Assembly: GCA_010909165.1 (NCBI GenBank)
Contig: MU008159.1
Location: 2,046,001 to 2,110,000 of the forward strand
Reading direction: 5' to 3'
DNA length: 64,000 nt
From: Anthoceros angustus
Lineage: Eukaryota > Plantae > Anthocerotophyta
Shown here: positions 1 to 64,000 of the stretch, piece after piece
Layout: every line of letters begins with the position of its first letter
Position numbering within the stretch: position 1 is the stretch's first letter
Position numbers and translations under genes: made by a program
The notes under the pieces: model-generated
Database searches by the model: none
Seen by the model: only the letters and a program-made list of their open reading frames with translations
What the model was told of the DNA's origin: nothing

Positions 1-55
1 ATGTCTATCTCTGTCTCTGTTTGTTCGTCCTACTCGAGGTTTATCACACTAAGTC

Positions 56-540
56 TGTCTCTGTCTGAGTTTATCTTATTTGAAATGTCCGCATGCACGT
101 TGAGTTTGTCTTACACGAGGTGTTGTCCGAATTGGTCCCGGTGGTGGCTTGTCTTTTGTCTGAATTTCTCTTATTTGAAGTGTCCGCTTGCACGCTGAGT
201 TTGTCTTACTCAAGTTGTTGTCCGACTTAATCCCGGTGGTGGCTTGTCTTTTGTCAGAGTTTATCTTTTTTGAAGTGTCCGCGTGTACGCTGAGTTTCTT
301 ACTCGAGGTGTTGTCTTACTCGAGGTGTTATCTGACTTGGTCCTGGCGGTGGCTTGTCTTTTGTTGGAGTTGATCTTCCTTGAAGTGTCCGCGTGTACGC
401 TGAGTTTGTCTTACTCAAGGGGTTGTCTGACTTGTCCTGATCGCTCGTCTTTGTCAGAGTTTATCTTATTTGAAGTGTCCGTGTGCACGCTGAGTTTATC
501 GTACTCGAGGTGTGGTCTGATCTTCTCCCCGTGGTGGATA
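56..540. repeat. ~95-bp tandem repeat, about 5 degenerate copies
   Basis: Unit TGTCTGAGTTTATCTTATTTGAAGTGTCCGC...GGTGGCTTGTC recurs at 62, 157, 252, ~362 and ~452. The unit is not a multiple of 3, so the overlapping ORFs are treated as spurious. Confidence 0.9.
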
Positions 541-871
541 CTCTTATCCAATGACCTTGTGGTCGTGGTTTAGCTCTAGTGCCGTGGAATGGTATCATGT
601 CCGTTTCTTGCGCACACATTGGTGGAGTCCATGTTCTTGTGTGTGAATAATCATCCCTAGTAGATATGCGTACCATACTTGTGAATATAGCATCTATGTA
701 CAGCTTCGAGGTGTATCTTCAAAGTTTTTCTTTGCCTATCATATATTTTCACCAATAAAGCAAGTCCTTGATTTGATTTGAGCCATATATACGTATATTG
801 CAACAAACCAATGATCAAAGAACCATGCCAGAATTAGGTTAAAGTTATGGTAAGCAGTCATTAGGGATATA

Positions 872-1413
872 CAGTCGGCCCCCCCTAATTGGGAATTCTA
901 TAAATGGGATTCCTCTCTAAATGGGACCTCCCATCCTACTCCCTTTAGTTTATAATGTAACAAATGGGACTTTTCCCTAAATGATAATTGGGACCTTTTG
1001 AAGCATACATTCATGTTAGTTTCACCTCCCTAAATGGGATTTCTCATTTTTTTACTAAAAAAATCTAAAAAAAAAAGAAAAAAGAATCCATTATTTCAGA
1101 GCTTTATAGACTTTTAGGTGTGATTGAAGACTCTTAAGTTAAGCTTTTTCCTTTATGATAGGTAGAGGTTTTTTGATGGTGCTTAGAGAGAGTGCTAGCT
1201 TTCAAACAACTATATAAAGAACTGGTAAAAATTATTTTTAGTGAAACCTATCAATCAAAATTTAAATTTTCTTTTTTTGGGTATTTTTCGATTTGGTTTA
1301 AAGTTTATAACATTTTTATTATTTTTAAATAGGGAAAATACAATCGGGACACCTCCCTTAATGGGACCTCTAAAGGCACTCCGAACCAGTCCCAATTAGG
1401 GGGGGGTGGACTG
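872..1413. mobile_element. MITE, Tc1/mariner-type non-autonomous element (542 bp)
   Basis: Terminal inverted repeats CAGTCGGCCCCCCCTAATTGGGA and TCCCAATTAGGGGGGGGTGGACTG, flanked by TA on both sides (870-871, 1414-1415). AT-rich non-coding interior. Confidence 0.85.
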
Positions 1414-2180
1414 TATTCCCAAGGTGATAATTGCGAAACCGGCGGCAGTTTGAGCAGGCTTGCATCCCTGCGTCTCAAAAATGCTTCACGCGTGTGCAAG
1501 TCCTGTTATACGCACTCGACATACTGTATGTACGTGTGTAAAGTAGCATACATTACCGTATCTGTTACATTTGGCCATGGGATTCTCCCCGTCTGACCGA
1601 GCGCCGGGTGTAAAGTCACGCCACACGGGTCCATCTTCCATGGATGGTCCATCAGCGGGAGACGGAGGTTCTCGCGGGAGTGTGGGGTTCGGGGAGCGCG
1701 GGGAGAGTGGGGGATCGGCGAGTGGGTGGGCGAGTAGGTCGGAAGCGGGAGAGTGGGGATTTGGGAGCGAGCGAGCGGGCGGGCGGGCGGCTTGGCCTTC
1801 GACCTTCCACCATTTCTTCCTGTCCACTTTTTCTCCTTTGAATTCGAGAACGTACCATGATTCCTTGCCGATTCCTGCTGGACCGAGTGCGCCGCACCGG
1901 CCACTGCCACTGCAAAACCCTATCGAGCAGCCCAGGCGGGCGCAATGAACCACCATGTGCAGTCAGTCAACATTAGGGTGATCCGTGCGTACAGCAAGAA
2001 TCAGGGAGGGTCAGGCGTGATGCGGCCGGCTCACAAACTGAGAGCCCAGGGATCGGTCGGCTTCCAAATTGCCAGCTCTAGACTGTACGTCAGTACCTGG
2101 TGGCCTCCCTCGCCCTCCCCCTCCCCTCCTCCCCTCTTTCTCACTCCTTTCCTCGCATTCGCTCGCTGCCATATAGGCGC

Positions 2181-3380
2181 ATGCTGGTAGCGGGCGCAGC
2201 CTCAGCGACGCAGAGTGGGCTGGAGCTTCCCACGGCCAGTCGACCGCCAACTTGGTGACCCTGGGAAGGAGGCGTCTGGGGAGCGTCCTCAGAATTTGGA
2301 GGCGACGCTGAGCCAGCCCGAGGTGCACATGGCGGCAAGAGGTCCGGCGCGCGGACGCCCGAGCAGGCCCAGCGGCGGTCGGAACCCGCAGGCACTTAAG
2401 GTAAAGCGTGCGCAAGAGGTGAATCCGCACTTTAAATGGAGCGTTCTTATCAAGCTGCGTGTGAAGCTCGAGGATCTGTGGAGGATCCCGGTTGCGAGGC
2501 ATCCTTAACCACCCCGTTTGCATTTGCAGGAGGAGATCGAAGCAAAGAAGATCGATGACTCGAACGTCAAAGAGGGTGTGCCCAATGCGATCCGCGAGCG
2601 GTCGGAACCAACGACGGTGGTGAAGACTCCATCTGGTCATGAACTCCCAACGCCTCGCCATAGGCCGGAGCTGGCGAGATACCATGAACTGGGATGGCTG
2701 CAGCTGGGACCTCCATCGCTTTCACAGGGAGGGTCCAAGAAGAAAAACAAAAAGAAGAACAAGAAGAAAAACAAGAAGAAGAATCACAAGATGCAAGACC
2801 TACCGCCCTTCTGCTTCACGCAAATGCTCCACCTGTACACCCTGAGGTTCATCAGCTCACATGTGTCGCCCTCGGCGTCGGGATCCGGATTCGACAATGC
2901 ATTGGCCGATTTCGCGAACGCAGCGCTTCTGCAGCATCGACTTTGGCCGAATCCACACGGTTTCGTGGGGTTGAGGATGACGATAGTAGGTGAGACCCCG
3001 AGGGATTCATGAGGAAGGATCGGAGTCTAATTGAAAGCTCTTCAATATTCTAGCAAACGGTTGGCATGACCAGCTGATCATATTCGTGTGTGGCTCTCGT
3101 AGAACCTGATCCGTATTCCATGCGGCGTGAAGCGAATCTGAGCCAGGCCACTATCGTGGAAGAGGCTGATTCTACTGACCCCGCAGACTCAGAAGTGGGG
3201 GGGCACAGCCCTGACGCTGATGCATATGGTACGGGTAAGGCATCTTTTGAAACCATTAATGTTCTGCTTTATCTTACAATGGGGGCTGCTTACAGATGTG
3301 CGTGATTTTCAGGCACAAGCGCTTCAGCTGATGGTAGCATCTGAGAGCTCTCTCGAGTCCCATGAGAGGTAACATCTGAA
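2181..3380 (+). pseudogene. Truncated, frameshifted paralog of the orphan gene at 6828-9661
   Basis: Peptide matches to the downstream gene (KVKRAQEV/KVKAAQEV, EGVPNA, VVKTP, ALLQH..PHGF). Splice sites are conserved (AG|GTGAGA at ~2990, CTCGTAG| at ~3101). The region equivalent to ~6720-7910 is missing, and there is an in-frame TAA at 2506-2508. Confidence 0.75.
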
Positions 3381-4407
3381 TTCCATTCATATATGCATGT
3401 GATAACAATATCTCTACCAAGAAGCATGGAAATTGATCAAAGCTTATTGCTCGACTTGGACTTGCTCTCACACGTTGTACTGTTTTCTACATTTGTCGAC
3501 AGATCGGGCCGTCATGGAGGCAAGAGAGAGCTGCATGTCTTGCGAAGCTCCTTATAACAGCGATACGTGGAGGCATACATAAAGGTGCAATCCGGTCAAA
3601 TGTTACAAAGCGTTGAGATCGGGGAAATATAGACGATAGATGCAAGCGTGCAGGGCACACCTGCGGGACATCTTAAGACAATATGTAGTTACTAGCCGTC
3701 GTAGGACCCGTGGCCTTGAGAAACTCGTCCAAACTCTGCTCGATGCAAACGCTATGCTGAAGTCGATATTCACACTAAGTTTTTTTATATTTAATTTGGA
3801 TTGATAATACTTTATAAATATTTTCTGAAGTGCTGAGAAAAAAGGGCCACTAAGAGCGTTTGAGCGTGGAGGATTGCTGATCAATCAACATGACAGGAGT
3901 CAGTTCCAACCACCGTAGAGCAGGTTCGGCTCGGAGACCAGGCTCGCAACAAATCAAGCAGATAACTTCAAGCATGGAACAAGTAGTTGGACCAAGTGAT
4001 CAACGTAATTGATCAAATGATCAAATGATCAAGTGATCACAAGGAAGTTTTCTAAACCCAGATTCCCAAATAACAGATTCTGTTGAAGCCACACTAAAGC
4101 CATTTATTATCTGCAAGATGACCCAGGACCCTGTCCACACGTCCACACTGGTTACCAATGGGGCGAGCCGGGAGGACGACATGTCCGTGACTGTCCAAGG
4201 AGAAAGTAACGGGAAACGAGAAACGGGATATTTTAAGGACCGTTGAAACAAACCGAGGGGCCCAGGCCGGGTGTCGCGGTCGCAGCAGTCGCTACCGCGA
4301 CACCGCTGCCGTTGTCTTGTGCCTGCCACGCCTGGTGGGGCCTCGCTGCCTACCGCCACCGGAATAAAGTCCCACACGATACCGCGCCACCTCCAAAAGT
4401 ACTGTCC

Positions 4408-4555
4408 CGGTACCCACTGGGCACCGCGCTACCTCCACAGTCTCGGTACCCACTGGGCACCGCGCTACCTCCACTGTCTCGGTACGCTCACGGCACCCCG
4501 CTACCTCCACTGTCTCGGTACCCACTCGGCACCCCGCTACCTCCACAGTCTCGGT
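4408..4555. repeat. 36-bp minisatellite x4
   Basis: CGGTACCCACTGGGCACCGCGCTACCTCCACAGTCT repeated four times. Confidence 0.9.
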
Positions 4556-5329
4556 GCGAGCACCCCGTTATCTGCCTGGTAGGTACATACCACCTTGGAT
4601 GGTAGGTCAGCAGTGCGACCCACCCACCTAACTCGCCCAGTTGGCTTTCCAAACTTGAGACCGCCTTCGGCTCCATTTGGCTTGGGCATAACCGAATTTC
4701 ATACACTCAAGATATTAATTAGTTGTTGTTAAGAGAATATTCAATTAATTTAACTTATCACTCATATACAATTATTAATATTTTAAATGAAATAATATAT
4801 TAGAATATTATAGATATATATGTGATAGAACAAACAATTTGATGGAAAATGATGTTCTATAAATCCGTATACAATGTCCATAGGGGATTATTATAAGGTT
4901 AAAATAAAATAGAAATCATCATTCAATTTACTATATCTATCAAAAGGTTTGTTTCAATTTTAGTTGTGTGTAGTTGATAGACGGTTTAGTTCAAGAGAAT
5001 TGAATAGCTTTTCATACGGAGCTCTAGTTCATGTTCGTATTTCAATTCATGTTGTTCGACCCAACTGCCAGTGCGAAGACGTCCTTAGGCTAGCTAGAAT
5101 GATGCCATAGGCATCAACCACAAGACAAAACATGAGATAGCATAATTAAAGAGAACAAAATCAGAGCAGGTCATTGAGCAACAGTACAGTATGTGTAGGC
5201 AAGACTCACATATAGCAAATTTGATGCAACTGGGTCCCTCTTGTTATGTAGGTGGAGAATCATCAGAGGAACCTTATCCACGTATTTCAGATTGAAATTG
5301 TTATACTCACGGAGTTTGTCCTCAAGGGA

Positions 5330-5870
5330 CTTTGTGCGTGGTGTTTGTCCGACTTTGTCCGTGGTGTTTGTTCGACCTTGTCCGTGGTGTTTGTCCGACT
5401 TTGTCCGTGGTGTTTGTTCGACCTTGTCTGTGGTGTTTGTCCAACTTTGTCCGTGGTGTTTGTTCGTGGTGTTTGGCCGACTTTGTCCGTGGTGTTTGTC
5501 CGACTTTGTACGAGGTGTTTGTCCGACTTTGTCCGAGGTGTTTGTCCGACTTTGTCCGAGGTTTTTGTCCAACTTTGTCCATGTTGTTTGTCTGACTTTG
5601 TGTATGGTTAGTTTGTTTGACTTTGTCCCAATGTCTCGGTCACCGTAGATAGGGATGTCGTTAGTTTGTTTGACTTTGTTCCAATGTCTCGGTCACCGTA
5701 GATAGGGATGTCGTAACTCCAATCCGATTCATCCGTGGTGTTTGTCCGACTTTGTCGATAGTATTTGTCTGACTTTGTCCATGGTGTTTGATATATGACT
5801 TTGTCCTACTCTAGCGAAATGTGGTTAGTTTGTCCGACTTTGTCGTGATGTTTGACGCCGGAACTTTGTC
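5330..5870. repeat. 23-bp minisatellite (GTGTTTGTCCGACTTTGTCCGTG) with an embedded ~53-bp duplication
   Basis: About 11 copies at 5330-5600 and degenerate copies at 5735-5870. TAGTTTGTTTGACTTTGT(C/T)CCAATGTCTCGGTCACCGTAGATAGGGATGTCGT occurs twice at ~5609-5715. Confidence 0.9.
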
Positions 5871-6827
5871 CTACTCGGTGGTATATGATAGCTCGAAGTG
5901 CCATAGAATCATGTCCTATATACATATGTACACTTATCCTTGAGAATCTTGTTTTAAGTTTGATGAGTTGGAGAATCCCACTCTTTGTCCTTGGATACAC
6001 ATGTGTCCAGAAACATGCATTTGTGAGAAAAAAAGTATCCAAGTTGGACGTGCCGGCTGCCATATTGAAAGTGTGTTCTCGATAACAGCAGCTTACATAC
6101 ATGTATACCGTGTTCCGGTGTACGAATTAGGTTAAGGTAGGACAAACAGTGAATAGGGTTATGTTTATGTATGTCCCAAGCCCAAGGTGATAATTTCGGA
6201 CTGGGGGCCTCACGGCGGTTTGAGCAGCCCAGGCGGGCGCCATGAAGGGCCATGTGCAGTCAACATTGGGGCGATTCGTGTGTACTGCATAATCAGGGAG
6301 GGGCAGGAGGCCAGCCAGGGCCTGCCAGACGGCCGGGCCTGAATACTGTATGTGTACAAGACGTCCAGGGAAGCGAAGAATTAATACGCAGAGTGAGAGT
6401 CTGTGGTGGAGCGGAGCAGAGCGGAGCGGGGGCCGGGGCCGGGGCCGGAGCGTCTTGTAACATTAGCAAGGGCCTCCCAAGGCTTGTACCCAATTACCCA
6501 CGTGAGAGCGCCGTAGCATGAGTAATGACCCACTGGCGTGATGCACCCAGCTCACAAATTCTCAGCCCAGGCATCGCCCACCTTCCCCATTGCCAGCTCT
6601 AGACTGTACGTGATGGTTTTTGTCAGGGGGCCACAGACCCTTATGTACCTCGTCGCCTCCCTCTCTTTGCCTCCCACCCTCACTCGCTTCCTCGCATTCG
6701 CTCGCCCTCACTGCCTCCTCTCCGCTCTTGCCGAGCTCGCGCCTTCTGCCGGAAATTGAGCACAGCTTCGCAACCACCAGCTTGGGACTGCGTTCTTGGC
6801 GGTGTGACTCAGGCCACAGCAACAGTC

Positions 6828-9661
6828 ATGGACACGGACTACGTGGAGTCTCTGGACGACATCTTCAGCGGCGTTTTGAGCGAGAATTGGGCGCTGCCGC
6901 CACCACTCGAGGGGCCCCATGATTTTACTGTCGCTGCTGACCATGGGCTGGAGGCTCAGCTGCCTGAGCGTGAGGGCGAGGTCGAGATGGGTGAGCCTCA
7001 GGGTGAGCCTCTGAGTCAGCCTCAGCCTCAGCCTGCGTCTGAGTGTATGGTTGACGACATCTGGACAGCGGCTATGGCCGCGGTCGATGCGGCTCTGAGT
7101 AAGATCCCGGCTGAGGCTATCGGTGCAGGTGCGGGTGCGGGTGCGGATGCAGGTCCGGGTGCGCATGCGGCGGCGCCCCTTGTCCCTCTCGTTGAGGATC
7201 CCGCTGGCCACGGGGTGAACTGGAGCACGATGTTAGGTTATGGCGAAGGAGACACCTTGAATCAGGAGCTTGGAGTGGGAGACTGGACCGTGCCGGAAAT
7301 CTGCTACCAACCTGGAGATCTGGATCACTTTGAATTGTCGTGGAAGCTGTGGAACATGTCCAGCCCACCGAGTTCCTCTGCCGAGCCCACCGAGTCTGCC
7401 ACAGTGACTGCTGCGCAACGTTCATCGGAGGACGCATCCCGTACGTGTGGTCTCCTTCACTTTCTCCATCGAGTTGGGTACGACGAGGATGGTCTGGAGG
7501 TGGAGGGCGGCCACCGTGCTGGAGCAGGACCGGCAGACGCAGCACCGGCGCCAGCAGAAGCAACACCAGCAGAATCAGCACCAGTAGTTCCCGCTCCGGT
7601 TCCGCCCCCGGACGGCCACGGGTCGCTGCTTCCATTGCCGCTGCGCTCGCGCAGCAGCGTCATCCATCAGCAGCAACAGCCGGGTACCAACATCCCCCGG
7701 AGTCTGTCGGCCCGCGAGCGTCGTCTGGCTGATGCGGAATTCGAGCGGGCTCTTTCCATGGGGCTCTTTGCACCACCTCGGCGCTGGACTGATGAGGAGC
7801 GCGTGATCCGGCCTCCAGAGCTGGTCGACACCCGGCGCTGCTTGGACCTGCAGCCTGGTGAGAGGGAGACGTTGAGGAGGAGCGCGGGGGACGGGATCAC
7901 CGGATCCGCAGCGGGCGCAGCCTCAACGACGCAGGGTCGTGGGAGGGAGGCATCGATTGCCGAGTCTCCAGAGTGTGACGTTCCGAATTTGGAGGAGGTG
8001 CTGACCCACCCCGAGCCCCATACCGCGTCAAGAGGTCCGACACTGAGGCCGCGCCCGAAAAGGCCTAGCCGCGCCGCCAGGCCACGAGCAGCCAAGGTCA
8101 AGGCTGCGCAAGAGGTGTCGAATCAGGCGATTAAAGGGACCGGTCCCGTTAAGCAGGTGAAGCTCAAGCTCAAGCTCAAGGTGAAGGAGGCCGTGGGGGA
8201 TACGGATGGAGATCAGGCAACCTTAACCCCGCGTTTGCAGATGGATCAAGAGAACAACATCGATGTGAAGGCTGACGAGGGTGTGCCGAATGCGGTACCG
8301 GTACCGGTACCTGTGGTGAAGACTCCATTTGGCCCTGCCAGGATTCTTCCAAGGCCTTACCCGAGGCCGGGACAGGCTCCAGCAGAGTCCCTGGAGGATC
8401 AACTGCGGCGGATGACAGCTCCATCTCGGCAACTGGGATGCTCCAAGAGGAAAACCAAGGAGCTCCAGGTTTGGAACCGCAACGTGGATGCCCAAAACCT
8501 CAGGGCAGATGCTGTGGAGAATTCGAATCCTGCAAAGAGAGCCAGGGCCAGCACGGTGGGATGTACGGTCACTGGCAGCCCCAACCAGGCTGCCACTGGC
8601 AGTGATAAGCAGGTCGAGAGTCAACGATCGGCACCGGTTTGCGTACAACTCCACCCTGGGTTACAGGCTCAGCTAGCTCGCCCTGCAAATGCGAATCCCC
8701 AGCCGGATCCACAGCAAAGAGAGCCTCAGGGTGGAAACTCACTCTGTCTGCCAGTCACATTCTTTGGGTGGAGTCCGGTGAACAGATCTGCAGGGGCAGG
8801 GTACAACATGCAGCCCCCGGCAGCTGCTGAAGGAGGAGCTTCTACGTTTCCCTCGGCGTATGGATCCGGAGTCGGGCCGGACCTGCATCATGCTGTGGGT
8901 TTCTTGAGTGGTAATGAATTTACCGTTGTTGAGTCCTCCCGTCCAGATTATGTCATTGCTTGCGACTCCGGCGCAGGATGGACTTACAATGCTGTTATGC
9001 CGCCTGGGCGGGCTTCCAGTGCTGCTGAGCCAATAATAAACAGCCATTCCCATGAAGAGTGCGTAGCAGGCTACAGTATTTCAGGGCCCCTGTTTCCCTT
9101 TGCCTTAATTGACCTGCAGCCAGCAGCGGGTTTGGATTTTCCTTTACCGGTGCTACCCAGTTCACCGGCCCAGGCCGAGACTCCGAACGCGCTTCTGCAG
9201 CATCCGCCGAGTCCACACGGCTTCACCGGGGGGAGTCTGACGGCAGAAGGTGAGATCTCCAGGGATGCATGAGGAAAGAGTTTGATTGAAAGCAAATTTT
9301 CAGTATCTTGGCAAACGTTGGGCATGCTGACTAATTCCTGTGTAGCTCTCGTAGAATCTGATCTGGACTCTACGGGACGTGGAGCAAATCTGAGCCTGGA
9401 TACTATCATGGAAGAGGCTAATTCTGCTGACCCCGCAGAGACAGAAGTGGCTGGACACAGCCCTGGCGCTGATGGTAAGGCATTATTTCCAAAACATTTG
9501 GGCTTCATCTTACAATGGGCTAGGCTGTGTACTTGTGGCTTGTGGCCTGTTGTTCAAACAAAGCTTACAATTGTGCGTGACTTTCAGGGACAAGCGCTTC
9601 AGCTGATGGCCGGAGGACATTTCGTTGCCCGACTATCTATTGGCCCCGATATGGGAAATAG
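6828..9661 (+). CDS. Orphan Pro/Ala/Ser-rich, probably disordered protein (~870 aa); exons 6828-9249, 9355-9474, 9588-9661
   Basis: 2.4-kb uninterrupted ORF with first ATG at 6828. GT-AG introns keep the frame (AEG|ESDL...GADG|TSAS...GK*) and the same splice sites are present in the paralog. No recognisable domain. Confidence 0.7.
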
Positions 9662-10789
9662 TGGGGAAACTCAAAAGTGAGCTCCAGCCCCGTTATAGGT
9701 AACATATGAAATCCAGTCATATATGCGTGCGAATGACATAAGGTCTACCAAGAAGCACGGGAATTGATCAACGCATGTTGCTATGCATGGGATGCTAATG
9801 CTCGACTTAACATGCTCTCACACCTTGTACGGTTTTGTGCATCTGCCCCCAGATCTGGCCAATCATGGAAATGTCACGTCATGTTGTTGTTGTACATAAG
9901 TGTTAGAGATACTCGACATAAAAATGAGTAAAGAATAGAGAGAGGACAGAGAGGGAGAGATATATTGGCACTTGGTCTAAGCCATGTGGATGACTGTGCT
10001 GAACTGGCATGGATGACTATGCTAAACTGGCATGGATATTTATACATGAGCCATACATTTGTATGGATCGATGTACATGACCTATAGAGAGAGTATGTGA
10101 TATGATATTTAATATATGTCATGTATCCATGATACATGTGAGGATTAGTAACATGCTCGCATACATAGGCATTTAGAATATATATTAAAACACCTCAAAA
10201 CCGTAAAGCGTACAAAGGGAAACTTAGGGATCTAAGGCCAAGGAAATAATATTTACTTTTCAAGGCCAAGGATTAAACTTACATTAGCTAGGCACACGCA
10301 AGGGTGCATTCTCGGCGAGGACAGGCATGTGCATCAGCAAAGATGGATCAAGCCAAAGGCTATGTATAAAGTACAATAGTCCAAGATAAGTGGATTGTTG
10401 ATGTTTGTCTAAGTAAAGAGGTAATCATTAGTTCGTAGTTATACATTGATCTCTCATCTCATCTTTGCAACTTGTGGAATCCCATTCATGTTCAGGTCAA
10501 AGCATCTATGTCACAGTTCGTGGACCTTAGGCTCCTTTCAAGATAGTTTGAAGATTAGAGGCTAGGAGTTAAAGTTACCGTGCCATGTGACACTAATCTC
10601 TGCACTTGGGTTTAGTGTTTGATTAGACAACAATACACAAATTCCTTACACATCGCTTTCAGAATCATAGCTTTGGCCTTTTCACAACACTCTTGCATTG
10701 CATATCTAGAGGACAAGCTATGATCTAAACTTGTCCTTTGTGAAAGAGTCTATATATACTAGCCCTTGGCATCCGCATATTCCTAAGAT

Positions 10790-12880
10790 ATCCTATTGGC
10801 ATCAGCATATGCCGGAAATATCCTAAGAATACATTATAATATGCAAGGAATATGCTAAAGCGTATTACTTGTGCTTATTCACTTAGGTATTGCTGACCAT
10901 GCTTAATTAACATAAGCGCTTTAGATCTCATGGGGAGAGTCTTCGGCAGCACCGTCTCATAGGTGAGAATAACATCCTGGATGATATGAATAGTTAAGTT
11001 GGCGTCGTTCCGAATATTCGGGAAGTTCACAAACACCCTGGTCTTCATAATGTTGTTGTATACCAAACAACCCACAACATGGACCCGAATAAGCCCATCT
11101 GCAAAATCCTTTGGAGGCGGGAAAATGTGGGAGCTCCGTCTTGCTTTGGTCCATCCCGTCTATCGCCATTCCAATGTATTTGCTCGGTTGGCCTTTACAC
11201 TTCAAACGGTGTTTTGCAAGTTTTAGTCGCTCCTGCTTGATCGCCGACCGATGTTCACGGAGGTGCTGCTCATGGACCTCTGTCACAGTAAAAATGGATC
11301 ACATGGTCAGAATTTTGACCTCGGTCTGCGCACGGCTGCATGGACCCGACCGGCGTGCAAGTGCGCGCACACGCCGTCTCGCGGAATAGCATTTATTGCG
11401 TGCGGCACAAGTGCGCGCACCCACTGGTGGCAGATAAATGCGCGCACTTTGCCAGACGCGCAGCTTTAGTGCATCCTCGGCTCGAGCGGCGGCGTGCCGA
11501 CTGGTTCTACCGCCTGCGGCGCGCGCGATTCGCGGTGGGCGAGCACAAGTTCGCGTCCAGGGGCAGTTGGAGTGCTCATGATTCCATGGAAGTCAAAAAG
11601 GAAACTCGGGATATGAAATACCTTGTTCTTGTTTGCTGGTCATCTCGATGGTCGCCTTCAACGCTTCGCATTGGACGATTTTGAAAACGGCTACACTTTG
11701 GTATCTTCACTTTTGGAAAATGTTTCTTCCATAAGGCATGTATGAGAATGAGAGACGTTAGTCAAACCAGCTCTTGAAACCTCCCGTTTGTAGTCCTGGA
11801 ATATCTCTCCTTTGGTATATGAATCTGGCAAGTTGAAAATCAAACATTGGGCATTCGCTCAGTTAGCTTGAAAACTTTTCCATCCAAGCAATGCATTCCG
11901 AACATGATCTTCGGGCCATGCTTGAACTTCAATTCGATGACCATGGTGTGTTCGTTAGTACTGCTTCAAATGTTCATACCTTCGCCATCCAATGCAGAAC
12001 ACTTTTCTGAAACTTCGTACACAACATTGCAACCTGCTGTCTCCCAGGAGAAAATTGAGAACATTGCGACTAGTAGAGTTTGCTTGTTCTACCTCGAGCA
12101 ATCCTTGCAAATATATTTCCTGCTGTTCTCGAGGCAATCCCAAGAAGCGATATCTCAGGCTCTCTATATTCTTCTTTCCCAATTGCAGCAAACAACCGTT
12201 GCTACAACAATGCGAAGACCATGCGTTATGTATTTCCTCAATGCTGCACAGCTTCATGGTCCTCTTCATTCTCGGCTTGGATAATGTCTACGCTTCACCG
12301 GGCAATGTTCACTCGACGTTTCTGTGAATGGCTCGGCCTGGATGCTACTGCCGTGGTGTTCTGTGCCCGCATCCTCGTTCCTGCATAATTCAGTACCATC
12401 ATTCCCGACCTCCTCCATGGAGCGATGAAGAAACAATTTCCGCTGTCGCGTTCCATCTTCAGCCTCGTTCCTAATCCCTGGAATTGGCGTGGTCTCCAGA
12501 ATCCTTGGCCTACATTCTCTCCCTTCTCCAACGGGAGTTGTATCGATTACAGAGACCTTCTGATGCCTTCCATGCTCTGGAGTGGTGTCCATGATTGTCA
12601 CCTTCTCCACCTTCCGCGACGACGCAGAATACGAAGGCGAGGCAGCTACCTGCAAAACATCCATGCGTGATACATTGTCAGCAGACCCTGTCCATCGCTG
12701 TCGCTTATGGCCTTCCAATCGCCCCTGGGACCTGCGACCGCAAGAGTAGGTTGGAGAAGCGCTATGCATTTCGCTAGCTCTTCAAACTTCGCAGCGAATG
12801 TCAAGCAACTCTGAGAGGAAGAAGAGCTTCGTATTCTGCAGTTTGTCCATCTTCGTTTGAACCTTAAAATATCCATAGAT
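10790..12880 (-). mobile_element. Decayed Sola-like (DUF7869-type) DDD transposase
   Basis: Fragments CCSNGCL..CCVRSFRKVFCIG, WKKHFPKVKIPKCSRF, KYIGMAIDGMDQSKTELPHF and VFVNFPNIRNDANLTIHII occur in the expected order across frameshifts, with a probable intron at 11621-11280. The C-terminus is truncated. Confidence 0.7.
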
Positions 12881-13139
12881 GATTATGGTGGCAGGTTTAA
12901 CTCGTTATAGTAGCCGCCAATGTTAATTACCGAACGTTCGGCTTGAAATAAGGGCTATAACGGAATCCTAGACTTAATTTTTCAACCCGCAGTTAGTTAA
13001 CCCACGGTTAGGCAAGCCAGGGGTTAACTTCGCGGCGCGCACAAGATTGTGCCCTGGAAACAAACAAAGTTGGGTACAAGTGAGCCGGCAGCGCGCGTTT
13101 TCATGTCCGAGAGGAATACGGATTGCAGGAGCAAAAGGA

Positions 13140-13560
13140 ATACGGATTAGATCGGCAAGAGCGGACAACAAGAGGAAGAGCGCGCAATGACAAGAGCAAG
13201 AGCGGGACAACAAGAGGAAGAGCGCGCGCAGTCGACAAGAGCAAGAGCGCGAGCAGGCATCCGTGAGTTGGGTAGGAGTGCTCATCACATCTCGATTCTA
13301 GCCGCCGCGATCAGGTGTGTGTGCGCCAATCTCGATGTGTGCGCGTTTGCTTGTGGCGCTTATGTCCGTGCACTTTGCAGGCGCCGTCCGGCAGGCACCC
13401 ACGGTGCGCGCTTTCTTGTGGTAGCCACCCTTGGCGCTTGTGGCGCTTATGTCCGTGCACCCTCGCGCTTTCTTGTGGCAGCCACCCTTGGTGTGCGCTT
13501 GTGTCCGGCAGGCACCCTCGGTGCGCGCTTTCTTTGGCTGCTTGCTTCTCCGGGCATCCT
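13140..13560. repeat. GC-rich short repeats upstream of the left transposase
   Basis: CAAGAGGAAGAGCGCGC/CAAGAGCAAGAGCG repeats at 13140-13260; GGCGCTTATGTCCGTGCAC...GCGCTTTCTTGTGG duplicated at 13350-13530. Confidence 0.7.
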
Positions 13561-13758
13561 TGGTGTTTGATTTTGACATGCAGGCAAGATCCACGTTTGT
13601 GCCAGCAGCTGATGGTCTCGTTTTTGGGCAGGTAGCTGGGGACCGCGTTTTTTGGCAGGCAGCTGGGAACCGCGATTGAGGCAGGCAGCTTGGGTGCGCG
13701 TTTGCGAAAGCCAGTTTAGGTGGCGTTTGTGGCAGGCGGTGTAGACATTTTTCACTGT

Positions 13759-13803
13759 TTGAGGTTTGGGTGTATACTATAATAGTATACACCCAAACCT
13801 CAA
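13759..13803. other. Perfect 21-bp inverted repeat with a 3-nt loop
   Basis: TTGAGGTTTGGGTGTATACTA-TAA-TAGTATACACCCAAACCTCAA. Confidence 0.95.
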
Positions 13804-14218
13804 CTGATATCTTTATATAATATAAAGAGAACCCGAAATAGCAAGTTTGTGGCTCCATAATTTGGCTTGTTCCATGAAATCAAAACACCTTCAACCTTCC
13901 TTTGTTCCTTGCTTGGTCTGTATTCGTCTCTGATTTTCTCTAATGCTTCACGTGTGCACCTTCGGTTGACAGACATGTCCATCCCATATCGGCAAGTGCG
14001 TGCAAAACACGCCAACTTGGTTGAACCTCCACCACAGCCCAAACCTCCAAAACGCAAAAGGACAGAAGTCAATGTTGAGGCACGAGCTTCCGGGAAACGG
14101 AGGAGTGCAGCAGGAGGAGGTGCGGGTGGTGGTCATGACCAACCAACATCCAGACCCACAGCTGCCGTAAAGTATTAGGGAACGGACGCTGCGGAGGGGC
14201 GCCACGGCCGAGAACGGT

Positions 14219-14311
14219 CGAGGCCGTGAGGCCGAGACCGCTCGAGGCCGTGAGGCCGAGACCGCTCGAGGCCGTGAGGCCGAGACCGCTCGAGGCCGTG
14301 AGGCCGAGACC
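14219..14311. repeat. 24-bp minisatellite x4
   Basis: CGAGGCCGTGAGGCCGAGACCGCT x4, with partial copies at 14370-14410. Confidence 0.9.
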
Positions 14312-14862
14312 TTTCTAGGCCGTGCGCCCGACGCGCCCATTCCCTAAGCGTAAGGAGCGGCCGAGTCCGGGGCCGAGACCGCTCGAGGCCGAGACTGCTC
14401 GAGGCCGAGGTCCGTGAAGTCAGATAGACTAGGTGCCTCTACCACCGGCTTATATGTCTTTTCTCTCTCTCTCTTACGAATTTCCCTTCACATGCTTTTT
14501 CCAACTTTTACACAATAAAAGGATTATCTTCACCGCCGTAATTAGGCTCTAATCAAAATAGTTTTGTCCATCACACATATTCTATTGGAGTAGATGGAGT
14601 GTAAAATGGTTCCGATTGTGCCTTCTCTTCAGAATAGTACTTTTTTAGCTGCTGATTGTACGGTCCAGATAAATGTATAATCATTTCGAATATTTCATCC
14701 AAGCGAGAATATTTCTGCAATTTAAACCATTGTCAGAATTCATATATAAAACTTATCTATGTTTTTAACTTTAGTACTCACCTCAAAGAGTGAAAACAAC
14801 TCGTTTTGATTCTTCGATAACTACAAACAAAAAGTAAAAGTAATTAGTCATTTACCTCCATT

Positions 14863-16330
14863 TCAATTCGGAGAAGATCTTTCTTTGCATATACCTTTTC
14901 GACAAGCGTTAAACACGTGCTGTGAAGATTCCCCACACTGCGGAAATGTGATCGTATGTTCTGAAGAAACATAAACATTAGAATTTATCTTGGAATGCAA
15001 GCAGATATTACCTTTCAAACGATGTACCTTTTGAATATTTTTAGTTGTCTCCGGTTCTTCCATGAGAGACAACAAGTCTGTCGTTTTCAACTCCTTATTT
15101 TCAATTGCTGCCCCTATCTCTGCATTCAATGCATACATAATTACATTACATAGAATTATATGTAATGAAAATAATAGAGAAAGAGAAGTTATCGCGGCTT
15201 ACTTGCTTGGATCTGTCTGTACTGCTCGAATGTTGGGTTGGACCCATCTTCATTCAAGATGGGCTGTACTTGCTCTTTTAGACTATGCTCCCAAATTGCA
15301 GCATACTTAGTTTTAAAGTCTTGAAAAAGTGGTGGATATTGAAAATTGCTCATCCACTTTCCAAACTCGGTGAACTCAAGTGACGGCCCGTAAGTTGGTC
15401 CATCCTCCTTGAAGTCATCAATTTTTCTCTTTTTTGCCTGATCAAAAACCAAAATCATTACTTTCTTAAACCAAAATCATATTAATCCAAATTATATACA
15501 TTATACATTTTGTATACTTGATTGGAGATGGCTGCGTTGTCAATGTTGTTGTCAATCTCATCGACTTTGTCCTTTATATTTTTCGCAGCAGCAGCTTGTT
15601 TTCCAGCATTCTGTAATGCCAAGTTATAAGAAGCTAAATGTGAAGCAATGAAGGTATGAATGTAACTTTAGATTACCTCTAGTACTGCCTGAATTGAACT
15701 TTGATATCCCTCCAACATTGTTTGCATTGAAATCTGGTGTCCATTAAACCTTTCCACAAGTGTGTACGTTTCCAGCTCCAATTGAGCTGTTGTTCGAAGG
15801 TTTTTTTTAATATCCTGCAGAGATAAATTTAGGGTTTAGATTTTCGGATTTGAGCATACTTAGATCAAGTTTATGAAATTAAGAGCATTGCTTACCTTCT
15901 TTATCTTATTCAACTGGGCAGGCATCTCGCAAAGATGCTTAAGGTCTTGTTTGTCCATGACAGAGAACATTGTGTGCTCGCAGAGGACTGCAACCCACGG
16001 GTTTTGTTAGACTCTGACCAACGAGAACATACAGGACTAACAACAATCATTTTTCCTGAATACCTTTTTCTACGATCTTTCTTATCTCCAGCAGTGGTGG
16101 TTCAAACTCTGCGTTAGCGTCATATCCTGGATCCTCATGGGTGGGAAGTAATTTGTCAGAGTGGCGCTCACAGGGTGGCGTCCTGTAGTTGTCTGCAGGG
16201 GGTTGACACAATAAATATTAGTAAAAGTAAAAGCAATGTAAAAAACGTAAAATACGAATAACAATCAAGTGCCTTCTTGGATTTGAAAATCGTTATTGCT
16301 TTCTTTGTCAGATTCCATCCTGATTCAAAC
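14863..16330 (-). CDS. Unknown multi-exon protein with coiled-coil-like exons; 3' part of a gene extending to ~19.3 kb
   Basis: Exons 16192-~16066, 15987-15896, 15814-15677, 15610-15518, 15437-15203 and from ~15115 splice through GT-AG sites with matching phases. They give one continuous frame (..IVEKVLCEHTMFSVMDKQDLKHLCEMPAQLNKIKKDIKKNLRTTAQLELE..AKKRKIDDFKEDG..). Confidence 0.75.
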
Positions 16331-17089
16331 GAAAAGCCATCAGAACACCGTCAAATCAAACGTCAAGACGCATCAAGACGCATCGCGCATCAAAACACCG
16401 TCAAGACGCATCGCGCACAAAACAGCATCATGATGAGCAAGGGCAAATTACTTACGTCCACGAAACGTTGTTCCGGGTGCTTCACGCGAAACCAATTGTT
16501 CGTAAGATCCTGCATCACAATACCGTTAAAAATGTTCGTGAGCACCAATCCAGTAAAATAGAAGGAAGCAATAAGCGCGAATATGTTTTACACAAGACAC
16601 TTGACACAAGATTGCAACTTGACACAAGATTGCATGTTTTACGCAGGGATGGCAAAGTTTTGGCTATGACTCAAAGATCGAGACTCTTACCAGACGAACC
16701 CCTTACCTTTGCTTCCGTCAACCCAACCATGCAATAGTTCCCCAGCCGGCAGCCCAACCCTCCAGACACGTCGTTCGAAATAACAGCCATAGAATTATTT
16801 GACGGGACGTACTTACACTAGGGTGGCGCCTCCTTGCGTGACCTTTGGCTGCAGCTTGAATTTCTGGAGGAGGAGAGGGGCGTGAGTTTACAATGTGCAT
16901 ACCAAATGTAACACATTGAAAAACACTAGCCCACCAAAGACTCCATGCAAGTTTACCAATCATGCCCAACAAATGAGACCAATTTAGATTTACAAACTGG
17001 TCCTTTTCAGAGAAACTTGAGTAACCCTCGCCAACACCAAAAAGCAATCGTGCAGTAATTATGGCAGCATGTAAAGAGCCTCCGCTTAC

Positions 17090-19285
17090 ACCTCGAGTAG
17101 AAAGCAACCCAGTGGAACCCCTACGGATGCACAGTCGACACCAAGGAAGAGAGTGATACCGCTCAGGGACAAACCAGGTGAGAAAAGAATGGTGAAACAT
17201 TGACAGAGCAAAACATGAACGAGAGCAACATAGCAAGTAACTCACCGGTCACTCTGCTGCGATGCAGCCTGTGGACAAACAAACAAACATGACAGACGGT
17301 GGCAATAAAGGCAAAAGCACCACAACCCACAAGAGGACATTTCACTTACTCCTCGGCGTGCAAAGGCCCCAAACTGCAATGGATCGAGCCCGATGGCGGC
17401 GGGAGGAGAGAAACGATGTGGGTCGTGAAGCTCAATAGCCACTGGACGTGCTGCCCAAGACGTGACACCATACAGGTACAACGTGAGTTCGAAGGGCGAA
17501 TCAAAACACCGCCAAGACGTGACACCAAGGAAGAGCACGAAGGCATCAAGGTTCTCTGTGCTTCAAGGTTCTCCAGCCAAGGGTTCAAGAGCTTGAACCC
17601 ACAGCCTCCCAAAAACTCTCGAAGTCGGAGCGCAGAAAGCAACCCAGTGGAACCCCTACAATGGATGCAGTCGACACGCCAAGGAAGAGAGTGATACCGC
17701 GGACAAACCGGAGAAAAGAATAGTGAAACATTGATGAGCAAAACATGAACGAGCAACATAGCAAGTAACTCACCGGTCACTCTGCGTGACAGTCCGTGGA
17801 CTGAAACAAACAAGCAGACGGTGGCAATAAAGGCAAAAGCACCACAACCCACAAGAGGACATTTCCAGCTTACTCCTCGGCGTGCAAAGGCCCCAAAACT
17901 GCAATGGATCGAGCCCGATGGCGGCGGGAGGAGAGAAACGATGTGGGTCAGTGAAGCTCAATAGCCACGAAGCTGGACGTGCTGCCCAAGACGTGACACC
18001 ATACACAGGCAGGTACAACGTGAGTTCTGAAGGACGAATCAAAAACCTGGAAGTGATGCCGCCTGAATCAACAGAAAGGAGCACGAAGGCGTCAAGGGTT
18101 CTCCAGGCTTCAAGGGTTCTCCAGCCAAGGGTTCAAGAGCTTGAACCCACAGCCTCCCAAAAACTCTCGAAGTCGGAGCGCAGCAGCGAGGGACCGCAAT
18201 GGATGCAGTCGACACGCCAAGGAAGAGAGTGATACCGCGGACAAACCGTGAGAAAAGAATAGTGAAACATTGTGAGCAAAACATGAACGAGCAACATAGC
18301 AGTAACTCACCGGTCACCAAAGCGCGGATGTGCCAGACAAACAAACATGCCAGACGGTGGCAACAAAGGCAAAAAGCACCACAACCCACAAGAGGACATT
18401 TCCAGCTTACTCCTCGGCGGTGCAAAAGCCCCAAAACTGTGGCAGTCGGATCGGAGCCCAGTAAGCGCTGGCGGGAGGGAGACAGAAACGATGTGGGTCA
18501 GTGAAGCTCAATAGCCACGAAGCTGGACGTGCTGCCCAAGACGTGACACCATACACAGGCAGGTACAACGTGAGTTCTGAAGGACGAATCAAAAACCTGG
18601 AAGTGATGCCGCCTGAATCAAAGGAGCACGAAGGCATCAAGGGTTCTCCAGGCTTCAAGGGTTCTCCAGGCGTCAAGGGTTCGAAGAGCTTGAACCCACA
18701 GTCTCCCAAAAAACTCTCGAGAAGTCGGAGCGCAACAGCAGACCGACATGCGGTCGACACGCCAAGGAAGAGAGTGATACCGCGGACAAACCAGTGAGAA
18801 AAGAATAGTGAAACATTGAGAGCAAAACATGAACGAGCAACATAGCAAGTAACTCACCGGTCACTCGAGCTGTGATGCGCGGACCAAACAAACAGCCGGC
18901 CAGACGGTGGCAACAAAGGCAAAAAGCACCACAACCCACAAGAGGACATTTCCAGCTTACTCCTCGGCGTGCAAAGGCCCCAAAACCGTGGGCAATGGAT
19001 CGGAGCCCGATGGCGGCGGGAGGGAGACAAAGCAGTGTTGAAGCTCAATAGCTAAGTCGGACGTGCTGCCCAAGACGTGACACCATACACGTGCGTACAA
19101 CGTGAGTTCTGAAGGACGAATCAAAAACCTGGAAGTGATGCCGCCTGAATCAACAGAAAGGAGCACGAAGGCGTCAAGGGTTCTCCAGGCTTCAAGGGTT
19201 CTCCAGGCGTCAAGGGTTCGAAGAGCTTGAACCCACAGTCTCCCAAAAAACTCTCGAGAAGTCGGAGCGCAACAGAGCAGAGGGA
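17090..19285. repeat. ~540-bp tandem array, ~4 copies, inside the minus-strand gene
   Basis: Marker CCAAGGAAGAGAGTGATACC at ~17141, ~17679, ~18217 and ~18762. Copies differ mainly by small indels and each carries a CCG|GTGAGT donor on the minus strand. Confidence 0.92.
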
Positions 19286-19289
19286 CCCC

Positions 19290-19540
19290 TTCACGAATGT
19301 CGCACACAGTGCGGCGCCATAGCAGAGCAGAGATTGGCGGTCGCGCGGGAGGCGTGCGGCGCCATAGCAGAGTAGAGATGGGCGGTCGCGCGGAAGGAAA
19401 GCGATAACAGATGAGCGGTCGCGGAGGAAAGGTAGAGATGGGCGGTCGCGGAGGCGCGGCGCCATAGCAGAGTAGAGATGGGCGGTCGCACGGAAGGAAA
19501 GCGCACAGAGATGAGCGGTCGCGCGGGAGGAAAGGGTAGA
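19290..19540. repeat. Degenerate GAGATG(G/A)GCGGTCGC repeats
   Basis: Motif GAGATGGGCGGTCGC / GATGAGCGGTCGC occurs about six times, interleaved with GCGGCGCCATAGCAGAG. Confidence 0.75.
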
Positions 19541-19559
19541 GGATCGGAGCAATAAGGGG

Positions 19560-19860
19560 TGTTATGTTGTTTAAGTAGGCCAGGTTAAGGGTTCCATGCT
19601 TCAGGGTATGGTCTGGGATCTGTGGCAGCTGATACGCCCGCCTTGAGGTTCGGAGGCTAGGTTTGGAGGGGTCTGGCTAGGTTTGGAAGTAGGGCGGCGG
19701 CGGTTGGCGAATCGTGTTCTGGGTAGGTTTGGTATTCGGTTCGGAAGTCTAGGTTTGGAAATTTTGAATTAGGTTTGGTAGAGAGAGAGGCGGCGCCGAC
19801 AAAGGGAGAAACCTAGGATTTCGAATGCTATATAAGCAGGTTCTCCGACTCTTCTCATTC
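19560..19860. promoter_or_regulatory. Putative bidirectional promoter between the two divergent genes
   Basis: TATATAA at 19829-19835 is followed by a CT-rich leader on the + strand. Repeated (CT)AGGTTTGG motifs lie at 19655-19780. The region sits between oppositely oriented splice-site patterns. Confidence 0.4.
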
Positions 19861-19884
19861 TTTTTCCAGCCTTTCTTTTCCGCT

Positions 19885-20760
19885 GGTCAACCTGCCTCCC
19901 TTAGGGTTATTTGCGCCACCGCTTGCTTGCGCTTTGCTTTGGTTCGTTGCGCCGCTTTGTCAAGGCGCACTTTCTCGGTTCGCTGCGCGCCTCGCGTTGT
20001 CTCGTCGGCTTCCTGTCCGTGGTTTGTTTTTTCACCGGCTTGCTTGCGCTTTGCTTTGGTTTGTGCGTTTTTGTTTGTCGCCGCGTTAGCTTGCCGTTGT
20101 TCCTCGTTTTTCGTCTGCTATATTTGTCTAGCAGTTTGTGTCTATGGCTTTTGCACCGCTTGCTTGCGCTTTGCTTGCGCTTTGTTTGCCTTCTTTGTGG
20201 TTTCCGCCTTCTCTTTGCTGTCATGCGTCGAGAAAACTTCTTCTCGCTTTGTTTGCTCATTGTTTGTCGTTCTTAGTTGACTTTTGAATCGTTGAAGGCA
20301 GCGTGTCGGGACACGCTCGGTTTTGTGTTCTTTTCCGCTCTCGGCTCCCAACCTGCTCTCCCTTAGGGTTATTTGCGCCACCGCTTGCTTGCGCTTTGCT
20401 TTGGTTCGTTGCGCCGCTTTGCGCGCACTCTCGGTTCGCCGGTGCGCGTTGTCTCGCCGGCTTCTCGTCCGTGGTTTGTTTCGCTGCGCCGCTTTGCTTT
20501 GGTTTGTGCGTTTTTGTTTGTCCCGCGCTTAGCTTGCCGCCGTTGTTCCTCGTTTTTCGTCTACTATATTTGTCTAGCAGTTTGTGTCTATGGCTTTTGC
20601 ACCGCTTGCTTGCGCTTTGCTTTTGTTTGCCTTCTTTGTGGTTTCCGCCTTCTCTTTGTCATGCGTCGAGAAAACCTCTTGCTCGCTTGTTGTACATCTA
20701 TGGTTGTTGTACATGTAATCCTTGCTGCAGCGTGTCGGGACACGCTCGGTTTTGTGTTCT
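19885..20760. repeat. ~460-bp tandem duplication (pyrimidine-rich leader/intron)
   Basis: CCTTAGGGTTATTTGCGCCACCGCTTGCTTGCGCTTTGCTTTGGTTCGTTGCGCCGCT at ~19899 and ~20361. Confidence 0.9.
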
Positions 20761-21949
20761 TTTCGTCATGTGCTCGGATTTCGCTCCTAGTTCATGGTTT
20801 CCTTTTAGTATTTGTGTTCTTGTAAGCTCTCTTAAGAGTCGTTTATTGTAGATTGCCCGTTCTTTGGTTTGTGCGTCTTGTCGTTCTTTGTGTGCATGTG
20901 TTTCCGCTTCCTCTCGTATTAGGTTTGGAGTCGTTCTTTGTGGTTTCCGCCTTCTTTGTGGTTTCGCATTTCTCATCGCGCGTGTGTCCTATCCTCCTTC
21001 GTTCTTGAGGCGATGGGAAGTAATGCAGGGAGGAGGTTGACCGTGGGAAGACAATGACCGCTCGGTTTTGGTAGGCACTGTTATCCCGAGGTTTGTCAGG
21101 CTTGCCGTTCTTTGGTGTTTGCTCTCATTGTTTGTCTGCATACGCTTTGTTTGGTCGGTTCCATGTTGTTACTGTGTTTCTTGATGTTGTTCCTCTTGCC
21201 TGCTTGTTGTCTTGGTATGTATTTATTAGGCTACTTTCTGGATATTCATAATGTTTATGGTCTTGGTGTGCAGTGCACGTTCACAATTGGAGTTTGGTGT
21301 TGCGTTGATAGGCTGGTTGAAGATCATGAATTTGGTAGGTGTGTTCTTCATGTATACATTTATTTGAAGTAAACTTGAGGTGTCACTCATTGGAGTGTCA
21401 ACTTGCGGTCGTCGTCTTACTTATTGTGTCTTCATCTATGTAGATTGCCCGTTCTTTGGTGTTTTACTACCAACCGTGTACCATAAGGTATGATCCGCAC
21501 TGCTATGTTTTCTGCTCTTTGTGGATCGTCAAGGTTTCTAACTCTTTGTTTCGCTCAACGGGGGTAGGTGGCATGCACTTAAAGTTATTGATCACCGTCA
21601 CAATTTGTTCTTGTTAGCATATGTAAGATAATTTACTCATTTTGATTTTAGGTACTGTTTTACTGTAAGCTCTCTTAAGAGTCGTTCTTAGTTGACTTTT
21701 GCAGTGTGTCTGATAAGCTGTTTATTGTAGATTGCCCCGTTTACTGTAGATTTGGTAATCAGCTTATGTGTAATAGTGTGCATTGAAAAGTGAATCTGGA
21801 TTGGGCATGCTGTATTGTGTGCATGTCTTGGAGCTTAATCTTATAGACCGGTGTTTATGTGTAATAGTGCATTGAAAAGTGAATCTGGATTGGGCATGGT
21901 GTATTGTGTGCATGTCTTGGAGCTTAATCTTATAGACCGTGTTTATGTG

Positions 21950-24715
21950 TGTATTGAAGTGTGCAACGTTTGGAGGGTTTGCCTCCAACATCTTTGGATG
22001 TTTGATTCTAATCTAGAAATATGTGTTGTTGTGTGGCATGGATGAGTGTGTTGTCCAATGAGCGATTGATTGTTTTACTTGTGTGGTCGATGTATATGTT
22101 GTACATCTATGGTTGTTTGTACGTCTAACTCTTGTTGTACTTGAAAAAGGGTTTTCACTTTATTTTTCCCAATATGTGGTGTATTTTTAGACGGGTTCTA
22201 TGTGTCATCCTTAAGAAAGTGGAAGGAATAACAACTCTAACAATGTCTAGCCCTGTTGTGTTTTGGGGCACCGCCCCATATCCTCTCTTGTCTAGACCGT
22301 CGATAATCAACTTTTAGACCTTCCAGGTTCTCATCCGACGGTTCAAGGCATGTGAGTTCTTTCTTTTCGCTTTGTTATCCGTTATGTTGTTTGTACATCT
22401 CAACGTTGTTCGATGACTTCTCCTGTTGCGATGGCTCTAAAAGAAAACCCACGGGCCTGGACCGGGCAAGAAGTGTGCACCTTTGTCTGAAGTCATGTCC
22501 AAGCCGTACACTCGACAACGTGTTAAAACAGCCATCGTTCACACTGCAACCCACCCTCTGCAGGATGATGGTAAAGTTGACGGTGTCCTTGTGCATAGTG
22601 AGGGGACATATTTGGTGCCGAAAAGTCCATTCCCAAACCGCCAAGGCACTTTTCATCCAAGGAGGATGCCCGGCGTGCTGCTGAATTTGCTCGGAAGAGA
22701 AGAAGGGTTGACACCCGACTGCCCTTGGTGGAGGGTCCCTTGTCGAGATTACTAACTATTGTCCTGCTTCGAGAGAGGGGTTAAGTTTGTTGGTGAGAAT
22801 GTCCATCGACACACGATTCCATGGTCCTTGCGAAGCATGCCTCTGATCTCGAAATGGTGGCTGCTCCTGCAGCAAGATAAGTCTCAATTCCTTTCACCGG
22901 TGAGTTTTCCATTCGGTCGCTCCCGAACTCAAGTTATCACGACCGAGTGTATTGATATGTTTGAGAGAATGAGGTCTGCTGATCCCGAGGATGATTTTGC
23001 TATGGGCATGGAAGAAATTGAAGATGAGGCCCATTTTAGGGACCAAGGGTTTGACCTCGATTCCCGAGGGAGCCGTGAATGATGCAATGAGTGGTGGTGA
23101 GGACAAGTCCAAACGCCAAAATAATTGGTGCAGTCGTCTTAAGTCTTTCATGAAAGTGAGTGGTGTGAGGGGTTGGGATAGTGCAATAGAGGACATTCCT
23201 CACAAGGACTTGAACCTTATATTGATACTGCTTTTCCACCAAGTTCGAACTTAAAAGACAACTCAAGATTCTCTCAAACGTAAGTCTTCATCCCTTTCTG
23301 TTATTCCGTTGTGTTTCTTTTCATTTTATGTGCGGTATTGAAGTGTGCAACGCTTCGGAGGGTTTGCCTCCCAACATCTTTGGATGTTTTGATTCTAATC
23401 TAGAAATATGTGTTGTTGTGTGGCATGGATGAGTGTGTTGTCCAATGAGCGCTTGATTGTTTTACTTGTGTGATGTATATGTTGTACATCTATGGTTGTT
23501 TGTACGTCTAACTCTTGTTGTACTTGAAAAAAGGGTTTTCACTTTATTTTTCCAATATGTGGTGTATTTTTAGACAGGTTCTATGTGTCATCCTTAACAG
23601 AAAGTGGAAGGGAATAACAACTCTAACAATGTCTAGCCCCAAGTTGTGTTTTGGGGCACTGCCCCCATATCCTCTCTTGTCTAGACTGTCTGATAATCAA
23701 CTTTTAGACCTTCCAGCAGGTTCTCATCTGGACGGTTCAAGGCTTATGTGAGTTCTTTCTTTTCGTTTGTTATCTGTTATGTTGTTTGTACATCTCAACG
23801 TTGTTCTGATGACTTCTCCTGTTGCGATGGCTCTAAAAGAAAACCCACGGGCCTGGACCGGGCAAGAAGTGTGCACCTTTGTCAAGTCATGTCCAAGCCG
23901 TACACTCGACAACGTGTTAAAACAGCCATCGCTCACACCGCAACCCACCCTCTGCAGGATGATGGTAAAGTTGAGTGTCCTTGTGCATAGTGAGGGACAT
24001 ATTTGGTGCCGAAAAGTCCATTCCCAAACCGCCAAGGCACTTTTCATCCAAGGAGGATGCCCGTCTTCTTTGCTCGGAAGAAGAAGGGTTGACACCCGAC
24101 TGCCCTTGGTGGAGGGTCCCTTGTCGAGATTACTAACTATTGTCCTGCTTCGAGAGAGGGGTTAAGTTTGTTGGTGAGAATGTCCATCCGATTACTCGAT
24201 TCCATGGTCCTTGCGCGAAGCATGCCTCTGATCTCGAAATGGTGGCTGCTCCTGCAGAAGATAAGTCTCAATTCCTTTCACCTGGTGAGTTTTCCATTCG
24301 GTCGCTCCCGAACTCAAGTTATCACGAGTGTATTGATATGTTTGAGAGAATGAGGTCTGCTGATCCCGAGGATGATTTTGCTATGGGCATGGAAGAAATT
24401 GAAGATGAGGCCCATTTTAGGGACCAAGGGTTTGACCCTCGATTCTGAGGGAGCCGTGAATGATGCAATGAGTGGTGGTGAGGACAAGTCCAAACGCCAA
24501 AATAATTGGTGCCGGAGTCGTCTTAAGTCTTTCATGAAAGTGAGTGGTGTGAGGGGTTGGGATAGTGCAATAGAGGACATTCCTCACAAGGACTTGAACC
24601 TTATATTGATACCGTTTTCCACCAAGTTCGAACTTAAAAGACAACTCAAGATTCTCTCCAAACGTAAGTCTTCATCCCTTTCTTATTCCGTTGTGTTTCT
24701 TTTCATTTTGTGCTG
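21950..24715. repeat. ~1.38-kb tandem duplication covering the 5' exons of the recombinase gene
   Basis: TTGAAGTGTGCAACG starts both copies (~21954, ~23338). Both encode ..MRSADPEDDFAMGMEEIEDEAHFRDQGFD..KSKRQNNWC..EDIPHKDLNLIL, with different indels in each copy. Confidence 0.92.
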
Positions 24716-26001
24716 ATTTCAGATATTGGTGCGTTGATGTCCTTCTTCGAGGGTTCAATCGCATTTTGATAAGGAAGTGTGTTCTGGAGCAAAGCCGTCT
24801 TGGGTCTGATGTGCCTGTGATCAATATGTTTCACGGCGTGTTCAATGGTTGTCAGGCTGCACTTGTTGCTTCCATGAAAATCAGTAAAGACCTTGGTATA
24901 GTATCGTGCCGAAAGGTGGTGAAACTGATATCTGATGATGATGAGAGACGAATTCTTGCCCACAGTGACCATCAATGTTCTTTTGGGCGAGGCGCCCAGA
25001 AAAGGTTTGTGTTCTGATTCCTAGCTTCTTGTGTGCATTTTGCAATACTGTCGTTGTTGCTTCTAACGATTCGGTTTACGAATAGGTGTGCATATTTTGC
25101 ATGAATCGTTTCAGAGTACGTGGCGGGGAGGAATTGCACAACCTGTTAATCAGGGACCTCTCATTCTCTTCGGATTCTGGAGGCGTTTTTGTACAGTACG
25201 TTTGTCCATGTTTTGATTGATGCTTTGTTGTGTTGTAATACTCTCCGTGTATGATACCTTGTTTGTGTTGTAATACCCTCCTTGTGTTGCCTCGCAGATA
25301 CGAGGAACGACATTCGAAGAATTACAAAGTTGATATGCGCAACTACGAGTGAGCACTTCCGCCAAAAGTGAAAACTATGAGGTGGATGTTATTCAAACAT
25401 TTAAAGTCATTGACCATTGTCCAAAGTGGACCGCAAATGACAAGAATATATCTATCCAAGGGTTTCTTTTCAATTCTCCCATCGATAATCCAAGATCGAA
25501 TGTAAGTATCTTTTGATAAGGGTTCTAGGTTTGTGTTCCATTGGACGTGCTAACTTTAATTTTCTCTGTGAGTAGGCTTGGTATGCAAAACTCCGGGTAT
25601 CCAAAGGAATGCTCTCAAAATATATGAAGACAATGGCGAAGCTGGTCTTGATGGGTATTACGAACAAGAGCCGTGTAACGATGATTACGCTGGCCGACCA
25701 TGGCTCGTGCCCTCGATCTTGGCGTAAGCCACCGCCACAAACCGATGCTGGATTTTCAAGGTAGGATCTATTTGTTGATGCCGTCAGAACTTGTTTATGC
25801 CTTCTATTGACATGATGTGTTCTCACAGACTGTGGACTTTGCAGGTATGACCGTTCGTGGCAAGCAAAACAGTAGCTGTGGTTCTAGTTCGTGAAAGAAG
25901 ATCATACAATGAGTTGCTCAATGAAGAACTCGATCGGATGCGGATGACTTGCGGGTGTGCTTGTTGTCAATGTGACTCGGATATAGTTTTTCCACCAAGA
26001 T
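24441..26001 (+). CDS. Crypton/DUF3504-type tyrosine recombinase core, intron-containing, with several 1-3 bp indels as assembled
   Basis: Exons ..-24663, 24723-25004, 25086-25195, 25298-25501, 25576-25760 and 25845-26001. Motifs in order: KSKRQNNWCRSRLKSF, DLNLILI, AYF(C)MNRFRVRGGEELHNL (Arg 25119), YEERHSKNY (Lys 25317), DHCPKW..FLFNSPIDNPRSN|AWYAKLRVSKGMLSKYMKTMA, ITNKS-R (25657-25674), HK(T)DAGFSR|YDR (His 25736, Tyr 25846). Confidence 0.8.
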
Positions 26002-26084
26002 GTAAGTATTTTCTACCATGAAGGGAGTGATTTTACCGAGAAGATTATGATTCTACTGTAAAGGATGCTGATGTTAAGAATTTG

Positions 26085-28930
26085 TTGTGCATAGGCTTGT
26101 GCTCAATGTTGCCTACAAGTTCAGTAACGTAAGCATTCCATGAGTCGTTTTGGTTCAAGGTTTGTTTCTTTTAATCTTTTGATTGGTATTTGATTCTTTT
26201 TGTTGCTTTTTGTTGCGGTGTTGCCAATCACCACCCTCGCTATCCACCATGAAAGCAGGCCCCTTTTGTCAAGACTGGACCGGTTAGTATCTTGCTGTTG
26301 TATTTTCGTCCTCCTTGCTGGTTTGCACCCAATATTTCATGCAATGTTTGTTGTTGTTTGCAGTTCCAGCATTGTGAAGCTTTGGAAGCTGTCCAAGTGC
26401 CAGGAAGTAGTGTTAAAGATCTTCAGATTGACAACAGCAGACCAACTCCTGGGTGTATTCAACATCGACATGTTGAAAAGGTTAAGTGTAAAGGTGGTTT
26501 AAGTTTTATCCTTCATTCTCTTATTGTGTTTGTCGATTCTATGTTTGTCGGCAGAGTATTAGCCCCACCACTAAAGATCTGTCGCCCACTAGTTTGACGA
26601 GCATTTGGTCCTCATTCAACATTGATGGTGCCTAGTGTGGTGGAGGTGATGCCTCGCTTGGAGGCCTGTAAGCATTTTATGAGTCGTTTTGGTTCAAGGT
26701 TTGTTTCTTTTCTTCTTTTGCTGATTGGTATTTGACTTTTTGTTGCTTTTTGTTGCTTTTGTTGCGTGTTAATCTACCACCCTTGCTATCCACCATGAAA
26801 GGGGCCCCTTTTGTCGACTGGACCGGTTAGTATCTTGTTGTATTTTCGTCCTCCTTGCTGGTTTGCACCCAATATTTCATGCAATGTTTGTTGTTGTTTG
26901 CCCAGATTGTGAAGCTTTGGAAGTCAAGTGCCGAAGTAGTGTTAAAGATCTTGATTGACAACAGCAGACCAACTCTGGGTGTATTCAACATCGACATGTT
27001 GAAAAGGTTAAGTGTAAAGGTGGTTTAAGTTTTATCCTTCATTCTCTTATTGTGTTTGTCTCGATTCTATGTTTGTCGGCAGTATTAGCCCCACCACTAA
27101 AGATCTGTCGCCCACTAGTTTGACGAGCATTTGGTCCTCGTTCAACATTGATGGTGCCCGAGTGTGGTGGAGGTGATGCCTCCTCGATTGGAGGCTGTGT
27201 AAGCATTTTATGAGTCGTTTTGGTGTCGAAGGTTTGTTTCTTTTCTTCTTTTGCTGATTGGTATTTGACTTTTTTGTTGCTTTTTGTTGCGTGTTACCAC
27301 CCTTGCTATCCACCATGAAAGGGCCCCTTTTGTCAAGACTGGACCGGTTAGTATCTTGTTGTATTTTGGTTCTCCTTGCTGGTTTGCACCCAATATTTCA
27401 TACAATGTTTGTTGTTGTTTGCAGTTCCAGCATTGTGAAGCTTTGGAAGCTGTCCAAGTGCCAGAAAGTAGTGTTAAAGATCTTCAGATTGACAACAGCA
27501 GACCAACTACTGGGTGTATTCAACATCGACATGTTGAAAAGGTTAAGTGTAAAGGTGGTTTAAGTTTCATCCTTCATTCTCTTATTGTGTGTGTCTGATT
27601 CTATGTTTGCTGGCAGAGTATTAGCCCCACCACTAAAGATGCTGTGTCAGCCACTAGTTTGACGAGCATTTCAGTTCCTCAGTTCAACATTGATGGTGCC
27701 CAGTGTGGTGGAGGTGATGCCTCGCTTGGAGGCTGTAAGCATTTTATGAGTCGTTTTGGTGTCGAAGGTTTGTTTCTTTTCTTCTTTTGCTGATTGGTAT
27801 TTGACTTTTTGTTGCTTTTTGTTGTTGTGCATAGGCTTGTGCTCAATGTTGCCTACAAGTTCAGAACGTAAGCATTCCATGAGTCGTTTTGGTTCAAGGT
27901 TTGTTTCTTTTAATCTTTGCCGATTGGTATTTGATTCTTTTTGTTGCTTTTTGTTGCGTGTTGCCAATGTTACCACCCTTGCTATCCACCATGAAAGCGG
28001 GCCCTTTTGTCAAGACTGGACGGTTAGTATCTTGTATTTTCGTCCTCCTTTTGGTTTGCACCCAATATTTCATGCAATGTTTGTTGTTGTTTGCCCAGAT
28101 TGTGAAGCTTTGGAAGCCCAAGTGCGAAGTAGTGTTAAAGATCTTCAGATTGACAACAGCAGACCAACTCGGGTGTATTCAACATCGACATGTTGAAAAG
28201 GTTAAGTGTAAAGGTGGTTTAAGTTTTATCCTTCATTCTCTTATTGTGTTTGTCTGATTCTATGTTTGCTGGCAGAGTATTAGCCCCACCACTAAAGATG
28301 CTGTGTCAGCCACTAGTTTGACGAGCATTTCAGGTCCTCAGTTCAACATTGATGGTGCCCTGAGTGTGGTGGAGGTGATGCCTCGCTTGGAGGCTGTAAG
28401 CATTTTATGAGTCGTTTTGGTTTCTGAAGGTTTGTTTCTTTTCTTCTTTTGCTGATTGGTATTTGACTTTTTTTTGTTGCTTTTTGTTGCCAGGCGTTGC
28501 CAACTGTTACCACCCTTGCTATCCACCATGAAAGCAGGGCCCCTTTTGTCAGCACTGGACCGGTTAGTATCTTGCTGTTGTATTTTGGTTCTCCTTGCTG
28601 GTTTGCACCCAATATTTCATACAATGTTTGTTGTTGTTTGCAGTTCCAGCATTGTGAAGCTTTGGAAGCTGTCCAAGTGCGAAGTAGTGTTAAAGATCTT
28701 GATTGACAACAGCAGACCAACTATCGGGTGTATTCAACATCGACATGTTGAAAAGGTTAAGTGTAAAGGTGGTTTAAGTTTCATCCTTCATTCTCTTATT
28801 GTGTGTCGATTCTATGTTTCTTTGGCAGTATTAGCCCCACCACTAGCCACCACTAGTTTGTGAGCATTTGGTCCTCATTCAACATTGATGGTGCCCGAGT
28901 GTGGTGGAGGTGATGCCTCGCTTGGAGGCC
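26085..28930. repeat. ~530-660-bp tandem array x5, each unit carrying three small + strand exons
   Basis: Marker GAAAAG|GTTAAGTGTAAAGGTGG at ~26481, ~27007, ~27542, ~28201 and ~28758. Exons include FQHCEALEAVQVPESSVKDLQIDNSRPTPGCIQHRHVEK and SISPTTKDAVSATSLTSISVPQFNIDGAQCGGGDASLGG. Confidence 0.92.
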
Positions 28931-30789
28931 TGTGCCAAGTCATTGTGGTGAGACTTGAGCTGGAAGTGCAACAGGAAGGATTGTGGAGACACCGCCTATA
29001 GCTTTGGATATGGTAGAGCAAAGATGGGGTTGAGAAGGGTGGTTCAAGCGGGTTTGAGCGGCGTCTTCGAGATTACCCGAGAAAGGGAGAATGACAGGAG
29101 AATCGAAAAGGGAATTTCAACGGCAAATGATTTAGAATCATTGATTGAGCAGAGGCGCAAGGTCGTACAACCGAGTTTCCAAGCAAGAGAGAAAGCTTTG
29201 GAGATCCAAAGGAGAAAAATGTCGAAAGGAGGCAAGAGTATTTCAAGCAGGAAAAACTCAAACAGCAGAAGGAGCAACAGAAATGCGAAGATTGCGTGGG
29301 AAAGGCGTGAAGCAAACTATTGACAATGTTACAGTCCTCCAGCGCCCACTTCCATCCATGGAAAACCATATAAAGTCGTAAGTTGATTTAATTGTTCCTT
29401 GATTTTGATCGCTAATTTTACTTTAGTAGACTAAGACGGTAATGTTTGATTAGGTTCTCAACTTTCGTGAAGATGAAGAATTTCTCCAAAGCCCTGTGTT
29501 CATCAACCGGCAAACTATGATAATGTTGGACAAGTTGCCCGGTTAAACCAAGTGGTCTTGGAAACTATGTCTTCAATCTCTACAATTGTACAAATCAATT
29601 TTCCAAAATAAGGTGGGAATCTTTTCTAATGAACTTTTTCTTTGGCCTATTCCGAATCCTAATTGGTTACAAGCCTAATTTTACTTTGTATATGTAGATT
29701 TGTAATTTCGAATAAGGAGGATCAACTATTCGGTATTTTCTATTTTCTGTTATTTTGAATTCATGCACCGGATATACGAAACTTTGCAAAGATGATATTT
29801 CTTTGTTGGTTTTTGTATATCCCGGATCCGCATGAATGGTACTAATGTAAGATGTTTTACGCCGATTAGCGATTGTGTTGGAATTACTAGGCCTCCTCAG
29901 ATTACAATCTACCATGGTATTTCAGCTTCACTTGCTATTCACTTGGTGATCATTCTTTACCTCTTGTTCTAGTTTTGATTTGGATGGTAAAATGTTTCCA
30001 TTCATCACCACGCTTTTTACTCTATATTCACTTGGTTGATCCATTCTTTACCCTCCTATTCTAGTTTTGACTTGGATGGTAAAATGTTTCCATCCATCGC
30101 CTATGCTTTCTACTCTATTGTTACAATTTCTACCTTATTCAGTAAAAAATTTTTACCAATCGAAAAATTCTCTCTCTTCGTTTTACCCTTTTGGCCCTGA
30201 AAAAAAACCAACTGGGCGCGTCGAGGCCCCAGACGAGGCCGCGACTTTACGTCGACTCTGCTTCCACAAGGAGCATCAGATGGGAAGAGTGGGCCTTCCC
30301 AAGGGCCATCACAGCGGCAGCCTAGGCAAAGCAAGGGAGCATCAGGGCTGCTTGATGACAGCGCATCAACATTGTTCGATGATATCGGGATTGTGCCAAG
30401 GACCACTTTGGAGAATCCTTTCACTACGGCTGAGAAGAATGTCTTGACTGAAATTTGTACTGATCTATCAGAACAGGGGCTACTGGATAAGGAATGGTGC
30501 ATCCATGAAGAAGGAACTGACTCCACCCAATGTAATTTTGATCCCATTCCGCGCTTTGGGTGAACGGTATATGGATGCGCTGAGGACGGTAAGATTGTAG
30601 TTGGGTACATTCTATGGGCTTGGAAGTATGAAGTCCGCAATTCGTAATGAAGCTTCTAATATGCACAATGAAGGAGAAGTTCTTTGTGAAGAATTTAATT
30701 GTCATCACCGGTCTTGAGTGCGGACAAGTCGATTCCAAGGCGATGCAATACTCAAGACCGCGGGGATCGGACGCAATGACAAGTGATCG

Positions 30790-32065
30790 TGATTATGCGC
30801 GCACGCGCGCACAAGTGCGCGCACGAGGGCCCATTGAGACTCGGCGCGCCCGCGCGCACGAGGCCCATTGAGACCCGGCGCGCGCGCACTGGGCGCATGG
30901 TGCTATCAACCCCAAAGGCGTGCACTTGGGCGCCGCACGAGGGCCCATTGAGACCCGGCGCGCCCGCGCGACCGGGGCCATGTGATTCTGCGCGCGCACA
31001 AGTGCGCGCACGAGGGCCCATTGAGACCTCGGCGCGCCCGCGCGCGCACTGTGGCCCATTGAGACCCGGCGCGCGCACGAGGGCCCATTGAGACCTCGGC
31101 GCGCGCAATGGGGCACCATGAGACCCGGCGCGCACTGTGGCCCATTGCGCGCACAAGTGCGCGCACGCGCGCACAAGTGCGCGCACTGTGGCCCATTGAG
31201 ACCCGGCGCGCACATCGGGTAGTAACCGGTGCGCGCACAAGTGCGCACGAGGCCCATTGAGACCTCGGCGCGCCCAAGTGCGCGCACCGGCATGAGGTGC
31301 CCCATTGCGCGCACTGGGCGCCGCCTTAAGCCCAACCGAGGATGTCTCGTTAATGTATATGGTTGATGTATCCGTTAATGGAGTAATGGTTGTCTTTTAT
31401 TGCGGACATTCGGGACTATGCGCGCACTTGGGCGCACGAGGGCCCATTGAGACCTCGGCGCGCCCGCGCGCGCACTGTGGCCCATTGAGACCCGGCGCGC
31501 CCGCGCGCGCACAAGTGCGCGCACAAGTGTGCGCACGAGGGCCCATTGAGACCCGGCGCGCCCGCGCGCGCGACCGGGGCCATGTGATTCTGCGCGCGCA
31601 CAAGTGCGCGCACGAGGGCCCATTGAGACCCCGATGCGCGCCCAAGTGCGCACGAGGCCCATTGAGACCCGCGCACTTGGGCGCGCGCACGAGGGCCCAT
31701 TGAGACCTCGGCGCGCGCACTTGTGCGCGCAATGGGCACCATGAGACCCGGCGCGCACTCCGTCCATGGTGCCCCATTGCGCGCACAAGTGCGCACGCGC
31801 GCGCCCGCGCGCGACAAGCGCGCGCACTGTGCGAGATTGTGCGCACATCGGGCTGCAAAACCGGTGCGCGCACAAGTGCGCACACCTCGGCTCGCCTGGA
31901 GTCCCAGTGCGCGCACCGGGGCATGAGGTGCCCCAGCGCGTGCTTGTGCACGCCTTGGCGTCGTCTTAAGCCCAACTGAGGATGTCTCTGGTTAATGTAT
32001 CTGGTTGATGTATCTGGTTAATGGAGTAATGGTTGTCTTTTTATTGCAGACATTCGGGACTATGC
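30790..32065. repeat. GC-rich subterminal-type repeat array, itself duplicated (~640-bp period)
   Basis: More than ten copies of GGCCCATTGAGACC(C/T)CGGCGCGC with many CACAAGTGCGCGCAC palindromic motifs. A ~100-bp block (CTTAAGCCCAAC..GGACATTCGGGACTATGC) is repeated at ~31325 and ~31965. Confidence 0.9.
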
Positions 32066-32099
32066 TGGCGTTTCTCCAAAAGGAAATAGTTCTAGGGTT

Positions 32100-34290
32100 G
32101 ATGATGACGAAGATGGCCGACCAAGCATGTGAAAGCGATCCTCTCCGGGAGAGCGATGGAGAGGCAAGGAAAAGGCAGTTCGCAACCACGACCAAAGCAC
32201 CGCCATCGCACTCAATAGGGCATTCGATGAGGATTCAATGGAACAAGAAATGAGAGGTACTTGCACCAGCAGTATAGATATCCCGGATGACGATAGTGGA
32301 GAATATGAAGAGCATGAAACCGCAAATGAAGATGTTGAGGACGACGATGCATCGACAACCGATGAGTTGAAGCCGATGACAACAACAGAGAGGATATACA
32401 TAGCGAGGGGGCTCAAAACGTCGCCTAATGTCCCAAGAATCGCCATGCATTGAGGATGCCCAGCTTCTACAAAGTCCGGACAAGAGGGTCAAAGAATCGT
32501 GAAGGAGCGAGCCTGTACAACCAACCTCAAAGGAGGTAGACGCGGATGTTCCAGCCACCGCAAGGACTAAAGGTAAACCAAAAGCGGGGAAAAGAGGAAA
32601 GAGGAATGACATTGAAGACACCATGACGGCGTCATCACCAAAGTCTAACGGACAACGACAGTGGAGCGAGCGCAACAAAGATAAGGACCCGTTACATCAA
32701 ATTCGAGAGTCAAGACAAAAGAGGTGCATTCCGTCATACAGATATGGTTGCCATCACCAAGTTGAGAAGCGCAGACTACATTACTCGTGACGCCGATCCA
32801 AGAGTGGATGAATCGTGGGGAAAACATCTTCTCCGGAAATTAAAAGGGACCTGCAAGAGGGAGTACTTCGCTATGTATGATCGATCCAAGGAGTGCGCAA
32901 GCGTGGAGGTCTTTGACAAAGACAAGTTGAAAAGGCAGCAGACACCATGGGAGTATTGGTGGGAACCACGGCTTCTATGCGCTCCAACGCACGTCTGCGA
33001 AGACCGGAGAACTCACACTTCCAAAGATATGGAAGCTCATATATATGCAGCTTAACCAGAGATGCGTGTCCGCCACGATCACAATGTCAAGGCGATTTCT
33101 AAGAGGATGTCTTTCATTGAGCAAGTCCGATATTCACGATGAAATGAAAATTGCGGTGAGGAGGGTATTAGCATTACAATGGATTGAAGTACAATCTATA
33201 TCGGATGCTAGGCGCCATCGGCGACGCTCGATCGGGAAGAAATGCACGACTTGTCGACCGTAAACCGCTGCTATGCATTGCTAGTGTCCCGCCTCATGTG
33301 TGGACACGGGTGGACGAGGTTTTCGATCTTTGGGAGAGGGGTGAGCTTCGAGCAAGGTAACCGAAGAAAGGCAGCAAGAGGGGAAATCAAAACGTGTCTT
33401 GACATGAGCCGCAGCGGGATCCAAATTTGATTATAAAGCCAATGCATGCGACCAATTGGAGAGTTTTCTGGCATGCCTGTGGGAAGCAGTGAAAAGGATT
33501 ATGTTGTCTACCGGAGAAAGTGATTCAAGGCGAGTTGACCGTGAGCGGCATGAAAACGTGGATAACGAAGGCCAAGAAGTTGAATGTCATCCGCATGATT
33601 TTGCTCGACCGAGGTGCAATTCATTTGCAGAAGTTGAGCGAGAATACCCGAGGCACTCAACACCGTAAGATATAGCGAAATTTCAACCGGTGTTTGATCA
33701 CATTGTAAGTACACGGTATTGTCCGCTCGAGTTAGCAAGGCGCAAAACTAGTTTGCGACTGCCTTCATGTTGCACCTATGAACGCCTCCATCCTGCGCAT
33801 AATCAAGCAGTAAGAGTACAAAGAGAAGATGATACCCGATAGCTTCAAAGAGCACATCAATGCGGCAAGAAATTGGAAGAGGGTGGAAGATTTGCAGAGA
33901 GTCGGCAGAGGAAGACAACGACGCAAAACTAGACATTTTCCATGTTCAAAAGCAAGCAAAGGTCCGTTACGGTAATAACGGTGATATTCGTGAAATGGCT
34001 GCCTACTTGGGGAAAAGAGAATACAAGTCGTTGGTCGCCGATTTACCAAGGGGCAATTTATCGGAGACATGGGATAAGGAGATGACATGTGAGGATTTGG
34101 AGAAGATAATGGATGGATTCATGACAATCACCGAATGCAAGACTTTCCGTGATATTCATGCATGGACTGCACAGATGCGATGTCCAAATGCACCGCGAAA
34201 ATGGTGTGAAAAGGGGGTTTATACAATGGTCCGGGAGAAAGACAACTTGGTTTGGACGAGGGACTTTACGAGAATCATGAGTACATGACG
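32100..34290 (+). pseudogene. Decayed transposon accessory ORF with a ParB/Srx-like motif
   Basis: Acidic N-terminus, then ITRDADPRVDESWGKHL, IGGNHGFYALQR (32955-32969), EAHIYAA, HDHNVKAISKRMSFIEQVR, LCIASVPPHVWTRVDEVFDLWERGEL and CNSFAEVEREYP..FQPVFDHI|gtaagt, with many frameshifts. Confidence 0.55.
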
Positions 34291-36063
34291 GGGTATGGTG
34301 TTCACCCAACTGCTGAAGATATGAGGAAGTGCAGTGCATTGTCCAATAGTGCGGCAGCCGAGATTGGAGCAATGCTCGCTTATTCGACATAGCGCCGTGA
34401 AGAAACTTTTGAATGTGTCCAACGATGGCCATGTTGTTTCTCCTTACCAAAAGCCAATAGGGTTGATGGTCCCGCTATACGACCTATTCACGTAAAGAGG
34501 GAATGGGTTATAGATGGATGCTCGGAAGCGGAGTGGAATACTTATGCATTATCGAAGGGAGGAATCAGATGTTGACCAAGAACAAAGGAGCACAATATTC
34601 ATCGAACAGCGTATTACAGGCCATGAAGTGTTTCCTACAGACGAGGAAGAGTTGACCACCAAACCACACAAACGTGGACATCCGGTTTTTTTTGCCAAAG
34701 AGATGGCAGCAGGGAGATCAGTTAAGCCCAGGGCCGCAACGCTACACTTGGTTCAAGGAACATGCGCACCCATCGACCTTCAAGACTTGAGTCAATCACA
34801 GGGGCCCCAGAAGAAGAAGGAGAAAGATGGCAAAAAAGGTCCGGAAAACCCTAAGAACCCAGACGGAAAGAAGTGCGAAGACCAGAAGAAAGCGACCCTA
34901 CTTGGGACAACCAACATCTGGAGACGTTTGGCTTTGGCGAATCCCAAGGTGGAGAAACGCCATATCTTCCTCTTGCTATTTACGATCCGCAACGGCTGCA
35001 GGAGAACGATGACATCGTCGTCCCGAGGACGGAAAGACAACATTCGCCAAACTAGCTAGAAACATACACCGTTGTCATGTGTTGGAGACTGTTTAAATGT
35101 GAGTGCGCGCACAAGTTTGTGCACAAATACCGTACTCAAGGAAAAGTCGATCGTGAATGTCTCGGATGGTTTTCCTCGTAATTCCGATGTACAATGTGAC
35201 ATATCGTGTATCGCAACAATAATTGAAATGTTTGCGGGTGACATGTCGGAGAAATACCAAAAGGTCGATTCCAAAGGCGGATTTCGACGGTGCGTAAAGG
35301 GGTCGGAAACGTCTGGTGCTGTGGGGTTGGAGAAACCCCTTCGTAATGTGACGCTGTTGAAGGTTGGGTTCCTCCTGGTTGGACACACTCACGACCAAAT
35401 CGACCAGATGTTCTCCTGCTTTTCCAAAAGCTTGAAGCATAAGGAGGCACACACTCTTCCCGCGTTGTCGGACATTCTGGTTCATGCATACACGCCTACA
35501 CCGGAGATCAAAGTTTTGAAGGAGGTCCCGGACTTCAGGTCATATGTATGGCCGATTAGACAAGGCGATGGTCGCCCGGCATATTCATCGGCGGTAAGAA
35601 AATTGAACAACTTATCATTCCAGCACAGCTTAAAATCACCAGAGAAGAGAAAACCACTGTAGTGACAAGAATTAGGAGCAAGCAATATTCGACATCGATG
35701 TACTGGGAAACCGAAGCCGGGTTGGAGTTTTTGAAATTTGTCCCCTCCAACGATATAACAGTTGCACGGCTGACGGCCCTACGGGCTCAAGACAAGAAAG
35801 GGACGTCGGCAGGGTTATCTCCGACGGAAGGAGTGGCACATTTGAAAGCGGGTCTTTCGGAGCTGCGGCCATATGTGACTGGGAAAGATTATGGATGGTG
35901 GGAAGCATTCTGGGTGGACCAAGAAGAAATCGCAGTTATCGTGGAGAACAATATTGGGCTCGCACTAGAAGAGCCGTGGAAATGGTTCTCTCGGGCAGAA
36001 TCGGAAGAAACAGCACAACCACTCCAAGTTCCCGATGAAGCTATCCTTCTTGAGATAAAATGA
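34290..36063 (+). mobile_element. Decayed Sola-like (DUF7869-type) DDD transposase
   Basis: LKVGFLLVGHTHDQIDQMFSCFSKSLKHKEAHTLPAL (35350-35460) is followed by KQYSTSMYW and YGWWEAFW C-terminal motifs. The N-terminal and central parts are fragmented. Confidence 0.75.
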
Positions 36064-37379
36064 CGTTGAACAAGGTATTCCTTGCTCGCAAATGGTCTCC
36101 AACTTGAACTGCCTTCAAGTTTGTGCAAGCCTCACGCACATTCTTCAACAACAATGCTCCTAGTTGGATCTCTTTTGCATCCTTTGTAGCCCCGCCTATA
36201 CAACTTGAGAAGCCGTGTATGCGGTAAGGCATAAAACTGATTACAGTGTACGAGCCACTTCTTGCTTGACGCACCGAGCATTCCCTAATACCAGATTATC
36301 GCAAGAGCCCGCCTCTATGCTTCGCACACGGGTGTTGATGTTTTGATGCCTCTCCTTCAACTCTCCCGAGCATCCTCCCTACTCTCCTTGGCGCTGGAGG
36401 ACGTGTCTCCTCGCTTAACATCCGCCTCCCGCCCACCTCCAAGATGTATCCCTACCCTTCTTCCTCCCACACTGACACCACTTCACGTGAAGCACCTTCA
36501 CCAGAATGCTTCCGCTGTCATACCGACGACGCTTGGCACGCCCATCGACTCGTTGTTGGGAAGGTGACCGAGCCATAGCACCGTCCCTGTACCAAGAGTT
36601 TGAAGGCACCACCTCCAACGCCACGGCACTATCCACCGTATTTGAAGCAAGACACCGCCCCGCACTATCCACCAACCTGGCCATGACCTACTTGCAACTT
36701 GTAGCGCCGTCTCAACCTCGATCCGCTCCTTCCACCACGCCCCGCATGTAGACTGGAGCTTGTCACGATTAACACCTAGCCTACAGAGTTCAAGTTGAGT
36801 TCTACAGTACCTAGGTCATTTGCCAGCACAATTGGCGGTATGCACGTACTCGATCCGCTCCTTCCACCACGCCCCGCACTCGTAAATGATATTCTATGTT
36901 GACCATAAATCCGACCAGGATTTTTAAACTCGCAGATTTCAAGGCAGGCGGGCGGGCCTGCCTCGGCCACGGTTCGTGAAATGAAGCGGCAAAAGGCCAG
37001 CTATGTGGGGACATTGTCCTTTTTCAAGTTGAATTTTTTAAGCATATTTTAATAAACCATTCTTTATTAAATTTTAATCCTAGATAAAAATAGACATTAC
37101 TATAACATGTAAAAAAAATCAGACAAGTTGGAAAAGAAATGAATTTTTTATAATTGTAGACATTGCCTGAGGACAAAATAAGAGCGTTTCAACTGTTTCT
37201 AACTAAAATGAGCACCTAACCATGCTTACACCCTCTTCCCCTTGCTTTAGATTGTGTGCATCGAAAACTCACCTTGTAAATTGCCACGTTGATGGTGTAA
37301 AACTACAATCCACCCCTAATTGTTTTTACATCAAAACTCACCTTGTAAATTGCCACGTTGATGGGGGGTGCGCAAACTA

Positions 37380-37478
37380 CAATCCACCCCCCCTAATTGT
37401 TTTTTACACTGTAAACTAAAGGGAGTAGGATCAGAGGTCCCATTTACAGAGGAATCCCTGATTAGGGGGGGGCGATTG
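37380..37478. mobile_element. 99-bp internally deleted MITE of the same family as 872-1413
   Basis: TIRs CAATCCACCCCCCCTAAT / ATTAGGGGGGGGCGATTG with TA on both sides. The interior (reverse complement) GGATTCCTCTGTAAATGGGACCTCTGATCCTACTCCCTTTAGTTTA matches ~908-950. Confidence 0.85.
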
Positions 37479-37519
37479 TAGTTTGCCCACCACAAACCCT
37501 AGTAGCGGAAAGCAAATAC

Positions 37520-38011
37520 ATAACGGATAACTTACAATATGGTCAAAGACTGGTTGAAACTTTGCGATGTCGTCTGCTGTAGAGTGCTTCGGGTATTCTC
37601 TCCCGACTTCAGCAAATGAATTACACCGCAAACCTGAACAAAAAGCAACTTGGATCACATTTAATTTTTTTGCCTTAATGATCCACGTCTTCATGACGCT
37701 CACGCTTAGCTCGCTTTGAATAACTTTCTCCAATGTCGATAGCATTATACGTTCGCCTCCCTCTCCAAGAGGCATACCCTAGAAAACTTGCCAGTTCGTC
37801 GCATGCATTGCCCTTTAATGAGATTTGTGTCACATGCTGCTAGTTGGTCTGGGCCTCCACGCTTTGATTTACCTCTTTTGCTTTCCTTTTTGCGATTGTC
37901 TTGCTCAGGCAGCTCACCCTTCTCCCAAAGGTCGAATACTTCATCCACCCTTTCCCAAATATGCGCAGGGACACTCGCAATGCATAGCACAGCGGTTTTT
38001 TGATTTACCAA
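37520..38011 (-). pseudogene. Second, inverted fragment of the ParB-like accessory ORF
   Basis: LCIASVPAHIWERVDEVFDLWEKGEL and RCNSFAEVGREYPKHSTADDIAKFQPVFDHI|gtaagt match 33270-33710 on the + strand, including the same splice donor. Confidence 0.75.
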
Positions 38012-38176
38012 TATCTGGGTAGAAAAGGGTTTCTCCGGCGAAAAGGGGTTATGCCTAAAATCTCATCTTTTTTTGGGGTGAAGATAATCAGAACCGTCAG
38101 TTATATGTTATTTCTGCATGTTCGCCGTTCATCCTATACAAGCGTTTTTGTTAGAAAACGGATAGCATGAGATGAG

Positions 38177-38328
38177 TGCGCAAGCTTGTTTGCGCACCCA
38201 ACGTGATAGTGTGCAAGCTTGTTTGCGCACCCAATGTGATAGTGTGCAAGCTTGTTTGCGCACCCAACGTGATAGTGTGCAAGCTTGTTTGCGAACCCAA
38301 TGTGATAGTGTGCAAGCTTGTTTGCGCA
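38177..38328. repeat. 33-bp minisatellite x~5
   Basis: GCAAGCTTGTTTGCGCACCCAA(C/T)GTGATAGTGT starts at 38180, 38213, 38246, 38279 and 38312. Confidence 0.9.
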
Positions 38329-38944
38329 AAATGAACAAGAAGATCTAGGTGCGCAAACATGTTACTCGGGGGCAAGAAGACTCAGGTGTGCGCACCTAGG
38401 GACAAGGGGGTCCAGGTGGGCGAACAAATGCATGCACCAGGAGACAAAGGCGCCTAGGTGGGCGAACGAGTGCACGCACCAGGGGCTAAGGGGCCCAGCT
38501 GGGCGAACAAGTGCGTGCACCATGGGGCTAAAGGGCCTAGGTGCGCGCACTAGTGTCAACCAAATGTGAGGAAGTGCATTTTCTTATCAGATCAGCCATG
38601 TACGCGTTTGTAGCATAAGAACGAGCCCGCCTCGTACCAAAATTCGCATCACGATCAATTTCAAATGGTTAGTTGAGATGTTCAAGCCAAGCGCATTCCA
38701 TACATGGATGAGGGCAAGAGCCGCTCTTGAATATAATTAGGGGACAAAATTGACTGGATTGTTCGTACATGGGGGTGATAAGTTACATCACCCCTTTAGA
38801 GTCATCAATGGCATGTAAAGACTCAATGGAACCTTTTCGACCTGGCAACGTCGATCCGTGCTTCCAACTAATTTATGAACATACTAGACTTTCCTGAGAA
38901 AGTGGTGCGTGGTTGGTTAGTGTACAATGGAGGCGCAAAACCCC

Positions 38945-41900
38945 TCAAGATGTTTCATAGCTTGACAAAACTGCGTCTGTGTGCACTGTAAACAGCTGGG
39001 TGTCTGCAAATAGCTGCCAATTGAGGTAACAGTTCAGAGAGTTAAAATCCTATTCAGAATGAGACTTTTGGGGCTGTTGGGACCACCTAGAATTTGGCGC
39101 AAACATTTCAATGCAGCCATAGGAACATAAAAGATGGGATACAGTACCTTGATGAAGGGCCGGTCCCTGCTAGCAAATGAGTCGATAAAACTCTCCTTCA
39201 GAAGTAGGGACACCTGATAAGAGAATACAAGGGAAATTGGCACCCACGCAAACTGAAATGTGATAAAGCACTGATCAACATGAACTGCACAGTGCACAAG
39301 CTCAGAGTGACATACCCTGTCATTGTTTGATTGTACATTGGTGATGGTATGCGAACGCAGGTTCATGCAAAGAGAGTCCAAGTAGCTTTTCAGAACTGCG
39401 AGAAATCCATCTGCTGCTTTGACCTGCATGCAATTATTTTGAGGCAGATTACTTACAAATGCTCTTGTATTATAGCCGAAGGAACTAAGAACCTAGGACA
39501 GCAATACATACCTGGGCGTCATTGTTCTCATTCACTGGATGTCGCTGTGCTGAGCTACTTTCAGCAGCTAGTTTGGCATGATAAGGCTCCAGAGCACTTG
39601 CAAGCTCTTTATGGTGTGGAAGTGCTGGCATGGATGACAATTTCACCTGCATCACTCAACATCATCACATAGGCGCTGAGTTTGTAAATAGACGCATTAT
39701 AGTTGGTCATACTTTGTGACATTACAGCTGGTCATACGGCAGGACATCAAGGTGCCGAACAATAAAACACCACCTTATTTTTGTCCACATTTATGCGAAT
39801 TAGGCTAGAAGATTTGGCCTGTACTTCAGGATATTTGTATTGAACACCAACCTGTCAGAAAGCCCAGCCAAACTCAGCACTGAGAACACATTCGTCCTCT
39901 ATTTTCAGCAACAAGTGGGAGATAAAAGTGTTACCACGAAAGGCACAGGAGCATCAAGAAAGTCCAGCATCTTGCTTGGAAGTACCTGCAAAACAAGATA
40001 CCCAAGGGGATTCAATATTTTCATTTTTGGTGATCAGTCATCCAACTTGTGCTCAGAGTTTAAATGTACCGGCAGCAAGAGACTCTGCCATTCATATGGC
40101 CGAAGCATTGGGATCAATGACAGAACAACTCCTGATAGCACCCCCTGCACTTGCAGGACATCAAAAGTATTGATCAGAAGCTCAACAGGCAACAGGTACA
40201 AACTGGGTGCCAGATAACTGGAGGAGTTGGGATTTTACCAGGTTCGAACAGACTACAACCATTTGCTTCTCCAGCAAAGTGCTGGCAAACATAGCTAGAA
40301 TCTAGAACAACAACCAAATTGGATGAGTTACAGTGATTTTATCGGGGAATGCAGCACTGACATGGTCAAAATCGAAAATATTTTACATTTTCAAGGGAAA
40401 GGACTCTACAAACAGTCGCTGTCGCCCATACAGCAACAGACAACGCTTCTTCAGCTGCCATTGCTGCTGCATGTGCCTGATTCAATCATAAAGTCGGTAG
40501 AAACAGGTTAACCATGCTATGCATTTGTTTCAATATCACAACACCCACGCTAATTTAAAAGCTGTGGCACAAGTAGCTAAGAGCCTTAGATGCACATCAA
40601 ACAGGCAGTTCCAAATAAGGACCAGTAATGATGCTAAGAAGCAAATACCTCAGCAGCTTCGAGATTGGTCCTGAAAGTTTTTCGTGCCAAACCCCATCCA
40701 GAAACAGCTGTCAATCGTGTAAAGTTGATGGGTTGTACATGGCTCAATGGTTGAAAATCCATGGAACTTCCACGCTCAGGAATTGGTGTGCGATGATAGG
40801 CGCAAATAATCCGTAAAGAGTCATTATTGTTGGCCTAACAAACCCCAGCCGATTGTTATGAGCCAGCGTTTTACAAACATGAGGAGAAGCACCGGCTATT
40901 AACATTTTCCACCAGTTAACGTACCTCAGCCCAGGCAAGAACAGCATCAACACCAGTGTCTTCTTGACCAGAAGCTACCTCGTCATCATCTTCATCTTCA
41001 GAATCCAAGCTCCGCAGAGAGCTCTCTAACATACTGCAACCGAGAAAAGCAATGTGAATCTCGATGTAACATGCAATCTGGGGCAGACAGCCTCTCTGAG
41101 AAACGTGGACAATGATTTGAAGTATGTCCAACTATCAGCTGGTGGCCTGATTTTGAACTCATTACCTGTAGTTTGATTCCGAACTGTCTGCTCGTTCATG
41201 ATGTGGCTGGGGTCGGGGCAATGGCGAGATGGTCTCCACTGCAGAGCTTGAGGCAGCAGAGTCTACTTCCCTAGCAGCTTCTAATGGGGAGGCCTTGCCA
41301 AAGTTTTGGCTTCTGCCAATTTCATCTTCAGGGTGGATTTTCATATCCTCTCTAGCACCATGACTGATGCTCTCTTTAAGAGTTGACGTGACTTCAAATC
41401 CTTCGGAAACCTCATGCTCCTCAGAGGACCTCAATAGGGAGCCTGACCGTGCGGACACAAAATCAGCTGACACATCTGGAGAGGCAGGTGCTGATCCTTT
41501 AGAAAAGGATTTCACTCTTTCCTCAGATATCAGACCGGCAGCTGCTGCTGTAGCTCCCAGCACAGAGTCAACAGGGATTGCATCTTCCATCCAACCGTCA
41601 GGATCGTGTCTTGATGGAGAAGCATTGCCATTACCCTTGCTGCCCATTTTAACCATTGGAGGCACAGCATCTAGAAAAGTCATCTCACTTACACACTTTG
41701 TTATCCTGTCCAGCCGCTCCTGTGCAATGATGCTGCAAAGGATATGTGCACATGAGAGGACAGGACAAAGCTTACAAAACGGAGTGCCTATAGCTATAGA
41801 CTTTAAGTGGAACAACACCAGAAATGTTAGCTCACCTGTTTAGAACCTCAAAATGAAGGTTGAAGAAGGGCAATTTTGTAAGGATGCAATAACATCGAGG

Positions 41901-43613
41901 TGCTGAGACTAAAAAACGACCAGTTGGAGAACTTGGGGGTGACATTGCTGTGCTAAGGGACAGGATTCCTGGTAGTCTCTGTACAATTTCTTGAACTAAT
42001 ACACAAACTCCGTACAAGGTTGCATTGTCCGCCACCTACAAATCACACTAACAAGTGAATAGGCAGACACATCACTAAAACAGGACCAAGCTGAGGCAAA
42101 GACGCACCTTCAGACGAAAAATGAAAGAGAGATCATCCCTTTTCAAATGAGCCTGGAAAAAAAGAAACAATCATTAGGCTTAAGGCCCCTCATCACCATC
42201 CTGCAGCCGGAAGTGACCATGGCAGCATATAAATTAAGTGCCCACAGGTGGGTAGTTGGTACCTGGCCATACATAACTTCATTCAGCTCACTCATTGAGG
42301 GAGTCCTCTCCATCAGCTTTGCCTGCCAGTGAGCACCATTGTCATCCTCAACTTCCTTACACTCACAATGTCAACTCAGAAAAGCTGGCTGGCATGCCCC
42401 TTGAATCTAGCTACAGCAAAGTGTCATTTCTTGTCAGCCAAAAGCAAACAAAACTCTCAACTGTAGCTTGCGCAAGTACCTCAACGCCTCCTGGAAAACA
42501 AAATGCAGGAAGATCTTTGCTTTTTAATGGCAGCCTCTTGTTTGGTGGGAATTTGAACAAGACCTACACCAAAAACATGGATGAACATGCCAAAACCGTC
42601 ACAGCAATCCTTTAAGGCAGAGAAAGTCAAGAGTATTACATGCAACACCAATCATGGTGAAGCGTACCCTTGAAAGCTACAAAGCACCCACAGCTCTTTC
42701 AGCTCATTTCATACTTCTACAGAGGAAACAGAATGAAAAATCAAACTACTTGGCAAGCATGGACTGCATCTCATCAAGGTCACACAGCATGCCACACCTT
42801 TCTATTGTCAATATTCCAATATCACGTTCTGCCTACACTATTGAGAGCTTAGACAAAAGAGCACCTGCGGCTCGAGCATTGAAACAGGAGGAGCCCGCTT
42901 TTGCATGACAACTTCTCCCACAAGCCTCTCTACTTTGTCTTGAAGGTCCCTTTCCCAAGCTTTCTTCCTGGCAAATGCTGCCTCTGTTGCCTGGACATTG
43001 GTGTTTGGATGCAATCCAACCACCACGAAGTGCTCGAAAATCGCTGTGGGCTCCTTTCTAGGCCTCCGTTCCTGCCACCTTCGCCGTCAGCCGGTACACA
43101 AAGAGGAAAATGCACACTCTGACAGCATGCTACACACATTCCTTCAGACAGGAGCAAACAATTCTCCCAAATCCTGGTCAACGTACTGTGGCTCTAAGAT
43201 GTTACACCATGCGTTCTAAGACGACTACACAGTGCGTCGCAGTGAAAAAAACAAGACTAGAAACAAGCATATTACATTTTCTGGGTTTGCCTTTAGAATC
43301 ATACCAGAGCTAAGAGTTGGAGGTCACTCCATTGGCGCTTCTGCTTAGTGAGCACTTCCGGATTGAAGGAATTCTTCCTGCTACCCTCTCCTGAATTGGC
43401 ACTCCATTTCAAGACTTTCTGCAGCTGCCTTCTCCACTTGTTCAGACTGCTGCCACTGGGGTGCTTCGAAGATATAACAATGGAAGGACGAGGGCGAACA
43501 GCGGCAGCTGCAGCTACAGCCGCCCTTGCTACCTCCTCCGTAGTTTGTTGAAAGAAGGAAGGCCGGCGATCAAGTTGATTAGAGCTCGAACTGTCAGCCA
43601 TAACATTGTTCAT
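38945..43613 (-). CDS. DENN-domain protein (uDENN/DENN/dDENN, putative Rab GEF), multi-exon
   Basis: Exons encode FEHFVVVGLHP..LEPQ, KDLPAFCFPGGVE, ERTPSMSELNEVMYGQ, VADNATLYGVCVLVQEIVQR..APRCYCILTKLPFFNLHFEVLN, LLEKQMVVVCSNL, LIPMLRPYEWQSLLLP, LDFLDAPVPFV and FADTQLFTVHTD. Introns are GT-AG and the stop is at 38945-38947. Confidence 0.92.
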
Positions 43614-45797
43614 GGACACCTGAAAGTAACAGTGATGTCTACCCACTTCTGGAGGGATGCCCTGTACCCCTAAACGAGCTAGGACAGCCCATGCTCTGGT
43701 GAAAACCACGAGCAGGGGCGATGCATAAAGCGAGCCAACCTTAGCGATGAAATATGTTCATCCCATTCCAAGCGAAATACATACTTGCTCCCTGTCACAC
43801 CAGGTGGCAAATGAGAAGCAACTCTAGGGGCTGTCGGCAACATACACCCGGCCCCCCTCTCAGAGGGCTGCCTGAGACCCATCAAACATATAATCCTTGA
43901 AACATGCACAACATTTTGAGGTTATCCAACTGAACAACATGCTCACCACTGGAAATTGGACAGTCCAACGGGCACACGCTGTGGAGAGTGCAACCAACCC
44001 TAATGAACCCGTTGCTCTGACACCTTCAGCCACTCTCCTAAGCTGGCTGAATGAGCCCAAGCTCCTGAGGAACCAACCCCGTCTGTATGCCAACCCCAAC
44101 GGTTGCACACTCCATATACGACCGTCCCCACCACAAGCAAAGTACGGAAGGAATTGGATGGTACAATGCGCAGCCGCCCACCGGCGCAACCAGCACAGCT
44201 ACACAGGGCTCCGAAGCGCACCCAAACACAAGTGCAGCCTCACTAACCTTCCCTCACCAATTGGCCGCAAACCAATTCCTACACGAGCTGTGGCCAAAGG
44301 CGATGCCTTTCTGATCGACCGTGCAGCTGATCCCAACAGAATTGAGCACGCCTGATGAGCCGTGGCCAGCAACACAGACGCAGAGCCGCAGTTTCAGCCA
44401 GCCGAAAGACAAAAACCCTGGATGAAGCAATTTAGGCAGAGCAATCCGGGGACACGCTCCGAGTCCGCGCAACCCACAAAGCTCCAAGGAAAATGCTGCA
44501 CCAAACTGGCTTGCTCGACCGGAAGCAGGGCTACAGAGCTCCGCCCGCAGGACTGGTGCTCTCTCCGCGACTGCCACGCCACTCCTGGACGCCGCCAACA
44601 AGAGTCGCTGCCAAGTAGACTCCCACAATCGCCTCCACCCCGTGCTGGTTCTGGTTCCAGTGCTAGTGCTAGTGCTAGTGCGCGCTGCTCTCCGTTAGTG
44701 CGTTGGTGTTTGTGTGCATGTTTTTTTGTTGGTCGGGTCACTTGGCCTCCCCGACCTCGTAACTCAACAAGTAAGCGTCTGGATAGAAATCATGTAGACT
44801 ACCCACAGTTGCCCCAAGCGGGCTATTCATGTTGAATGGCTTACGGCTGATCCTATTCCGGCATCCGGCACTCGGGTCTGTGTAATGAAATATGGGAAGC
44901 ACCAAGCATGGAAGATTCCTCTCTCATCAGCAGAGATTCAGAAGCTCCCGTTTCAGGAAGGCCTGCTAACTTGTCATGATGCGAGCTACAAATCTGGCAG
45001 ACTTTGGAGACGAACAATCGCGCCAGAAACGGAGCCTCAACCGGCTGCGAGGCACTGGCAAGACTCGCATGCCTATATTAGACCGGGTTGCCAAATTCGG
45101 CAAGACACACTCTCGCAACGCATTTCCCCGACCCGGGTGCGTGTCACAGAGCTCCAGGTGGCTGCCTCCGACACCTCCTCTTTCCTCGACCTGCACCAAG
45201 TAGGTTTACACATGGAGCCATGGCCTTCACACCGGAAATACCACCCTATCTCCCCGACTGCCCACGAAGCGCCGTCACGCATACATTGGCATGTATGATG
45301 TACGTTCACCTTGTCGTGGACGGTTCCCCCAAACTTTGCCCCGAGTGCTTCTGTCGCGCTCTAGAGTACAACTGTGTAAACACCATGCGGGATAACACAA
45401 AGCAGAACTTGCCAACAAATAGGTACACTCCACATCTCCTATACCAAAGCTCTGTTGTCTCCCGGAGAACCCCAGGACGCGCTAGGTACATATTTACTTT
45501 GGTAGCATCAGTTCATACAAGATCGACCATTGACGAAGTAAAAAGTCACATCCACAAGTACACCTACATGAAACTCATTAAAATTCATAAAACATAGGGA
45601 CGCTTTATCTGGATAGCTTGAAACGGATGTACAATCCACCTCTATAGAACCGCTTGGAGAGATTCGGACCTCCAAGGAGCAAGGGACCTTTGGGGAAGGG
45701 GTAGGTGACAGCAGACAGCAGTCACGCATTTGCCGCTTTCTCAACAACGTGATAAACTAAAAGGGCCTTCAGCTCTCAGGCACTCAGAAGCTGATGC

Positions 45798-48264
45798 TCA
45801 TATTCTCTCTCCGTCAAGTAGCTGCAGCTGAGGGAGAGCTTCAAGTAAGGACTGCTTGAAGTGCTTAGCCTTAGCAGCTGGGTTTCCAGTTGTGTTCAGT
45901 TCCAGTAGCAGCATGCCGCCAAACACAGCCTCAACTTCCCACAGCCCTGCACACCTAGGGTTAGGTGGAGAATCACGTCCCTTGGAGTTGTTGGCCAATC
46001 TAGAATGGCAGAGGTATCTGCAAGGGTCCACACTGTGACCGCCAATGGCGTTGTAAGAGACGTCTAGTGCTCGAAGTCCGTGGATACAGCGCAGAGGTCC
46101 AAGAGCTGTAACACTGGGAATGAGGTTGTGGCTGATGTTCAGGCTAGAGAGGACTTGTAAAGATTCAATACCTAGTGGACGGCCAACAAAACAGAAAAAG
46201 AGTCAGCGCCCAGCATTGAGAGGTAAACAGGCCCCGAGAGACAAACATCCTTTAGGCCGGAAAACACTCACCATCTATTGACCGTAACTTGTTATGACTC
46301 AGATCAAGTTTCTGAACAAACGACAAACTCTCAGCGCCAGCAAATCTGGTCAACGAGAGATGGTCCAACTGGTACCAGCCTGACTTTGCTTTCTCATCAA
46401 TGTTTCCGAGTTCACAGATTTTCTGCAGACGAGGCCCAACACTCACAACCACTGAGCAGGGCCTAAAGTTCCCGAAGGAATAACAGAAAAATGCATCAAT
46501 TTGAGAGTAGCACATCATGTCTACTACCTCATGAACTTGGAGTAAGCTGTGTTGATCCCAATAAAAAGCAGCGTGTGCAGGGTCTAGAATTGCCAATTCC
46601 TTGTACAGCTCCATCACTTCGATCGAGTGTTTGCCAGGTGGGTGGGCAAAATTCCCTGCCACAATCGTGTCCTCTGCAGTCAAGAACCTCGCCAGAGTGA
46701 GCTTTGCCCATTTGCTGCAAGCAACAAGACAGCCAATCACGTTATATCACACCACCAAACTGCCTTCTTCGACTTAAGGATTCTGAGACAGCAGCTTAAG
46801 GACAGGCTTCCTGCCCAACCTGTCCGTTTCTAGACTAAGAAGCTCCCTCAAGGCACCAATTTCCCTAGGTATAACAAGTTGCTCCCACTTTGACTTCACA
46901 AAACCTCCGGGGTGAAGGACTTCGTCATCATGACCACCAGTCACATTGGAACCAGTGGAAGCAACAGTCTGAGCCAAGAGCCAGGATTGGTAGAACCAGG
47001 CACTTTGATCATCAGGTTCTGTATAAAAGGCATTTTGCACCAGCTTGTACTCTTCTTCCAGGATATTCTGCCGCTTTCCGTCCTGCGAGTCCTGTTCAAA
47101 TAGCTTGGACAGCAGAGCACTGCAAAAGGACAACTATTCAGGCTGCTTTTAACCACTACATTGGAAGGTTGCCATTTGCAAAACAAGGTCTAGATGCGGA
47201 CCTGCGATTGTGCCAGGCAGAGTAATTGCTGAAATTTTTTTCAATCATCTCTTTGGTGAATGCAAGCTCTTCATCCAGCGGGACTCCTTTCATCCTCACA
47301 GCAAATCTGAGAGGCAAACCGCATCAGGCCCATGGAAATGAGACCAACAGGAAGCAGAGACCACTTGGGATGCCAGCCAACTAACCTTCGGTAATCCCAA
47401 CCAAGAAAGTTTCTTTCATCCAGGTTCTGCAACTTGGACAGCAAAGCAAACTCATGATCCAGCTCTGAAAGCCCCAAGCTAATGACCCACTTGCGATGAT
47501 GCCACGCTCCGTACGACTTATAATTCCTGAGCAAAGCTCTCTGGACCTGCCTTCAGAACATGGGTATCACGGAAGACTGTCATAGGTCTGGCAAGACAAT
47601 CAATCTGAACCCAGAAACAACTCAGCCACAACAATTTTGAATCACATCTAAAAGTAGTGCTCATTGGCCTTGGCATTGTCCGACCAAGGGCATCACCGTG
47701 AGAAGAAAAAGCATTCCATCAACAAGCCTGTCCGTAACCGATACAAGTTCGGGCCAGTAAAATACCACGCGGAGCTCCTCGTCGGCAAGTTTTTTTCTCC
47801 CAGCTTCTTCGTCCTCCTGCTCCATAAGATGTTTCACAGCAAGCTTCCGGAAGTTCCATGCCGTGTAAACTTCAGGATTCAACTCAACTAGACGGGCATT
47901 TTGCTCGAGTGCTTCTTTAGTGTAGCTGCACATTCAGTTACCCAAAGTTAGTCAATCGGAGGGAATGGATGCAGATGAAACCCAGCCTACCAATCGAACA
48001 GAGCAAACCGGAAAGTACTTAGAGCTTAGCAGACCACCACTGCGCCGGCTAGTTTCCTGACAGTGTTGTCAACCCAACTTCTCAAACCACATGAAGACGA
48101 CCTGCAGGAATAACTTCATCGGTAATAGCAAACCATACATACCGTCGAGAGCGGTGATTCTCCTCAAGCTCATTCCACAGAGATCGCACTAGGGCGAACT
48201 TGGCCTTCTGCTCAGCCGTCGCGACGTGAACCTGCCCAGGACGCTGCCGTGGTCTGCCATGCAT
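45798..48264 (-). CDS. RGTA1: Rab geranylgeranyltransferase alpha subunit (PPTA repeats plus C-terminal LRRs), multi-exon
   Basis: MHGRPR start; ELNPEVYTAWNFRK, NYKSYGAWHHRKW, DERNFLGWDYRR, VQNAFYTEPDDQSAWFYQSWLL, LAILDPAHAAFY; LRR segments LDLSHNKL and LPQLQLLDG at the end. Confidence 0.93.
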
Positions 48265-48752
48265 GCTTGCTAGTCCCTGAGCTCCACCTTCGAGCTGGTA
48301 TATGAAGGCGGTAAGCAAAACCAATCAGATCAGGAAACCCAGTCGAGAAAGCGTCGGAATGGCAAACTCATTTGTTGCCCTTGTGCAAGTAGGGCAACAG
48401 TGTGGGGGCCACGGGGCCATGCGTTGGCGACATGTTTCGTTGAAGAGAGTAGATTTGTTGGACTTGGGTGAAGGCAAAACGCTGGTGGTTGGGCAACTGT
48501 TAGATGGATGTTATTGTTGTGCGATGAGTATCTCGGTAAAGGTATTGCCAACGTTGTTGGTAGGCAGAGGCGGAATTTCGCATGCCCTGTTCCTCGATGG
48601 TTGCTAGATTTCAGTATGAAAGTGTTTCACCTGGTCGCGATGCCTCTCTACCTGCCGTCAGCCTTCACAGTACCGTTCGTCTTTGGTTTTAGATAGACCA
48701 TGCGAAAGCATAGCTCACAGCGAAGTGTTGCTAGCAGCTACCATGTGTCCAA

Positions 48753-50305
48753 TTATACCGCGATGCATTGCTTGGATCGAAAAGCTGGGGGAGATATGAT
48801 CCTCAAAATCAGCTGTTCAAACCGTTGGGACCCCAAACCAGGGTTCAATATGCTATCGTCTCCTATCACCTTGCAAGGATCCTCAGCTCCAGTCGAATTA
48901 CCTTTACACCATCCACCTGGGGTGAAGCGGCCAGGAGACCGTCCCAAAAATTCCCTGTCTATTGTATCTAAAAGTGGCTCGTCTACGGCAAACTTCCGAG
49001 CAAAAGCAGCGCCGCTGTCTGTCATTTTCTGGAAATGCTTGGCATCAAGCAACTGTGGATGTTGTCGAGGAGGGTTGTCCCATGATATGTAGTGTAAATC
49101 ACTGTTGACAGTGGTGTTCCTGAACTCCGGAGAGTTGCAAATAACGGTGTGAAAGTAGCCCTCAGGTGAGGAAACAAAGTTTGCATAATACATGAGCACA
49201 GCCCGAGGAAGATTATCCCATCCCCAAATACAGAACTCCATAAATGAACGGGAGAGCGCCACCCAGGCTGAGCCTGCAAGTAGCAGAACCTCAGAAACAA
49301 GCGACGACAGGGACTAAAACACGTGCAGTCAAGTGTGCTGGAAAGACGGGAACTACAGTGGCAATCCCACTTATGGCCACGACGGACGCGTACCTGTGAA
49401 TAAGCGGAAGGAAGTAGGCAGAGACCGTCTCTCAGAAAGCCAGACTATGTCGCTCTTCGTTGACATGTATAAACCCGGATCCATGATGATTGGTTTTGCC
49501 CTTTGATTCCTGCACATGGAAGAAGTGAGCCTCAACCCTGAGGAACTGACAACATACTAAAAGGAGGATGAGAAGCAAGTGGAAGCTTACTCCATCCACC
49601 CAATGTCACTGGAATGGTGAATGAAATTGAGCTCCCTTGGCACGTAGGAAAGCACGTGCAGAAGATCTGCGAATTCAAGGAAATCTTTGTGGTGAGCAAG
49701 TTTGGAACGGCGTCGGGATTGGAAGAGAAAAGGTAGGCAGAGAACAGAAGGTTACCGTCTTGAGTGATGAGAGGGTAGTCGGAGGCACTGAGATTGATGA
49801 ACCAATCCCAGTGTAGGCTTTGCTTCAGCAGAATTGCAGCCCCATGCAGGGTGGTGGCAACCATGGAGGGCCCTCTGTAGGTGACCATATTTGACTTGCG
49901 TACGACGTGCACGTTGCCAACCTCCACGAAGGTAGAATCCAACTTGACATACCGATCCAGATCATCCCTCTCCTTGGTTGGTGCTTCAAGGTCTAGGTGC
50001 AAAACATACTGGTTCCTGGGATGATATATGGCCTGCAGCAGCCTTGTCATGCGTTGCCCGTGACCCTTGCTGCCCGAAATCAAGTAGGCCAATCTGGGGG
50101 GAGGTGGCGGGAGGTCCGCCGACGGCAGTTCCGCAGACGGCAGTTCGACCCCTTTCCATGTGGACTGCTGAACAAGTAAAGGTTGCGGTAACACAGAGGA
50201 GCGGATGCTGTTCGGAACGAACCCGAGAGTGAGAGTAGCGGCCATTATGAGAACGACAGATATCAGTGAGCTGACTATGAGGGGCATGAGACAATTTCGT
50301 TCCAT
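48753..50305 (-). CDS. GlcAT14: Beta-glucuronosyltransferase, GT14/Branch (core-2/I-branching) family, multi-exon
   Basis: N-terminal TM anchor, then [112 protein letters not shown] and FARKF. Confidence 0.95.
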
Positions 50306-53300
50306 GGTGACCGACCTCTAAAGGCATGTGGAAGAGCTCCTTCACCCAATCCACTGGGTGTGGAACTGCGAAAGATGAAACAGAAGCAAGTTCAAATTGA
50401 CAGTGATGGAAATGAAAAGCCCTTCTACACAACAATTACCTGGATACCTCCGCATATATAGCATTTTGTATGCTCTTGAATCTGAGAGCGGTGGGACTTT
50501 ATCGAGAAAATGGCTGCACATGAAACCCAGCCTCGGCATCCAACCGTGAGTGCCTTGAATGTCCAAGTATTCAGAGCCGACATCCCAACTGATCAACAAC
50601 ACACGAAGACGAGCTAGCATCCATGCATGCCGTGGAGATGGCTGTTTTCTTCAGACAAATCGCACTAGGGCAGACGTGGTCTTCTGCTCGGCCTTGAAGG
50701 TCTTCTTCAGTCATGCATGGTTGCTGAATGCTGATCCGCGAGCTCGATCCAGCTGGTATGTGGAATCGGTGAGCCCTATACAATAAGCTGCTGTTGTTGC
50801 TGGAACCCCAGGTTCCGCAAAATTTGAGGTGGCCATTTCAGCTGTTGCCCAAGTGCCAAGTAGGGCAACGTTGTGGGGCCGCGGAGACCTCTCCAGGTGG
50901 CGCCATGTGGTAGCGAGGTGAGCTTTTCTTTTTGGTGGGATCGAGAATAGTTGTCGGGCTTGCGATCCTTGAGGTGAAGGCTTTAACCTGATGATGCGGC
51001 AGGTGTTGGATGGGTTGTGTTGGCTTCCCCGCTATCTGATGAATGTCCTTGGTGCGGTGGTGCAGCAGTAATTTGCAGAATTGAAGCAAGTGCGGCTGGG
51101 GAATGGCGATGAATCCGCGGGAGTGGTGGACGCAGAAACGGCAGGAGCTAGGTTCCTGCAACTGCCAGTCTTTCATGATCGCGTCCCCGCGGGAGCTGAG
51201 CTCCGCAGGGCAGGCAATGGAGGAGAATATGGTGAAAGCGGCGGAGGAGCGCTTGGCGCGGGCCCAGCAGTGCACGGACGGTTGGTTCTCCGCTCCTGAC
51301 TACTTGCGTTCTGGACATGGCACAAGATCCTGACCTACATACATAGCGGCCTGTTTTGCCGTGGTTGGATCGTTGATGAGACATTTGGTGGGAGGTGAGA
51401 GTCTACGTGTGAGGGATAGGATGTGTGGTGCCAAGTGTTGAGGAATTATTGAATTTCTGAGTGTGGGTGATGGTTGCGTTTTTTGACTGTGCTTGTTGAT
51501 ACTTGAGACGGAGGAGGAGGTGACTAGGGCAGTGTTGCTCCCCCAATCCCCGATTCGTCGTGGTGGCCTATCCAAGCTGAAGATCCTTATAGCTAGGCTG
51601 CATCCATTTCCATGGGGTAGCCAGATCCCTAGCACCAGCTGTGACTGTATCGAAGGAATTGTTGTGGGGCATGCTCCTCCTGAAGCGTTTTACGGCAAGG
51701 CCATGAGGGCACTCTTTGTGCTGTTGGAACACAATGGTGTTATGGTTCATGACATAGTTGTGGTGTGTGTATGATTTGCAGAGGGTGTGAGAGCTGGAGT
51801 AAAAGCTGGAGCAGTGGCGTCGGTGGTGTCTGCTGTCCCGACTGTGAGTGGCCTGACGAGATGTTTACATATGTGGTCTGGAAGCAGTTGAACGGTATCA
51901 TAGCAAGTCCCTTGAAAGGTGTGGGGTGGTGTGGTGCTGTGTGTGTAACACGGAGGGCATGCATTGGTGTTGGGTGTGATGAGCAGCTGCTTGCTGCGCG
52001 CTACATCCCCTGGGCGAAGAAGCATGTGAACTACACCGGGCAGGCTCTCATAATAAGCGCAGGTGAGGAGATATCGAAGTGGGTTCCAGTGTGTTGGTGT
52101 TGTTGGTCGGTGATGAGGGGGGGAAGGGGCCCGGTCCGGTCCGTTGACTGACACCAGCTGGTGCGCGCTGTTGACAGCTACGATCGCAGCCTACTTCATC
52201 GTAGCCGAGCAGACGATTCTGGAGTGCGCACGTTCGTCCAAGTACAGCGAGCGAGAGGTTAGCACAGCCAGGTAGTGGAGTGGATGAGGCGCAAGTGTAG
52301 GGGATACGGTGTATGTACATAGATAACTTGAGCAACGCGGCAAGCAAGCCTAGGCTAGGCTCCCTAGTTGTGGCAGGGTGCAGTTGAGGAAGAAGCCAAT
52401 TGGCCAATTGTTCTGGTTTTGGGATGCAGGCGATAAAAATAGCAGCAGCGGCCATCCGATTCCCCGTTCACCGTTCACGGTTTTCGGGAGGGAAGAGTTC
52501 CACTCTTGTAACAGTTTCGATAGACACCAAGAGCATCCATGGACAGCACAGCGCGGACACGGGTCTGCACGGAGTGTGCGCGGCAAGTGAGAAAGGGGTG
52601 TTGCGCGGGGAAGAAGACGGGTGAAGAATGACCAATGTCCATGTCCATGGCCGCGAGGTGGCGTGACGTAAGCGCATTGCTGGAGACGCGCATGCAGGAT
52701 AAGGTGCAGTGGTGGGGCCGAGGCAGAGCCAATGGAAGCAGACATGATCACGTGATGCGCAGTACCGTATGTTAGCAGTGGAAGTTGCAAGCAGGCAGGC
52801 GTCCAGGCCATGTCCAGTCCCATCGCCCTTGATGTACTATGAGAAGCAGAGGCAGGAGAGGAGAAAGGGTGAGATCAATCGTGTAGCCGAAGTGCATCAC
52901 GAAAGAAAAGAGCAGTCCTGGCGCTGGTGCTGGTGCTGGGTCCTGCCTGCCCGCCCACATCACCAACCAAGTTTGAATCAAGTTCCAACCAACCGGCACG
53001 GTTGCTGCGCGCACACGACAAGTGGGCACTTGCTCGTCAGGCTCTGAAATCGTCGGGGTGCAGGCGGCTCCAACAAAACAAAGCTCAAGTCGGCAAGCAA
53101 AGTCCCCCACTCCATCCCATTCCCATCCATGCTTATCTCCCTTGATGGCCGGAACGGGAACTTGGAAGCCCGGCAAGTTGCAACGTGCCACTGCCCAAGA
53201 CCTGGGAGCGGCCGTCAACGTCCGTGTCGGTGCTGGCAGCTGGAGGCGGTGGCGGTGGCGGTGGAGGTGCCAGTGTCCCGTGTCCGAGTCCGTGTCCGAG

Positions 53301-53333
53301 ACGGGACCAGACTTGGCTTCCAACTCCACCGGT

Positions 53334-53742
53334 AGTCGGGAGTCGGGAGTCGGGAGTCGGGAGTCGGGAGTCGGGAGTCAGGAGTCGGGAGTCAGGAGTC
53401 GGGAGTCGGGAGTCGGGAGTCGGGGAGGGAGTCAGGAGTCAGGAGCAGGGAGTCGGGAGTCAGGAGCAGGGAGTCAGGAGTCAGGAGCTGGGAGTCGGGA
53501 GCTGGGGTCGGGAGTCAGGAGCTGGGAGTCGGGAGTCAGGGTCAGGGCAGGAGTCGGGAGCAGGGAGTCGGGAGCCGGGAGCCAGGAGCCGGGAGCCGGG
53601 AGCCGGGAGCCGGGAGCCGGGAGTGTGGGGAGCCGGGAGTCGGGAGTGTGGGGAGCCGGGAGTCGGGAGTGTGGGGAGCCGGGAGTCGGGAGTGTGGGGA
53701 GCCGGGAGTCGGGAGTGTCGGGAGTGTCGGGAGTTGGGAGTA
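53334..53742. repeat. G-rich heptamer array (GGGAGTC/AGGAGTC/GGGAGCC/GGGAGTGT)n
   Basis: About 400 bp of near-continuous GGGAGTC-type units with variant blocks; strongly strand-asymmetric. Confidence 0.95.
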
Positions 53743-53998
53743 GTGGAGTGGTTCATGGCCTTGATGTGCGTCGTGGGCGACCAGATCATGTATGCCACAT
53801 GCGACCATGCGAGGCATGGCAGGCCTCCATGTGGGGCGGCAAGTACCGCGTGCTTTCCCCTCGCTCCCATCCACGTGAGAGAGGACCAGGACTGCATGCA
53901 GCAGACCGGGCAAGCGCTAGCGCTCGAGTCCATGGCCTCAACGCCAGTCCCCAGTCCCCAGTCGCATTGAAAGCCAGTGTCCCTTGCTGTGCTTATCT

Positions 53999-54031
53999 CC
54001 TTCCTTCCTTCCTTCCTTCCTTCCTTCCTTC
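53999..54031. repeat. (TTCC)n microsatellite
   Basis: About 8 TTCC units. Confidence 0.9.
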
Positions 54032-57000
54032 CATCATCCCACCGGGATACCATCACCTGTTGCCGTACCGCTCCCGGGACACGGCGGGCCATAGCCCCAG
54101 GAGCCCAGGTGGGTGGGTGCGGTAGTAGGTACATTAAAACAGCAACGGCATGGACTAAGGAGTCTCCACTCATATCCTAACCACCGCAAGCGTTACTCGT
54201 GTGGAAATCGCCTTTTTCTAACTCGTTGCTGTACAAGCAACTGTAGCCGCCGTGCTTATCCAGGACTCTGGTCCCCCAGAGCTGAAGCAGAAGCAGAAGC
54301 GGAGGGTGGCTGGCAGCGGTGGCAGGCCCGGCGCTCGGCCCTGCTCCGCCGCGTATCACCCGCCACGTTGCGCAGTCCGGCCGCCAGCTAGCCCTAATGA
54401 CAAGGCCCAGTGGCCCCCAAGGCAGCGAAAACTTACGGACGCCCGCCACATTTTTCCCCTCTTGTCGCTCCCCACTCGGCAGTCGCCAATGCCATCCGTA
54501 TCCGTTCCTTGTCGTGCTCCAGCCCGCTTTTGTCCGATGGAATGTGCGTGGAAGCGAATTGGATGCCATCGGCCCCGCGGCCGCGGCCTGTGATCGCGAT
54601 CGACCCGCGGAGGAAGCGGCAGCGGCAGCGGCAGCGACAGCGACAGCGACCAGCTACAGCGGCCACAGCCTAGCGCGGATATTCGACGGCAGCCGAGATG
54701 TTGGTGCATGAATGTGGGGGAGGGCCAGGAGCAGGAGCAGGATGAGGGTCAGGGTCAGGGTCAGGATCAGGGTCACGACGGGGTCATGGACAATTTGGCC
54801 TGTCCCCGTTGCAATCTTGCAATCTAGGGCAAGCGCCAGCGCTCCATGTTCGCCAACTTGCCCGCGCCATGGAATTGCTGTTCCCGACTCCCGAGGCGTA
54901 GGCAAGCACTAGGCGGAGGAGGGCCAGGCCAACGAGGCCCGGGACTGGGAGACGGAGCCGCCACGCCCACGTCGGCCGACACACTTGCGCGATTCGCGGC
55001 TTCCTGCTTTTTTGCAGCGACGGGAAACCGCCACCGCTGCCACTACTCTTCATTATATCTAATATTTTGTACCTACGATATTACTGCCACTGCCACTGCC
55101 TCTGCCACTGCCTCTGCCACTGCCACTGTCACTGCCTCTGCCACAGCCGGGGCCCGGGGCCCGGCAATCATTCATCCGCGCAGGGCAGGCCGGGCCAGGC
55201 CAGGCCACGCCTGGTATTACATTACCCACTCCTTCTCTATCCTTCCGGATCACCTTTTTTCCATTATTGTTGTGCTGCTGCTTCGTATTACATATCATTC
55301 TTTTCTTCCTCTTCACTTTACGCGCCTCGGCAAGCCCAGCCCAGCCCAGCCCAGCCTAGCGGCCACCGTGACCCAGTTGCTGGCGTCCACTCCACAACGC
55401 ACAGCCTTGAAAGCGAGTCGCAGTCAAGGCCGCTGCCAGCTAACAGCTAACAGCTAACGTAGCCGGGCTCGGCTCCACCTACTGGGAACCTTTCACGTCT
55501 CCCCACAACTGCATCCACCACACCCGTCCCCGTTCCCCCCGCCTCCCACGTGTCGGTCAACAAGTCAGTAACGCCAAACAATATCCGTACATGCCTATCG
55601 ATACTTATCCGCGGGGCCCCTCTGCCATATGTAGGTACATAACATCATACCCGCTTCGTTTGCCGCGCCGCGTACACCTACCAAAGAAACGCTCCATCCA
55701 CGCTATATGGGTATTTGGTCTGTGGCTACAATCTAACTCCACTATTCAATGAAGATCCGCCCACGGTACATATCATTTTTCATAGGTAGGTCCTACACAC
55801 ATTCTTTTACGAGCGACTCAGAGACAAACAACTTTTACTTTACATCATTCATAGTATTTCGAATGTAAACTTATTTTTATATAGAATTAATAATATAATT
55901 AACATGGGTTGTACCCCTTTGTGCTTTATCACATGCTTGGCTCTTTCAGTCTCTCACAAGTACAATGATTTGGGGTTAAAGTTCCTTCTAAATGTGTATC
56001 ACTTATGATGGACCCTTTCTCTCTCCCAACTGCACTGAGTTTGAGAATTGAAGCTTCCACAAAATACCATCCGGGCATGATTGCATGGGTATGCATTGGA
56101 GAAGTTCATGATTGATAATAACATATGTTGGGATATGCCATACACTACATAAATTGGAAACCATATCCTAAGAATAAGTAAATATCTTCTTTTATTTGCA
56201 TCATTCCATGTTGGTCGGTATTGAACACCAAAAGGGTCATGAACAAAGCCTGATAAGAATAGCTTCATACCATACCAAATGAGTATCGCAATCATTTGGT
56301 TCACAATTTGAGTACTTCACAATTTTCTACAATCAATTGTACAAAAAATATAGGTTTTTATAATCGCACCAAATGAACGTTTAAATCTTGCAGATAGTAA
56401 TGGTCCACACACAACTTTCTACAATTCAAGTTCCAGGACGCACAACATGTCCGCATTCTTATAACACACTAAGACTTTTTCTCCATTTAAATACCATGAT
56501 AAATTTATGAGTCATACTTCATATTTTTACATATTATTGCTTTTAGCACAATCTATGAAGTATGACTCATCTTCTAGTTCATTTCTGGATGGACCTTAAG
56601 TTCATTTCAATCCATACAATTTGTACATATAATTATTCTTCTATTAATGTCTTTAGAAAAAAAATTCAATACCTACATTAAAGAGCAAATTTTAGAACCC
56701 ATAAGTTAACTTATAATGCTTCTTGTATGCCTTTACTATAGAAGTGTGTACCCAATTCATTAATCAAGGAGGAAAAAAAAGCATCCATTCAGGAAGGGGA
56801 ACGTTTTTTGACTTACGTGCACCAATAAAATAAAACTACACGATTTTGAATAGTGTGCTTAAAGTGTGTTTATTGGCATCTTGATGAATATAATATTTTG
56901 CAAGTGTGTTACAAGTGAGGACATTGCGTGTTGGATATGGAGTCATGATAAGACGGACCCAATGCCTAGATAAAATCATTGGCTAATATATAATAAATGG

Positions 57001-57797
57001 GGTATATAATAAACGATCTTCTTTTATTGGATGAGAATCTTATGTTAATCAACAAGGGGTTAAGTGATATTCCAAGATTATTGGAGTGTATCACATGTAA
57101 AGTTCCAAAAGCCACAACACTTTAAGATGCTAATCTAAACCTAATATTAATCATCAAATAAAATAATATACAAAAATAAGACGTCCATAAAATAAGGATA
57201 ATATCACTAGAGTGAGCACTTGATGGCACACATTTCTAGTCACCTGACACCACTCAATGGAAAGATTCAAGAATTGTGAAATGGGATTCTCCGTAGAATC
57301 CCCTTTTTCAGATTCTAAAAAAATATTCATAGAGTTAGCCTAAGCTGGAAGATTCACACGGCTTCCAGGGGCAGGGCGCTGAATTATCCTTATTTTGCCC
57401 AAGAGAAACGAGAAACGGGAAGACTTTGACTCGGTGGCTCCGGTTTCCGTTCCCACCCAACCCAACGGAGGAGGAAGGCTCCGTTCCCCTCAACACACAA
57501 GACACTTTTGCGTCACGGGAAATGCCCCGTCCGCAGAGCATAGAGGAGCAGAGCAAGTGCAACTTGGCAGACAAGGAGTCATTGGACTCCAGGTTACGTG
57601 ACGGGAGGCCACATTCTCCCTCCATTGTCCTTTGTCGTTGCCCTTGGCCCTACTCCCACATTTTCTGCGCTCCATCTTTTTATCTGTATGAATTCCCTAA
57701 GATGATGGAGTCTCCTAGTTGCATCTCCGGCCCGGATCCACAGTACTTTTACCCCTGAATTTACCCCCGGCATTTGCATTTACGGCACTACGTTGTG

Positions 57798-57829
57798 GAT
57801 GGATGGATGGATGGATGGATGGATGGATG
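57798..57829. repeat. (GGAT)n microsatellite
   Basis: About 8 GGAT units. Confidence 0.9.
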
Positions 57830-59306
57830 GTTTTGTGGGTGGCGCAGTATGTACTATGTACATGATTGTGGTTGATGAGAGGATGGTGGTGGGGAGGAGC
57901 CGGAAATAAAATATCATGCGGTGATGCTGCGAAGCGCCAGCGACAAATCCCGCGGGAGTTACAAATGCCAGTTATCGATTAGGCAGAGTACAGTATGTGC
58001 CGAGTCAAGCCTTATCTTGATGGGGATCCGTGTGCGCCGGGCCCCGGGAGGGTAGGTAGCAGGCCTGTGGGAAACGGGCTGCGGGCACTGGGCAGTGGCA
58101 GTCGGTTCGGAACCGAGCCGGGAAGTTGGGTTAAGGGGCCGGGCGCGTTTATGGGGCGGATAAGACGGCAGATTTTTGCGAAGTGGAACATTGATGGGAG
58201 AGGTGGCTGCCGTCATGCCGGGGCCACGTCTCGGCAGCCCGAGGCTCCGGAACAGGATGCCGGGCCAGCGTGGAGGATAGTGCGCTTTGGGAGGTCCGGG
58301 CCGAACCCACGCTCCCTTTCCCTTCCTTTCTTGCTTCCTTCCTTTCCTCACGCTCACGCTTCGCCGGGTCCCTGGGGCGTGGCCTGCAGCCTGCTTGGTC
58401 CTCTTCGTTGCTGTGCTGCAAGCGCCAGCAGCAAAGCCAGCGCCAGCGCGCGGGCGCCATCACCTCGAGTTGGTGAGTCGGCGAGCTTATCCATGACCTC
58501 GCGTCTGTGGCCGCGCTTTCTGCTGCACCGTCACCCGCGCCCTTGTCCTGTAGGCCTGCCTGCCTTGCCTTAAGACGGGCCCTTGCCCTCCCTCTCTTGT
58601 CTCTTGCCTGTCTTCCTGCCTGCTGCCTGCCTGCCCGCCACTGCCGCCTTCCCCGCGCCTTCTCTTCCGCCTGTGGCCTTCCTCACCTTCCCGCGCATTG
58701 CAAGCCCCGCCTGCTCCCCCGCCAATTGTGCCCCCCTCGCTGCCGTCTGCAATTCGGAAGGCCGGGGTTTGGTGTGGGTCGTGGTCCATGGGACTGCCGG
58801 CTCCAGATCTGGAGTGAGCCCGGCGCGGAAGCGCGTCCTGTCGTTGTGGGCGATCGCCATTGGCCTCCGGTAGAGGAGAGGAGAGGAGAGGAGTGGAGTG
58901 GAGTGGAGTGGAGTGGATTGGAGGGCAAATTCGGGACAGGGTTTAGTAGTTGTGGGTGCTTGATTGGATGTGTTGGGCGCCGGCTTGCGTCGTCGGCGGT
59001 GCAGGGGGTTATGGAGGGGGCTTCTGCTGAGAGCGCCCGTGCGGAAGTGGCGGTTGCGGAGCTACTGCGGCCGGGCCTGTGACAGTGTTGTGCATGGAAA
59101 ACGTTAACAGCGTACTCCACAGACTACAACGCAGCTCCTACACCAAGCACTGCCCTCCTTGAGCGAGCGGCGGTAAATGAGGTGGAGCGGCGGGGAGTTG
59201 GCGCGCTTGCGGTTGCCTGTTGTGTAACTTGATCGGGTGCGGTTCTTGATTCTTGGGGCCGCAGCATCGGACCTAGGACGAGCTTGGTGTGGCGTTTTGA
59301 GGCACA

Positions 59307-60513
59307 ATGTCGGTTGCTTATGCGTACGAGAATGGGTGGGACATTGGGGCAGGAGCCCGGGGCGGACACATGATGGTAGGCTCGCAGAGCCATGTGTGCG
59401 GAGGAGATGCGCCTACTTTCCGGTCTAAGCATCAGCAGGACTCCATGATCCGGGGCTTCTCGGCCATATCTAAGTATATGCACACCCAGCCTGCCCAGCC
59501 GGACTGCTGTAGCAAGACTTCTCCTCCTTGTCAGGCCCCGCCCAGTCCGCCTTGCCTCTCTTCTCTTTCGCAAGACAGAGTGAGCCCGCTCTCTTCTTCG
59601 CCTCCTCTAGAGCCTTCCGGAGCCTCCTCTAGAAATGAGCCTGCCAATGCGGCAGCTAACACTCAGCCCTCCCCCGGATCCGGGAGTACGTCTTCGGAAA
59701 CCGCATCAGATGTCACCGATCAAGCTTTTCCTGGACCTAGTCAAGAGGCCGACGTCCACACGGCGAGTGATGGGCATTTCAAGGAGAGCGATGCCCAAGG
59801 TGATGAACCGCAGCAGCTAGGGGATGGAGCCGATGTTCCTGATCGCTTCCCTACTCCGGCCTCCTCAGCTTCTTCGCTTTCTTCTTCCATTGGAGAGGCC
59901 AGGGATGATACCTCCTGCTCCTCTGAAGATGAGCAGGACATGGAAGCCCAGTCTGCGTATCGTGGACCTCTGGAGCAGATGAGTGAACTGGAGTCTTCTC
60001 TCCCGATCAAGTAAGGGTTTCCCCTCTTTCCCTTCACCGTTCCTGCTGTATTATATGCCGTTGTACGATTTCCGTCATGACACTGTTTGTGCCAATTCTT
60101 GGAGGTGTCACTCACCCAGTCTTCCTGGATGTTGCAGACGAGGTCTTTCGAGGTACTTCAACGGAAAGTCTCGCTCTTTTACGTCACTGGCAGATGCTAC
60201 CTCACTGTCTGATGTCAAGGAGCTGGCTAAGGTCGAGAATCCCTTCAATCGCAAGAGGAAGATGTTTGGTGGTGGTCATCATCGCTGCTTCCCTCCCCTG
60301 CCTTCCGGTGCTGGAGTTGCTAAGAGGACGACTGCCACCAACCGAAGCAACCTGGCTTTAGCTGTTTCTATGATTGCAGACGTGGGTCATGCTCCCCCGA
60401 GAGGCAGGCAAAATAGTTCTGTCCCTCCCAGATCTCCTGCTCCTTCCAGGTCATTTTCGCTCACAGATCTGCCCGGGACAAGTGGCCTGTCGTCATCCTT
60501 TCGAGGGGCATGA
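59307..60513 (+). CDS. OXS3: OXS3/MTD1-like (KID-containing) protein; exons 59307-60010 and 60138-60513
   Basis: SSLSSSIG..SCSSEDE..EAQSAYRGPLEQMSELESSLPIK|RGLSRYFNGKSRSFTSLAD..DVKELAKVENPFNRKRK, and SRSFSLTDL near the end. The GT-AG intron falls at PIK|RGLS. Confidence 0.9.
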
Positions 60514-62299
60514 TGGAGGATTTTGTAGTAGCTTGTGAAGAGTGGGCACCGTTCGTGGACTAGATCAAGAAACTGGTAGTATCTCCTAGCTTTAGTTAGG
60601 TCGTATGGTTGGAAGATCACCCTGTCAGAAAACTTCAACCGACTGGAGAGCGATCAAGGTCTAAATTTTTCTTTTTGAGCTGCGAGATGTTGGTATTCAC
60701 TACTCATGACAGGCTGGCCTCTCTGTGCGGTGGGAAGGAACATCTGATCACTCGTCTAGAGCTTGAGCTTTATCTTCTTCCTTTGGTGTGGAGTTAGCCA
60801 TCTTCGGCTGCATGTAGAGGAGCTTGTGAACCTGGTGGTGAGGGAAGGTCACACGGATCTTGGGACAGTGCCTTGGGCTGGTGGCAAGAAGGCTGGGGCC
60901 CAAGCTTGAAAAGTTGAAATCGAAGTAGAAAGCTGAAGAGAAACGAAGGCGGACATTACCTCCTGAACTTTAGATTAAGCATTCTAAATTGTGGTTAATT
61001 TGTAAAATACTTTTGTGTGTGCCCGACTGGTCCTGAATGTGCAACTGTTTTTCTGAGTTGCCGAATTGAGCTCCCGGGTTCTTTCTCTGCTCCTGCCCGT
61101 TCTTCATCTAGTGCGAGGGCGGAGCAGGGCAGGTTGTTCCCCGAGCACCCGGTGTACTGGCGCAGTGTACGCCGGCCTGACTTAGGCTAGGGCAGGTGGA
61201 CAGGTAGGATTGACAACATACATGTCTTAAAACAAAATCAAGGTATATTAAATAATATTGAACTCAAGTGTAACACTTGCTGTAACCAAGAGTCGTACCT
61301 AGGTAATTATCTATTAAATGATGTTACCCTCATATTTATCCACGCACACTTCCTCTCGCTTCTTAACTTCTGCATCCCTTCTTTGACTTCTCCGTGCTCA
61401 TCCCTTCTTGACTTCTTCGTGCTCTTCTGTGTACCTTGGAGACTACTATGTACCTTATACAAAACGACAGCGAGCACGGGAGATGCAGCTTCTGGGATAC
61501 CGGTGGTAAGTAGGCCTTTTCACATCCCTGACCACGAAGTTCTTCGGGCGGTTGGTAGTTTTGAAATGCGTGATCATGGGGCTAGTCCCCTGGCATGGTG
61601 CCCTTCGTTGGGTTTTTCCTCTTTTTGTTTTTGGGGTGGATGGGTTTTTCCCATCTCTTTTTTATAATAAAGTCTTCTTTCCCTTGGAGACTACTTGGAG
61701 TGCTACATATATCTTGTCTTTCACGTTTACTTTCTTTGAACCACGTAGTTCAACTTCTTGGGCTTCAATTTTTACTGTCATGTCCTCAGGAAAAGGCATA
61801 TCACATCAATTAGCTCCTCTTCAAATTCACTTGAACACTACACTCTACAAAACACTTCATGATCAGTAGATACTTTCTGCAATCTAACAAGCATAGAGAA
61901 GGGCAACCTGAACTCAAGAACCGAATATTTTGTCCAGCCTGCAAAGTGGGCAACTGCACATGCACAACTGAGGAGATTCAATGTGAAGGTACGGAGGAAA
62001 GAAAAAATAAAATGCTAAATTGGATCATGCCACCGGAGCAACTGAGTTTGAAGATACCGCCCCTACATACATTTGCCTTGTTTGAATCGTGCTTTTCAGG
62101 GCCTCGCCTTTTTAGGCATCTCCCGAGAAGCCCGCATGACGACGTTCGCCTTGCCTACTGGCTTCCTTTGGACCGCCTTGCGCTAGACCTTGGAGACGAG
62201 GTGACTTGTACTCTGTTCCTTTTTCTCCCCCAGCGGTGTCTTCATCGCTCCAGGGGTGGTTCTTCTGGCCATAGGGAGGTGACGTCTCATCTCCGTCTG

Positions 62300-64000
62300 C
62301 TCGGGGCTGGAAGCTTTGTAGAGGAGGCGCGGTGAGATCGGGCCAAGGCGCCAAAGTGGATCAGTTTATCAGACCCCACGGTGGCTCAAGAGGTGTCTCT
62401 TGCTAGGCCGTGCAGGGGAATACGCCAGGGTTGCCTGGGCACTTCGCCCGGAGCCGGTGGCGCTAGTTTCCGAAAACACCAATTCTGCACTCTGTGCCCT
62501 TCACCCGGCCCCAAATGACCTCATTCCACATGATATCCTGATTTATGTGTTGGAGGAGCCTTATTGTCTCGACAAGGCGGTCTTCGGTAGGGCTCTTACC
62601 GCTGCCCTACGGCTTTCTTCGGGTGGTATGTTTAGGACAGTCTACGATTAGCTTCGGGATTACTTTGCTCCCAACGATCCTTCTAGCGGTTTCTCGGAGC
62701 TCTTCGTTCTGGCAGCGGCAATGCCCAGGGATGAGACTCCCCACCAGATCTCTCGGGTGTTAGGGGCCAACAAGTTATTGGTTGTGGAGAAGCCCACGCC
62801 TAGGGTACACCCTATCATCATTGGGGAGGCATTCTTACGCCTTATGGGTCACAGCATTGCTATCCAACTTCGGGAGTAGTTCTAGGCGCATCTTTGCCCC
62901 CACCAATTTGGGATTGCCACTCCGGGGGGTTGTGAGTTGGCTGCGTTCGGTATTGCGGCGGTTCTGGAGTCACATCAAGATTGGGTCGCTCTGCAGGTGG
63001 ACATCGAGAACGCTTTCATCACGGTCTTTAGGACGGCAATCTTTATAGAATTCAAGGATGCTGGCGGGCACCTAGTAAGTCTTTCCCATTACGCACTTCA
63101 AGGCCTTGACCCTTACTATCGATGCAATCGAGGAGTGTCTCTTTCCGTTTGTGGCAGACAACACTCATATCTTAAGACCCAGGGGTTAGGTTAGAAAAGC
63201 TTCCACACTCTTCTCCTCAGAGCTCTCCCGCCTGGGTTTGAGGGTCAAGATTCTGAAGTGCAAGGTGTGGTCCCCGTCTGGCATTACTCCTTCTCTCAAT
63301 TCTTTGAGGGGGACATTGTTCCTTCTCAAGGGCTTCGCGTCTTGGGGGTCCCCGTGGGACTTCCGGCCTACATTCAAGGTTTTGTAGAGGAGGCTTTGAA
63401 GGAAGACTTGGCCCACGTCGGTGACCTATCTCTACTAGGGGACCCTCACGTGGCATTTGCCATCCTTTCGTCCTGCTTTGCGCATTGGCCGGGCTATCTC
63501 ACCACGACGGTGGCTCCCTCCTCATCTTTTCTATTAATCCTGCGGAATTTTGATCTACAAATTATGTAGGCACTTGGAGACATTATCGGGGTGGGGACTT
63601 GAAAGTGCTGCAGGGGCCTTTTCCCGGTGGCAGGTGTCTCTTCCTATCGCTTTTGGGGGCACAAGTCCGTTGGCCATGGAGGCCTTAGAGCCGGCGGCCT
63701 TTCTTGGGAGCTGGGCCCTCTCTGCCCCTGTCTTCACCGCTCGGTTCATAATCCGGGATGTTCCCATCTTGGAAGCCTTTGTCTCAGGCGTTGAGGAGGG
63801 GCCTTTCCTTTTGCAGGCTTCCCTTAAATTGGCCTGGGACTCCCTTTCCTCTGAGGCTAGGGTGGTCATGCATCCCTTTTCCTCATTTTCCGAGGAAGGG
63901 CTACGTGGCTTTTAGTCCTCTCTCCAGGAGAAGCAGTACGGGCAAGCGCAGCGGGCTATTCTTCTGGACTCTACTATTCCTCGGCCCGTTCATGCCCGTA
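62300..64000 (+). mobile_element. Decayed non-LTR retrotransposon reverse transcriptase (CRE-like), running off the window end
   Basis: LLVVEKPTPRVHPIIIGEAFLRL, QFGIATPGGCE, DWVALQVDIENAF, GLRVLGVPVG and QVSLPIAFGG..AAFLGSW, with multiple stops and frameshifts. Confidence 0.8.

What the first reader, a model, noticed from the sequence alone, without database searches (positions are those of the whole stretch)
24441..26001. Intron-split Crypton/DUF3504-type tyrosine recombinase in a land-plant genome
Seen in sequence: six GT-AG exons that, once joined, give the ordered motifs RGGEE, SKN, WY..V..GML..YMK.MA, TNKS-R, HK.DAGF and SR|YD. The putative catalytic Tyr codon (25846) lies just across an 84-bp intron, and the unspliced frame reads TAG there, so the ORF track misses the gene. 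Established: this R-K-(H)xxR-H-Y order is the tyrosine-recombinase catalytic set, and Cryptons are intron-containing YR transposons described mainly from fungi, oomycetes and animals (domesticated as ZMYM/KCTD1/QRICH1). Inference: this is a plant Crypton-like lineage that I do not know to be described. A few 1-3 bp indels, several in homopolymers (ATTTTGC ~25095, CACAAACC ~25739), must be corrected to open the frame.
Basis: partly seen in the sequence, partly recalled or inferred. Interest (0 to 1): 0.9.

Follow-up and report, generated by a model that had tools for sequence, protein, structure and literature searches.

The report
Dead Crypton-like recombinase gene copy
A broken, intron-split gene copy sits inside a multi-copy repeat of a plant-like genome; it weakly resembles the tyrosine recombinases of Crypton jumping genes, cannot make an enzyme, and its family assignment rests on modest statistics.

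Summary
The sequence facts hold. Six exons lie on the + strand, separated by five short (59-98 nt), T-rich GT-AG introns. The listed motifs are at the stated places. The Tyr codon at 25846 follows an 84-nt intron whose unspliced reading starts with TAG.

The gene is more damaged than "a few indels": at least eight frame or stop disruptions. It lies in a multi-copy repeat: 263 contig pieces, 90-100% alike, in a small DNA run. No RNA run was listed as holding it.

The Crypton/DUF3504 reading is only weakly supported.
- Pfam, PHROGs, PDB sequences and three large protein searches gave nothing for the pieces or for X-joined readings.
- A profile of 18 real CryptonA/DUF3504 proteins gave weak, colinear similarity: exon 1 to the N-terminal domain, the RGGEE/SKN region, and the WY..MK region. 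P is about 0.001 to 0.03 depending on the test.
- The catalytic tail (TNKS-R, H, Y) is no better than shuffled sequence.
- Intact animal members left out of the profile score 148-258 bits. This reading scores 3-5.

Verdict: most likely (about 0.6) a dead copy of a very divergent Crypton-like recombinase gene, not a demonstrated DUF3504 member. Earlier notes of this scan report many similar fossils elsewhere in this genome.

The parts
24383..24663 (+). Exon 1. A possible ATG lies at 24383/24389. The reading changes frame at the TGA at 24446-24448. Encodes the ..EDKSKRQNNW..IEDIPHKDLNLIL.. stretch.
   Evidence: Best-scoring of 2712 six-frame pieces against the CryptonA/DUF3504 profile (positions 11-77, 5.4 bits, E 1.2). 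In the exon-wise DNA tests 0-1 of 400 shuffles and 2 of 400 genomic decoys reach it.
24664..24722 (+). Intron 1 (59 nt, GTAAGT..TTTCAG, 53% T).
   Evidence: The exon 1 and exon 2 phases do not match, so one further frameshift lies between about 24725 and 24767.
24723..25004 (+). Exon 2, an open frame of about 94 codons (..LISDDDERRIL..).
   Evidence: No stop in one frame against 8 and 7 in the others. No significant match to the profile. hhalign aligns only its end.
25005..25085 (+). Intron 2 (81 nt, GT..AG, 44% T).
25086..25199 (+). Exon 3 with box I (RGGEE at 25119-25133). A frameshift lies near 25087-25100.
   Evidence: Aligns to profile positions 148-173 (FcrRGREnL..ds.G), rank 71 of 2712.
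25200..25297 (+). Intron 3 (98 nt, GT..AG, 46% T).
25298..25501 (+). Exon 4. EERHSKNYK (SKN at 25314-25322) is in one frame and ends at TGA 25347-25349. The rest (..DHCPKW.. at 25412-25429) is in another frame.
   Evidence: Using the SKN frame raises the profile score by about 5 bits. Exons 3+4 alone give P 0.06-0.11.
25502..25575 (+). Intron 4 (74 nt, GTAAGT..AG, 43% T).
   Evidence: One contig of the DNA run lacks 66 nt of it.
25576..25760 (+). Exon 5: WYAKL..GMLSKYMKTMA (25579-25638), TNKS-R (25660-25674), SHRHK (25727-25741), DAGFS (25744-25758). Frameshifts lie near 25705 and 25741.
   Evidence: The WY..MK part aligns to profile positions 243-263, rank 60 of 2712. Exons 5+6 give P 0.005-0.015. 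The tail from TNKS-R onward is no better than shuffles.
25761..25844 (+). Intron 5 (84 nt, GT..AG, 38% T). The unspliced frame reads TAG at 25762-25764.
25845..26001 (+). Exon 6. The putative catalytic Tyr is at 25846-25848 (SR|YDRS). TAG at 25873-25875 is followed by a frame change into a Cys-rich stretch that ends at a GTAAGT donor at 26002.
   Evidence: The gene seems to run on into the roughly 530-bp repeat array.
22001..24650 (+). Tandem duplication (period about 1381-1396 bp): 22001-23260 matches 23388-24650. It doubles the upstream region, exon 1 and the start of intron 1.
   Evidence: The duplicate of exon 1 (22973-23251) is the third-best piece of the window against the profile.
26100..28920 (+). 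Array of about 526-662-bp repeat units directly downstream. Each unit holds exon-like stretches between T-rich GT..AG segments.
   Evidence: Not analysed further.

Best explanation
This is a dead copy (pseudogene) of an intron-containing gene that once encoded a tyrosine recombinase distantly like those of Crypton transposons. It has an N-terminal DNA-binding-type domain followed by a catalytic domain with the R..K..(H)xxR..H..Y order.

The copy lies in a multi-copy repeat of a plant-like genome. It carries at least eight frame or stop disruptions and a duplicated 5' end, so it cannot make the enzyme.

Shown here:
- the split-gene structure;
- the damage;
- the multi-copy status;
- a weak but colinear similarity to CryptonA/DUF3504 proteins.

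Inferred by analogy with Cryptons (Goodwin et al. 2003, as cited in PMC3212892; Kojima and Jurka 2011, PMC3212892): an intact relative would excise its element as a circle and re-insert it by recombination between short direct repeats. This copy would have spread either while the gene still worked, or later with a recombinase supplied in trans, or by plain duplication.
For: Gene structure: five GT-AG introns of 59-98 nt are 44% T, against 27% T in the exons and 26% in the window overall. Each exon has a nearly open frame.

Multi-copy status: 263 contig pieces of a 98-Mb DNA run lie on 23300-26300 at 90-100% likeness, with word depth about 40-290.

Similarity to a profile of 18 proteins found with the published CryptonA-1_SP sequence (7 of 11 scanned carry DUF3504 and 6 of 11 Phage_integrase):
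- Exon 1 is the top piece of 2712 in the window and matches the N-terminal domain. Exons 3 and 5 match positions 148-173 and 243-263 in the right order.
- X-joined core against shuffles and decoys: 1-6 per 1000 reach it.
- hhalign P = 0.0023.
- Exon-wise tests against genomic decoys combine to P = 0.003.
- The landmark spacing (R to K 33 against 34 residues, W to TN 27 against 29, R to H about 19-21 against 23, H to Y 10 against 9) fits the CryptonA consensus (my own counting).
Against: - No Pfam, PHROGs or PDB-sequence hit for any piece or X-joined reading.
- No relative in 1.8 billion representative proteins with exon 5 as query, nor in the word-indexed search with exon 2 or the 174-aa core.
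- The catalytic tail is not above chance.
- A frameshift- and intron-tolerant scan of the whole window does not single out the locus.
- Intact CryptonA members score 148-258 bits where this reading scores 3-5.
- The reading frames were chosen with the motifs in mind.
- No fold test was possible.
Confidence: 0.6

Rival explanations
1. The gene is real but is not a recombinase. It is a dead, intron-containing gene of some other, unrecognised family carried by a repeat, and the YR motif set is a reader's pattern match helped by free choice of frames.
For: All standard profile and homology searches are blank. The very motifs that define a tyrosine recombinase (TNKS-R, H, Y) score no better than shuffles. 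The unbiased whole-window scan does not pick out the locus. With a frame choice that ignores the SKN motif, P is only 0.025.
Against: Three separate exons match three successive parts of the CryptonA profile in order. Exon 1 is the best piece of the whole window. Combined P is 0.003 against genomic decoys. The spacing of all landmarks fits. Unverified notes of this scan report many similar fossils in the same genome.
Confidence: 0.3
2. The gene is intact in the organism, and the frameshifts are assembly (homopolymer) errors, so this is a working plant Crypton recombinase.
For: One or two shifts lie next to short runs (TTTT near 25095, AAA/CC near 25739). Other copies in the DNA run differ by small indels at several places.
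Against: - There are at least eight disruptions, including three in-frame stops (24446, 25347, 25873) that are not indels. Most are outside homopolymers.
- No alternative letter is listed at the 25347 or 25873 stops in the DNA run.
- The 5' end is tandemly duplicated.
- No RNA run was listed as holding the stretch.
Confidence: 0.03
3. It is a host gene derived from a Crypton (like animal ZMYM/QRICH1/KCTD1 DUF3504 genes) that later decayed, not part of a mobile element.
For: The His of HxxR reads Lys, as in domesticated DUF3504 genes that lost catalytic residues (PMC3212892). The gene has introns.
Against: The stretch is multi-copy with many sequence variants and sits among tandem repeats and other transposon remains, which fits a repeat and not a single host gene.
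Confidence: 0.05

Closest known systems
CryptonA transposons and the DUF3504 (PF12012) recombinase-derived domain (Kojima and Jurka 2011, PMC3212892)
   Same: Same order and spacing of landmarks (RG.E box, S/TKN lysine, CP, WY..G..L..MK, TN.S.R, GH-like His, Tyr). An N-terminal domain with the ..SK..N....F...L motif. Multi-copy.
   Different: No PF12012 hit. 3-5 bits against a CryptonA profile where animal members score 148-258. Five spliceosomal introns. Plant-like host. His of HxxR reads Lys. Dead copy. Element ends unknown.
Glomhoppers, DUF3504-encoding CryptonA elements of Glomeromycota (PMC13465315)
   Same: Intron-containing and intron-less copies of a CryptonA-type gene. Mostly truncated or fragmented copies. 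Hosts that live in symbiosis with land plants.
   Different: Glomhoppers fall inside animal CryptonA diversity and carry a clear DUF3504 domain. This sequence does not.
Cre / lambda Int / XerD tyrosine recombinases (Phage_integrase, PF00589)
   Same: The proposed catalytic order R..K..HxxR..H/W..Y.
   Different: No sequence match in Pfam, PHROGs or PDB sequences. The fold was not tested.
DIRS/Ngaro tyrosine-recombinase retrotransposons
   Same: Eukaryotic mobile elements with a tyrosine recombinase.
   Different: No reverse transcriptase or RNase H was seen near the gene, and DIRS recombinase genes are not split by several introns. I did not test this beyond Pfam on nearby open frames.

Membership tests
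DUF3504 / CryptonA | Significant match to Pfam PF12012 (or to a CryptonA profile at a level comparable with other members) | tested here: not met
   No Pfam hit at E up to 10 for the pieces, the 72-aa reading or the 174-aa reading. The local CryptonA profile gives 3-5 bits against 148-258 bits for left-out animal members.
DUF3504 / CryptonA | Colinear similarity over the N-terminal domain and the box I to WY..MK region | tested here: inconclusive
   Present and in the right order, but weak. P ranges from 0.001 to 0.03 depending on the test; the combined value against genomic decoys is 0.003.
Tyrosine recombinase superfamily | Catalytic residues R, K, H-x-x-R, H/W and Y in order | tested here: inconclusive
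   Residues can be read at 25119 (R), 25317 (K), 25660-25674 (TNKS-R, with Lys in place of His), 25727-25741 (H) and 25846 (Y). This needs frame changes, and the tail scores no better than shuffles.
Tyrosine recombinase superfamily | Cre/Int-type catalytic fold | not testable with these tools
The domain is split over four exons with frame breaks, so no contiguous piece covers it.
Crypton transposon | Defined element ends with short (4-6 bp) direct repeats and no TIRs or LTRs | not tested
   No terminal repeats were found around the gene. The ends cannot be set from one copy, and other copies were not retrievable.
Crypton transposon | Dispersed multi-copy family | tested here: inconclusive
   Multi-copy with many variants in a DNA run. 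Dispersed as opposed to tandem or segmental copies cannot be told from contigs.

The most novel reading that the evidence does not exclude
The locus is one decayed member of an undescribed, intron-bearing, multi-copy lineage of Crypton-like tyrosine-recombinase transposons in non-seed land plants. The lineage would be so far from animal and fungal CryptonA that Pfam does not see it. It might have reached plants by horizontal transfer, for instance from animals or from mycorrhizal Glomeromycota, which carry CryptonA 'Glomhoppers'.
Probability: 0.45. Interest if true: 0.6.

Novelty: new member of a known kind. Interest (0 to 1): 0.3.

Why it matters
Cryptons are described from fungi, oomycetes, diatoms and animals. 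The full-text searches I ran found no paper that links Cryptons with ferns, mosses, liverworts, hornworts or lycophytes. A land-plant lineage would widen the known host range of tyrosine-recombinase DNA transposons and raise the question of how it got there.

This copy adds little to that case. It is dead, its assignment is statistically weak, and earlier notes of this scan already report better-preserved examples in the same genome. Its use is as one more data point and as a marker of a multi-copy repeat family.

Tried and rejected
- Pfam on six separate pieces, on a 72-aa X-joined C-terminal reading and on a 174-aa X-joined core: no family.
- PHROGs on the core: nothing.
- PDB sequences with exon 5, exon 3 and the core: only chance hits (IRF9, MotB).
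- Exhaustive phmmer of exon 5 against 1.8 billion representatives: two hits, both repeat proteins.
- Word-indexed search with exon 2 and with the core: nothing at E <= 0.01. In hindsight a laxer cut-off would have shown the 18 candidates.
- ESM Atlas with exons 5 and 2: noise.
- Metagenome and viral contig scans with exon 5: chance matches; L001 is a GC-rich bacterial contig.
- Viral scan with the CryptonA alignment: nothing.
- Exact look-up of six ATG open frames: not in the collection.
- tblastn of the pieces on the window: no second copy apart from the duplicated exon 1.
- My own intron- and frameshift-tolerant profile scan of the whole window: with loose penalties everything scores high; with strict ones the locus (18.5) is within noise (19-27).
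- I first preferred a reading of exon 4 that needs no frameshift.
- Pfam on nearby open frames, including the minus-strand gene at 14.6-15.8 kb and the 838-aa frame at 6756-9269: nothing.
Full report
WHAT IS THERE

On the + strand between about 24383 and 26001 the sequence alternates between two kinds of segment.
- Six segments have balanced base composition, and each is almost open in one frame.
- Five short segments of 59, 81, 98, 74 and 84 nt each begin with GT and end with AG. They are 44% T overall, against 27% in the exons and 26% in the whole window. Only 6% of 80-nt windows reach 42% T.

This is the signature of a spliced gene with short U-rich introns, and it does not depend on what the protein is.

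- RGGEE at 25119-25133
- SKN at 25314-25322
- WYAKL..GMLSKYMKTMA at 25579-25638
- TNKS-R at 25660-25674
- SHRHK at 25727-25741
- DAGFS at 25744-25758
- Tyr at 25846-25848, right after the 84-nt intron 25761-25844, whose unspliced reading starts with TAG at 25762

STATE OF THE GENE

I count eight disruptions:
1. TGA at 24446 with a change of frame.
2. A phase mismatch between exon 1 and exon 2.
3. A shift near 25087-25100.
4. A shift at the start of exon 4, needed to read EERHSKNYK.
5. TGA at 25347 with a change of frame.
6. A shift near 25705.
7. A shift near 25741.
8. TAG at 25873 with a change of frame.

Few of these lie in homopolymers. The 5' part (upstream region, exon 1, start of intron 1) is tandemly duplicated with a period of about 1.38 kb. 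After exon 6 a GTAAGT donor leads into an array of roughly 530-bp units that again look like exons and T-rich introns.

COPY NUMBER AND EXPRESSION

I laid a small DNA run of the coded organism A (98 Mb of Logan contigs) on 23300-26300.
- 263 short contigs were laid: 95 at 99% likeness or more, 94 at 95-99%, and 74 at 90-95%.
- Word depth was about 40-290 along the gene.
- The stretch therefore belongs to a multi-copy family with many variants.
- No alternative letter is listed at the stops 25347 or 25873. Only 12 of 80 indel differences were shown, so the frameshifts could not be checked one by one. The run may also come from the sample the window was assembled from.

The RNA run of the same sample had nothing on the stretch, and no RNA run was listed as holding it.

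STANDARD HOMOLOGY TESTS: ALL BLANK

- Pfam on six pieces, on a 72-aa X-joined reading of exon 5 plus the Tyr and on a 174-aa X-joined core.
- PHROGs on the core.
- PDB sequences.
- Exhaustive phmmer of exon 5 against 1.8 billion representatives. The two hits are repeat proteins.
- Word-indexed searches with exon 2 and with the core.
- ESM Atlas.
- Metagenome and viral contigs.
- Exact look-ups.

TARGETED TEST

The hypothesis names one family, so I tested that family alone.

Building the profile:
- I took the CryptonA-1_SP recombinase domain from Additional file 4 of Kojima and Jurka 2011 and used it to fetch 18 real relatives.
- Of the 11 scanned, 7 carry DUF3504 and 6 carry Phage_integrase by Pfam.
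- I built a local profile from the 18 proteins.

Results:
- Against all 2712 stop-free six-frame pieces of the window, the best piece is exon 1 (24354-24713). It matches the N-terminal domain (positions 11-77, 5.4 bits, E 1.2). Its tandem duplicate ranks third. Exon 3 matches positions 148-173 (the RG.E box) and exon 5 matches 243-263 (WY..G..L..MK), at ranks 71 and 60, in the right order.
- The X-joined core scores 3-5 bits (P 0.0005-0.003 with one target). Only 1-6 per 1000 shuffles or decoys made of other pieces of the window reach it.
- hhalign gives P = 0.0023 and probability 13% over 138 colinear columns.
My frame choice that ignores SKN gives 21.2 (75 of 3000). Reversed controls give 12.8.
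- A frameshift-tolerant alignment of the spliced DNA gives P about 0.01-0.05 against random genomic segments.
- Exon-by-exon tests, each against the part of the profile it should match, with frames optimised equally for real and null DNA:

| Exon(s) | Shuffled DNA | Genomic decoys |
|---|---|---|
| Exon 1 | 0-1 of 400 | 2 of 400 |
| Exon 2 | not significant | not significant |
| Exons 3+4 | 23 of 400 | 45 of 400 |
| Exons 5+6 | 2-3 of 400 | 5 of 400 |

  The Fisher combination against genomic decoys is P = 0.003.
- The distances between landmarks (R to K, CP to WY, WY to TN, R to H, H to Y) agree with the CryptonA consensus within a few residues (and my own counting).

LIMITS OF THAT SUPPORT

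- The catalytic tail from TNKS-R to the Tyr, the part that would make this a recombinase, is no better than shuffled sequence.
- A scan of the whole window that allows introns and frameshifts does not single out the locus.
- Intact animal CryptonA/DUF3504 proteins left out of the profile score 148-258 bits, fifty times more than this reading.
- Roughly eight indels in 1.2 kb point to only modest neutral decay. The weak similarity must therefore be mostly old divergence. If this is a Crypton relative, it belongs to a lineage far from CryptonA and is not a DUF3504 member in the Pfam sense.
- A fold comparison, the proper test at that distance, could not be run.

VERDICT

- Most likely (about 0.6): a dead copy of an intron-containing gene for a very divergent Crypton-like tyrosine recombinase, carried by a multi-copy repeat.
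- Main rival (about 0.3): a dead gene of some other, unrecognised family whose motif set is coincidental.
- An intact gene hidden by assembly errors is unlikely (about 0.03), because three in-frame stops are substitutions and not indels.
- A decayed host gene derived from a Crypton is also unlikely (about 0.05).

RELATION TO EARLIER WORK

Earlier notes of this scan report a dozen or more Crypton/DUF3504-like fossils elsewhere in this genome. Follow-up agents assigned some of them to an unnamed fern, moss and liverwort protein family. I could not retrieve those sequences, so I did not test whether this locus belongs with them. They raise the prior but are not evidence here.

Repbase lists CryptonA, F, I, S and V (PMC4455052). 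CryptonA was recently extended to Glomeromycota (PMC13465315). My full-text searches found no paper linking Cryptons to non-seed land plants.

CONTEXT

The window also holds a GT14 'Branch' glycosyltransferase gene at 49532-50302 on the minus strand and a DUF7869 open frame at 35072-35659. These fit a eukaryotic, plant-like genome rich in transposon remains.

Noticed in passing
window 22001-24650: A 1.38-kb tandem duplication doubles the upstream region, exon 1 and the start of intron 1 of the gene. The two copies are 92-100% alike.
   Followed up: partly
window 26100-28920: Array of five or six units of about 526-662 bp directly after exon 6. Each unit has exon-like stretches (for example ..FQHCEALEAVQVPGSSVKDLQIDNSRP..) between T-rich GT..AG segments, so the 3' end of the gene may be a repeated exon block.
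   Followed up: no
window 17100-19310: A second tandem array with a period of about 537-550 bp upstream of the gene. No direct or inverted repeat pairing it with the downstream array was listed.
   Followed up: no
window 30770-31960 and 14182-14331: Very GC-rich satellites: units built on GGCCCATTGAGACC..GCGCGCAC (periods about 59-99 bp) and a 24-bp repeat (GGCCGAGACCGCTCGAGGCCGTGA, 5 copies).
   Followed up: no
window 14574-15835, minus strand: Several protein-like open pieces (53-111 aa, for example ..FDQAKKRKIDDFKEDGPTYGPSLEFTEFGKW..) that look like exons of an unknown gene. No Pfam family matched.
   Followed up: partly
window 25507-25574: One contig of the DNA run skips 66 nt inside intron 4, leaving only 8 nt of it. 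This is a copy variant with a large intron deletion, not a clean intron loss.
   Followed up: no
window 49532-50302, minus strand: Open frame with a Core-2/I-branching enzyme (GT14, PF02485) domain, E 2.4e-30. It looks like an ordinary host gene.
   Followed up: no
   Followed up: no
window 6756-9272: An 838-aa open frame in a GC-rich stretch with no Pfam family. It may be a chance frame in GC-rich DNA.
   Followed up: no
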